A DNA stretch of 64,000 nt from Mobula hypostoma (lineage: Eukaryota): positions 56,360,001 to 56,424,000 of the forward strand of contig NC_086097.1 in assembly GCF_963921235.1 (NCBI RefSeq). The letters run 5' to 3'. The notes under the pieces are model-generated. The model did not search any database. It was given only the letters and a program-made list of their open reading frames with translations, and was not told where the DNA came from. Shown piece by piece: positions 1 to 64,000 of this stretch. A program made the translations under genes and the position numbers. Position 1 is the first letter of the stretch. Each line of letters starts with the position of its first letter.

Positions 1-72
1 AAAGTGTTCGGTAACAATCTGCCCCGATTAAGCAACATGGTGACCCAAAGAAATGAAGGGAACCCAGCTATT

Positions 73-156
73 TCTCGGCCCGAAACATTGACTGTACCTC
101 TTCCTAGAGATGCTGCCTGGCCTGCTGCGTTCACCAGCAACTTTGATGTGTGTTGC
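73..156 (+). mobile_element. Penelope-like element terminal fragment
   Basis: tctcggcccgaaac..gactgtacctcttcctagagatgctgcctggcctgctgcgttcaccagcaac is nearly identical to 17055-17135 and to the reverse complement of about 13306-13386. Confidence 0.8.
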
Positions 157-769
157 CAACTATTTTCTCAATTAGTTTTTATTCTTTGTTGGTCCAAATA
201 AGCAATTGCTCCGATTAACCAGAATCCACTGTGGCAATGCAATATTGATTAATGCAGAAAAAGATCTTTCACTTGCACAGAATTTTTCTTATGGATAGTT
301 CTCCAAAAGGGAACCCTTGTGTGGCCCAGGGCCTGCCTGTACTTTTGAGATAATTCTGTTGTAATTTGGAAATTACAGCTGTTATTTTGCAGGCTCCAAA
401 ATATATAAATTAACAGTAGCAATGTCATAATAATCTATTATGTTTTAGTAATGTTAACTGAAGTATAAAGATTCACTAGGAAATCACTAGCTCCCTACAT
501 CACTTCAAAATAGTTTCAGAGTATCACCTGCGCCACATGGGTGTATGGAGTGTGGTTTAACTACTTTAATTCTGCAATCCTGAGGCAGACAAATATTTTG
601 TGTTCAGGTTTCTGGAGCAGACAGGAACCCACAACCTTCTGACTAAAGGGCAGAAAAGCTACCCACTGAGCCATAGCTGACACTAATATCTCCTTGTCAC
701 CTTCGTGTATTTATTGTACAAGTATTTTCCTAGTTTGAAATACAATTAACAATGGGTACAGTAACCTTA

Positions 770-1290
770 TTTTGGCAGTCCCTCACGTTTGAGTATAACT
801 TGCTTCTACTCCAATTCTTCGGCTAAAGAGGCCAAAGTGAAACCAATTTAGTGGTGGTTGAAGGGGTGGATTAGTGGTTAGAAAAGGAAGTGGAGCACTC
901 CATCCTGCCTTTGCTGGATTTCTGTGGGCTTCTGATGTGTCTGGGTAGTCCTCCATTTTGGCTGGTCACTGGCCAGGGCTTTCTGTGTTTATTTGCATGT
1001 GTTGCATTTTCTAGGGAGGCATTGGGAACATATCTGAAGTATTTTTTTCTCTGTCCTGAGCTCTGCTGATTGCCTGTTTCAGGAGTTTGGTGTTAGGCAT
1101 GCAATTAATGTGTCCCATGCAGCAGGATTGACTGAGTGTGAATAGGGCATTAGTACTGAGGAAGTTAGCTGGAAGAGTACAGCACAGTATATTGATTTAT
1201 CTATCATGCTAGTTGGGGGGGGGGTGGGTGTTGGGGTGGTGGTTGAAGGAGTATTTGAGACACTTGGTGATGTCACACCAGTGCCTGCAT
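770..1290 (-). mobile_element. Old RTE-type LINE 3' remnant
   Basis: Degenerate C-terminal RTE-like residues and a ggcagtccctc..acttgcttc 3'-end-like motif. No intact ORF. Confidence 0.4.
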
Positions 1291-1307
1291 TGAGAGTCTA
1301 TGATCTG

Positions 1308-1309
<2 letters not shown>

Positions 1310-1369
<60 letters not shown>
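1310..1369. repeat. (CA)n microsatellite
   Basis: About 30 uninterrupted CA units. Confidence 0.99.
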
Positions 1370-1371
<2 letters not shown>

Positions 1372-1893
1372 AGATATAGCAGGACCATGAACTCTGCTTT
1401 AGGTTTGAGATATTGAACCTTGAACTCTGTTATATACACTTAAGCTAAGTCAGTGCTGACACACCAGAAGAAGGTGATAAATTTCATCATCAACACCTGG
1501 CTTATCTGATTTATAATTCTAAAGGTACAGACTTAGAAATGACCACAGATTTCTTTTGTATCTTATGTAGTCCTCTCCTTAAACTGGGTAGATTTGATTG
1601 CACAAATATTTTCTCCAATCTAGCTTGGTTGTAATCTATAAATATTCTGTATTTCTCTTAAGAGCTGTATTTACATGGTGCATTTTGGGATATTCTAAAA
1701 TACTTTGTGGCCAGAGAAATAGTTTTAAATATAGTCACCTGTATAAATTGTGGCTCCTCTTGCACAGGAAGCTGCCATAAATTTCAATTGGATAATAACC
1801 AGACTATTTTGGTTTAATCGATTATGTAAAATGCAAAGCATCTTCAATGGTCATGTGCTGGACTTAAAGAGCAAGCCATCATTACGAGTATTT

Positions 1894-2449
1894 AACACAA
1901 CCAGAAGAATTGCCATTGCCAAAACCAACTTCGAAAAAATAAAACCAACAAATTTTTACCAACATTCACATTTCTATGACAACAAGGCTTAGGCTACTAA
2001 AATGTTACATCTGGTCGATCTTGCTTTATGCTTCCAAAACATGGACTATAACACCAGAACTCCAAAGAAACTTAGAAGCAACACAAATGTGATTTCTTAG
2101 AAGAATGCTGAAAGTATCATATAGAGATAGGGTAACTAATGAGACAGTACTCCAATGTGCCCATACAAAAAGATCTTTAATGGGAACATTAAATGAGAAG
2201 CAACTTAAATTCCTGGGCCATGTCATCAGAAAGGGAGAAATAGAATGCCTTACATTACAAGGCCGTATGCCTGGGAAACGCCGAAGAGGAAGGGAAAGAA
2301 GAAAATATATGGACACTGTGAAAGATCTAACAGATCTAAGTGTGCGAGATATCATTGACGCTGCAAGGGATCATTCGATGTGGAGAGCCATGATCGCCCA
2401 AGCGTGTAACACGCAAGGCACGTGAAGAAGAAGAAGAACATGACCAGAA
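1894..2449 (+). mobile_element. 5'-truncated RTE-clade LINE with (GAA)n tail and 13-bp TSD
   Basis: RRIAIAK..RLLKCYIWSILLY..FLRRMLKVSYRDRVTNE..QLKFLGHVIRK..GKRRRGR. The stop codon runs straight into gaagaagaag. TSD aacacaaccagaa (1894-1906) / aacatgaccagaa (2437-2449). Confidence 0.88.
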
Positions 2450-5400
2450 CTCCAAGCTACTGTTGGAGTTTTGTGGAAACCCCAACAACAGAGGTTGATC
2501 AAGTACAGATTATGCCTTGTCTGATATCTAGTCAGCAAGCTGACTTATGATGTCCAGGTTGAAGCCATGGGGCAGACTGTAGTATATGTTGGGGAATTTA
2601 TTTGATGATGCTGACGCCTATTTCTCACACTGTAGGATCACTGCAATGCAGCTCTAGTGCAACAGTGTTAACACAAATGAATGTAAACGATCATCTTAAT
2701 TTGATAGGCTTTGACTAGTAATAGCTTCCCAACTGCACTTCCAGTTCAATAGTTGCTGAAGTGTGATAGCCAGGGTAGAAAATATTCAAAATTTGTTAAT
2801 GTTGAGTGAAGAATAAATATTCATTGGAAAACCTACAATATTGCTTACGGGATCCATTTAATTTAGGAGATATGAATTCATGATTTCTGATATAAAGAAG
2901 AACTCTCTGTCAATCCTGTATTCCTGAATTGCTATTGTAATTTAATGTCCAATTTATGCTGAAGAAATATTTTCAACCATTATTCACATTCTACAAGAGC
3001 TATTCTTTCCACAGGTGCCATTTAACAATTTTCTCTGTGCTGTCCTTACTCCACTTATTAATTTGCAGTATCTAAAAATGTTTTTAAAAGTATGGTTAAA
3101 ATAAAATTTCTAATAAATTTGAAAGCAGTTTTGTAAAATCTTTGCATAATTCTAGTGAGTGAATCAGAAATGCACAGAGCTACTTTTAATATTTTTTGTG
3201 TAATTTAGCACTAAACCCCATGGGGAATGCCATGTAAGTTAGCTACCCTGAAAAAGGATAAGACAGCACATATATTTTTAATGATCTGTTTGAAAATTGA
3301 ACCTGAGACATTGGTTTATCTGGATGCGTTAAATATTAATATTTGTTTGGAGGTTACGTTGATTCTTGAATTACAGCATATTGGATTAGTAGTCCTGTCA
3401 ATTGTAATTTAAAAAAAATTGATTGTTTTGCAATTTTCAGGTTCTTACTAATTATACAGTTGAAGACATTATGGACACATTATTGCCTTGGCTAATCAAC
3501 ATAAAATGGGTGATCTCCACCTCCTCAACATGCCTTGTAATTTTATTCCTGTTCTTGGTTCCTCGTTGGGGCAGATGTCCACAATTGTCAAGTGAAACAG
3601 CAAATTGCCTGCACTTTCAAGTTAATATATTAGTACTAGTTATTCTCAGAATTGTCTCTCTTATATTAGGGAAACTGAATTCTCACCACCTTGAACCTAG
3701 AATTCATATATTCAATATTGCAGGAAAGCTTTCCATATTGGAGTTGGTACTATTTTAGCATTCTGGTTTATTGGTCTTGATACTGAAGTAAAGCTCTTTT
3801 ACTGAACTCCACTTAATCTCTTCACCTTTGTGGTCAGAGAGGTGCAACCATAGTTGCATATGACTATTACAAGGATGTTTGCTTTGGCTTGAAGAAGCAA
3901 GTTAAATACTTAAAAGCCATTAAAACTCTTTGGTAATAAGACTCTCACAGCTCTGATACTTCTGAGTGTTGAAGTCTCACCATAAAGCATATACATTTCA
4001 AACACTTGCAGAAATATTATTTAGTACACTGAAGCAACACAGAGAACTAAAGATGACTTGTTAACAGATCCATCAATTTGAACTTCAGGTAATAACTAAA
4101 CATGTTCCCCCTGATTAAAACAGTATCGTGGATTTTAACAATGTCCATGTCTGCACTTAGCAAAACAAAACAAAGTTTAAGATGCAATTCTTGCAGACTT
4201 TTTGCTGCATTTTAAATCACTCTCTTGCAAAGTATTGTGCATATACTGTATATATTTATATTATTATATCTGCTTGAAATACTTAGAGAAGAAAGCCTCA
4301 AATCCTTTATTAAGTACATTCTGCTTGTTTTATTAATGAGGATAGTTGTGAGAGCCATAAACACTTTTAACCATGTGATACTCTCAAGAGCTCATTCCTG
4401 CTCTTGTTTTTTTATTGTACTTTCCAGATTTTAATATCCATGTCCGAAGTCCCAGCCAGGAAACACCTGCGGGGATTAAACTGCCATGGCTTCTAAATCA
4501 CTTGCATATTAGATATACCTTTAAAATTATATAAATCTGGTGATACGACTGGAAATGTGGAGTTAATGTTTTAGCAATATAATTCATAAATCATTTTAAA
4601 TTTTAACTTTGAGTCAGTTGCCTGCACTCAGCTTTCTTTTACGATATAGGTATGTGTACATATCTGAAACAGTTATTTAATTGCTTCATTAGCACCATCC
4701 ACACATCAATTAAGTTTCTAATTTCAGTGTAAGGAAATGTAGGGCTTGCATTTTGTGGTATTCTCTTACTCCATCCCCATTTCATATGAAATACTTTGGT
4801 AGTTAATCTCATTTTACCAATCCAAGTTGCAGTCCTAACAATTCTCTCAATTGATGTCAATTTGTCTTTGATGTCCTTTGCATCAATTTGTCATTGTAGA
4901 AAATACCTCTGGTGCAATTTAAATTTTAGTGCAATGTTAATTAATACACAGGCTTGGGTCTCATATACAAAATTTATGTCTCCTAAAGCGGTTAAGCAAT
5001 TGAGAAGCTTTTCTATATAATGTCATTATTACTGACATCAGTCAATAAATCTAAATAAGCTACTCCAAAACTGTACAAGTTGTGTAAAATTCATAACATG
5101 CAGTCATTAAATTTTGGTGTGATATTCAATGTGATTTTCTATAAATTTAAATGCTCTAAAATTTTGTCAGTAACATCATTGAAACACATGACCATTCCTG
5201 CAGAGCTCAAAACCACTTTTGCTCTCCAGATTGGATTCATCATGTTACTTGCTGTGCCCCACGTTTCCTGTTAGAGTCAGATTCCTGTAAGTGCTCATAT
5301 GTCTCCACATGTTGCCCATTGCATCACTATTAATGTGAACTTGGATAGCAAGCAGCAGCTTCTTTTCAAAAGCCTTTTGCTTTTCTGTCATCAGAATTAC

Positions 5401-6152
5401 CAGAAGTGGTCAGTAACCTGGCAGGCCTTTTTTCCGCTCCTTGCTACTCTAACTGAAAGAGGCTGCACTACCATTCAAGTATCAGACTTGAACTTCCCAT
5501 CTTGTGGTTCAGCAACAATGTTGCATCACTCAATTAACTCGGGGAAAATGCTCATCCATTGCCAATGGAATTATTTGTAGGAAAAGATTAAACTACGGGA
5601 AGGTTAATCCTTGGGCGTCGCTCAGTAAAATGGTACTGGAATATTGGAAACTGGGGTTATCTCTGAAGCTGTAGAGAAAGGTCAATGTATTTTGAGGTAA
5701 GTTTGGCACCATGTATTATTATCTAAGCATTAATTTTTGAACAAATGTGTTTCAGAATCTGGTTGAACATTAATATCTGAAGTAGTTAAATGTATTTCAT
5801 AGGAAACATCATGTAGTGATTTGGAACTTGCATTGTTTCTGCATTATGGTGTAAAGAAAAGCCTGGTCATCCAGTAACTGGGGATTCATTTGGTCCAAAT
5901 AGAAATATGTTAAAGGAGATGCTTGATTGGACCAAAAAAAATCATCTGTATTACTTCAGCTGCAATATTTAATTTCCTATTTCAATTTTTAATGCAAATC
6001 ATATGAGCTTATTACACATTAACGATGCATCAGAATTTCATAAAACATTTGCAAAATTAAGGAGTTTGTTAGAAAAATGTAATGCATTTAAAATTTGCAA
6101 AGTTCACAAATATACATTGGTTTCCACTTTTGTGGAAAATTACATTCTGAAT

Positions 6153-6258
6153 TACACTCAGTAGCCACTTTATTAGGTACACCTGCTTGTTAATACAAAT
6201 CTAATCAGTCAATCATGTGGCAGCAACTCATTGCATAAAAGTGTGGAGACATGGTCCA
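6153..6258 (+). mobile_element. Tc1-like DNA transposon terminal fragment
   Basis: ta|cactcagtagccactttattaggtacacc resembles fish Tc1 TIR starts. No partner TIR seen. Confidence 0.5.
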
Positions 6259-6264
6259 AAATCA

Positions 6265-6585
6265 TGAGGTTCAGGAAAATTTATTATCACTCAGCCATCA
6301 GGCTCCTGAACCCGAGTGGATAACTTCAGTCACCTCAACATTAAACTAATTCTACAACCTTGACTCACTTTCAAGGACCTGGCAAGTCATACTCTCAATA
6401 TTATTTATTACTTATTTACTGTATCTATTATTATGATTTTGCCTTTCTTTTTGTATTTGCACAGTTTGTAGTCTTTTTCACATTGATTGATTGTCCATCT
6501 TTGTGTGTAGTTTTACATTGGTTCTATTGTGTTTCTTTGTATTTACTGTGAATGCCCACAAGAAGATGAATCTCAGGGTATATAT
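6265..6585 (+). mobile_element. Rex1/Babar LINE 3' end, split by an LTR element (resumes 9489-9545)
   Basis: Same 3'UTR and tail (aatctcaggg..tttgataataaatt.actttgaac) as copies at 21990-22250 and 37310-37660. Confidence 0.7.
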
Positions 6586-9488
6586 TGTAATGTTGAATCA
6601 GGTTTTCAGGTCTATCAAGTGAAACAGAAAGCACTGACTATGAATGAGTATATTAATAATTTATTTACAAACAGTAAACATTCAACCAAACATTCACGTT
6701 CTCCAAGATACAGACACTAGAAAACCGAATATTCAACAAAAATACTTAGTTGAAAGCACCCACAGAACATACCTTCCCAATGGTCATGTGCACCATTTGC
6801 CTTAAACAAAGAAAGAAAGAGAAAGTACTTCTCACAAATGTTCGCTATATACCCAGGATACTTGAAACTGGACACCAGGCAGCAGTTTCCTAACTAATGA
6901 ATCACAACGGAAAGCAACTTTCAACAATCAGAAAAAGCCATGCCCCCACAAGATACCTCACCCCTCGAAAGTTGCGAACGTGATGGTACAACCCTCAAAC
7001 TAGTATGACTCTCATGAACTCTCTAAGTTACATATAAATCATGAAAGTACTATACCCAGTACTGTAAACCCTATAGTCACCCACAGTACACTACAGTAGT
7101 CCACTAGCCTCCTTGTGCCCCAAAAGGCCACTAACCCCACCTTGGAGTGTAATAGCCAATGAGCTGGTCCCTCGTTTAATCTCATACACTGACTGTCAGA
7201 TGTGATCGAGTAGGTGAGTGATATTACCTGACCTGTCAGGAATGTAAATGCAGCATTCTTGACCAGTAACAGTACAAGAGCTGCCTTTCTTTCTGAGCAG
7301 GTAATTGAAATCAGTTCCCAGGACAGTCTAGCCATATCATACTGAAAAAGGCTATCATTCAAAACATCTTTTCTTTGTAATAGCCCTTTTACTGAGCGGC
7401 ATGGTCAAGGTGCTCACCCAGGGCAATAGGGTGGCATACATACAGCACCACGTATCAACTGCCCCACACTGTTGGGACCACCGGCAGGCCTCGGAATTGC
7501 AAGTCCAGTAAACGCAATTCAGCATCCAGCAAGTGCCCACCTTCATGACACCATTTGGCATAGCCACAGCCGTCCCAGAATACTGATCCTACTCACACTC
7601 ACCATCCACCTTGCACCTTGTATCTGTACTCAGTGCACCACCCACACCAACACTCTCTCAGGTGGGAAAATCATTTTGAGAGTCAGGACCTTCCAATTCA
7701 ACAAATGGTACATAGTGAAATACCAGCCCTTAAAGCACTCACTCCACCAGGGCTATTAAGGCTGTTACCATACTCTGGGTCAGGATTGGCTGGAATAGAC
7801 ACCTCCCTCTCATCTTCCCCAAAACAGGATGCCAAAACCCACAAAGCCAGATAATATCCCCCAACAGTCTTTTCTTTGTCCTCAAAGGGATCAATATAAG
7901 TGGCATCCTTTCCGTGATGTAATAAGGAATACTCATACAAATTCAGCAATCTGACCTGTTGGTCCAGTGTGCAAGTTCAAGTGCCATCCCAGGAATGTAT
8001 CACAGGTTCTCCCATCACAAATCAGCATCCACCACCTTGCCATTCTGTAATGCAGGGAGATACAAATGCACTCACTCATGATTAGTCACTAGATATTTAG
8101 AAAACACAAAAGCAACAAAACTACTAGAATTGCTCCCCAAATGCTCAATTCCATCTGAAATGTGAGCGTCTCATATCTGGAATAAAATTGCCCAAATTTC
8201 TACCCCATCAACTCACATTCATATGGTCAGTACGAAATGTGAGTCATCCCTAAAACCAATGCATGGGGAAATAAGTAACAAAGTAACAGATTAAGACACA
8301 ATAAATGTGTAACATTGTAAAAGCAAGAAACAAAGTAACTCTCTAAACAAGCACAAGAAACAGAGTAACAAATTAGAACACAAAACACAAATTGCAGGCT
8401 GTAATCCCCCAAGGCAGGTGTGGGACTGCGTGATCTCTGGCCTAGCCTGTACTGTTTTAGACACGCAATGGAGAGGATGATCAGTTCAAGAATTAAAGCG
8501 AGGATTCCACTCTACCCTCTTTCCCTCATTTTCATCATTCAACCAGACATCCCCATCCGCCAGCCTCACTGTTCTATCATTACCTTGCCTCATCATGGCT
8601 TGACCCCAACAGGGCCGGGCTGCCAGCCAGCCTCTACAGCCTCTAAGTGCTGTAACCTCATTAGTGCACAAGCTATCTCGCTATTCTTGTTCTCTAACTT
8701 TTCAACCCTACCCTAAGCCATCAAAAATGATTCTCTCAGAATAATGCAGGGGTGACAGAGGTCCTCCAATTCATTCTTAAGACTCGCTATCATTTTATAC
8801 TGATGTCTTACAATCACTGCAAACAGCCAGAAAGCATCCTGATGGTAATTCTTTCTTCTGGGAAAACCATTGTGGAAACAATGCGGTGTTCCTTTTTAAC
8901 CCCAGCAAAATCCAACTCATCCAACCCATCTCCCGGCATCCTGTAACCCATCAGTAGGTTAGCGAGACTTCCAAACCCTCCACCCTTTGACTCTGCATCT
9001 TTCAAACAGGGTCCACTCTTTTAAATAACCTTTTAAAGAAATGTATTTCTACTCCAAAAGCTATTCCCTGCTCGCGTGCCAAAATGTAATGTTGTATCAG
9101 GTTCACAGGTCTAGCAAGCGAGAAAGAGAGCACCGATGGTGAATGAGTATATTAATCATTTATTTACAAACAAATAAAAATTTGACCAAACATTCATTTT
9201 TCCCCAAGTTACAGACTCTAGAAAGCTGAATATTCAACAAACGTACATTCAACAACATGCTTAGTTAAAAGTGCGAGCAGACCGTAGAGTCCCAATGGAC
9301 ATGGCACCGCTTTCCTTAAACAAAGGGAGAAAGAGAAGGTACTCTCACACGTGCTCTCTATGTATCCAGGATAGTTGCACACCAGGCACACCAGCCAGCT
9401 GGCCAATAGGAAAAGCAGCTGCAGTTTCTAAACTGACCAATCATGATGGAAGCGACTTTTGACAATCAGAATAAGCCACATCCCCACA
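6586..9488 (-). mobile_element. Gypsy-type LTR retrotransposon deletion derivative with both LTRs (6586-6950, 9085-9488)
   Basis: Direct repeats tgtaatgttg...ccccaca. PBS TGGCACGCGAGCAGGGA (9081-9065). Purine tract next to 6951. RNase H-like remnants SVGVGGALS and LLDAELR near 7510-7660. Confidence 0.85.
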
Positions 9489-10559
9489 GGATATGTATGG
9501 TGAGAAATATGTATTTTGATAATAAATTCACTTTGAACTTTGACAATTTATTCAGGAGCTTTAAAATGGGAAGTCTGGACAAAGGTTTTGGCTCTTTATT
9601 ATGCATTTGTGTTTCTTGGAATTGAAATAACTGACTTACTAAAGGTGCTATTATGCAGTTCCCTCAAATAAAAAAAAATATAATGCGTCAAGTAAAAACA
9701 TGCGTCAGTAATTGGCATTGAGAACAATGAATGATGTCAACAGTGGGGGAGAAATATGAAACAAATCAGGTCAAATTTGAAGCACTGCTAATTTAAATAT
9801 ACATATGATAAAGGTCCATGTTCGCTGCATATGATATTATAGTGCTTGTCAAAGTTGGAGCACTACTTACGATCTTTTAATGCTCGGGCAATAATAATAC
9901 CAACTAACTTTCTGACGACAGCAACCTGATAATTTTACAAAATTGCATGGACTAGGATATATTTCTTAAATTCCACATTATTTCATTTAATTTATGTAAA
10001 TAAGCAATTGTAGAGAATTGCTCAAATGAATACGAAAACTGTAAAAAATGCTAAATGCTAGCCTGAAGGGAACAGATTTTCACATCTATGTTGAATTTGC
10101 AGTGCTTAAATATTACCAAGTTTTTAGGAGCAAAATAAGTGTCAGGTAGCTGTCATAAACCATTTATTGAGGGTTTAGGCTCGATAAGTGCAGTGAGCAG
10201 TGATACTCTAGTGCTTGCAAATGAGACCTTAAACAGTCGTGCTGTGCTGGTTTCATTGCATTGAATGGAAGTGTCAGAATTTCTTCAAATATCAATCAAA
10301 ATTGACTAATTTGCTGATAGGTAGCTCTCACTCTGTACACATAGTTACTGGTAATATTCTAGAGTTATGTGAATATAGCAGATATTAATTCAAACAAGAG
10401 CCATTCTTCAGTTCTTAATGTGGATTGTAAATTGGAAGCAGTAAATTGAAGTTAAAAGCACACCTTTGCAAATAATCAAGCTTACCTACAAACTAAGAGA
10501 CTACTGTCATCAAAACTGTTGAAATCGCATCAATATTTTGGGTTGACAATGCTTAATTT

Positions 10560-11272
10560 GAGTTACATATCTCCAGTGGGAGACACCTCTAAGTGTTCAA
10601 ACACCTGTTGATACCTTTGATCTTAAGGGTATAAAATGTGATATACTTTTTTGTTTGTGAGACTCTACAAAGAGAGTCTCCAAGAGAATATCTGTTTGTC
10701 GTGATGAATAAAGATTTTCATATCCACAACTTCATTGTCTCTCCAGTGAGGTCAAACACAGTCACAACATTTTGGGGATTGTCCGGGATATATTTGTGAC
10801 CACTGTGTGGCCAGCGACTTCAGTCTAGGGGGGAGAGTAATTTTTTAAGAGTAGCACCCATACTTAGATCACAGAGTAGCAAAGGCCACAGCAGTGAGTT
10901 GAAAAGGTAGATATAAAACCGGTGTGTGTATGTGTGCGTGCAGTTCTGTGTTTTGTGTAAGGGACTAGACAGCACTGAGGAATTTGTTGAGATGAGCCAG
11001 CTGTTGTGAAAGGTAGTCACTGACTATTCATGATGCATGTATACGAGCTCGGGGAATCGTAAGCATGTGTTTAATTGAGTGTTTGTGAGAATCAAAGCCT
11101 AGTGCAGAAATATTAAGCTTTATACATAGAACAGATACAGAAACATCATGAGTTCAGTTACAAAGGGGGAGAACCCACAGAGGATAAACTCCATAAACTT
11201 AAGAACATTGAATGGGTACGGACAAAGCCAGGTGGATTAAAACCTGGGCCCTAGAGGAACTTGGCAGTGGTG
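10560..11272 (+). mobile_element. ERV-like 5' end: LTR, tRNA-Pro-like PBS, leader and possible gag start
   Basis: TATAAAA 10630, AATAAA 10707, LTR end ..aca 10769, PBS TGGGGATTGTCCGGGAT 10773-10789. Possible degenerate matrix W-P-x-x-G-T-W motif near 11240-11265. Confidence 0.6.
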
Positions 11273-11273
11273 G

Positions 11274-12745
11274 GAATCACAATCAGGTTTAATATCGGCA
11301 GCATATGTTGTGAAATTTGTTAACTTTGTGGCAACAGTACAATGCAATACATGATGAACATAGAAAACAAATAAATGAATTACAGTAAATATATATATAT
11401 ATATATATATATAGGTTAAATTTTAAATAGCGCAAAAACAGAAATAAAAAAGAAAAAAGCAGGTAGTGTTCATGGATTCAATTTAGGAATTGTATGGCAG
11501 AGGGGAAGAAGCTGTTCCTGAACTGAGTTCGTACCTTCAGACTTCTGTACCTCCTTCCTGATGGTAACAATGAAAAGAAGGCATGTCCTGGATGATGGGG
11601 TCCTTAATAGTGGATGTCGTCTTTCTGAGGCACCTCTCCTTGGAGATGTCTTGGATACTACGGAGGTTAGTACCTAAGATGAAGCTGACTAATTTTCCAA
11701 CTTCCTGTAGCTTCTTTTGATTCTATGCAGTGATGCAGCCTGTCAGAATGCTCTCCACGGTACATATGTAAAAATTTTGGAGTGTCTTTGGTGACGTACC
11801 AAATCTCCCCCAACTTCAAATGAAATATAGACTCTGCTGTGCCTTCTTTGTAACAGCATCGATACCTCGGGCCCAAATCAGGTCCTCAGAGCTGCAGACC
11901 CTCAGGAACTTGAAATTGCTCACCCTTTCCACTAATGATCCTTCAGTGAGGACTTTTGTTTGTTCCTCGTCTTACCCTTTCAGAAGTCCACAATCATTTC
12001 TTTGGTCTTGGAACATAGAACATAGAACATAGAAATCTACAGCACATTACAGGGCCTTCAGCCCACAGTGTTGTGCAGACATTGTATTCTACTCTAGAAA
12101 CTGCCTAGGATTACCCTACCACATAAGCCTCTATTTTTCTAAGCTCCATGTACCTACCTAAGAGACTCTTAAAAGACTCTATTGCATCCCCCTCCACCAC
12201 TGTCACCAGCAGTGTATTCCACACATCCATCACTCTGTGTGAAAAACTTACCCCTGACATCCCCTCTGTACCTATTTCCAAGCACCTTAAAACATTGTCT
12301 TACTGGCATTGAGTGCAAAGTTGTTGCTGTGACACCACTCCATGAGTTGCTCACCTCGCTCTGTACACCTTCTTGTCACCATCTAGAATTCTGACAACAT
12401 AGTTGTGTCTTCAGCAAATTTATAAGTGGCATTTGAGCTGTGCCCAGCCACTCAGTCATGGGTGTAGAGAGAGTAGATCAGTGGGCTAAGCACACATCCT
12501 TGAGGTGTGCCAGTGTTGATTGTCAGAGAGGTGATGTTATTTTTGATCCACACAGACTGTGGTCTTTCAGTGAGGATCTAATTGCAGAAGCCCAGGTTTT
12601 GGAACTTTTTGATCAGAACTGTAGGAACGATTGTGTTAAACACTGAGCTGTAGCCAATAAACAACAGTCTAAAGTAAGTATTAGTATTGTCCAGGTGATC
12701 CAAGACTGCATGAAGAGCCTATGAGATTGTATTTTCTAGAGACCT
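11274..12745 (-). mobile_element. Rex1/Babar LINE fragments with a nested CR1 3' end (about 12011-12290)
   Basis: Rex1-type C-terminus (FKFLG.., KKARQRLYF-like) and tail. CR1 (catagaa)n tail at 12011-12035. Confidence 0.75.
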
Positions 12746-13305
12746 ATGTGGCATCTCCATGTCTGATCTCTGACATCCACTGTGTACCTCAGTGGTCCAG
12801 TTCTTGTAGCATCCTACCGGATGTCCACTTGTCTTCTTGGTAATCATGTGCTAGGACTTTCTGTCCAACCTTGAAGCTCCTTGTTGATGTACTTGGCAAC
12901 TGGTGGAACTGTTTATTCTGCACTTCTCTCTGTAGGTCTGGTTTCAGGAGGTCAATGCAAGATCTCAGAATCCTGTTCATGAACAGCATTGCAGGTGTTT
13001 GATTTGTCGACACGTGAACAGAGATCCGATACACAAAAAGGAAGTTGTCCACCTTCTGCTATAGAGAAATATTCTCCTTGACCATAGCTTTAATGGAATT
13101 CTTGAAGGTTTGGATAAACCTTCCGGCTCTCCCATTCATTGCTCAGTGGTGAGGAGCTGACTTGAAATGTTTGATGCTATTTTTCTTCATGAATAGTCTG
13201 GACTCTTCCAATGTGTATTGTGGTCTGTTGTCACTCACAATTTGTTCAGGTAAGCCATTTCTGGCGAAGGTTGTCCTCAGAGCGGAAACGGTCTTTTCTG
13301 ATGTG

Positions 13306-14778
13306 ACATACATCAAAGTTGCTGGTGAACGCAGCAAGCCAAGCAGCATCTATAGGAAGAGGCGCAGTCGACGTTTCAGGCCGAGACCCTTCGTCAGGAC
13401 TAACTGAAGGAAGAGTGAGTAAGGGATTTGAAAGCTGGAGGGGGAGGGGGAGATGCAAAATGATAGGAGAAGACAGGAGGGGGAGGGATAGAGCCGAGAG
13501 CTGGACAGGTGATAGGCAAAAGGGGATACGAGAGGATCATGGGACAGGAGGCCTAGGGAGAAAGACGGGGGGGGGGGTGACCCAGAGGATGGGCAAGAGG
13601 TATATTCAGAGGGACAGACGGAGAAAAAGGAGAGTGAGAGAAAGAATGTGTGCATAAAAATGAGTAACAGCTGGGGTACGAGGGGGAGGTGGGGCCTAGC
13701 GGAAGTTAGAGAAGTCAATGTTCATGCCATCAGGTTGGAGGCTACCCAGACGGAATATAAGGTGTTGTTCCTCCAACCTGAGTGTGGCTTCATCTTTACA
13801 GTAGAGGAGGCCGTGGATAGACATGTCAGAATGGGAATGGGATGTGGAATTAAAATGTGTGGCCACTGGGAGATCCTGCTTTCTCTGGTGGACAGAGCGT
13901 AGATAAGCGGTCTCCCAGTCTGCGTCGGGTCTCACCAATATATAAAAGGCCACATCGGGAGCACTGGACGCAGTATATCACCCCAGTCGACTCACAGGTG
14001 AAGTGATGCCTCACCTGGAAGGACTGTTTGGGGCCCTGAATGGTGGTAAGGGAGGAAGTGTAAGGGCATGTGTAGCACTTGTTCCGCTTACACGGATAAG
14101 TGCTGGGAGGGAGATCAGTGGGGAGGGATGGGGGGGACGAATGGACAAGGGAGTTGTGTAGGGAGCGATCCCTGCGGAATGCAGAGAGAGGGGGGGAGGG
14201 AAAGATGTGCTTAGTGGTGGGATCCCGTTGGAGGTGGCGGAAGTTACGGAGAATAATATGTTGGACCCGGAGGCTGGTGGGGTGGTAGGTGAGGACCAGG
14301 GGAACCCTATTCCTAGTGGGGTGGTGGGAGGATGGAGTGAGAGCAGATGTACGTGAAATGGAGGAGATGCGTTTAAGAGCAGAGTTGATAGTGGAGGAAG
14401 TGAAGCCCCTTTCTTTAAAAAATGAAGACATCTCCCTCGTCCTAGAATGAAAAGCCTCATCCTGAGAGCAGATGCGGCGGAGACGGAGGAATTGCGAGAA
14501 GGGGATGGCGTTTTTGCAAGAGACAGGGTGAGAAGAGGAATAGTCCAGATAGCTGTGAGAGTCAGTAGGCTCATAGTAGATATCAGTGGATAAGCTGTCT
14601 CCAGAGACAGAGACAGAAAGATCTAGAAAGGGGAGGGAGGTGTCGGAAATAGACCAGGTAAACTTGAGGGCAGGGTGAAAGTTGGAGGCAAAGTTAATAA
14701 AGTCAACGAGTTCTGCATGCGTGCAGGAAGCAGCGCCAATGCAGTCGTCGATATAGCGAAGGAAAAGTGGGGGACAGA
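13306..14778 (-). mobile_element. Penelope-like element (RT C-terminus, GIY-YIG endonuclease, terminal repeat)
   Basis: ORF 13850-14431 with Cys linker CKRNKCYTC and VIYCVQCSRCGLLYIGETRRRLGDR; downstream LPVATHFN..RLEEQHLIFRLGSLQPDGMN. Confidence 0.95.
13365..13403 (-). ncRNA. Minimal type I hammerhead ribozyme motif in the Penelope terminal repeat
   Basis: AGUC-CUGACGA-AGG(GUCUCGG)CCU-GAAA-C-GUC-GACU: full catalytic core, stem I AGUC/GACU, stem II AGG/CCU, loopless palindromic stem III (ACGU). Confidence 0.75.
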
Positions 14779-15970
14779 TTGGTTGAGTTCATTGGTATGA
14801 CTTGGGAGAAAACAGTGGTAGTACTTTATCAGACCTAAGTACGACCTGAGTTGTGACACATTTTCTGGTTTGGGTGCCTGCAGCACTGCTTCAATCTTCT
14901 CTTGTGACTTATGTAAGCCATGCTTGTCAATGACATGTGCACAATATGAGATTTCATTCTTGAAATACTCACATTTCTCTCTGTTTGCGCACAGACGATA
15001 CTCACTCAGCCTGGTAAGCACTTTACCAAGGTTCTGGAGGCGCTCTTCATCATTCTTGCCAGTCACAATGATGATATCAAGGTAACATTGTGTTCCTGGG
15101 ATATCTTGGAGCACTTGCTCCATTGGTCTTTGCCTTTCGCTGGAGCTGATGCAACACCAAAGATGAGACCATTATACTGGAACAGTCATTTGTGAGTGTT
15201 GGTTGTGAGGAACTTCCTGCCTGACTCCTCGATCTCCATTTGCAAATAGGCTTGTGACAAGTCAATCTTTGAAAGCCTCTCCACACCTGCCAACAACATA
15301 AAAATGTCTTCTAATGGTGGCAAGGGATACTGCACAGTACGCGGCACAGAGTTGATGCTCATTTTGAAGTCCCCGCATATGCAAATAGCTCTGGCCTTTC
15401 CTTTCTTGATCACCAGGACAATGGGCATGGTCTAACCACTCCATTCAACCTTGGAGAGAATGCCAGATGCCTCCAAGCTCTGCAGTTCAGCATTCTCTTT
15501 AGAACGTAGTGCTTAAGGCACTGGACACGCATTGTGGAATCTTGGTATTTCTGCTTCATTCAATTCATTTCTGGTCTTCATGCCTCTGAATTTACCAATA
15601 TCTTTCTCATTAGCTTTAAGTAGCTGTGATAGACTCTGGTTAGTGCATCCACTGGGGCTGCAGTGTGTCCCAGTCTAGTCGGAATTTTCTGAATCATTCA
15701 CATCCAAAAAGTGCTGGCCTTCCACTTTTCAACACACAAAGTTCTTACTGCTATGTTTGGCCTCCAACATTACATTCATTTTCAGTTTGCCTTCGGGAGA
15801 CACTTTTTCGCCTGTATAGGACTTTAGCATCACTGAGGTCCTTTTTAATGATAGCTTAGGAAACACTCTGTTGTAGTCAGCCTCTGAAGCTATAGACAAA
15901 GCTGACTCTGTAAGCAGCTCCATTTTCAGTTTTACACCAGACACATTTATTGTGATCCATATGATTTTGT

Positions 15971-16274
15971 ACTACTACTACTACTACATCGACTCAGGCC
16001 TAGGGGGCCAGCGTCGGGCACGATGACGGGATCTTCACTTCTCCCTCTTCCTCATCAGTGCGTTCAGTTCATCTACATTAGCCATGCCGCTGTCTTCTAG
16101 GAGTGTGTTGACCATAGTCTTGGGAGGGCGTCCAGGGTTCATCCTCCCATGCTTGGGCTCCCATATGATGACTAGGCTGGCAGGTAGCTCGGGGTGACGT
16201 AGACAGTGCCCAGCTAGTTGCAGTCTTGTCACCTCAATTTTAGTGGTGAGCATCGATAGGATGTCATAGAGCTC
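15971..16274 (-). mobile_element. RTE/RTEX-type LINE 3' end with (TAG)n tail and 8-bp TSD
   Basis: RLQLAGHCLRHPELPASLVIIWEPKHGRMNPGRP. TSD gattttgt at 15963-15970 and 16275-16282. Confidence 0.88.
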
Positions 16275-16528
16275 GATTTTGTGAGCTGCTGTTCTAGGCA
16301 TGACAGCTCACTTTTGTCAGACTCTGTGTTGTCTGATTCTGTTGCACTTTATGCATTTGTTCGGTTTTGTGTTTGGAACTTTTCATTCTGTGTGGTTTTT
16401 CTCTTTGATTGTGTTTTTTGTCTGACTTGCACATTCTCTCTATGTGACCTTGTCTGTGACATTTCCTGCAAACTTTTTCTTTGAACCAACAGTCATTTGC
16501 ATCATTGGAGGATTTACCACATTGATAA

Positions 16529-17174
16529 GACCGCTTTGCTGAACACCTACGCTCTGTCCGCCAGAGAAAGCAGGATCTCCCAGTGGCCACACATTTTAAT
16601 TCCACATCCCATTCCCATTCTGACATGTCTATCCACGGCCTCCTCCACTGTACAGATGAAGGTTGGAGGAACAACACCTTATATTCCGTCTGGGTAGCCT
16701 CCAACCTGATGGCATGAACATCGACTTCTCTAACTTCCGCTAATGCCCCACCTCCCCCTCGTACCTCATCTGTTATTTATTTTTATACACACATTCTTTC
16801 TCTCACTCTCCTTTTTCTCCCTCTTTCCCTCTGCATATACCTCTTGCCCATCCTCTGGGTCCCCCCCGCCTCCTTGTCTTTCTTCCCGGACCTCCTGTCC
16901 CATGATCCTCTCGTATCCCTTTTGCCAATCATCTGTCCAGCTCTTGGCTCCATCCCTCCCCCTCCTGTCTTCTCCTATCATTTTGGATCTCCCCCTCCCC
17001 CTCCAACTTTCAAATCCCTTACTCACTCTTCCTTCAGTTAGTCCTGACGAAGGGTCTCGGCCTGAAACCTCGACTGCACCTCTTCCTAGAGATGCTGCCT
17101 GGCCTGCTGCGTTCACCAGCAACTTTTATGTGTGTCGCTTGAATTTCCAGCATCTGTAGAATTCCTGTTGTTTG
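16529..17174 (+). mobile_element. Penelope-like element 3' fragment
   Basis: DRFAEHLRSVRQRKQDLPVATHFN; close to the reverse complement of 13306-13910. Flanked by cattgataa (16520) / cattggtaa (17175), a probable TSD. Confidence 0.92.
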
Positions 17175-18027
17175 CATTGGTAATACTTTTGGCTTTTTCC
17201 ACCATTCAAAGCATATTGTGTATGTCACATTCTAAGCTCTTTTTCTGTAGTTCTGCTGCATCCCTTTCTGCAGTCTCTAAAGATAATACAATGGTCAATG
17301 CCCAATGCCCATTCTAAGGTTAGATTTCTTTTGAGTGCTTTGATTATGCATGTCACATACAAGCCTATCCCTTAATGCATCAGAAAGTCCATCTCTAAAG
17401 TCACAGTACTGGAAAGTTTGTGCAGCTCTGCAATGTATTCAGAAATGCTTTCATCCTTTGATTGGCACCTTTTGTTAAATCTAAATACTCAGCTATTACT
17501 AGCTTAAATGATTTTGTAAAATTGTAACAATTTCATCAAACGTCTTGCTTGCTGGCTTTTCAGGAGTTACTAAATTGCATAAAATCCTGCAGGTTTTAGT
17601 ACCCATTAAGCTAAGAAGCATGGAGGCTTTCTTTTCCTCATCTACGCCATTTGCATTACAATACAGTTCAACCCTCTTGATATATGATCCCCAGTTCTCA
17701 TCAGTGCTATCAAATTCAACAACTTTTCCAGCTAAGGCTATTGTCACGTTATTTTCACTTTAACATTACTACTTGTGCGTATTTCATTGTGTACCATGCA
17801 GTTACTCACGTGTCCATTTGTTGGGATCCATGATGGCCCTCTCCGTTATTGATTAACTCTTTCCTCTCGCTGTCTCCCCATAACTATCAGTGCAGTTGGT
17901 GACATTCACTGACTTTCAGGTTTGTACTCATCACCAAATTGTTGTGTCTGCACAACTACATATCAAATAAATAAAAGCACGCTCACGTAACTTGTGTATT
18001 CACATTGCAGCGACAGAGAGAGAGAGA

Positions 18028-20700
18028 GTTCAAAAGTTCAAAGTAAAATTTATTATCAGAGTACACACATGTTACCACAAACAACCCTGAGATTCTTTTT
18101 CTGCAGGCATACTTAGAAAATGTATAGAACTGTAATTGTAAACTGTAAACATCAGGAATTGTTACTGTGAACAAACTGTATAAATGCAGATATAAATATA
18201 CAGCAATAAATAACAACATAACAGAGTCCTTCAATGAATGTAGTTATTCCCTTTTGTTCAAGAGCCTGATGGTTGGGAGGTAGTAACTGTACTTGAACAG
18301 TCCTGAAGCTCCTGTACCTTCCACCTGATGGCAGCAGCGAGAAACGAGCACGTCCTGGGTGGTGAGGATCTTTGATGATGGATGCTGCTTTTCTCTGGCA
18401 ACGTTTCATGTCGATGTGTTCAGGGGTTGGGAGGCTTTTACTCGTGATGTACTGAGCTGAATCCATTACCTTTTGTAGGATTTTACATTCAAGTGCATTA
18501 GTGTTCCCATACCAAGTCATAATGCAGCCAGTCAGCACACCTTCCACCACACGTCTACAGAGGTTTGTCAAGGTTTTCCATAACATGCCGCACACTCCCG
18601 CTGTTATGCTTTATTTGCTATAGCATTTATATGATGGGTCCAAGACAGGTCCCTGAGATAGTGACACCCAGGAATTTAAAGTTACTGACCCTCCACCTCT
18701 GATCCTCTGATAATTGCTGGTTTACCAACCTCTGGTTTCCCTCTCCGAAAGTCTATAATCAGATCCTTGGTCTTACTGACATTGAGTAAGAGGTTGTTGT
18801 TATTACTCCACTCAGCCAAAATATCAGTCTCCCTCCTGTATGCTGATTCATCACCCCCTTTGATATGACCCACAACAGTGGTATCATCAGCAAACTTGTA
18901 TATGGTATTGGAGCTGTACTCAGCCACACAGTCATAGTGTAAAGCAAGTCGAGCAGGGGCTAAGTACACATCCCTGTGGTGCTCCTGTGTTGACGGAGAT
19001 TGTGGAGATGTTCTTACCAATCCAAACTGACTGGGGTCTACAAGTGAGGAAATTCAGGATCCAATTGTACGTGGGGGTATTGAGGCTTAGGTCTTGGAGT
19101 TTACTGATTAGTTTTGAGGAGATGATGGTGTTGAATGCTGAGCTGTAATCAATTAAGAGCATCCTGATGTATGCATCCAGATGGTCTAGGGTTGTGTGAA
19201 GTGCCAACAAGATAGTATCTGCTGTAGACCTGTTGCTTTGGTAGGCGAATTGGAATGGATACAAGTCACCATTCAGACAGGAGCTGATGTGCTTCAACAC
19301 CAGCCTCTCAAAACACTTCATCACGTGAATGTAAATGCCACTGGACAATAGTCATTTTGACAGATTACCATCCTCTTCTTGGGTACCGATCTGATTGAAG
19401 CCGGCTTGAAGCAGGAGGGTACCACACACTACCAGAGCGAGAGGTTGAAGATATCCATGAATACATCAGCCAGTCAGTCAGCACAGGTCTTCAGTACATT
19501 GTCAGGTTCTCTGCCTGGACTGGATGCTTCCCTTGGACTTACTCTCTTGTAGACTGCCCACGCGTCATCTTCAGATACTGAGACCAAATGATCAACAGGA
19601 GACATGGGGGTATGTGATGATTCCTTCCTGATCTGGTGGTCAACATGAGCATAGAAGGCATTGAGCTCACCTGGAAGTGAAGATCTGCTGTCCTCTATGT
19701 CACAAGATTTAGCTTTGTATCAGGTTATGTCATTCAAACCCTGCCAAAGCTGTCGAGCATCTCTCGTTGATTCCAGTCTAGCCCGGAATCTCCACTTTGC
19801 CTGAGAGATGGCTTTCCAGAGATCATACCTGCACCTCTTGTAGCATTCTTGATCTCCAGACTTGAATGCTTCTGATCTGGCTCTCAGCAGGTTCCGGATT
19901 TCATTGTTCATCCAGGGCATCCGATTGGGGAAAACCCTGAACAATTTTGTGGGGACACACTCATCCACAGTTGTTTTAATAAAGTCTGTAACCACCACGG
20001 TGTAGTCATTCAGGTCCTGGGATGAGTTCTTGAACACGGCCGAGTCCACTGACTCAATGCAGTACTGTAACCGTTCCTCAGCCTCCCGCGACCACCTCAT
20101 GGTTGTCTTAATCTCTGGAGCCTTGCTCTTGAGGCTCTGTCTGTATGCAGATAGGAGTACAGACAAATGATCTGACTTGCCTAAATGCAGTCACGGGAAG
20201 GAGTGATAGGCATTCCTTATCATAGTGTAGCGGTGGTCTAGTGTGTTGGGACCTCTGGTGCAATAGGTTACATGCTGGAGATAATTGGGCAAGTTTTTCA
20301 TTAAACAGGTCTGGTTAGAATTGCTGTCTATACTTTGAATTGCGTTGGGATGGGCCTTTTCTTGTTTACAGACAGCATATGCCATTACTTCTTTCCTTAC
20401 TAGCACTGGAGGTTCGATCCATTCTGAAAATCGTTAAACATGCTGGTCGGATAGCGGCATCTGGTGTGTTCAATGTTAACCAAGTCTCAGTGCAACAAAC
20501 AGCTGAGATCTGCCTCATCTGCCTCTGATTCAGCATCCTTGCCCTGAGATTATCTATCTTATTTTCAAGTGACTCTGTACATTCGCTAACAAGATGATAG
20601 GCAGAGGAGGCCTCATCCCTCTTCACTTCAGCCTGGTTTGAATTCCACCTCTCCTGCCGTATTTTGAACCTTGGCCTTAACCCTTAACGGTATTTTAGAG
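18028..20700 (-). mobile_element. Long degenerate Rex1/Babar LINE (endonuclease and RT)
   Basis: EN motifs CCTETWL and [66 protein letters not shown]; (aaagttc)n tail at about 18030. Confidence 0.92.
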
Positions 20701-21340
20701 AACAGATCATTGTGCATGTGCAGTTACCAGTCCATAATCAGAGCTATGGGGAGTCATTGCTCTAAAAGAAATAGATCCATACTTTACACTAGTCAATTAC
20801 AGTATATGAACTGTATCCAATATAGGTTCTGAAATAAGAAGAACATATTTATGGCCCGTGTTAATCCTCTAGCTGCAAGAAATATACTTGCTCACTGTTT
20901 GGCTGAACCATGTGTTATATTTACATTCAAATATGCTTCTGGGAAAGAGCTTGTAGCTAATATTAATTAAGCATTTAATGTGAATCTTGCTTCTAGTTAG
21001 GAATAATAAACTTCTCTCCCAGGGATCCAGGAATGGTATGCAATGGATGCTAGTAAATGTGCAATATACTAAAACTTCAAGAAATGTCATGGGTTTAATT
21101 GGACTTCAATGACCAACTCTTTTGTTTAGCAATTTTATATTTTTCACCCCCTTATTCACCCTTTAAAAGGGACTTGGCCTTCTGGGAGCACAGTTCCAAT
21201 GAAGAACTCCAACTAAAAAGTTAATTTTGAATCTTCTAGTCATTTCCAATATCGATCATTTGATTCAAAATTACTGGAATTTCCAGATTCTTGCCCCCAT
21301 GTGCAATGGATTAATGAGTTTTACTGCTCTAATGCAATGC

Positions 21341-21485
21341 ACACAAGATGCTGGAGGAACTCAGCAGGTCAGGCAGCACCTACAAAGGGAAATAAACAGA
21401 CACCATTTTGGCCTGAAATGTCAATGTTTAATTTCCTCTATAGATACTGCCTGACCTGCTGAGTTCCTCCAGCATTTTATGTGTG
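21341..21485. mobile_element. Palindromic non-autonomous Penelope-derived element
   Basis: Arms atgctggaggaactcagcaggtcaggcag / ctgcctgacctgctgagttcctccagcat are reverse complements. The centre retains ggcctgaaatgtc. Confidence 0.75.
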
Positions 21486-21715
21486 TTGGTCAAGACACCT
21501 GTGTCTTTTGATCTTTGCGACTGCATTGTGCACTCTTCCCTGCCTGATATAGACCAGTTTCTTGGTCACCTTTAAGGAGAGTTTCATTCGGATTCTGTAT
21601 CTCTATAGGGAAAGGGTAAATACTATCAAACAGCATTTAAATGTTGCAGTTTAATTTGTGTTATCATTTCAGAGGATGTTTCCTGGATCCAGCAAGCAAT
21701 TGCCATTACAAAGAT

Positions 21716-22250
21716 AGGACGCCAGTGCTTCTACTTAGAAGTTTGCGAAGATATGGCATGTCATCTAAAACTTCGACAAACCTCTTTCGATGTGCAGTGT
21801 AGAGTAAATACACTGGCTTTATCACAGCCTGGTATGAAAACACCAATCCTCTTTAACGGGAAAGCCTACAAAAACTAGTGGATACAGCCCTGTCCATCAC
21901 AGGTAAGGCCCTCTCCCCACTACTGAGCACATTTAAATGAAGCACTGTCGCAGGAAAGTAGCATTCATCATCGAAGACTCACTCTCAAGGACTCTTCATC
22001 TCATTTTCTCGCTATTTATTGCTTATTTATTTATTTAGTTAGTTATTGTTATTATTATTTGTGTTTTCATTCTTTTTGCTTTTACACAGTTTGTTGACTT
22101 TTGCACACTGGTTGCTTGTCCTGCTGGGTGCGGTCTTTCATTGACTCTATTGAGTTTCTTGTATTTACTATGACTGCCCGCAAGAAAATGAATCTCAGGT
22201 TTCTAATGGTGACATATATACATATTTTGATAATAAATTTACTTTGAATG
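21716..22250 (+). mobile_element. Rex1/Babar 3' fragment
   Basis: Similar to the reverse complement of 18030-18600. Confidence 0.7.
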
Positions 22251-22411
22251 TCGAATTTTAGAAGTATAAATCTGTATGTGCAGTTAAAACAACACCAACA
22301 CCTTTCATAATACATTAACTGGCCACCAGATGGAGCACTTTTAATAAGATACTGTAAATGCTCCTATTCATATGAATATTTCCAAATTATTCAAATATGG
22401 TATTAGATACC

Positions 22412-23220
22412 ATATGGAGTTTAATACTGACAAGTGTGAGGTATTGCACATTGGAAGGACAAACCAACGTAGAACATACAGGGTTAATGGTAAGGCACTG
22501 AGGAATGAAGTGGAACAGAGGGATCTGGGAATACAGATACAAAATTCCCTAAAAGTGTCGTCACAGGTAGATAGGGTCGTAAAGAGAGCTTTTGGTACAT
22601 TGGCCTTTATTAATCAAAGTATTGAGTATAAGAGCTGGAATGTTATGATGAGGTTGTATAAGGCATTGGTGAGGCCGAATCTGGAGTGTTGTGTTCAGTT
22701 TTGGTCACCAAATTACAGGAAGGATATAAATAAGGTTGAAAGAGTGCAGAGAAGGTTTACAAGGATGTTGCCGGGACTTGAGAAACTCAGTTACAGAGAA
22801 AGGTTGAATAGGTTAGGACTTTATTCCCTGGAGCGTAGAAGAATGAGGAGAGATTTGATAGAGGTATATAAAATTATGATGGGTATAGATAGAGTGAATG
22901 CAAGCAGGCTTTTTCCACTGAGGCAAGGGGAGAAAAAAACCAGAGGACATGGGTTAAGGGTGAGGGGGAAAAAGTTTAAAGGGAACATTAGGGGGGGCTT
23001 CTTCACACAGAGAGTGGTGGGAGTATGGAATGAGCTGCCAGACGAGGTGGTAAATGCGGGTTCTTTTTTAACATTTAAGAATAAATTGGACAGATACATG
23101 GATGGGAGGTGTATGGAGGGATATGGTCCGTGTGCAGGTCAGTGGGACTAGGCAGAAAATGGTTCGGCACAGCCAAGAAGGGCCAAAGGGCCTGTTTCTG
23201 TGCTGTAGTTTCTATGGTTC
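22412..23220 (+). mobile_element. Young 5'-truncated CR1 LINE (uninterrupted ORF2 C-terminus)
   Basis: MEFNTDKCEVLH..EQRDLG..LYKALVRPNLE..FWSP..RRRMRRDLIEVYK..TRGHG..FFTQRVVGVWN; (ttctatg) tail. Confidence 0.95.
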
Positions 23221-23439
23221 TTTCTATAAACTTTCTATCTCTGTGAAAGTTAGTTTATGTTGATAATATTACAATAAAATCAACAAATTAAACATTTCTT
23301 CATCCTAATTACAACAATAGCATTAATGACAGCACAGAATTTGGTAATTCAATTACATTTTCATTTCCAATGTGCAAGCGGTGATTACCTCAAGTGTAAT
23401 CCCATATTAAGATTGGAATCATAAAGCACTACCTACAAA

Positions 23440-23850
23440 TCTAAGCCTGGCGGAACTGTTTCTGCTGACAGGAGAAGGGGAAAAGGTGGTTTACTGGCAC
23501 TTTAAAACAAGTCTCTTTGGGCATTGGGGCTCATCAGCTGTGGTTGGCAGCTCATCTAGTAGGAAAACTCTGATCTCAAACCTCCACTGCCTTGCTCATG
23601 GGGAAGACTTCAGGTGTAAACTCCAAGGGAAAAATCCAGAGCTGGGGTCCCTACGCCAGTCCTACATTGAGTCCAATGCTGACTGGCAGCTCCTGTGATG
23701 CTGCTGGTACCAAACTGTATCACATTCTGCCGTTCCTTTGGCTTCATCAACTGCATGGAGAGGGGGAGCTTGCTACATGGGCAACAGCTTGCTCTCCATA
23801 TCGCTCTGCCCAGGCTTGGTTATCTAGACAGCTAGGTCCATGGTCAACTA
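23440..23850 (+). mobile_element. Probable RTE 5'UTR-derived interspersed repeat
   Basis: GC-richer block with gaaaactctgatctcaaacctc and ggagctggagtccc-type motifs. Recognition is weak. Confidence 0.3.
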
Positions 23851-24239
23851 CCTATAATTCTACTCTGATACATGGCCAAATCACACTAGTTAGCCCAATC
23901 TGCATATATTTAATGGTCAAAAAATGCTGGCTTTGTTCATGTGCTATTAGTTATTCTGTAAATTATAGTAATTTTATGTTTGCACTCTACTGCTGCTGCA
24001 AATTAACACCAACATCCCTCCAGGATTTCCAGCTGGAAAATGAATTAAATAACCAAATTCGTAAGCTAGGGTTTTGACACAGGAAGGGGTGGAAGGGGGC
24101 ATCATGGCAATGGAGAACATAATACTGTAAGACCAAAAGACGTAGGAGCAGAATTAGGCCATTCAGACCGTTGAACATTCAGCTCATCGAGGATTTTAAA
24201 AGCTTCCCAATCCTCTAGCTTCGTACTATTTTTTATTAG

Positions 24240-24520
24240 TTTATTTATTTAGTTAGAGGTGCAGCATGGACCAGGCCTTTCTAGCCCTTCAAGCCGTGCC
24301 ACCCAGCATCCCACCTATTTAGCCCTAGCCTAGTCATGGGACAATTTACAATGACCAATTAACCTACTAACCAGTGTGTCTTTGGATTGTGGGAGGAAAC
24401 CCACAGGTACATGAAAAGGAACATACAAACTTGCTCACAGAGGATGCCGGAATTGAACTCTGAATTCTGATGCCCTGAGCTGTAATAGTATCACGTTAAC
24501 TACTAAATACTGTGGTGCCA
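24240..24520 (-). mobile_element. tRNA-derived V-domain/HE1-type SINE
   Basis: Minus strand has B-box-like gagttcaattcc and V-domain gggtttcctcccacaatccaaagac..ggttaattggtcattgtaaattgtccc. Confidence 0.7.
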
Positions 24521-24524
24521 CTTT

Positions 24525-25020
24525 TTAAAAATAGTTTTTGCTATATTATATTCATTCTCATTTGCTTTTATGCTGTTTTTTTACTGACCTTGTCAGCTAC
24601 AGTTGCCTCATCCTCCCTTTAAATAATTCATCTTCTTTGGGATGAATCTATCCTACGCCTTCTGAATTGCTCCCAGAAATTCCAGCCCTTGCTGTTCGGC
24701 TATCATCCCTGCTAGTGCTCCCTTCCAATCAACTTGGGCCTGCTCTCTCATGCCTCTGTAATCCCCTTTGCTCCACTGTAATGCTGATAGATCTAACTTT
24801 ATCTTCTTCCTCTCAAACTTCAGGGTAAATTCTAACATATTATGATCACTGCCTCCTAAGGGTTCTTTTACCTTCAGCTTCCTAATGAAATCAGGTTTAT
24901 TGCACAACACCCAATCTAGAACTGCCTTTTCTCGAGAGGGCTCAACCACAAACTGCTCTAAAAAGCTATTTTTCAGGGATTCTACAAATGCTCTCCTTTG
25001 GGATCCAGCACCAACCTGAA
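24525..25020 (-). mobile_element. CR1 ORF2 fragment (endonuclease end)
   Basis: FLEQFVVEPSREKAVLDWVLCN..PLGGSDHNM. Confidence 0.85.
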
Positions 25021-25914
25021 AGGTAAAGCCATAAGATGAAGTAGCAGTAACGGTCGATGAAACTGAGACTAAAGATGCTTCAGCATCTGAAAGAAATGAC
25101 TGCACTTTTGTCAAATTTGAACTGGAGGGAGTATGATATTATTGAAGTTGTGTACCAATTAAGCAATTGGAGATTATGGAAAGGATTGCTGTGCAAATGG
25201 AGAGCACAGCATAGTTGGGAGTGATGCCATCCAATGGGTGATGTGTGGGGAAAACAAAGGAAAGAGATAGGGTTGAATTCCTGGAGATCGGCAACACTGA
25301 GCTTGTGGGAAGAGGGAAAAAAAAGCAACTTAAGTTCTCACGGTGCTCCATTGTGATAGATGTGAATATTAGCAGGTAGGGTCTAATCCTGCTGGCGGAC
25401 TGTAAACAGGACATGCGTGAGGTGACTGAATATTCGCTAACACAAGAGACTTAACAATGTAGACTGAGAGATTAAAAGTACATTTTTTTTAGCATATAAG
25501 AGGTCCCCTCATAAGTCTTATAACAGCAGTGCTACAGTTTCCTCCCATATTCCAAAGATGTGCGGTTAGAGTCAGTGATTTGAGCATGCTATGTTGGCAC
25601 CGGAAGTTTGGCGACACTTTGTGGGCTGCCCAGCACGATCTTTGTTGATTTGACACAAATGACACATTATGCTGTATGTTTCAATGTACAGGTGAAAAAT
25701 AAAGCTATTTTTCCATCTTTTTAACAGCAGGACAGAAGTTGTCCTTGAGCCTGGTGGTATGTGTTTTTGCAGCTTCTGTCAAATGGGAGGGAGGAGTAGA
25801 GAGAATGAATTAGTTCAGTCATTGTTTTTTGGTGTGGTAGTAAAAAACCTGACTAAAGGTTAATAAGAAAAAACAGAAGAAAAGTGAACGTGGAAATAAA
25901 ACAATTAGACACGT

Positions 25915-26785
25915 GACAAGTGAGGTTTATTGTTATTTAACTACATATATGTATATAACGTATACAATGTATAGAAACAAGACTTGGAACCAGGGTGTAA
26001 CACATGTAACACACAATAACTTATGAAGGATAAAGTCTGCAGATGATCACATATAAATAACAAACTAAAGTGCATTAATATTGTACTGGAACAGATTAAT
26101 CAACGACACTTCAAATACAATGCAACTGGGAGTTCAGAAGCTTGATGGCCTGGAGGAAGAAACTGTTTCTCATCCTGACCGTTCTTGTTTTTATGCATCA
26201 TAGTCTCCTGCCTGATGGTAGGAAGTCAGAGAGGATGTTGGATGGATGGGTGGGATCCTTAATAACACTAAGGGACCTGCGTATGCAGCGCTCCTATAAA
26301 TGTCCCCGAAGGATGGTAGGGAGACCCCTATGATCTTCTCAGCTATTCTCACGGTCCTTTGTTGGAACGTCAGCTCAGATGCTCGACTGCTCCCATACCA
26401 GATGGAGATGCAATTTGTCAGGATGCTCTCAATGGTGCTCCTGTAAAACACAGTTAAGGTGGGGGAGGGGGAGGGTGGGAGCCTTGTTTGCCTCAATCTT
26501 CTTAGAAAGTACAGGCACTGCTGTGCCTTCTTCCTCAGGGAGGTGATATTAAGGGATCAGGTGAGGTCATCCGTGATGTGAACTCCCAGGAACTTGGTGC
26601 ATTTAACTTTCTCTACAGAGGAGCCAAGTATTCACAGAAGGGAGTAATTTGTCTGCACCTTCCTGAAGTACACAACGATTTCCTTTGTCTTCTCCACGTT
26701 CAGTCTTAGGTTGTTCTTCTCACACCAATCCACCAGCTGCTCCACTTCCTCTCTATACTCCGTCTCGTCATCGTCCTTGATAATT
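25915..26785 (-). mobile_element. Rex1/Babar 3' fragment
   Basis: DETEYREEVEQLVDWCEKNNLRLNVEKTKE; FYRSTIESILTNCISIWYG. Confidence 0.85.
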
Positions 26786-27469
26786 GTGTTATGTAGGGGA
26801 AATCTGAATGCCACATTGCTATGTGATGGCCTAAATGCTATTCAATATTCCAGTGAATAATCCAAGTATTTTTAAGCCTTGCTATATTATATAATTCCAT
26901 AAAAAAGGAACATGCTATTTATCCAGTACTTACTTCTATCTGTGTTCGTAGATCTCACCAACAACAGAGTAGGCTGTTAACGGCCAATTAACCTACACCA
27001 ATCAGCTGGCTAGCTGGTAAATTAATTGGGCATGGTAATTTATTCCTGGTGTATTTGAATGGTAAAGGAATAGGGAGAGCCAATGGACAGATGAGAGAAT
27101 AGTTTACAGGGAACTAAGTGGGAGTGTATGATTGATGGGGGTTGCCTTGGAAGCTGGATGGACTCAGTGAGATGAATAGCCTCCCTCCATAACAAAATAT
27201 GTGCTTTATTTATAAATCATGTCAAAGGTTATCCATATTGTGATGGAATTCTGCCAAGTCTCATCAATAAACTGTTCACAACTTTTCAGTTGCTCTTCTA
27301 AGAGTCATTAAGGATATCCTTTGAAATCTGTAAGAAGTTTACTATGCAGAAATGTTAATCCTAATATAAATCCGTATCAGAAAGCTGCACAGTAAAATAG
27401 CTGTTGCAGCTCGTCAGTGTGGCAATTAGTAATAATAATCTCCTTGAAACATTTGCCCAGAATTCCATG

Positions 27470-29640
27470 GGGCAAGACATGTCTTACTAACTGGATTGAG
27501 AAGTTTACCAGGATGCTGGCTGGATTAGAGGTGATTGAAAAGGGTAAAGCTTTGGATGTTGTCTACATGTATTTTAGTAAGGCATTTGACAGCTAGGCTC
27601 ATCTGGAAGTTTGAGATGCATGGGGTCCATGGTGATTTGGAATTGTCTTTCCCATAGAAGGTAGAGGGTAGTGGTCCATGACTAGTATCGTCCCACAGGG
27701 ATTGCTGTTTAGAAGATTTTCAATGGATACATTAGGCTATAGATCAGTTACAGATGTGGTCAGAGAAATGGCAGATGCAGCTCATTTCGGGAGATCAAGT
27801 ATAAATGACAGTATACACTTAATGGCAGAGCCCTTGATAGTGCTGATGTTCAGTGTTAATGGGATTCATATTCCAAGCTCCCTGAAAGTGACTGTACAAG
27901 TTGATAGGGTAGGAACTATGGCAGTAGCATACTTGCTTCTATTAATTGAGACATTGAGTTCAAGAGTCAGGAAGTTACATTGCAGCTTTATAAAACTCTG
28001 CATCTAGAGTTTTTTTTTTCATTCTGGTTGTCCCATTATAGGAAGAATGTGGAGACCCTGAAGAGTGTACAGAAGAGGTTTACCTGGATACTGCCTGGAT
28101 TAGAGGGCATGTATTACAAGGTTGGTTGTTTTCTCTGCAGTGGTGGAAGCTTAGGGAAGACTGGATAGGAATTTGTAAGATTATGAGAGGCATAGACAGA
28201 CAATTGGATTCTCTATCCTGAGATTGAAATGACAGACAGTATTAAGAAAAACCCCCAAGGCATTCTACAAGTATGTGAACAGCAAGAGGATAAGACATGA
28301 GAGAATAGGACCAATCAACTGTGACAGTGGAAAAGTGTGTATGAAACCAGACGAGATAGCAGAGGTACTTAATGAGTACTTTGCTTCAGTATTCACTATG
28401 GAAAAGGATCTTGGCGATTGTAGGAATGACTTATGAAGGGTGATTGATAAGTTTGTGGCCTCAGGTAGAAGGAGTCCATTTTAAAAACATAGCACATTTA
28501 TTTTTCAACATAGTCCCCTCCTACATGTACACACTTAGTCCAGCAGTCGTGGAGCATACGGATCCCTTCCTTGTAGAAGTGGTCCACAGCAGGGGTGATT
28601 GATAAGTTTGTGGCCTAAGGTAGAAGGAGATGAGTTATAAACTTCAAACTTTCTGCATTATCACTCAGAGTTAAACTGCACGTGCATGTAACGAGAGCGT
28701 CTTGGACCTCCAGGTGGTCCACAGCAGGGGTGATTGATAAGTTTGTGGCCTTGGGTAGAAGGAGATAAGTTATACCGCTCTTGTTACATGCACGTGCAGT
28801 TCAACTCTTTAATTGAAAATGCAGAAAGTTTGAAGTTGATAACTCATCTCCTTCTACCTTGTGCAGAGGAGATTTACAAGGATGTTGCCTGGATTGGGGA
28901 GCATTTCTTATGAGAATAGGTTGAGTGAACTCGGCCTTTTTTCCTTGGAGTGACGGAGGATGTGAGGTGACCTAATAGAGGTGTATAAGATGATGAGAGG
29001 TATTGATCGTGTGGATAATCAGAGGCTTTCTCCCAGGGCTGAAATGGCTAGCAACGAGAGGGCATAGTTTTAAGGTACTTGGAAGTAGGTACAGAGGAGA
29101 TGACAGGGGTAAGTTTTTTTACGCAGAGAGTGGTGAGTGCGTGGAATGGGCTGTCAGTGATGGTGATGGAGGCGAATACGATAGGGTCTTTTAAGAGACT
29201 GCTGGACAGGTACATGGAGCTCAGAAAAACAGAGGGTTATGGGTAACTTTAAGTAATTCTAAGGTAAGAACATGTTTGGCACAGCTTTGTGGGCTGAAGG
29301 GCCTGTATTGTGCTGTAGGTTTTCTATGTTTCTATGTCTAATACTAGAGTGCATGTTATTAAGGTGAGGGGGGTAAATTCAAAGAAAACGTGCAGGACAA
29401 GTATTTTACACAGAGTGATGGAGTCTGGAGTGCACTGGCAGAAGTGGTAGTGCAGATAAATACAAGAGAGGCTTTTAAGAGGCTCTTAGCTCAGCATGTG
29501 CATATGAAGAGATGGAGGCATATGGACTTTAATTTCTAGTTAACTAGTAATTAAAGGCCTAGCTTAGTAGGCAGGACATATCAGTTTAGTTGGCTTTTAA
29601 TTACTAGTAAATTTGTTAGGCACTACATTGTGAACCTGAG
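27470..29640 (+). mobile_element. Cluster of nested CR1 fragments
   Basis: Repeated CR1 ORF2 motifs (VQKRFT..LPGLE, KENPKAFY, TRGHSFK) and tails ending at 29335 and about 29670. Confidence 0.8.
28432..28860. mobile_element. Mariner-like non-autonomous element with reiterated terminal repeats
   Basis: gggtgattgataagtttgtggcct..ggtagaaggag occurs three times (about 28438, 28593, 28728). 28620-28697 is inverted relative to 28777-28860. Confidence 0.7.
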
Positions 29641-30019
29641 TTTCCATTCCTGTGCTGCATTGTTTTCTGTTCCAGGTTTAAAAAGTGAAAATAAAATGCT
29701 TTATTTGGTTTAACTGATCCATGGGACAAATTATAAACACAAGAGATTCTGCAGAATTTGAAAATCCAGAGTAACACACACAAAATGCTGGAGGAACTCC
29801 GAGTACCCCTAACATTTTGTGGGTGTTACTTATGGGACAAATCACCCATTTATAGAAGAAGTACTCAACCAGTAGTGAAGCTACTCGTTACTGATGTTGA
29901 TTGATCTGATTTTGTTATGGGTGCTATGGTTTGGTATAAGTGAGTGGGTAGTGAGGCCACTTCCAAGGGGCTGATAAGATTTTGCAGTGGTCTGGATTAA
30001 CACTCAAGCAACATAAGGT

Positions 30020-32178
30020 AGACCATAAGACATAGGAGCAGAATTAGGCCATTCAGCCCATCAAGTCTGCTCCGCCACTCCATCATGACTGATCCTGGAT
30101 CCCACTCAACCCCATACACCTGCTTTCTCGCCATATCCTTTGATGCCCTGACTGATCAGGAAACTTCCCCACCTTAAATATTCCACCTTAAGTCTGTGGC
30201 GGAGCATTCCACAGATTCACTATTCTCTGGCTATAAAAAAAAATTCCTCCTTACCTCTGTTCTAAAAGATCATCCCTCAAGTTTGAGGCTGTGCCCTCTA
30301 GTTGTGGATACCACGGCATGGGAAACGTTCTCTCCACATCCACTCTATCTAGTCCTTTCAACATTCAGTAGGTTTCAATGAGATACCCCCCGACCCCCAT
30401 TCTTCTAAGTTCCAGTGAGTACAGACCCAAATCTGCCAAATGCTCCTCATATGTTAACCCAGTTTATTCCCGGACTCATCCTCTTGAACCTCCTCTGGAT
30501 TCCGACGACCAACACATCCTTTCGGAGATATGGGGCCCAAAACTGTTGACAATACTCCAAGTACAGCATAAATAGTGTCTTATAAAGGGTCAGTATTATG
30601 TCCTTGCTTTTATATTCTACTCCCCCTGAAATAAATGGCAACATTGCATTTGCCTTCTTTACCACAGACTCAACTTGTAAATTAACCTTCTGGGATTCTT
30701 GCACAAGGACTCCTAAGTCCCTTTGCACCTCTGACATTTGAACCTTCTCCCCACTTAGATAATAATCCACACTATTGATCCTTTTACCAAAATGCATTAT
30801 CATACATTTCCCAACACTGTATTCCATCTGCCATTTTTTGCCCATTCTTCCAATTTGTCTAAGTCCTGCTGCAATCACATTGCTTCCTCAGCACTACCTA
30901 CCCCTCCACCTATCTTCGTATCATCCACAAACTTTGCCACAAAACCATTAATTCTATTATCCAAATCACTGACAAACAATGTGAAAAGTGGCGGTCCCAA
31001 TATTTACCTGTGAGGAACACCACTAGTCACCGGCAGCCAACCAGAAAAGGCCCCTTTTATTCCCACTCGCTGCCTCCTGCCTGTCAGCTATTCCTCTATC
31101 CATGCCAGTATTTTTCCTGTAACACCATAGGACTTTATCTTGTTAAGCAGCCTTATGTGTGGCACCTAATCAAATGCCTTCTGAAAATCCAAGTAAATGA
31201 CATCCTCTGTCTCTCTTTTATTCACCCTGCTTGTTAATTCCTCGAAGAATTCTAACAGATTTGTCAGGCAAGATTTTCCTTTACAGAAACCATGCTGACT
31301 TTGACTTATTTTATTATTAGTCTCTTAGTAACCCAAAACCTCATCCTTGATAATCAACACTTTCCCAACCACTGAGGTTAGGCTAACTGGCCTATAATTT
31401 CCTTTCTTTTGCCTTCCTCCCTTCTTAAATAGTGGACTGACATTTGCAATATTCCAGTCCTCTGAGACCATACCAGAATCAAGTGATTCTTGAAAGATCA
31501 TGACCAATGCATACATTATCTCTTCAGCAACCTCTCTCAGTACTCTGGGATGTAGTCATAGAAACATAGAAAACATAGTCCATCTGGTCCAGCTGACTTA
31601 TCCACCTTTAAGACTTTTGAGTTTGCCTCACACTTTTTCCTTTGTAATAGCAATGGCACTCACTCTCACTCCCTGACACTCACGGACCTCTGGCAATCTG
31701 CTAGTGTTTTCCACAGTGAAGACAGATACAAAGTACCTATTTAGTTCATCTGCCATTTCTTTGTCCCCATTACCACCTCACCAGCATCATTTTCCAATGG
31801 TTCAATATCAACTCTCACCTCCTTTTTAATCTTTATATAACTGAAAAAAAGCTTTTGGTATTCTGCTTTATATTATTGGCTGGTATGTCCTCATAGTTCA
31901 CCTTTTCCCTTCTTATAGTTTTTTTAGTTGCCTTTTTTTGGATTTTAAAAGCTTCCCAATCATCTAACTCCCACTCACTTTTGCTACCTTATATGCCCTT
32001 TCCTTGGCTTTTATGCAGTCCTTAACTTCCCTTGTCAGCCACAGTTACCTACTCCTGCTATTTGTAAACAACTTCTTCTGTGGGACATATCTATCCTGCA
32101 CCTTGTGAACTACTTCCAGAAACTTCAGCTATCTCTGCTCTGCCATCGTACTTGCCAGTAATTTCCTCCAATCCCCTT
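30020..32178 (-). mobile_element. CR1 LINE ORF2, degenerate
   Basis: EDWNIANVSPLFKKG..GNYRPVSLTSVVGK; KWQMEYSVGKC; QFWAPYL; 3' tail at about 30020. Confidence 0.92.
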
Positions 32179-32179
32179 A

Positions 32180-32590
32180 ATTCATGGCTCCATCTGTCTA
32201 GGTAGACAATGGATGTGCCCGTCCGGGGTGCAGACCTGGGCAATGAATATGGAGATCCTGGGCTGCCCAGACATCAAGATCTCCCTCTCGGCCTCGCGGA
32301 TGTGGTCCAAAGGAATGTGAAGCAGTACATTTGGCATCAACTTTGGTGCAGGAGTTGCCGGGAGGTGACGTAATACATCATCCAACCACCTTCGGGGCTC
32401 CACTCTGGATTTGTGTAGGGTTTACTCTTTAGCCTTCTCTTCTCCTGAAGATACCCACAAGGCAGTGGGATCCGTAACCCTAGATAGGGGCCCATACCGG
32501 GTACTGTCAGCCGGAGCCAGCTGAGCCCGGGACTCGTGTAAGGCAGGGTCGTCACGCCCTGTAGTAGTGACATATGGAGCCACTACCCAC
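32180..32590 (-). mobile_element. Probable RTE 5'UTR-derived repeat
   Basis: CpG-rich block with ggagaagagaaggct..gtaaaccctacacaaatccagagtggagccc on the minus strand. Confidence 0.35.
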
Positions 32591-35199
32591 TACCCAAAAT
32601 CCCCTTAAACAGACCAGTGAAGTAGTTGTTTTATTATAATAGAATCATAGTCACTATGTCTAGTTATATTCCTGATTTTGTAATTGACTGAATACAATTC
32701 CCTAGCTGTTTTGATTGAATTTTAACATGTTTAAACAAGGTCACTAGCAACCATTTGTTATTAAATGAAAATCAAGCTATCATCCTAACCTCCAAATAAA
32801 CTACTCATCTTCTGTCTCCTTTCTCTCTCCTCCTGATCTACTCAACCTCAATCACTATGATCCACACTCTCCATCTGCCGCTTCTCCAATCTCCTTTGAC
32901 TCCACTTGACTGTCCTCACCTCATTCCCTTGATTCAAGCCGCACCTTCCTCTTGTTATCAGATTGCATCATTGAACATGGGGCAGTACAGCACAGGAACA
33001 GGCCCTTCACCCGCAGTGTTGTGCCAAACCAAATAAGCTAGTCCCTTACGCCCACACAAAGTCCCCTGTGCCTGTACAAAGTCATCATCTTCAGCCCTTT
33101 GTCATTTCCACCTAGTGCCCTCAGCTTCTGGCAGTACTCCCACTCTGCTCACCTGGATCCAGTTTATTATACAACCTGGAAACCACAAATCCCTTGTTAA
33201 TAGCCATAACTCTTGAGGTTTATTTTAAGTCCTACACAAAAATAAGGCTGCCAGACTTGATTCTGCTTTTAACTTTTTGTGTCATTCAAAGATATGATTG
33301 AAAAATAACTATTCTGTTACTACAAATATATCTTCACTGTTTGATATATGTCCCTAAATGTTTAATGCACGATTAAATGAATGCATTTTAATTCTAATAA
33401 TTAAACAGCATCAATTTATCAATTGCATCAGACTATACAAAGAAACTTTAAGCTTAATTTACCAGAATAAAAAGGTTGTCCTGATAGTTCTGAATCATCA
33501 GAACAAGATGCCTTTATGAATATATAGCAAAGGATTGAATAAGCAAATCAGTTTCCCTAATGGTGAGCTATGAAAGTTCTGTTTGTGTTCCTGCTCTACA
33601 GAATAATGGTCTCTTGATAAATCAGTATATCTTCACCTTAGTAAAATCAGTGTTGCTGTATTATGACAATAACACTATTGTTACAATGTACAAGGAGAAA
33701 ACTAAATATGTCAGTGCCAACTACCCTATCAATAAGAATCAGACCTATTACGTATATTTTTGTGGTGATAATCAAACAATATTTAATATATATATATTAT
33801 ATATAATATTGGCTCACTTATAATCTGCAAATTCCTTTTACGCAATTTGTACTTAAGAAGTTTTTAATGGTGCCTTGACTATTTCTGGCTGATCACTAAT
33901 TGACATTTCCAGTTGGTTGATGCTTTAGTACTATTCTTTTACAGCTTTGTTATTGTCATGCCAATATTATTTTTAACCTCTGAAATTCTAGAAACTCCCT
34001 TCAGAGGACTTCACTAATTAGACTCCGGTATTTGACGTAAACTGCTCAATTAACCTTTTGCTAGAGAAAATTAATTCTTCAACCCGTTGCATAATGTTGA
34101 TTCTTGCAGCACAGTTCATATCAATGTTGACATGTATCTGATTATGCTCACTCAAAAAAAGTAACGATCCTTAGTTTTCAACATTAACTGAGCCCACATA
34201 TCTTTTGCAATGGTGATGTCTGCATTGTTGGCTAATAATAGGAAAGTCTCAGAATATTAGAGTCTTTGATCCTAGAATCATTTTCTCATAGCCCTTTAAT
34301 GGCAGTGTTTAGCAACTCACAACCTTCCTCAAATTAGATGCCACCACAGTTTAATTTTGTAACTTTAATTTCTGATGATTACCATATGGCATTTTAAGAT
34401 TATTTTTATTTGGATACCCTGATTGGAGAAGTTTGAAATATAACTTATGCTTTGTGCATTTCTTAAGTATAATGTATTCTTTTATTGCTTTCCAACTGAT
34501 TCTATGTCTGATCATTGGAGGCAATTCACACAATCAGAAAGATATTCTGATAATCCGTGGATGGAATCCTTGGTTTTGACTGTCTATGATTTGTTTTGCC
34601 TTACAGACAACCATTGAAGCAAGGCCAGCAAGACACCAAAAGCCTGCAAATATAAATGGTAAGTGCATCCATGGATGCTTTGTGAGATGTAAGTGCAAGG
34701 CTCAGACTAGGCCCAACATCATCTGGCTCATTTTATCCAAAATCACCATGTTCTGTGGTGCTTTTGCTCCTGATGATCTGCAGTGATGCATTCTTATCTG
34801 GTTTTCATCTTATTACTGCTGCCTTCTAGATTTTTTTTTATTAAGTGCAATTGTGAATAATAGCCAGATCAGAAATGCTGATCAAGTCAACTAGTTCCCA
34901 AAGACAACTCTGATAGGCCAGTCAGATGGTTCACTGCTGCTCAGTGATAAAACACAAAAAAAAAATCATATGTACAATTAAGAAATATGTACAATTTACT
35001 TAGTCTTGACTTACCATGGCAATGAGATAGAAGATCTTCTGGTGTGGAAAATATCTGTGAAATATCCAGTCTTGATCTGCCAATGCAACTTCCAAAGATT
35101 CCCTAAAATGTATTTATCTTCCAAGATATTTAAGTTGTAACATATGACTGAAGGTTAAATGGCTAACTGTATACTGCCATCACCAACTTTTCTACATCA

Positions 35200-35625
35200 T
35201 GATAATATTGCCTCTTAATTGATAATTTTACCAGAACCAGTTAACCAGCAACCAATTACCACTAACATATCACCTGTGAAACCAGAGGAGCCAACACACT
35301 TGACCACTGTTAAACCACCATCAAGAATGCTCACTGTGCCATCCCATGTCCAATCACCTGGCTGTATTTCTACCTCCAGCATACAGGGAGAGACTAATGA
35401 CCTGTATCATCAGTGGTGAGGACAACAAAGGTATGGTCAAAGGAGGTGGAGGAGTGCTTACAGGACTGCTTTGAATTGGTAAACTGAACAATATTCAGTG
35501 ACTCACCTTCGAATCTGAATAAATATTCCACAGTTAGACCTGTGTGTATGAGTGTGTGCCTTCAAGAACATACCAAACCAAAAACTGGGCATGAATCAGG
35601 AGATTCACAGTTTGCTGAGGGCTAC
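35200..35625 (+). mobile_element. Rex1/Babar fragment abutting the end of CCDC198 exon 6
   Basis: ggtcaaaggaggtggaggagtgcttacaggactgctttgaa and MNQEIHSLLRA, homologous to 19870-20100 (-). Confidence 0.75.
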
Positions 35626-35844
35626 ATCAAACATTAGGATTCACTCAGTCTTAGTTCTCATCCGTCTGTGCTGAGATTGACTGGCATCCATCCAGCAATC
35701 CAAGAACTGGTTACTGGAGCTGTTACTAAAAATGTCCCTCTGTCTAATGCTTACCAATTTGTTTAGGTAATCTAATATGGTTACCATCGCTGAAGTTATT
35801 AGTTATGGAGAACATCAATGAGGTCAAATCATTCTATGAAGTAC
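35622..35844 (-). pseudogene. CCDC198: CCDC198 terminal exon 6, decayed
   Basis: Acceptor ttttgtgttag. Phase-1 frame reads TS*NDLTSLMFSITNN (TAG 35836-35834). Another frame then reads ILDYLNK..DIFSNSSSNQFLDCWMD..RMRTKTE*ILMFD (TGA 35643-35641), matching the C-terminal RTxTERIPLFD motif. Confidence 0.75.
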
Positions 35845-36149
35845 CTAACACAAAATAATTATCCAAAATATTACCACTTTATTATTTCTTTAAAGTGATA
35901 CAATGGTGCTTCTAAATCTTTAAATAGAAGATTATAGATATCCAGTTGCATTATGTTGGAGAAATGCTCCATAGCCTGCATCAACAAAATGAAAATCAAG
36001 TCAATCACAGCTACTTTTTTTAGGTACTCACAACATTGCATTAGCATTGTCAGCATCAGCTAATGTAACTGAGCCTATGAATTAAAGTCCAGATACATGG
36101 TCACGGTGCGTTTATGAAACAGAACTTTTCTGTGGGACTGGAAACACCC

Positions 36150-37660
36150 CCTCCACAATCCTACTGCATTGTTAAGGACTTCTCCCATCCATCACACAAT
36201 TTATTTGACCTATTACAGTCAGGCAAAAGGTACCACAGTATAAGAACGAGGACTGTTAGGCTGGGTAACAGCTTCTTCTCCCAGGCTGTGAGACTTCTGA
36301 ACACCCTGCTACCACACAGTACCCATTATTTATGACAGCGACAGTAGTATTATACTGTTGTACAATGTACTTAACTATATGTCGTATACACACTTTATGT
36401 CAATTTGTACATCTACAGAATATTGTTTATATTATCTGTCAATATTATTGGGTTAACATTAATTTGTGTTGTATGTGATATATTGTATGTATTGTGTTTT
36501 GTACCTTGATCCCAGAGGAATGTTGTTTCATTTAGCTGTATGCATGTGTACAGTTTGAATGACAATAACTTCTACTTCCACCTTAGCATTGTGGCCAAGT
36601 CTACAGATGATATGAAGATAGGTGGAGAGGAAGGTTGTGTTGAGGAAGCAAGGAGTCTGCAGAAGTACTTGGACAAATTAGGAGAATAGGCAAAAAAAGT
36701 GTCAAATGGAATACAGTGTAGGGAAGTCTATGGTCATACACTTTGGTAGAAGAAATAAAGGCACAGACTATTTTCTAAATGGGGAAAAATTCAGAAATCA
36801 GAAGTACAAGGGGACTTGGCAGTCTTTGTGCAGGGTTCCTGCAGAATCAATTTGCCAGTAGTAAGGAAGGCAAAAGCAATGTTAGCATTCATTTCCAGAG
36901 GACTAGAATATAAACACAAGAATATAATGTGGAGGCTTTGGTCAGACCACGTTTGGAATATTGTGAGCAATTTTGGGCCCCATATCTAAGAAGGGAGGTA
37001 CTAACATTAGAGAGAGTCCAATGGTTTAGGAAAATGATCCCAGGAATGAATGGGTTAACATATGAGGAGCATTTAATGAGGAGTTTTGAAGAATGAGCAA
37101 CAAGGGAAAGGCTGAGCCCAGATTTATAGATCTCAATCTAGCCCATGGTCTTTCATCATCATTTACCAGAATTATAAATAAGATTCACAGAAGGGCCAAA
37201 TATTTTGATTCGTTTTCAGAATTGGAAAGAACTTATTTCTGCAAAGGTATATTAGGACCACCTAGGTCATGATCTCTTCTCGCTGCTGCCATCGGGATGA
37301 AGGTATAGGAGCTTCAGGACTCACTACCAGGTTCAGGAACAGTTATTACTCCACAACCATCAGGCTCTTGAACCAATGGGGAAAACTTCATCCAACTTCA
37401 CATGCCCCATCATTGAACTATTCTCTCAACCAATGGAATCACTTTCAAGGTCTCTTCATCTCATGTTCTTGATATTTATTGCTTTTTTTCCTCTTTTTTA
37501 TTTGCACAGTTTGTTCTCTTTCGCACATTGGTTGTTGTTCCGCCCTGTTGGGTACGGTCTTTCATTGATTCACTGAGTATGCCCGCAAGAAAACAAATCT
37601 CGGGGTTACATATGGTAGCATACAAGTATTTTGATAATAAATTTACTTTGAACTTTTGAA
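36150..37660 (+). mobile_element. Rex1 3' end (36150-36570), CR1 fragment (36590-37095), Rex1 3' end (37255-37660)
   Basis: SHPSHNLFDLLQSGKRY..RLGNSFF; CR1 QFWAPYL-like segment; TTRFRNSYYSTTIRLLN. Confidence 0.75.
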
Positions 37661-38578
37661 ATACTTTATTTCCGCAGCTGCGAAAGGAGTTAAAGAGGAT
37701 TGAATAACATTAAAAATTAAAACGATCAACTCTTGAGAAACAGTGGGTTACTGTAGGTGGCTCCAACTGAAGAACTAACATTAATATACGTCCAACTGGG
37801 CAAATGGTCTCAGGTACAGTAATTTCTCCTCTCTAGTTCTTCAACATCTTACACTATGTTCAAACAGTAATTTTCACATATTTTGCTGTCTTGACTAACG
37901 CCCACATCATGAACTACCTTCAGCACTAGTCTAATCAACTTAGTCCAATATTTGTCATTATGCCTCTGGTTATATTGCATGATTACCCATCTGATTCCAA
38001 AGCAAAAGTTCTATTTGGAGAAAGACTAGTAATTTTTAATAAAGAAAACCCAAGTAATAATTGATTTTTCCCTCATATTACCATTTTTTAAATTATTTAT
38101 ACTTATTTTAAACTAACATTTAATAGAACTAGAAATATTTTAGCAACAGCTTCCGTCATTCTCTCATGAGGATGACTATCTATTTACATTTAACACATTC
38201 ATTGCAAATTAATTTGAACATGGTTATTTATATGACTTTAGCTACATTTCAGTTGTTTGTGCTTGGAGAGGGAGAATAATATCAGTCCAAGCCAGCAAAT
38301 ATGTATAAACATGAAAATATGCTTTGTGCATTCCTGCAAAATGGATGATTTCTACAATGTAAATCCTCTAAAAAAAAAATTACCTATGCTGTCCAATTTT
38401 GAGTGGGAATGGGTAGAAAATTAACAACACTATCTAAAATACATTGGTGAAATACTCTGATGCTGTTAAGATTCTATGTATATCCAAGTACACATTAACC
38501 AAGTTCATTTTGATATGATCATATGACCAAGTAGCAATTTATTAGTTTCTTTGCATTCTATCCACAGGAATACTTTAC

Positions 38579-38767
38579 TTTCCATAATCTGCACTGAAAA
38601 TGTCCTTAAGTTCTGTTGCAATGTGGTGTTGATCTTCTTGATGATCATTAGTTTGACCATTTCCTCTTGATATATTGGCTCTCTGACCCTTTCTTTTCTG
38701 TTTATTATTTTTGAGTTTCCTTTTGGCAATTTATCATTAGTTCTGCTTGATCATGTCGACGAATTAT
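38579..38767 (-). pseudogene. CCDC198: CCDC198 exon 5, frameshifted
   Basis: Acceptor tttctctgaacag. Phase-0 reading IIRRHDQAELMINCQKETQK* stops at 38707-38705. The +1 frame continues NNKQKRKGQRANISRGNGQTNDHQED..., which resembles human INKQ...RNDDHD. Weak donor AAA|gtaaag. Confidence 0.7.
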
Positions 38768-39269
38768 CTGTTCAGAGAAATCAATAAACCATGATCACTG
38801 ACTGTTATGAAAAAATAAATAAACTTCTGAATGACCAAATGAATACAAACTAAGACACACATAAAGAGCATGTCTACTAAATTATGCGAAATGCCAATTA
38901 TGCTACATTGTTATACATGAATTGGCACAGGGTGATTCAGTATCACTGCAGTTATAATTATTCTCAACTTAGCTTTCTCTTTACCTTGTACCTTTCTCAG
39001 GAATTTGTAATTAAATTTATGATTCCAAGAAAAAGTTTAAATTTCTGGTACAGATGGTATATTACACATAGAAAAAACTAGGATGGACAAAATAAGGTTT
39101 CTAATTTATAAATAAGTATGAACAAACAGCAGATAACACAGCACTGGTACACAGTTAAGGCATTCCAATGTGCAGGAGAGAAAGAAAAACAGAACAAAAC
39201 TTTGGAACAAGTGAGAAACTAATGTTTAAAGAAATGACAGATTAAATAATTATTATTTTGAAAAAACTG

Positions 39270-40300
39270 AGAGCTTAGATTACAATAGCTTCAGACATGC
39301 TTGACAAACCTTTCAGATTTCTTTACAGAGAGAGCAAATCAAAGTAATGCTAAATTGTCCGATACACAAATTATTAAAAAGCTCATGAGAAAGGTTCTAC
39401 CTGTGGAGTCAGAGGAAAAGGGCTTGAACAGGCATCAAATAGACTTAAAATTAAGGAAAAACAAATAGTAGAAATGATTACGCAGATGGAAGTGAATGGA
39501 AAGTGAAAATTTGTCAGGTTCAGTATGGGACAACTAATAGATAATTAACATGATTTAAACATAGAATAACTAACTCAATTTCAAAATCTGCAAATGATAC
39601 CAAACTTGGCAAGTTTAGGGTGGAAGGATATGGAGGTTATTTAATAGTGAGAAAGAATGGAACATAATTCATAAAATCATTAGAGAAACTGTGAACTAAA
39701 CAGTTATCTGTCATATTAACAAAGATAAATGTGAAGTGATCCAATTTGTTAAGAAAAACAGAATATTTTGAAATAAAGCAGAATGGGCAATAATATATGA
39801 GCAGGAGCTCATGAAAATAATCTTTAAATTAATTTCACACGATTACTGCAAATCAGCAAAGCAATTAAAATATCAACAAAGAAACAGGATTAATGCATGA
39901 CTGCATGAAGTTTTAATATCATGAAGTTATGTTAAACTTGCGTAAGATCTGCAACAATTGCACAATTCTTGTCTCCAGATAGCTTAAAACACCGAGGAAA
40001 GTATAAAGTGATTAACAAAGATACATCAGAACTGAGAAGTTTCAGCCGTTGAGAAAGATTGATCAGGTTGGTCATTTTCATTAGAAAGAGATTGAGAGAC
40101 CAGATAGAGCTTCATTGGTGTGAATAATGGAATAGTGTGTAGGCGAAGAAAATGTTCCCACTTTTGGAAGAATCCAAAGACTGGAATTAAAGAGAGTTAT
40201 TTTAAATCCTGTGGGGAAAGTAAAGTTTTTTTTTAATTCAGTGGATAGACTGCTAAAAATCTGGACATTTTTGATGAAATATCTTAGATACTTTCAAAAG
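39270..40300 (+). mobile_element. Highly decayed CR1 RT remnant
   Basis: Traces of ISKFADDTKLG (caaaatctgcaaatgataccaaacttggc) and DKCEV (gataaatgtgaagtg). Confidence 0.55.
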
Positions 40301-40424
40301 AAAACTAAAGTATTACATTTCTGTAGCACATTTGTAATTTTAGGATGAACCAAAGTGATTTACAACTGATGAAGAACTTTTTAACTACATATTCAGTGAG
40401 ATATGAAAAAATACTGATTCATAA

Positions 40425-40770
40425 AGTCCTAGAGTCACAAAGTGATACAGTACAGAAAGGGGCCTTAAGTCCATGGCAAATGGCAACTATCTATTTAAAT
40501 CAATTCTATATTAATCACATTTTAACATTCTTCACACCTCCTCTCAACTCTCTCTCAATTCTACCACCCACTTGCATATTAGGAACTGTTTATGGTGACA
40601 AACCCACACTTCTTTGGCATATAGGAGGAAACCAGAGCACTCAGAGGAAAACCATGTGGTTACAGGGAGAATGTGCAAACTCTACACAGACAGCACCTAT
40701 GGTAAGGACTGAACTCTAGTCTCTGCTACTGTGACATTTGCCCTGCTAGCTGTATAACTACGCTGCCACC
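40425..40770 (-). mobile_element. V-domain/HE1-type SINE, old
   Basis: ggaggaaaccagagcactcagaggaaaaccatgtggttacagggagaatgtgcaaactctacacagacagcac is the reverse complement of the SINE body. Confidence 0.7.
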
Positions 40771-43171
40771 AAAGTGTTAACTAACTCCTTCCTTTTATTA
40801 CTTAATCATTTCAAATAGAACCAAGTGTACAATATTATTGAGCTACAAATGTTGTGGAATCCATCCTATTTACAATTCAGGACATCAAAGGACAATAATA
40901 TAGATGGAATATTTTGTGCATGACCAGTTTATTTTCTAGTCTGCAAGCCTTGTTGAATGTTAGTTTTAGACTTGACAAGCCTTTAATCAGGAACATAAGG
41001 AATAGGAAAAGGAGTAGATAATATTGTTCTTTGAGCAATCTGATAAAACCACAGCCCATCTGATCATAGACTCTATTCCTCATACTCCCAAAAATTGTTC
41101 TCCCTTGACTGGTGATAATGAAATAGTTAAGTTACTACACCACCAATTCTGAGGCCGGGACTGACATTCAAATATTAGCATTCAAATCCCACCAGGGCAG
41201 CTGTGGAATTTATTTTCAGTTAATAGTCTAGAACCTATTTTTGAAGTAACTGGTTATCAATGAAGATGAACATAAAGCCACCAAATTACTGTAAAAGCCC
41301 ATGGTGTTTTCTACAAAACTTGACCCCATGTAGGACTAAGCAGTAGGTTTGATCAATACCCCATCCAGCTCTCTAAGTATTAACTTACTCTATGGATAAT
41401 TCAAAAAAGTACATCACTGACAAAATGCAACACTACTTGGAAGTTTCTCTCCAACTGGCTTAATGCTCTAATGTGGGAATACATCACCTTTCCTTCATCA
41501 TCACTAGTTCCAAGTAGTAGAACTCCATTTGCAGCAACACTGAATGTTCGCCTGTTTAAGAAAGTGCCTCATCCCCACTTTTCTTGGGAGCACTTAGTTC
41601 AGGCAACAAATGCTGGTCTTGCCAGTGTACTCAGAAGCTGAACAATGAATTATAACAAAGTTGAAGGCACTAATTGATTCTATTTCCTTTAACAATTCTA
41701 CATTCACCAGACTAGGCACAGTGTGCAAAGTGAATATTCCACTACAGTGGGGTCCTCTGCTACCTCCAACGCTCTAAAACCATACCCGCGGATTGAACCC
41801 CAGTCACTGGAGCGGTGCACCAGCAACACTCTTTGCTGGGTTACTATTCCTCCTGACGCCACTGCCTCTTTTCAGGTTGCGAATGGTAACTCAAGAAGTT
41901 CCACGTCCATCGCCTTCTTTTCTGGTAGAATGTACCAGGCAAAGCAACCACAGGGATTCTCAAGGACTGTTCATGATGCAAAGAACTATCAATTGCACCC
42001 TCACTGCCTTGAGGACATGAAACAAAAACTCTGAGATCTAAAGAGGGCATAATTCCTCAAATGTCTATTTGGCTTATCACTTTTTTTAAGTCAGGAAAAT
42101 AATGCGGAACCCCTGATACCTAGTTAACTGCCATGACATGTTTATCATCTCACAGTCTTACGTGGCAGATATCACAGACACCAAATGCTGGCTCCTAGGA
42201 GACTGGAAAATCTGCTGAATATCCAGCTGCACAAGCTGGTCCAAAGAGACATAAAACTGAGAGCCATGCAATGATATAGGGCAGACAATATTTCTACTTC
42301 ATTTATTGTTCCAGCGACACCATGCTTAATAGTGAAAGGTTTATGTCTCATTTCATTACTTAGAGTCTTCCACAACATGATGATTGAGCAACTAAGCAAG
42401 CTCAGGCCTCACTAGGAAGCACAAGAGTAGGAGGAAAAAAAAGAGTTTGAAGCAACAGAAGATAGTGGGAGCAATGTCAGGACTTTCACATCACATAGGT
42501 TAAGGAAGAACAGTTAGCATAAAACTTTTAATGAAAGAAATACAAATCTAATTCCTGTTTAGTAAATAGAGCTATCAATGATTTCACACAGTTAGGTTTA
42601 GATACTGTTTTGGTAAGATGATGGGTGGCTTGTAATATTCAAATAAAACTTTGCCAGGCCACAATTTTCTCCTGCTCTAAAATTTAACCACCTCACATTC
42701 AACCTTTGCCAAATACCTTGCTGTTATTAATCTGTCAGTCACAATTCAATAGAAATGTATCTGGACCATCTAAATAATTGATGGGTCTAGAAAAGCGGAT
42801 CAAGGGCTTGTTAATCTGTGATGAACAACTCAGTTCCTGCTTCCCAAACCTCTCCCACCATAAATACACCATAGACTAATCTTTCACCACTTAGCTGGCT
42901 GAATGCAGAGCTTACACAATTTAAGGAGCTTGAGATTATTTGTGACAAAGCATTCCACCTGAAAGGCAAACTCTACACTAGATTAAATATTCCTCACTTC
43001 CACCTCTAGTTCACCATGGCTGTCATATATACGACATAAAAATGCACTGCCTCATGCTAATAAGTCTTCTTCTATAGCACCCAGCAAATTCATGACTTCT
43101 TTCATTTAGAAAGTTAAGGACAGCAATAGCTTGGGAATACCTCCACCTGCAAACACATTTCCAAGCCACAT

Positions 43172-46100
43172 AGAGTCATAGAGAAGCACAGCATAGAAAT
43201 AGGCCTTTTGGCCCATCTAGTCCACGCCAAAAACACTTAAACTGCCTACTCCCATCAACTTGCACCAGGACCATTGTCCTCCATACCCTTTCCATTCATG
43301 TCCCTACCCAAACTTCTCTTAAACATTGAAATCGAGTTCACATGCACCACTTGTGCTGGAAGCTCATTCCACACTCTCATGACCTTCTGAGTGAAGAAGT
43401 TTCTCTTCATGTTCCCCTTAAACTTTTCACTTTTCATCCTTAACCCATGATCTCTGATTGCAGTCCCACCCAACCGCAGTGGAAAAAGCCAGCTTGCACT
43501 TACTCTATCTATACTCTTCATAATTTTGTATACCTCTATCAAATCTACTCTCAGTCTTTACGTTCTAAGGAATACAGTCATAACCTATTCAATCTTTCCT
43601 TATAACTCAGGTCCTCCAGAGCCAGCAGATGCTTGTAAACTTTTTCTGTACTCTTTAAACCTTATGTACATCTTTCCTGTAGATAGGTGACCAAAACTGC
43701 ACACAATACTCTGAATTAGGCCTCACCAATGTCTTATACAACTTCAACATAACATCTTATCTCCTGTACCCAATATATTGATTTACGAAAGCCAATGTTT
43801 CAAAAGCTTTCTTTATGATCCTATCTACCTGTAACACCACTTTCAACAAATTATGGACCTGTATTCACAGATCCCTTTTTCCTACCATACTCCTCAGTCC
43901 CCTACCGTTCACTGTGTAAGATCTACCCTGGTTGGTCCTACTGAAGTGCAAAATCTTGCACTTCTCTGCATTAAATTCCACCTGCTATTTTTCCAGCTAA
44001 CGCAGATCCCTCTGCAAGCCATAGCCTTCCCCACTCTCCACGACACTCCCAATCTTGGTGTCATCCACAAATTTGCTGATCCAATTCATCACCTTATCAT
44101 CCGTATCATTGATATAGATGACAAACAACAATGGACCCAGCACTGATCCCTGCAGCACTCTAGTCATAGGCCTGGTCAGAGAAGCAACCATCTACTACCA
44201 CTCTCTGTCTTCTCCCACAAAGCCAGTGTCTAATCCAATTTACTACCTCATTTTGAATGCCAAACAACTGAACCTTCTTGACCAACCTCCCATGAGGGAC
44301 CTTCTCAAATGCGTTGCTAAAGTCCATGTAGACCACATCCACTGCCTTGCCTTCATCCACTTTCCTGGTAACTTCCTCGAAAAACCCTGATAAGATTGGT
44401 TAGACATGATCTGCCATGCACAAAGCCATGTTGACTATCCTTAATCAGTCCATATCTATCCAAATACTCACATATCTGATCCCTTAGAATACCTTCCAAT
44501 AACTTTCCCACAACTGATGTCAGACTCACTGGCCTATAATTTCCTAGTTTATGGTTACAGCCTTTTTTAAACAGCAGAGCATTATTGGCTATCCTCCAAT
44601 CCTCTGGTTCCTTTCCTGTTGCTAAAGATGATTTAAATATATCTGCAAGGGCCCTGTCAATTTTTGTACTGGCCTCCTGTGAGGTTCAAGGGAACACCTT
44701 GTCAGGCCCTGGGGATTCATCGACCCTAATTTGCCTCAGGATAGCAAACACCTCCTCCTCTGTAATCTGTACAGGGTCCATGAAGTTGATGTTGCTTTGC
44801 CTCACTTCTATAGACTCTGTGTCTGCCTCCTGAGTAAATACAGACACATAAAATTTATTTAAGTTCTCCCCCATCTGTTTTGGCTCCACACATGAATTAC
44901 AATTCTTAACTTTCAGGGGACCAATTTTGTCCTTTGCAATCTTTTTGCTCTTAACATATCTGTCGAAACCCTTAGGATTTTCCTACTCCTTGTCTGCTAA
45001 AGCACCTCATGCCTTCTTTTAGCCCTCCCGATTTCTTTTTTAAGTGTTGTCTTGCATTCCTTATATTCCATGAGCACCTCATTTGTTCCTACCTGCCTAT
45101 ACCTACTATGCACCTCCTTTTTTCTCTTAACCAGAGCTTCAATATCTCTTGAAAACCAAGGTCCCCTCCACTTGTTATCATTATCTTTTATTATGACAGG
45201 AATGTACAAGCTTTTTACTCTCAAATTTGAAGGTCTCCCACTAACCAAGTACACCTTTGCCAGAAATAGCCTGTCCCAATCTTCACTTGCCAGCTTATTT
45301 TTGATACCATCAAAATTGGCCTTTCTCCAATTTAGAATCTCAACCGGTGGAGCAGACCTATTTGCATATTTACTTTGAAACTAATGGCATTGTGGTCACT
45401 AGGTGCAAAGTGTTCCCTACACAAACTTCTGTCATTTGCCCTGTTTCATTCCCTAATAGCAAATCCAGTATCACACACTCTCTCATTGGGACTTCTATGT
45501 ACTGATGGAGGAAACTTTCCTGAACACATTTGACAAACTCCATCCCATCTAGTCCTTTTACAGTATGGGATTCCCAGTCAATATGTGGAAAGTTAAAATC
45601 ACGTACTATAACAACCTCATGTTTCTTGCAACAGTCTGCAATCTCTCTACAAATTTGTTCTTCTAAATCCCACAGACTGTTGGGTGGTCATAACACCTCA
45701 CAAGATAAGTTCTTCAGTCTGTCCTGATGGAGCACTGCTGTGACAATTTCACTGACTATTAAAGCCACCCCTCCTCCTTTAAGCCTTCCCACTCTGTCAA
45801 ATCTAAAACAACAGAACTCTGGAATATTAAGCTGCCAGTCCTGCCTTTCCTGCAACCAAATCTCACTAATGGCTACAATGTCATAATTCCAGGTGTTGAT
45901 CCAGGCTGTGATCTCATCCACCTTTCCTACAATACTTCTTACATTGAAATATAAGCAGCTCAAGACATTAGTTGAAACATGCTCAACCTTTTGATTCCTG
46001 ACTTTGTCTGATATCTTAACAACATCTGTCTCCGCAACCTCTTCACTAACTGGTTTCAATCCCCATGCAACTCTAGTTTAAACCACACCGTGCAGCATTA

Positions 46101-47222
46101 GCAAACCTTCCTGCTAGGTTTGTAGTCCCCCTCCAGTTCAGGTGCAAACTATATCTTCTGTACAGGTCGTATCTTCCCTGGAAAAGAGCCCAATGATCCA
46201 AAAATCTTATTCCCTCCCTCCTAAACCAACTCCTTAGCCATGTGTTAAACTGTATAGCCTTCCTAATTCTGGCCTCACTGGCAAGTGGCATGGGTAGCAA
46301 TTCTGAGATCACATCCTGCCCTTTAACTTGGCACCTAACTCACTGAACTCCCTTTGCAGAAACTCGTCACACGTCCTACCCATGCCATTAGTACCTACAT
46401 GGACCACGAACTCTGGGTGTTCATCTTCACATTTAAGAATGCTGAGGACTCGATCCAAGATGTCCCAAAACCCTAGCACCCAAGAGGCAACATACCTTTC
46501 GGGACTCAGCAGGCCAAGCAGCATCTATGGAAAAGAGTAAACAGTGAAAAGGGTGAACAGATGAAGGGTTTTCGGCTGAGACCGTTCATCTGGACTGGTT
46601 GAAGGGTCTCAGCCTGAAACGTCAACTGTTTACTCTTTGCCATAGATGCTGCCTGGTCTACTGAGTTCCTCCAGCATCTTGTGTGTGTTGCTTGGATTTC
46701 CAGCATCTGCAGATTTTCTTGTGTTTGTAATACCTACTGGGAAACTCATTCTCGCCCACAGAACCTCCTTTCTGTTCCCCTCACTAACAAGTACCCTGTC
46801 ACCACAGCGTGCCTCTTCTCCCCCCTTCTCTTCTGAGTCACATAGCCAGATTCAGTGCAAAAGACCCTCCTGCTGTGACATTCCTCTGCCAGGTCATCCC
46901 CTGCAACAGTATCCAAAGTGATAAACCAATTATTGAGGGGGAAGGCCACAGGGGTTCTCTGCACTGGCTCCTGAACCCCTTCCTGACTGTCACCCATTTT
47001 CCTGTGTCCTGCACCTTGTGTGTAACTACCTCTCGATATGTCCTGTCTATCAGCTTCCCTTCAACCCCTTCAGCCTCCCAAATGATCTAGAGTTCCTCAA
47101 TGTGGATTGTCAAAAGCTGCAGCTGGATACACTTCTCACAGTTGTAGTCATCAGGGACTCTGGAGGTCTCCCTGCCTTCCCACATCCCAAAAGAGGATCA
47201 TTTCACTATCCTGCCTGACATC
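43172..47222 (-). mobile_element. Near full-length degenerate CR1 LINE (ORF1 esterase and ORF2)
   Basis: ORF1 SGNH-like VVHVGTN and DHWALFQGR..LHLN; EN YFNVRSI..DIVAISEIWL; RT VDVVYMDFSNAFEKVPH, QGSVLGPLLF, KFVDDTK; tail at about 43175. Confidence 0.95.
46503..46728. mobile_element. Penelope-derived inverted-repeat element nested in CR1 ORF1
   Basis: actcagcaggccaagcagcatctatggaaaagagtaaacag is inverted to ctgtttactctttgccatagatgctgcctggtctactgagt. Two degenerate hammerhead halves face each other at 46565-46628. Confidence 0.8.
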
Positions 47223-47595
47223 TGTCAATGAGAACAAATCTCAATGTTTCTTCATTGTCATTGGGTTAAAGCCCTGGAGTTCAGTACTTCCTTATTTCAT
47301 AACATGGAATGCAGAGTGGAAGAAGACAATTTATCGAAGCTTCTTAATAAAATTTTGCTTGACCAGTAATGAACTGCCAAACATACTAATAATACCATCA
47401 GTTAGTACATAGTTACAAATATTTATACTGGAAAGAGCAAATAACGATAAATTTTAGGCTTTGAGGTACTCCCAATGACTCTATAGTGCAAATGAGAGAT
47501 CTGGTCTGCCATTTTGCTCTCTACCTGCCGCAGAAAAAAATATTTTTAATATGAAAATATTTACAACAGCTATGTGATGATTAAGAGAAATTGAC

Positions 47596-47688
47596 CTCTT
47601 CCTGCCTTATCTTTTCATACTGCATCTTCTCGATTTGTTGTCTTCGCCTGGAAAATTGCTTTGCAATTTCTGCTTGTATTTCTTGTGC
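47596..47688 (-). CDS. CCDC198: CCDC198 coding exon 4 (93 nt, phase 0 to 0; NAGNAG acceptor allows +Gln from 47691)
   Basis: Acceptor ttttaagcag, donor GAG|gtcaat. Encodes AQEIQAEIAKQFSRRRQQIEKMQYEKIRQEE, coiled-coil-like (cf. human RQYLHKMQ). Confidence 0.8.
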
Positions 47689-49015
47689 CTGCTTAAAATA
47701 AGTAGTTTCAGATTGTGACAGAACTTTGCACTATAGTATAGAAAATAATAAGTACAGAAAATGATGTGAAATCATTTCTGAACATATAATATAATTTCTC
47801 AGTAATATGATAAAATGTATTGGACAATAAGGCTTTCTATTTTATAAGCTGAATATCTGTAATTGATATTTTAAAAGTTAAGGTGTTGGAAATATCAGTA
47901 CATTATTCACAAACCACATGAATTATCAATGTAGAAGGGCAATTGGAGATCTACAAGTTCTCTTATTGAAGCATTAATTTTTTGTGAATCCAAGATTTCT
48001 TTCCACACATTGATCCCTCCTTCTCACTGGTTGAACATGATTATCTTTTTCATTATCCTAGTATTTTACCAGGATATCTGTGGGGGTAAACATTATCCAA
48101 AGATTAATGGATCTGAAATTATCTATGGAGTCACCCTTTGTAGGTAGAACTTAAAATCCAGTAATGAGACTGTATTTAACATAGGCAAATCCATCTGATG
48201 ATTTCTTTTGTGTATAGATAATTACCTTTGATAAAGAAAGGATTGTTAACTATATTTACTGTATGGTCTGACTCATGAGACTATATTACTCCGGTCTTTG
48301 TAGAGAAACTTCTTTTTCCAATTTTTATTTTGTTCCGGATGGGGACAAGTAGCAAATTTAGAAAAGAGAGCATCTTAAAAACTATATTTTTTTCCACTAA
48401 TCTTTCACAATTGATATTTAGTTTACAATCATTTCATCCTCTATGAGAATTATATTGTATCTTCAATGAATAAGGCTATTGATATTTTTGCTTTCAAAGA
48501 AAATGGATGTAATTAAGAAATCCAATCTCAAAACCAACAATGAAATTGTTCAATACCATACAAAACAAACTGAAATTGATCATTTGTCACGAAAGTCAAA
48601 GATACTAAGTTTAGATACATGGCATGCAAGTTTTAGAATACTAGTAAATGCCCCAGAATTCCACTTATTAAATATGAAAATAGACGCAAAGCATACCACT
48701 TTCTGAGAACGAGCTGTTCTGATGCAGTTTTCTCATCAATTCCTTATGAGGTGAATTGCTTCCATGACTAATCTGCGCATGAACTTCATTCACTAAAAGG
48801 GCCTCCTGAGGTTTTGACAAGCGCCAGATAAATATTACATCTTCCTTCCAACGTGAGAACACTCCCCCACACTCTCATGTACATTTCCCAAATCTATCCT
48901 ATTTGTGCTTTCTTTCACAAAATTTCTATTAGTATTCACTTTTGGGCAATTCTATGTCACAAGACAGTATCTTTCAGGAACTTTACTGCGACTGAATCAA
49001 TTTTTTTAAAGAAAT

Positions 49016-49400
49016 CTAGGAGCATGTTGACCATAGTCTTGGAAGGGTGCCCAGGTTTCATCCTCCCATGCTTGGGTTCCCATATGATGACTGGGCTGGC
49101 AGGTAGCTCGGGGTGGCGTAGACAGTGCTCCGCTAGTTGCAGTCTTCTCGCCTCGATTTTAGTGGTGAGCATCAGTAGGTTGTTATAGAGCTCGACGTTC
49201 GTCATGTGCTGTTGCCAACTCACATCAAGAGCCATCCGGAGCATTCGTGTATAGCAACCATCTAGAGGCTTTCGCATAGTCTTGGTGAGTGTCCACGTCT
49301 CGCATCCATACGTGAAAATGGACTCTGTGCTGCTATGAAGATCCTTTTTTTAAGCCCTCTGGTCAGGTTCAGCTTCCAGATTTCCTTCATGTCATTCTTG
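49016..49400 (-). mobile_element. RTE/RTEX-type LINE fragment, same family as 15971-16274
   Basis: LDGCYTRMLRMALDVSWQQHMTNVELY..RRLQLAEHCLRHPELPAS. Confidence 0.88.
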
Positions 49401-50868
49401 CGGCTTGAGAGAGGGGAAATCTTTGCATCCACATTTGGATCTAGATCCTTATTGTAGATAACTGGTATACAATTAATGCTTTCTGCCATTCTGATATTCC
49501 ATAATAATCTCAAAATATTTTTGAGAAATTTTAAAGCACATCTTTTCAGTTTCCACTAAAACTCAATTTAACAGTCACATCATTATGCTGCACACTATTA
49601 GCAATGTTCTATTTCCCTTCCATATATTTAATGCTCTTCATTTCTAACAAAAATAATTAAAAACCTATTGTATGCAGGTTGTCCGCTTTGAGGATTCTAT
49701 AGGATGTGACACAAGGAAGGAAGGGATGTAAAATCCTACAGAATTTAATCATAAATATTGTTTGCAGTAAAAAACATTGTATTGAAAGAAAGAGTGTTAT
49801 AGAACATTCTAATATAAAAAGCTGGTAGCCTGAGTTTGAAATATGCCCATATCCTGTGAACATGTTTTGTTAGACTCTGTCACTGACACAGAAAAAGTTT
49901 GGACAAGATATAGGATTACAACACTCTGGCTTGGAAATTGCTTGCTCTGCTAAAAGCATAAGTATTTTTGCCAAGAGCTTGCCAGTGTAAAAATACCAAA
50001 TTCTGATAAACAACTTGATTTTTTTTCCTGCAGTACACAGCCTGCGAAGGAAAATTTGGCAAGTCTAGAACCAGAACCAGGAGGTTCAAAGGGATTGGAG
50101 AGCCATTGGTCAAGAGTCAATCAGAATCTGATGGGCAATGGAGTGAAATCAAAACCTAGGGAACAATGCGGTAATTAAAGATCAAGGCACAGAAACTTAT
50201 GGGTGTAGGAAAAACAGTACAGGCAGCTGGAGTTGGAAGTCATGGATAGAGTAATTAGACATGAAATCTCAGGGGTAGCTGGAGACTGGGCCCTAGTGAA
50301 GAGTGGAAAAATAGATACAAGAGTGGGTCACCAGATCAGAAACCTCCAGGCATTGGGAGAGCAGGGTTCTTGATAAAAATTAAAGGAGCCCTTCTTGTTA
50401 TGAATTCCTTGCACTTCTTCAAAACAATGAGGCAGGCACTCTGTTGAAACATGCTGTTCTGTGAGTGACCAACAGAAAAAAAAGTACGCTGAAAAATGAG
50501 ACACAATTTCCCAGATAATTCTGAAAAAGAGCACTGCATGGGGAATGACATCATTCATTGCATGACTGATAGGGAAATCATTTTATTGATTGAAGAGTGA
50601 TTCTCATCCATAAGCAGTCAGTCAAATCTCCGGAACAGCACAATTTGTCCCAGAATATATAACAACTGCATTCCACTCTTTTCTAATTTATTAGAAATGG
50701 ATAATTTTCAGATGCCTGCCATTGTAAAAGATAAAATGGCACTTATCTATATTTGCAGACCGAATGTCTACATTGCCTGGCCTTTGACATAGCTTAATCA
50801 AATTATCTCCATAGGTCAAACATCATTACAGGATACTTGATATCTTCATATGATGTGGAATACTTCAC

Positions 50869-50952
50869 CTGTACTTTGCGTGCATTTGCTGCTCGTTTTT
50901 CCAGAAGTTTCTCTGATGTGATCACTGTGCAACTATTAATGGGTTCAAGCCC
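50869..50952 (-). CDS. CCDC198: CCDC198 coding exon 3 (84 nt, phase 0 to 0)
   Basis: Acceptor ttttacatttcag, donor CAG|gtgaag. Encodes GLEPINSCTVITSEKLLEKRAANARKVQ (cf. human KLEPIDLPRVITSGRLL). Confidence 0.9.
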
Positions 50953-51057
50953 CTGAAATGTAAAATAATAAAACAAATGCTCATGTTCATAGCTTTTCTT
51001 CTGCACAGCTTATGTTTAAAATAGTGCATTGTTTCTTTGTGTGGAGGCTACCTCAGT

Positions 51058-51238
51058 ACATACATTTAAGACAAGGCTGGATAGATTTTTGCATTGTAGG
51101 GGATTTAAAGGTTATGGGGGAAAGGCAGGTCAGTGGAGATGAGTCCATGGTCAGATCAACCATGATCTTATTGAATGGTGGAGCAGACTCAACGGACCGG
51201 ATGGCCTACTCCTGCTCTTCTTTCTTATGTTCTTATGT
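51058..51238 (+). mobile_element. CR1 3' tail
   Basis: ttgaatggtggagcagactc..ggcctactcctgctc..ttcttatgttcttatg. Confidence 0.8.
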
Positions 51239-52287
51239 AAGTGATGCTAGCAAAATAGCGGCCTGTATTTAATCATTAAATGTCACTTCTATGGAACTTG
51301 TAAGCAGTGTATTTGTTGTCCTTTGTTGCTGGACAAAGAAAATTTCGAATTCTGATGGGAATATTAGTTTACAGATTTAGCCCCCAGTTTAAAAAAATGT
51401 TTTCTCAAGATATATTGATTCTATTATGGTCATTTTTGTATGATTTCTTTTGTATTATTTCTTCCAGTCATCGCTGGGCTCCCTGATGAGAATTCCCCTA
51501 TTTGGGATTTTGGAACAAAGAATCGGATCACTGATAGGATACCAATCAGTTCAGGATATAGGACAGGACAGTCTGCCCACTTCAAAACATGAGATTCTGA
51601 ATCCAGTGGTGACCTGACCTCACTTTCTCAGGTAAATAATGCGGAGCAGATGAAAGAGATATCAGAACATTCCTCATATGCAAACACAAACTTCAAATAC
51701 CTTGGCACTACGGAAATGCATACCACACACAAATGAAATCAGTACCTAGTATTACAGCAAACATGAGGAAATCTGCAGTATTACAGGTTAATTTTATGTG
51801 GAACTATTCTTAACTAGAAATGGAAAAGTTATCAAGTATTGAAACCAGTGTAGAATGTCCATTCACTTTCTATTGAGATTCGAGACACACCCTTTTCCCT
51901 TTCACATGGGAAGGGGCCTTCCAAGCTTGAATTCTTGTGTACTATTGCTGTTGAATATTATGGCACTGATTTTACCAATGTCTCCTTTCCGCATGCTGGG
52001 CCAACCCATCAAGTGTCCTCATTTGAACAACTGGTTCTTCAAAACAAAGAGTTTTTACTGAATAAACTAATGAGAATTTGTAAAATAGGATGACTTTGTG
52101 TTAAAAAGGAGCTTAAAAAACAGTTTGGAAGCCCAAAGTTTCAAAAGAATAGAAGTCTTTTCACCTTGGATAGTGGAATTCTGGTGGATGGTATTTCTAA
52201 ATCTGGTAACAGGAACAGTGTTGACATTCAAGGCATAATAAGCCACATAAGCAATATGCAGAATTTATTATATATAGACATTGTTGA

Positions 52288-52810
52288 CAGAATCAGAATC
52301 ATATTTAATATCACTGGCCTATGTTGTGAAATTTGTTAACTTAGCATCAGTGTAATGTAATACATGAAAATATAGAAAATATAAATAAATCAGTTACATA
52401 AAGTCTATGTATGTATATTAAATAGTTAAATTAAAAATAGTACAAAAACAGAAATAATAAATGTGAGGTAGAGTTCATGGGTTCAATGTCCATTTAGGAA
52501 TTGGGTGGCTGAGGGGAAGAAATTGTTCCTGAATTGCTGAGTGTGTGCCTTCAGGATTATGTACTTCCTTCCTGATGGTAACAATGAGAAGAGGGCATGT
52601 CCTGGGTGATGGGGGTCCTTAATAATGGACACCACCTTTCTGAGGCACCGCTCCTTGAAGATGTCTTGGATACTACAGAGGCTAGTACCCAAGATGGAGC
52701 TGACTAATTTTACAATTTTCTGTAGCTTCTTTCAATCCTGTGCAGTAGCCTCCTCCCTGCACCCCCCCCCGCCATACCAGACAGTGATGCAACCTTTCAG
52801 AATGCTGTCC
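52288..52810 (-). mobile_element. Rex1/Babar 3' end
   Basis: IIKDPHHPGHALFSLLPSGRKY; cagaat tail units at about 52290. Confidence 0.85.
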
Positions 52811-53582
52811 ACAGATACACCTCCTGTGCTCCTTGACGGGGGTTTCCACCATGCGTTCTGCCAGGCCGATATATGCTGCTCTGCATTCACAAAGAATCCT
52901 GTAAATACCAAGCGTCCTGAGTCCCAGCTCATCTTTGACCCACATAAGCTGCGATTTGAGCTTCCCTTCGGGTTTGTGGATGGTATTAATTTAGTATTTC
53001 TTCAGGATCCTGGCAATCCTTCCAGTGACTGTAGAATTGTAGGGAATACCGGCAGTAGTGGCGGGTTCCTCCTCGTTGTTAGTTTTCCTGATTTTTCTGT
53101 CAGTACTTTTAAGGGTCTGATTGATTTCTTTCACCTTGTAGCCATTCTATAGGAATGTAATCAATCAAGGAGCACAGGAGGTGTATCTGTTTGGATTACC
53201 CAGAGAAATCGGCAGTGGCAGAACATTGTATTCACAATGGCCATAGGATTGACTTCAAATGCACAAAACTACTGTGCCACACCAATGGGTTTTGGGACTG
53301 CCTGGTGAAGGAAGCCATTGAAATAAAAGTACAGGAAAAGAATTTTAAGAAAGATGAAGGTCTCACTCCAAGTAAGAACTGGAATTTAATTGTAAACAAG
53401 GTAGGACAGTAGGAACCTGATTGAATGAGGACTAACTGATCAGGAGAGATGGACGACAGGGGTATAAATACCACCGGACCAGACAGCCCTAGGCATCATC
53501 CCTGATGAAGATGGCAGAATGTGGCATCAAAACACTGGTTAAAATCAATAGCTGTACCTGGCAGGAAGCCCGAGAAGAGTTT
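52811..53582. mobile_element. Second Penelope family (GIY-YIG region) with internal inversion
   Basis: Minus 52811-53160 encodes GIYRILCECRAAYIG..KEHRRCI. Plus 53165-53412 encodes KEHRRCICLDYPEKSAVAEHC..KEAIEIK. Degenerate hammerhead core CTGATGA at 53502. Confidence 0.88.
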
Positions 53583-53724
53583 AGAGATAAACATAGAAAA
53601 CCTACAGCACAATACAGGCCCTTCAGCCTACAAAGCTGTGCCGAACGTGTTCTTACTTTAGAAATTACCTAGGGTTACCCATAGCACTCTATTTTTCTGA
53701 GCTCAATGTACCATAAAGAAGGAT

Positions 53725-55697
53725 AGTCAGAATCAGAATTAGGTTTATTATCATCGGCATGTGACGTGAAATTTGTTAACTTAGCAGCAGCAGTTCAATG
53801 CAGTACATAATCTAGCAGAGAAAAAATAAAAATAAAACATAATAAAGAAACAAGTAAATCAATTATGTATATTGAATAGATTATTTAAAAAATGTGCAAA
53901 AACAGAAATACAGTACATTAAAAAAGTGAGGTAGTGCTCAAGGGTTCAATGTCCATTTAGGAATCGGATGGCAGAGGGGAAGAAGCTGTTCCTGAATTGC
54001 TGAGTGTGTGCCTTCAGGCTTCTGTATCTCCTACCTGATGGTTACATGAGAAAAGTGCATGCCCTGGGTGCTGGATGTCTTTAATAATGGTCACTGCCTT
54101 TCTGAGACACCACTTCCTAAAGATGTCCTGGGTACTTTGTAGGCTAGTACCCAAGATGGAGCTGACTAGGTTTACAACCTTCTGCAGCTTCTTTCTGTCC
54201 TGTGCAGCAGCCTCTCCATACCAGAGAGTGATGCAGCCCATCAGAATGCTCTCCACGTGTCACAATGGCAGGGGATTGGGAGCAAGGGTGGACCCAAATG
54301 CAAGACACATCTTGTGAGGTTACTTAGGTTTAGTTTATTGTACAATACCAGGAGAGCAAGACAGAAGCAGGAATAGTGAACTGGACGAGGACTGAGGACT
54401 ATGACTAGGCTAGGACCAAGGGTCTGGGCTTGGACTCAGAATCAGCTCCCAGAACTAGAGTAGACATGAAGAGGCTAGAGTATGGACTCCGAGCCCTAGA
54501 CTGGGCAAGGACCCAGTACCTGGGTCTTGCCTCGGGCTCAGACCCCAGAACCAGGCAAGGACATGACATGGGCTAGGGAGAGGAGGAACATGGGAGCACA
54601 GAGCCTCAGTCTCGGGGAGCAGGTACATGGAACCATGGACACATACACAGAACAGAGAGCCGGGACCCCTCCTTTGGTACAGGACATAGGGCCAGGACTT
54701 GCACACAGAACAGAGACCCCTCCTTGGGTACAGGACATAGGGCCAGGACACATGACTCATGACCCTCCACAGGGCAATGGCAAGACAGCCAGACTTACCC
54801 CACAGAGGCAAGGACAAGACAAGACCAACACGAATGAACACCAGACAGTACCTATCTAGATCCAGTGATGGAACTAGACCAAAGTGCAGGTGGGGGCTGC
54901 AGACGAGGGCTAGAGGCAAGAGGGGCAGAGAAGGGATTCAGACAAGGGGGTAGGACAGGAATCACAGACTGCCAGGCCCAGGACATGACTCAGAACTGGA
55001 AGCCGCCAGGGCCAGGACTTGACATGATACTTAAACGCCGCCAGGACAGGACGTGGACGTGGTACTTGAATGCCGCTGGAGCCAGGACTTGACTTGAAGC
55101 CTCCGGGTAGTGCCGAGCTCTCGACTCGGCCTGGGAACAGTAGACAGCGGCTCTTGATTCTCTCCGACGGGTTAACTGACGGACCCACCTCAGTAAGGAA
55201 ACTTTGCAGGCTCTCTTTGGCGAGGTAACTTGACAAGGTTGCTCCAGTGAGGAAAGGCAAACTACCGGCACTCGCTTCAGGCGGAGACTAAGCTTACTCC
55301 GGCCAGATGACATTGGCACGCCGTGACTTTGCAGACACTCCCACGCCGAACGGCTGAAAGCCGGAGACTATAAACTACCGGTTCAGCCGAGCGTTAATTG
55401 CTTCTAATCACCAAAGTCAAGGGACACGGGAAAACAGGGAATCAATGGTCCGGATCGTAACATAAACAAGGTAAATTTAAAGGGATCCCGATCTGGACCA
55501 TGACACCACGGTGCAACTATAGAAGTTTTTGAGCGTATTTGTTGACATGCCAAATAGTTTCAAACTCCTAATAAAGTATAGCCGCTGTCTTGCCTTCTTT
55601 ATGGCTACATCAATATGCTGGGACCTGGTTAGATCCTCAGAGATCTTGACACCCAGGAACTTGAAACTGCTCACTCTCTCTACTTCTGATCCCCCTA
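53725..55697 (-). mobile_element. Rex1/Babar 3' end split by a solo LTR
   Basis: SSFKFLGVKISEDL..KKARQRLYF..FYSCTV(V) | ESILMGCITLWYG is continuous across the insertion. Confidence 0.88.
54258..55505. mobile_element. Solo LTR (1248 bp) with 5-bp TSD
   Basis: Termini TGTCA...TGACA. TSD ccacg at 54253-54257 and 55506-55510. Internal tandem duplications; CpG-rich right half. Confidence 0.85.
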
Positions 55698-56416
55698 CGA
55701 GCTGTGTAAAATATTGAGAGACAACTAACTTTGGACCTGGGCCACCATCAATCTAAAAAGGAGTTAGGATTCTTTTTATTGGTTTTACAGTGCCTACATT
55801 TTGCAAACCTGAAGATCTGGATAGATCTGTGCTGATGCTGTCCAGTCACTAAAAGACTGGTCAGTAACAGTGACAATAGCAAAAGTTATTGAGAGTGTAT
55901 TCAATTGTTTTATAATTTATGAAAATAAATTGCTCGCTAGTAAAATATTCCATAACAAATCTTCGGAAACCTACCCAGTGATGGCTTTACAGCAGATACA
56001 GTTAGGCACAGAGATGTCAAATATCCACTCAAGTCAACCGCTAGTAAAAAGAACTTGGAATATTTTGATGTCATGAAGACTAACGTCCTAAAATTGAAGT
56101 TTTCCACTGAAGAACATATTTAGAACATTTTTAATCAGAAATGAAAATTAGGACAATAAGGTTAGGCTCTTCTGTCAGTGAAGTATTAGGTGTATGGATT
56201 AAAAATCAGAGTGAGAATAGGAAGATATTTAATAAATGTAACACTGACTTTTATTTCAATCTTTCTTTTTAAGAACTGAATTGATACAAAACTAGTCGAT
56301 GTCATTTCAATCTGGCCCTGGCTAATGTGCAAAACTTCCTTGGTTTGGTGGCTTTACAATTGTTATGGAGGTCACCCAAGGTATCGAAAACACTTAACCC
56401 AGATTATTTCACTCAC

Positions 56417-56499
56417 CTGAAATCTGCGAGGAGGGTGTTTTTTTATTATACTGGTTTCCCCGTCGACCGGATTAATATCAAACGAGATGGCCGTGGGTA
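56417..56499 (-). CDS. CCDC198: CCDC198 coding exon 2 (83 nt, phase 1 to 0)
   Basis: Acceptor tttttag, donor CAG|gtgagt. Encodes VPTAISFDINPVDGETSIIKKHPPRRFQ, the best-conserved motif. Confidence 0.93.
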
Positions 56500-56984
56500 C
56501 TAAAAAGATAGAGGCAATTGGCAAAGAGGCAAACTTATCTTTTTGGAATCTCCTGTCAAACATTAATTACACAGAAATTATGATTTCTCGGATAATGGCT
56601 AAGAAAACCACATCAATTTGCAAATCTGTTTAATTATTAATAGATTTGTACGCACCCCAAGTAAATATTAACTAATTTGTATGTTCCGCGATCCAGGGGA
56701 GATTGTACTAAACTGGAAAAAGACGTCAACCGAGCCCGCATGTCCCCTGCATGCACAAAGTAGTTATTTGCCGAACAGTTTGATCGTCAGTAATACAATA
56801 CAAAAAAATAAATTACAACTAACTAACTGTGGTCTTCACACTTTTCTTTCACCTTCTGTAAGCGTTTCGTTGGAAGTGAACTTCAATGTCTGAGTTTAAG
56901 AACCGGCAGGTACAGTGGTGCGTCCGCTGGGACAAGCTACTGGCAGTTGCGAGAGGTTACTCAGCGTGTCAGGAGCCCACTCAC

Positions 56985-57198
56985 CTTGTTGGTGGCTGGG
57001 CAGCACGCCGGCAACGTGCCTCTCCTTCAGCGGAGGAAGGTCGCTTCTCCTCGGCTTTGAAATTTCCAGCGGCTCGCCGTGTTTCAGACGCTCCCCGTCC
57101 GCCCCGCCGGGTAATTGGTCCAAACCTCCCGTCTCGTTTGGGGGCACCGGCGTCACCTTGATCACCTTGTGCGAGACTTTAGACGAGCATAAGCCCAT
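56985..57198 (-). CDS. CCDC198: CCDC198 coding exon 1 (214 nt, ends phase 1)
   Basis: ATG at 57198 in strong Kozak context (aagATGG). Encodes MGLCSSKVSHKVIKVTPVPP...LPPLKERHVAGVLPSHQQ. Donor AAG|gtgagt. Lies in the CpG island. Confidence 0.9.
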
Positions 57199-57949
57199 CT
57201 TCTCACGGACTGACTAAAACGTCGGTTCCGGAGCACCTCCCGCATCACCTGGTGAGTTTCCGTGGGGTGTGTGGGCATGTACGTTGGGTTTAGTTATCCA
57301 GAACCGCTTGAGGGTTGAAGTGCAATGAGCCGGCGGGAATTCCGCAACGCCGACCGAGTTGCCCCGGCAACGCCGCGCCAGCGGTTGTGGCCCGTCACAA
57401 AGTAACCAGCAACTTCGCGTGTCACCGCCAGGTGAACGGGCGACACGGTCACGCCTGCCTGCACCCGGGCTTAACCCCAGCACCCAGTAAAGCATCTCGT
57501 CTCTCTTTGCTATTGCAAAATAGAGACTATATTAGTACAGATTTTGTTTTATCCTGCCAACAGTTAACTACCAAATGGCATGTCCCGCACTGCCTGCGTG
57601 CCTCCGCCTTCTCCAGAGCGAGGATTTATTGATCATATTGAACTGTCGCTCTTTCTGAGGAGCTCTTTTCTCTTAATGCATCAAACATCTGAGTGGGCAG
57701 TAAACGCCCATCAGTCAGAGTACCAGACAGACCTACAACCCGTCATTAACAAAATACCAGCTGCAAGGTCCACCTGTTAATGCTGAGGAAACAGGAACGG
57801 ATACAAAAGGACCATGACCCCTTTGTACCTCTTTTACCCACCATCTTTCTAGTTTTCTTGATGGCTTTATCTAATAAATTCTACTGATTAGTCTTGAACA
57901 TTGTAATTAATTCAGCACCCACAATATGTTGGGAGTATTTTAGATTTTC

Positions 57950-60243
57950 AGGTTAGGTAACAAACTGGGTCAGGTCACAGACCTCTCAGTGGGTGAACAT
58001 CTGGGGGACAGTGACCACCGCTCCCTGGCCTTTAGCATTATCATGGAAAAGGATAGAATCAGACAGGACAGGAAAATTTTTAATTGGGGAAGGGCAAATT
58101 ATGAGGCTATAAGGCTACAACTTGCAGATGTGAATTGGGATGATGTTTTTGCAGGGAAATGTACTATGAATATGTGCTCGATGTTTAGGGATCTCTTGCA
58201 GGATGTTAGGGATAAATTTGTCCCCGTGAGGAAGATAAAGAATGGTAGGGTGAAGGAACTATGGGTGACAAGTGAGGTGGAAAATCTAGTCAGGTGGAAG
58301 AAGGCAGCATACATGAGGTTTAGGAAGCAAGGATCAGATGGGTCTATTGAGGAATATAGGGAAGCAAGAAAGGAGCTTAAGAAGGGACTGAGGAGAGCAA
58401 CAAGGGGGCATGAGAAGGCCTTGTTGAGTAGGATAAAGGAAAACCCCAAGGCATTCTTCAATTATGTGAAGAACAAAAGGATGACAGGAGTGAAGGTAGG
58501 ACGGATTAGAGATAAAGGTGGGATGATGTGCCTGGAGGATGTGGAAGTGAGCGAGGTCCTCAATGAATACTTCTCTTCGGTATTCACCAATGAGAGGGAA
58601 CTTTATGACGGTGAGGACAATAAGAGTGAGGTTGATGTTCTGGAGCATGTTGATATTAAGGGAGAGGAGGTGTTGGAGTTGTTAAAACACATTAGGATGG
58701 ATAAGTCCCCAGGGCTTGATGGAATATTCCCCAGGACTTGATGGAATATTCCCCAGCCTGCTCCACAAGGCCAAGGAAGAGATTGCTGAGCCTCTGGCTA
58801 GGATCTTTATGTCCTCGTTGTCCACAGGAATGGTACCGGAGGATTGGAGGGAGGCGAATCTTGTCCCCTTGTTCAAAAAAGGTAGTAGGGATAGTCCAGG
58901 TAATTATAGACCAGTGAGCCTTACGTCTGTGGTGGGAAACCTGTTGGAAAAGATTCTTAGAGATAGGATCTATGGGCATTTAGAGAATCATGGACTGATC
59001 AGAGCAGTCAGCATGGCTTTGTGAAGGGCAGAAATCATGTCTAACAAGCCTGATAGAGTTCTTTGAGAAGACCAGGCATACAGATGAGGGTACTGCAGTA
59101 GATGTGATCTGCATGGATTTTAGTAAGGTATTTGACAAGGTTCCACACAGTATGCTTATTCAGAAAGTCAGAAGGCATGGGATCCAGGGAAGTTTGGCCA
59201 GGTGGATTCAGAATTGGCTTACCTGCAGAAAGCAGAGGGTCGTGGTGGAGGAAGTACATTCAGATTGGTGGGTTGTGACTAGTGGTGTCCCACAAGGATT
59301 GGTTCTGGGACCTCTACTTTTCGTGATTTTTATTAACGACCTGGATGTGGGGGTAGAAGGGTGGGTTGGCAAGTTTGCAGGGGACACAAAGTTTGGTGGT
59401 GTTGTGGATAGTGTAGAGGATTGTCGAAGATTGCAGAGAGACATTGATAGGATGCAGAAGTGGGCTGAGAAGTGGCAGATGGAGTTCAACCCGGAGAAGT
59501 GTGAGGTGGTACACTTTGGAAGGGCAAACTCCAAGACAGAGTACAAAGTAAATGGCAGGATACTTGGTAGTGTGGAGGAGCAGAGGGACCTGGGGTACAT
59601 GTCCACAGATCCCTGAAAGTTGTATCACAGGTAGATAGGGTGGTTAAGAAAGCTTATGGGGTGTTAGCTTTCATAAGTTGAAGGACAGAGTTTAAGAGTT
59701 GCGCAGTAATGATGCAGCTTTATAAAACTCTGGTTAGGCCACACTTGGAGTACTGTGTCCAGTTCTGGTCGCCTCACTATAGGAAGGATGTGGAAGCGTT
59801 GGAAAGGGTACAGAGGAGATTTACCAGGATGCTGCCTGGTTTAGAGAGTATGCATTATGATCAGAGATTAAGGGAGCTCGGGTTTTAATCTTTGAAGAGA
59901 AGGAGGATGAGAGGAGACATGATAAAGGTATACAAGATATTAAGAGGAATAGATAGAGTGGACAGCCAACGCCTCTTCCCCAGGGCACCACCGCTCAATA
60001 CAAGAGGACATGGCTTTAAGATAAGGGGTAGGAAGTTCAAGGGGGATATTAGAGGAAGGTTTTTTACTCAGAGAGTGGTTGGTGCGTGGAATACAGTGCC
60101 TGAGTCAGTGGTGGAGGCAGATAATCTAGTGAAATTTAAGAGACTATTAGACAGGTATATGGAGGAATTTAAGGTGGGGGGTTATATGGTAGGCGGGGTT
60201 TAAGGGTCAGCACATCATTGTGGGCTGTACTATTCTATGTTCT
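57950..60243 (+). mobile_element. 5'-truncated CR1 LINE ORF2
   Basis: GEHLGDSDH..IKENPKAFF..GNYRPVSLTSVVG..MDFSKVFDKVPH..GVPQG..KFAGDTK..TRGHG. A 22-nt tandem duplication at 58715-58756 shifts the frame. Confidence 0.96.
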
Positions 60244-60674
60244 ATTTTCATTCACCTTGTCATCTAATTTCAATATATAATGTTCTGCATGTCCCAGTCA
60301 TAAGTTTTACTGTACCTACCACACTCAGTTCCTCACCTTTATTGAAAAAAACTTGACTTCCAAAGGAATACAAACCAAGTTTATGCAATGTTTCTTAATC
60401 CGTTATCATTTAATATCATGGCTTCATTCTGCTGAAACTGCACTAGATCCTATTCAGAATCTTGTATATGTTCAATAGACAATACTGAAAGCAATGGTCC
60501 AGATAGAGTCAGACTAAATCTTTATATGATTGAACCACTGTTTACCTAGCTTTGAAATCCAGAGCAATTGAGATAAAGACTAACATTTAGTAATTCTGGT
60601 ACTTTTGTATCAGCTTTTGGTGATTTATATATGTAAGCACATACACACCTTGCTCTTCCACAGTTCCAGTCCCT

Positions 60675-61065
60675 AACATAAGAACATAAGAAATAGGAGC
60701 AGGAGTAGGCCATCCGGCCCATCGAGCCTGCCCCGCCATTCAATAAGATCATGGCTGATCCTTCTGTAAACTCAGCTCCATCTGCCGGCCTTTTCTCCAT
60801 AACCCTTAATTCCCCTACTATGTAAAAATCTGTCTAACTGTATCTTAAATATATTTAGTGAGGAAGCCTGAACTGGTTCCCTGGGCAGAGGATTCCAGAG
60901 ATTCACCACTCTCTGGGGAAAACAGTTTCTCCTCATCTCCGTCCTAAATCTTCTCCCCTGAATCTTGAGGCAATATCCCCTAGTTCGAGTCTCACCTACC
61001 AATGGAAACAACTTTCCTACTTCTATCTTATCTATCCCTTTCAAAATTTTGTATGTTTCTATAAG
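60675..61065 (-). mobile_element. CR1 3' end
   Basis: KGIDKIEVGKLFPLVGETRTRG..QRVVNLWN; (acataaga)n tail. Confidence 0.9.
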
Positions 61066-62027
61066 TTTCTACCAATTAAGAAAGAGTTCAATGCTTTTAG
61101 GCCACAGATACAATGCAGATATTCTCAGAGTCTTTGCCAAAGAATTTCATCTGCCAATGTTTATGCCACTAAAATTCTCGCTTGTCACCTTGTAACTTAT
61201 TGACTCATTTACAGAAATCTTTCTAATCAAGCATGCCCTCAAAGCTTCATACACAGTAGCCTGATTTTGAATTGTTTCTATATTTTCTGCATAGAGATAA
61301 CTGCAAACATTCAAAAGTTACGGAAACACATTTAATTTCCTCTATTAAGTCTATAGATTAGATCTATTAATCTATGGTCAGAAGTGAAAAATGTTGTGGT
61401 AGCATGTTGACCTTCTGTTTCCTAAACTTCATGTTCATCATTCCTGGGATGTTTTGGCTTGGTATTTGACATCAGAATTTAAATTTGCTACCTACCTTCA
61501 TGCTGTTTTCAATTGCTTTATCACATGTTGAATCTCCATTCTCTTCATATATTTTGTGTTAATGTTCATTGCATTCTTTCTGAAATGTCCTGCGGATTCT
61601 CCCCAAGCCCAATCATGAAGCAGAAGAAATCCTGTGACAAGATCTGAGAACAATAAATAGTTACCTGGCTTTTCAGCACCTGCCATTAGTAGCTTATTGA
61701 CAGTGGAAGAAGCTATTTCAAATTGGAGTTCTAGTGATGGAAGCATCATCTTTAACTATTTCTGTTAATGATAAATGCTAGGAATCAGACATGTGGATCT
61801 AAGATTGTTTTTCATTTGAGATTTCCTGCAATTGATCTCACTCTATATGACTTAACAAGGTTTTGCCCCCTTCAAAAATTATAATAGAATGTAACAAGGG
61901 ATTGTTTAATTTATTTACACTTTTCATAATGCTGATTTTAAGTTTGGGAATATATCCCTGCCATCTAGAGTTACTATAGCAAGGAGATTAGGGGTCATTA
62001 AACATTCTGAAGGTTTATTTCAGCTGT

Positions 62028-62370
62028 GAATTGAATTGAATTGACTTTATTTCTTACATCCTTCAAATACATGAGTAAAAATCTTTACGTTACATCTCCA
62101 TCTAAATGTGCAATGTGCAATCATAATAATTTATAATAAATAGAACAGTCAATGTAATATAGAGTACACTCAAATCAGCATGAGTTCATCAGCCTGAAGG
62201 CCTGGTGGAAGAAGCTGTCCTGGCTTTTATGCTGCGGATGGTAGCAGCTGGAATAGATTGTGGTTGGGATGGCTTGGGTCCCCAGTGATCCTACCAGACT
62301 TTTTTTACACACCTGTCCTTGTAAATGTCCTGATTCATGGGAAGTTCACAACTACAGATGCGCTGTAATT
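62028..62370 (-). mobile_element. Rex1-like LINE 3' remnant
   Basis: (aattg)n tail; cagcctgaaggcctggtggaagaagctgtcc motif. Confidence 0.55.
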
Positions 62371-62769
62371 ACCAAAGTACATTGTCTAAAACACACATTT
62401 AAGTCATTTGGCTCTTCATACTTGTCCTGGTTTTTCAAATTTAGTCCCATTCTCCTGGTTATTCTCCACAATCTTGCAAATTTGTTTTAGTGGGAATTGT
62501 TTTCCACACCATGTTAAAATAACATAGGCAGAAATTAAGATCGTAGGTGACAAGAGTCTGATTACAGTGAAGTAAGTGAGGTGAAAATTGTGAAATTGGA
62601 CTTGTAGTTATTGTAGATTTGAACAAAAACAGATTGAACCAAGAATTATGAATATTACCTTGGATCTGGAGAAGTCCAGGTCGTGGGAGCTGATCTTCTG
62701 AAATTGATCTCTTAAGCCATCTCTTCTCACTTTATTCTTGCAGTTTCTTCCTGAAGTGATTTTTTTTCA

Positions 62770-63610
62770 GAATATAGAACAGTACAACACAGGAACAGGC
62801 CCTTTAGCCCATAATGTCTGTGCTGGACATGATGCTGAATTAAGCTAATTCTCTTCTGCCTGTACATGGTCCATATCCCTCTATTCCCTGCATATCCATG
62901 TGTCTATCTAACAGCCATTTAATGCCATTATTATACTTACTTCCATCACTTCTCCTGACAGCCCATCCAGGCATCTGCTACTCTCTATGTAAGAAAACTC
63001 TGGCCAGCAGACCTCCTTTAAACTTACCCCCTCTCAACTTAAATGCTTATCCTCTGGTACTTTACATTTCTTCCTGCAAAAAAGCTTCTGACTGTCTACC
63101 CTATCTATGCCTATTATAATTTTATGAACTTCCATCATGTCTCCCCTCAGCATGTGCTGCTCCAGAGAAAACAATCAAATTGGTGCCAACTCTCCTTTTG
63201 GCTGATACCCTCTAATCCAGACAGAATCCTGGTAAATCTCTTCTGAATCCTTTCCAGAGCCTCCACATGTGTCCTGTAATGGGCAAACAGAAATGCACAG
63301 AATGTTCCAGGTGCAGCCTAACCAAACCAAAGCAGACTCAATGGGCCAAATGGTCTAATTCTGCTCCTACGTCTTATGGTCTTTTATCTAGCTGCAAATG
63401 ATTTCCTGAATCTCATACTCAGTCTTCCTATCAACAAAATCAAGCATTCCATGAGCCATTTTTTACCATCCTATCTACTTTGTGGCCACTTTCAATGGGT
63501 TATGTATCTAGACCCCCAGGATGTCTCTATACTTCAGTGCTGTTAAGGGTCCTGCCATTAAAAATAAAATTTCCTCTTAGGTTAGACCTCCTGAAGTGTA
63601 ACAGCTCACA
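62770..63610 (-). mobile_element. Decayed CR1 3' region
   Basis: atagaacagtacaacacaggaacaggcccttt tail; reverse complement of TRG..FKLRG and ERIQKRFTR motifs. Confidence 0.75.
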
Positions 63611-64000
63611 CCCACCCCACCCCTCTCCTGTCAATATCCTGACATCTGAGAACCTGAAAAGGTTATGCCATGTTGTCCGGTTTCAAACTGTCTTTGGCCT
63701 CCTATGACCCATAGACAAACTTGTAAGCGATTTCACTGATATCTGATTGTGCCTCACAAAAACCATGCCATCAAAAAGCACCTGTGCAGACCTGGCAGCA
63801 TGCTAATCACAATACAGTGGATTGCCAAGGAAGATTGCCAGTGCTTTTACTGCTATCTTTAACAGGTCTTTCTTCAAAAACATCTAAGTATTATCTCTAT
63901 CTGAGGAAACAAGATGTTGCTGTATGTGCTCTATAGATCTTTATTTTGATTGTGTTATATTACAGTTAAGTGTAGTAACAGCAATCAAAAATATTCATTT

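Follow-up and report, generated by a model that had tools for sequence, protein, structure and literature searches.

The window analysed here, a 64,000-nt stretch of the Mobula hypostoma genome, holds on its minus strand what is by sequence the devil ray's single-copy FAME gene (CCDC198, synonym C14orf105), with an open 5' half and a decayed 3' half (Table 1). Exons 1 to 4 join into 474 nt, or 158 codons, in phase and free of stops, and splicing exons 1 to 5 yields a 178-aa protein equal letter for letter to RefSeq Mobula hypostoma FAME-like. This protein matches PF15398 (DUF4619) at 83.9 bits against a curated cut-off of 31.7 (E 1.8e-23; profile positions 1-178 of 296, protein residues 1-176), and in tblastn the Pristis FAME protein matches every exon in order; given both results, the likeness to FAME is not due to chance. 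When the 3.48-Gb assembly was searched, with best candidates scored, all seven Pristis protein matches fell inside the FAME locus, the DUF4619 profile gave one match, and neither a second FAME copy nor an alternative exon 5 or 6 was found. EXOC5 exons lie on the same strand (minus) at C1:56.18-56.20 Mb, about 190 kb from FAME. Because EXOC5 is nearby and this is the sole matching locus, the gene appears to be single copy and in the orthologous position; EXOC5 is presumably also the neighbour in the human gene order around CCDC198. SLC35F4 and NAA30 were not located, a SLC35F profile search matching other SLC35F loci only. An Rfam search of the whole window and a search of PDB sequences for a FAME-related protein returned no matches. 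An Atlas search yielded no entry other than FAME, whose score of 0.77 is lead-level.

Table 1. Features of the FAME locus (positions in the window).
Feature	Position	Strand	Remarks
CpG island covering promoter and exon 1	56900..57500	.	GC 0.61, CpG o/e 0.96
Exon 1, coding part	56985..57198	-	begins MGLCSSK
Exon 2	56417..56499	-	conserved block VPxxISFD...SIIKxHPPRR
Exon 3	50869..50952	-	Pristis tblastn
Exon 4	47596..47688	-	31 codons, phase 0/0
Old dispersed repeat, intron 4	47036..47224	-	neutral yardstick
Exon 5, still-coding part	38705..38767	-	20 codons + TAA
A5 run	38708..38712	-	+1 frameshift vs Pristis, Narcine, skates, sharks
Exon 5 remainder, now untranslated	38583..38704	-	old frame still open
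Dead exon-5 splice donor GAAAGT	38577..38582	-	GT>GA at +2
Intron 5 read-through, likely 3' UTR	37631..38582	-	X10 contig, AATAAA signals
Exon 6 relic	35626..35844	-	three stops, frameshift, end missing
Exon 6 stop TAG (Trp)	35836-35834	-	sequence
Exon 6 stop TAG (Gln)	35746-35744	-	sequence
Exon 6 2-nt loss	~35743-35741	-	frame change
Exon 6 stop TGA (Arg)	35643-35641	-	sequence
Old dispersed repeat	35253..35628	.	73-77% identical to most listed copies; adjoins cut end of exon 6

A sequence-only reading of this DNA had assigned the gene to CCDC198/FAME, with four in-phase, stop-free exons (158 aa) and a retained CpG island, and all of this holds. The DUF4619 match and the genome searches also run opposite to two outcomes that would have told against that reading, namely, an absence of CCDC198 similarity and an intact exon 5 or 6 elsewhere. 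The CpG o/e of the island compares with 0.27 for the window. All four myliobatiforms with annotated proteins begin with MGLCSSK; Gly2, Ser6, and Lys7 of the myristoylation pattern are kept, and Cys4 is common to the four. The N terminus of Mobula FAME thus carries the predicted Gly2 myristoylation pattern, Gly2 being the myristoylation site of mammalian FAME (PMC10226981). Exon 4 differs between Mobula and Pristis at 1 of 31 residues; none of the three dasyatid models includes it, nor does one M. birostris isoform.

The coding frame ends in exon 5, where an extra A in the A5 run creates a TAA at 38707-38705; the homologous frame picks up one base further and stays open for 41 codons. The exon has also lost its splice donor. 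Of 20 sequencing runs with matching contigs, none of them on record as RNA, four were aligned to the window (X5, X10, X18, and X19). Of these, X10 comes from the same organism in another sample and study and X19 from a species about 7% diverged, both being putative RNA. In the listed differences, beyond which lay a further 231 substitution rows and 15 indel rows, no substitution separates X10 or X5 from the window at the donor site, and X10 and X19, from two species, bridge it unspliced; record 8 of X10 covers 37631-38769 without a single difference. Because putative RNA contigs of two species run through the dead donor, the last exon is probably exon 5, whose stop, with no junction downstream, would escape junction-dependent nonsense-mediated decay. 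AATAAA signals occur at 38543, 37670, 37502, 37480, 36205, and 35883. Pieces of X10 end at 35888 and those of X19 at 35878, beside the last of these signals, where DNA runs continue; this is a weak hint of polyadenylation. No X19 piece is listed on exon 6. X10 contig depth drops past 37631, a measure that cannot rank parts of a gene, and a cryptic GT lies 4 nt beyond the dead donor.

Exon 6 is a relic in which the conserved C-terminal motif DEFFDxE(L) is out of frame and broken, the last seven codons (EFFDxEL) being absent. Displaced EFFDxEL codons were sought in 35660-30000 by a degenerate search that tolerated as many as 3 mismatches, and none matched; nor was any convincing target-site duplication seen at the exon-6 end. 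The sequence-only reading had correctly placed the exon 5 indel in the A5 run, as well as the first TAG and the TGA of exon 6. The exon 6 frame change that it described near 35780 exists, as a 2-nt loss about 38 nt away, near 35742; the dead exon-5 donor, the second TAG, and the absence of the last seven codons had escaped it. We considered whether the lost tail was an FFAT (VAP-binding) motif, taking EFFDAxE with A, C, S, or T at position 5 as the core. The tail fails at position 5, where EFFD is followed by Q, R, K, H, or E; the consensus is EFFDA-E, with Ser tolerated and Glu at position 5 abolishing targeting (PMC3261905). VAPA, VAPB, and MOSPD2 had no matches in 10 supplementary files of PMC10226981. 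FNBP1L had none either; the tables were therefore probably not fully readable, and the absence of VAP proteins from them says nothing.

These lesions are real and old and not assembly errors. Errors in assembly or in homopolymer base calling would be suggested by the position of the frameshift in an A run, by a 1-nt gap without placement in X5 (37634-38850), and by the first exon 6 TAG lying outside X10 coverage. However, X10 agrees with the window at every letter of the A5 run, and X18 leaves out no letter within 38552-38850. The X19 exon-5 contig has 12 gap letters, all placed outside the run, whose length is therefore common to the X19 species. X10 also matches 35559-35761 with 0 differences. 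Moreover, the annotated proteins of two Mobula species and two dasyatid stingrays, separately assembled, end at the same residue. Error is thus ruled out for exon 5 and for three exon 6 lesions, and as a general account, its probability is negligible. The second sample shows five A's rather than the four that would have told against the sequence-only reading. Seven of nine annotated isoforms, from all four myliobatiform species, end in NCQKETQK, and the remaining two end earlier or in a repeat-derived exon; an isoform with the C-terminal motif is present in all 16 other chondrichthyan species (sharks and rays) aligned. The frameshift is thus likely common to Mobula and the Dasyatidae (whiptail stingrays), the lineage in which the previously proposed loss of the C terminus or of the whole gene finds support. 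Continued production of full-length FAME, whether by a second copy, through another exon 5 or 6, or by splicing around the lesions, is very improbable. The many annotated isoforms in batoids, the cryptic GT, and the limitation of the genome searches to best candidates leave some room for it, yet every genome match lies at this locus, exon 6 combines three stops and a frameshift with the lack of a terminal motif, and none of the nine isoforms reaches exon 6.

How fast the kept half evolves was judged against the intron-4 repeat, whose ortholog is the final exon of Hypanus isoform X1 (match at 53 of 62 residues) and whose best other copies are 76-80% identical. Mobula and Hypanus differ at 21 of 143 residues in the kept exons and at 9 of 62 in the translated repeat, a ratio of 1.01 (CI, 0.49-2.08) at the amino-acid level, which is not a dN/dS and has a yardstick of only 62 codons. 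Post-split branches measure 0.066-0.103, where neutrality would give 0.081 on each side. In myliobatiforms, variable columns show no avoidance of conserved ones (p 0.29); such avoidance is seen in four of five control clades, although skates, with their gene at full length, do not show it either (p 0.33). Exons 2 and 3 carry 1 change common to all four species and 12 post-split ones, a post hoc count. On the Mobula branch, the exon 2-4 core is not accelerated (0.066; Pristis, 0.062), whereas acceleration is seen in the dead half (0.199; Pristis, 0.057). Three-taxon count tests of the kept versus the dead half were not significant with any of five outgroups (p 0.08-0.59). In M. hypostoma, 1 of 38 invariant columns has changed, but this test has no power, since even the dead half shows change in only 1 of 17. 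When truncation is weighed against loss of the whole gene, these protein-level rates lean toward loss in progress.

FAME is a kidney-enriched, membrane-anchored protein with mouse links to energy use, albumin excretion, and ferritin, and we know of no part of it with an assigned job beyond Gly2. The reading that we favor, though by no means firmly, is that FAME was cut at codon 178 in the course of a staged gene loss; the protein end shared by four species, the dead donor, and the contigs running unspliced through it speak for this. The exon-5 donor would have failed first, in the ancestor that Mobula and Dasyatidae share, fixing an exon-5-terminal form that is annotated as a minor isoform in skates and Narcine and freeing exon 6 to decay. 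The added A would then have shortened the long helix, with a stop that would not trigger nonsense-mediated decay; a lesion density test of this order gave p 0.12, weak support. At about the time when Mobula and dasyatids split, or later, the kept half may have lost constraint until it was near neutral, and dasyatids would have dropped exon 4. The shortened gene is likely still transcribed and the 178-aa protein (145 aa in dasyatids) probably still made; it would sit at the membrane in myristoylated form, though it likely has little function. Mouse FAME knockouts are viable and fertile (PMC10226981).

A substantial but lesser probability attaches to a working truncated protein, in which rays still depend on the N-terminal part, with its myristoyl group, and on the greater part of the long helix; only the acidic tail would be dispensable, and the fast substitution would stem from positive selection or from a disordered protein that evolves quickly. 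The frame of exons 1 to 3 and the coding part of exon 5 has stayed open for more than 50 million years in each of the four species, both indels being in frame, and the neutral chance of this is 0.018-0.13, depending on the assumed indel rate. The kept Gly2, Ser6, and Lys7, the nearly unchanged Mobula exon 4, the unaccelerated core branch, and the retained CpG island and apparent transcription point the same way; the open frame, exon 4, the core branch, and the island also count against staged loss, as does the small number of changed invariant columns. In an AlphaFold model of Pristis FAME (mean pLDDT, 57.5), the one confident helix is predicted at residues 122-207, of which Mobula would keep the part up to about 189. 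FAME is fast even when functional, with an amniote dN/dS of 0.28-0.42 (PMC10226981). At that dN/dS, however, 6 to 9 differences would be expected rather than 21 (P 0.0003, with the yardstick at face value; the lower bound of the ratio is 0.49). Near-invariant residues also changed post-split, Mobula having R84T and L79H and dasyatids E96G, and dasyatid models lack the 31 helix residues of exon 4. The stingray clade includes euryhaline and freshwater stingrays, and it is conceivable, if rather unlikely, that the donor mutation fixed the read-through isoform in ancestral stingrays and shielded the later frameshift, leaving a short FAME that has gained Cys4 and has a changed kidney job. Cys4, next to the myristoyl glycine, might possibly serve as a second lipid anchor. 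If so, the clade would map which half of FAME does what.

Compared with FAME as described in PMC10226981, the Mobula gene belongs to the same family, is single copy, and keeps Gly2, but it lacks profile positions 179-296, including R-T-K/R-T-E-R-I-x-x-F-D-E-F-F-D, kept from sharks to mammals. That study found no FAME pseudogenization in the amniote clades that it covered, and the passages of its main text consulted do not treat cartilaginous fish. To judge from their protein ends, the skate and Narcine isoforms XP_032883098.1 and XP_069773023.1 seem to run across the exon-5 donor and to leave out exon 6; Amblyraja X2 ends in DYGK, and Narcine X2 seems to continue past the same donor. There the exon-5-terminal isoform stands beside a full-length one, whereas in Mobula the donor is mutated, so that this form is likely the sole route, and the frameshift shortens it further. 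Unitary pseudogenes and lineage-specific gene losses are an established concept. The stingray gene resembles them in its single-copy status, with no intact paralog among the best candidates in the genome, in clade-shared disabling lesions, confirmed here in independent data, and in subsequent decay; it differs in that the 5' 60% is still open, with a CpG island and apparent transcripts. It provides a clean example of a gene midway between being shortened and being lost. At an age of more than about 50 million years, the truncation shows that loss of a tail kept by sharks and mammals alike is possible. As the frameshift removes the last 40% of FAME, rays would be a natural partial knockout, providing deletion alleles of 178 aa (Mobula) and 145 aa (dasyatids, lacking exon 4) with which the ferritin and FNBP1L interactions could be mapped. 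The process is known and ordinary; we found no published report of FAME loss in this clade, no listed CCDC198 paper has a title on fish, and broader searches, as covered by titles and the starts of abstracts, showed nothing on this gene. The truncated proteins are already present in RefSeq as "FAME-like."

FAME (CCDC198) is truncated in devil rays and whiptail stingrays, and this truncation is old, shared and not an error. Exon 1 as query retrieved 4 proteins from 80 candidates, headed by a 178-aa RefSeq protein of Mobula hypostoma, "FAME-like isoform X2". Exons 1-5 spliced from the window match it at every residue, making this devil ray the most likely source of the window. This protein covers positions 1-178 of the 296 in the DUF4619 profile; that of the sawfish Pristis (311 aa) covers positions 1-296. 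Searched against the assembly, the Pristis protein gives 7 matches, and every one lies within the FAME locus (G000:C1:56.396-56.417 Mb). EXOC5, a neighbor of CCDC198 in humans, has exons ~190 kb from this locus on the same strand. SLC35F4, given as a neighbor in PMC10226981, was not located by a profile search of the assembly.

Exons 1-4 hold 158 codons in phase with zero stops, with a CpG island over exon 1, as the sequence-only reading had noted. The 1-nt deletion that it required to keep exon 5 homologous, most likely at the A run, also agrees with what we found: exon 5 reads CAA AAA TAA where other batoids have Q-N-N, and the old frame resumes 1 base further and stays open for 41 codons. 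The remaining four FAME donors start GT, unlike that of exon 5. In exon 6, the TAG and TGA it named are present, but the frame change it placed near 35780 is actually a 2-nt loss further on. Because internal lesions number 5 in exon 6 and 0 in the dead part of exon 5 (p 0.12), there is a weak hint that exon 6 may have died first.

Features of the FAME locus and other elements in the window
Feature	Position	Strand	Remark
A run, exon 5	38712-38708	minus	A5
Old exon-5 donor	38582-38577	minus	GAAAGT
TAG, exon 6	35836-35834	minus	at conserved Trp
Second TAG, exon 6	35746-35744	minus	
2-nt loss, exon 6	~35742	minus	
TGA, exon 6	35643-35641	minus	at conserved Arg
Final 7 codons absent, exon 6			dispersed repeat starts at that point
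Nested retroelement remains	13300-17150		inverted similar copies, ~13300-13900 and 16720-17150, flank the open frame and RT fragment
Open frame	13853-14788		312 codons, between the inverted copies
RT fragment	14626-15171		RVT_1, E 1e-6
Repeat in two copies	52288-54214		~460 nt, spacing 1.46 kb, identity 83-87%
LINE-type remains	57944-60200		just upstream of FAME promoter; RVT_1 match 58999-59613

The window was compared with 4 sequence runs (X5, X10, X18, X19) of 20 containing the locus. X10 (organism A; different sample and study) shows zero differences over 37631-38769 and 35559-35761. These stretches take in the exon-5 A run with its stop and donor and, in exon 6, the second TAG, the 2-nt loss and the TGA; the first TAG lies outside. 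In the exon-5 contig of X19 (organism F, 6.8% diverged), all 12 gap letters fall at 38370 and 38513, so its A run has the same length as in the window. X5 (organism B, 1.5%) carries 14 substitutions over 37634-38850, all of them away from the stop and the donor, and a 1-nt gap without placement; over exon 6, it has no inserted letters, and among the 11 listed of its 14 substitutions none is at the stops. X18 (organism E) leaves out no letters over exon 5; its lesion state is only partly known because of inserted letters, 2 unplaced over exon 5 and 4 over exon 6. Given the zero-difference stretches of X10 and the protein ends shared by four species, the lesions are indeed hard to explain by one assembly error. 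At 35663, in the conserved RLMRTK motif of dead exon 6, Leu has become Arg, a change absent from organisms B and E; thus, the relic is still drifting inside the lineage.

NCQKETQK is the C-terminus of 7 of the nine isoforms annotated in M. hypostoma, M. birostris, Hypanus sabinus, and Hemitrygon akajei; another stops within exon 4, and the last within a repeat-derived exon. With the relatives compared as proteins, the simplest reading is a frameshift common to all four species. The terminal motif occurs in some isoform of 16/16 other aligned sharks and rays, including Pristis, Narcine, and three skates. Given the relationships among batoids, the frameshift would date after the sawfish split and before the Mobula-dasyatid split. 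PMC6446806 puts splits inside Dasyatidae in the Late Cretaceous or ~50 million years ago, which would set its minimum age. As Potamotrygonidae are the sister of Dasyatidae (PMC12428016), freshwater stingrays would be expected to carry it too. Exon 4 is absent from the Hypanus and Hemitrygon models (P0003, P0009, P0010) and skipped in M. birostris X4 (P0008), possibly a second decay step.

In the AlphaFold model of Pristis FAME (mean pLDDT 57.5), a single confident helix, residues 122-207, stands out from an otherwise disordered chain; Mobula retains it up to ~189, and dasyatids additionally lack 139-169. The lost tail terminates in a motif conserved from sharks to mammals. It resembles FFAT, but the fifth position fails. 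Mammalian FAME is myristoylated at Gly2, located at the plasma membrane, partnered in two-hybrid assays by FTH1 and FNBP1L, and dispensable in mice (PMC10226981); it is also found in cilia of kidney cells (10.1101/2024.03.21.586066). The available text of these two sources gives no mapped binding region inside FAME. All four myliobatiforms carry Cys at residue 4 (57187-57189; MGLCSSK), where other batoids have Gly. Beside the myristoyl Gly2, Cys4 is a candidate palmitoylation site.

X10 and X19 are putatively RNA, by a software guess. Their exon-5 contigs start at the splice acceptor, 38769 in X10 and 38771 in X19, whereas DNA runs extend further, and each contig reads through the old donor without splicing. 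The X19 alignment extends 4 nt past the acceptor and then departs from the genome, which may reflect an exon 3-5 join like that of dasyatid proteins. A stop more than 50-55 nt upstream of a junction marks a spliced message for decay; the exon-5 stop precedes the former exon 5-6 junction by 122 nt, so a spliced FAME message would be a target. Read-through of the donor would abolish this junction and, with it, the decay signal. Since a skate isoform terminates DYGK and a Narcine isoform apparently continues past the same donor, the read-through form ending in exon 5 appears to predate stingrays.

Genes are known to be lost in particular lineages, and we lean toward slow decay as the most likely state of truncated FAME; that it is a working short form is a plausible but less favored reading. 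Constraint was assessed at the protein level, with small counts. As a neutral yardstick we used an intronic repeat translated as the final exon of Hypanus isoform X1, with its orthologous Mobula copy at 47224-47036; other genomic copies are just 76-80% identical. Mobula and Hypanus differ at 9/62 residues of the yardstick and 21/143 of the kept exons (ratio 1.01, CI 0.49-2.08), and branches after the Mobula-dasyatid split measure 0.066-0.103 versus 0.081 for the yardstick. At the dN/dS of amniote FAME, 0.28-0.42 in PMC10226981, a working short form would show 6-9 differences (yardstick error ignored) rather than 21. Also pointing to relaxation, all three dasyatid models lack exon 4. Myliobatiform changes show no avoidance of conserved columns (p 0.29), whereas those of 4/5 control clades do over identical exons; skates behave like myliobatiforms, and without exon 1 just 3/5 controls pass.

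Yet a working short form would account for a frame open in four species with both indels in frame (neutral chance 0.018-0.13), for a Mobula exon 4 differing from Pristis at 1/31 sites, and for an exon 2-4 core branch of 0.066 in Mobula versus 0.062 in Pristis, the dead half giving 0.199 versus 0.057 (count tests p 0.08-0.59). A staged history fits both sets of results: the core would have been constrained along the stem and relaxed after the Mobula-dasyatid split, since exons 2-3 show 1 shared change on the stem and 12 afterwards (grouping picked post hoc). Our searches of the open-access literature turned up no report of lineage-specific FAME loss.

The yardstick repeat is old and has a good splice acceptor; the alternative last exon that it forms in the Hypanus X1 annotation is interrupted by 2 stops in Mobula. 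The first ~23 residues of exon 6 are missing from skate proteins P0017, P0018, and P0047, and the end of one Leucoraja isoform is frameshifted; constraint on the FAME tail may be loose in batoids generally. Away from FAME, the 312-codon open frame has no match in Pfam and looks Penelope-like.
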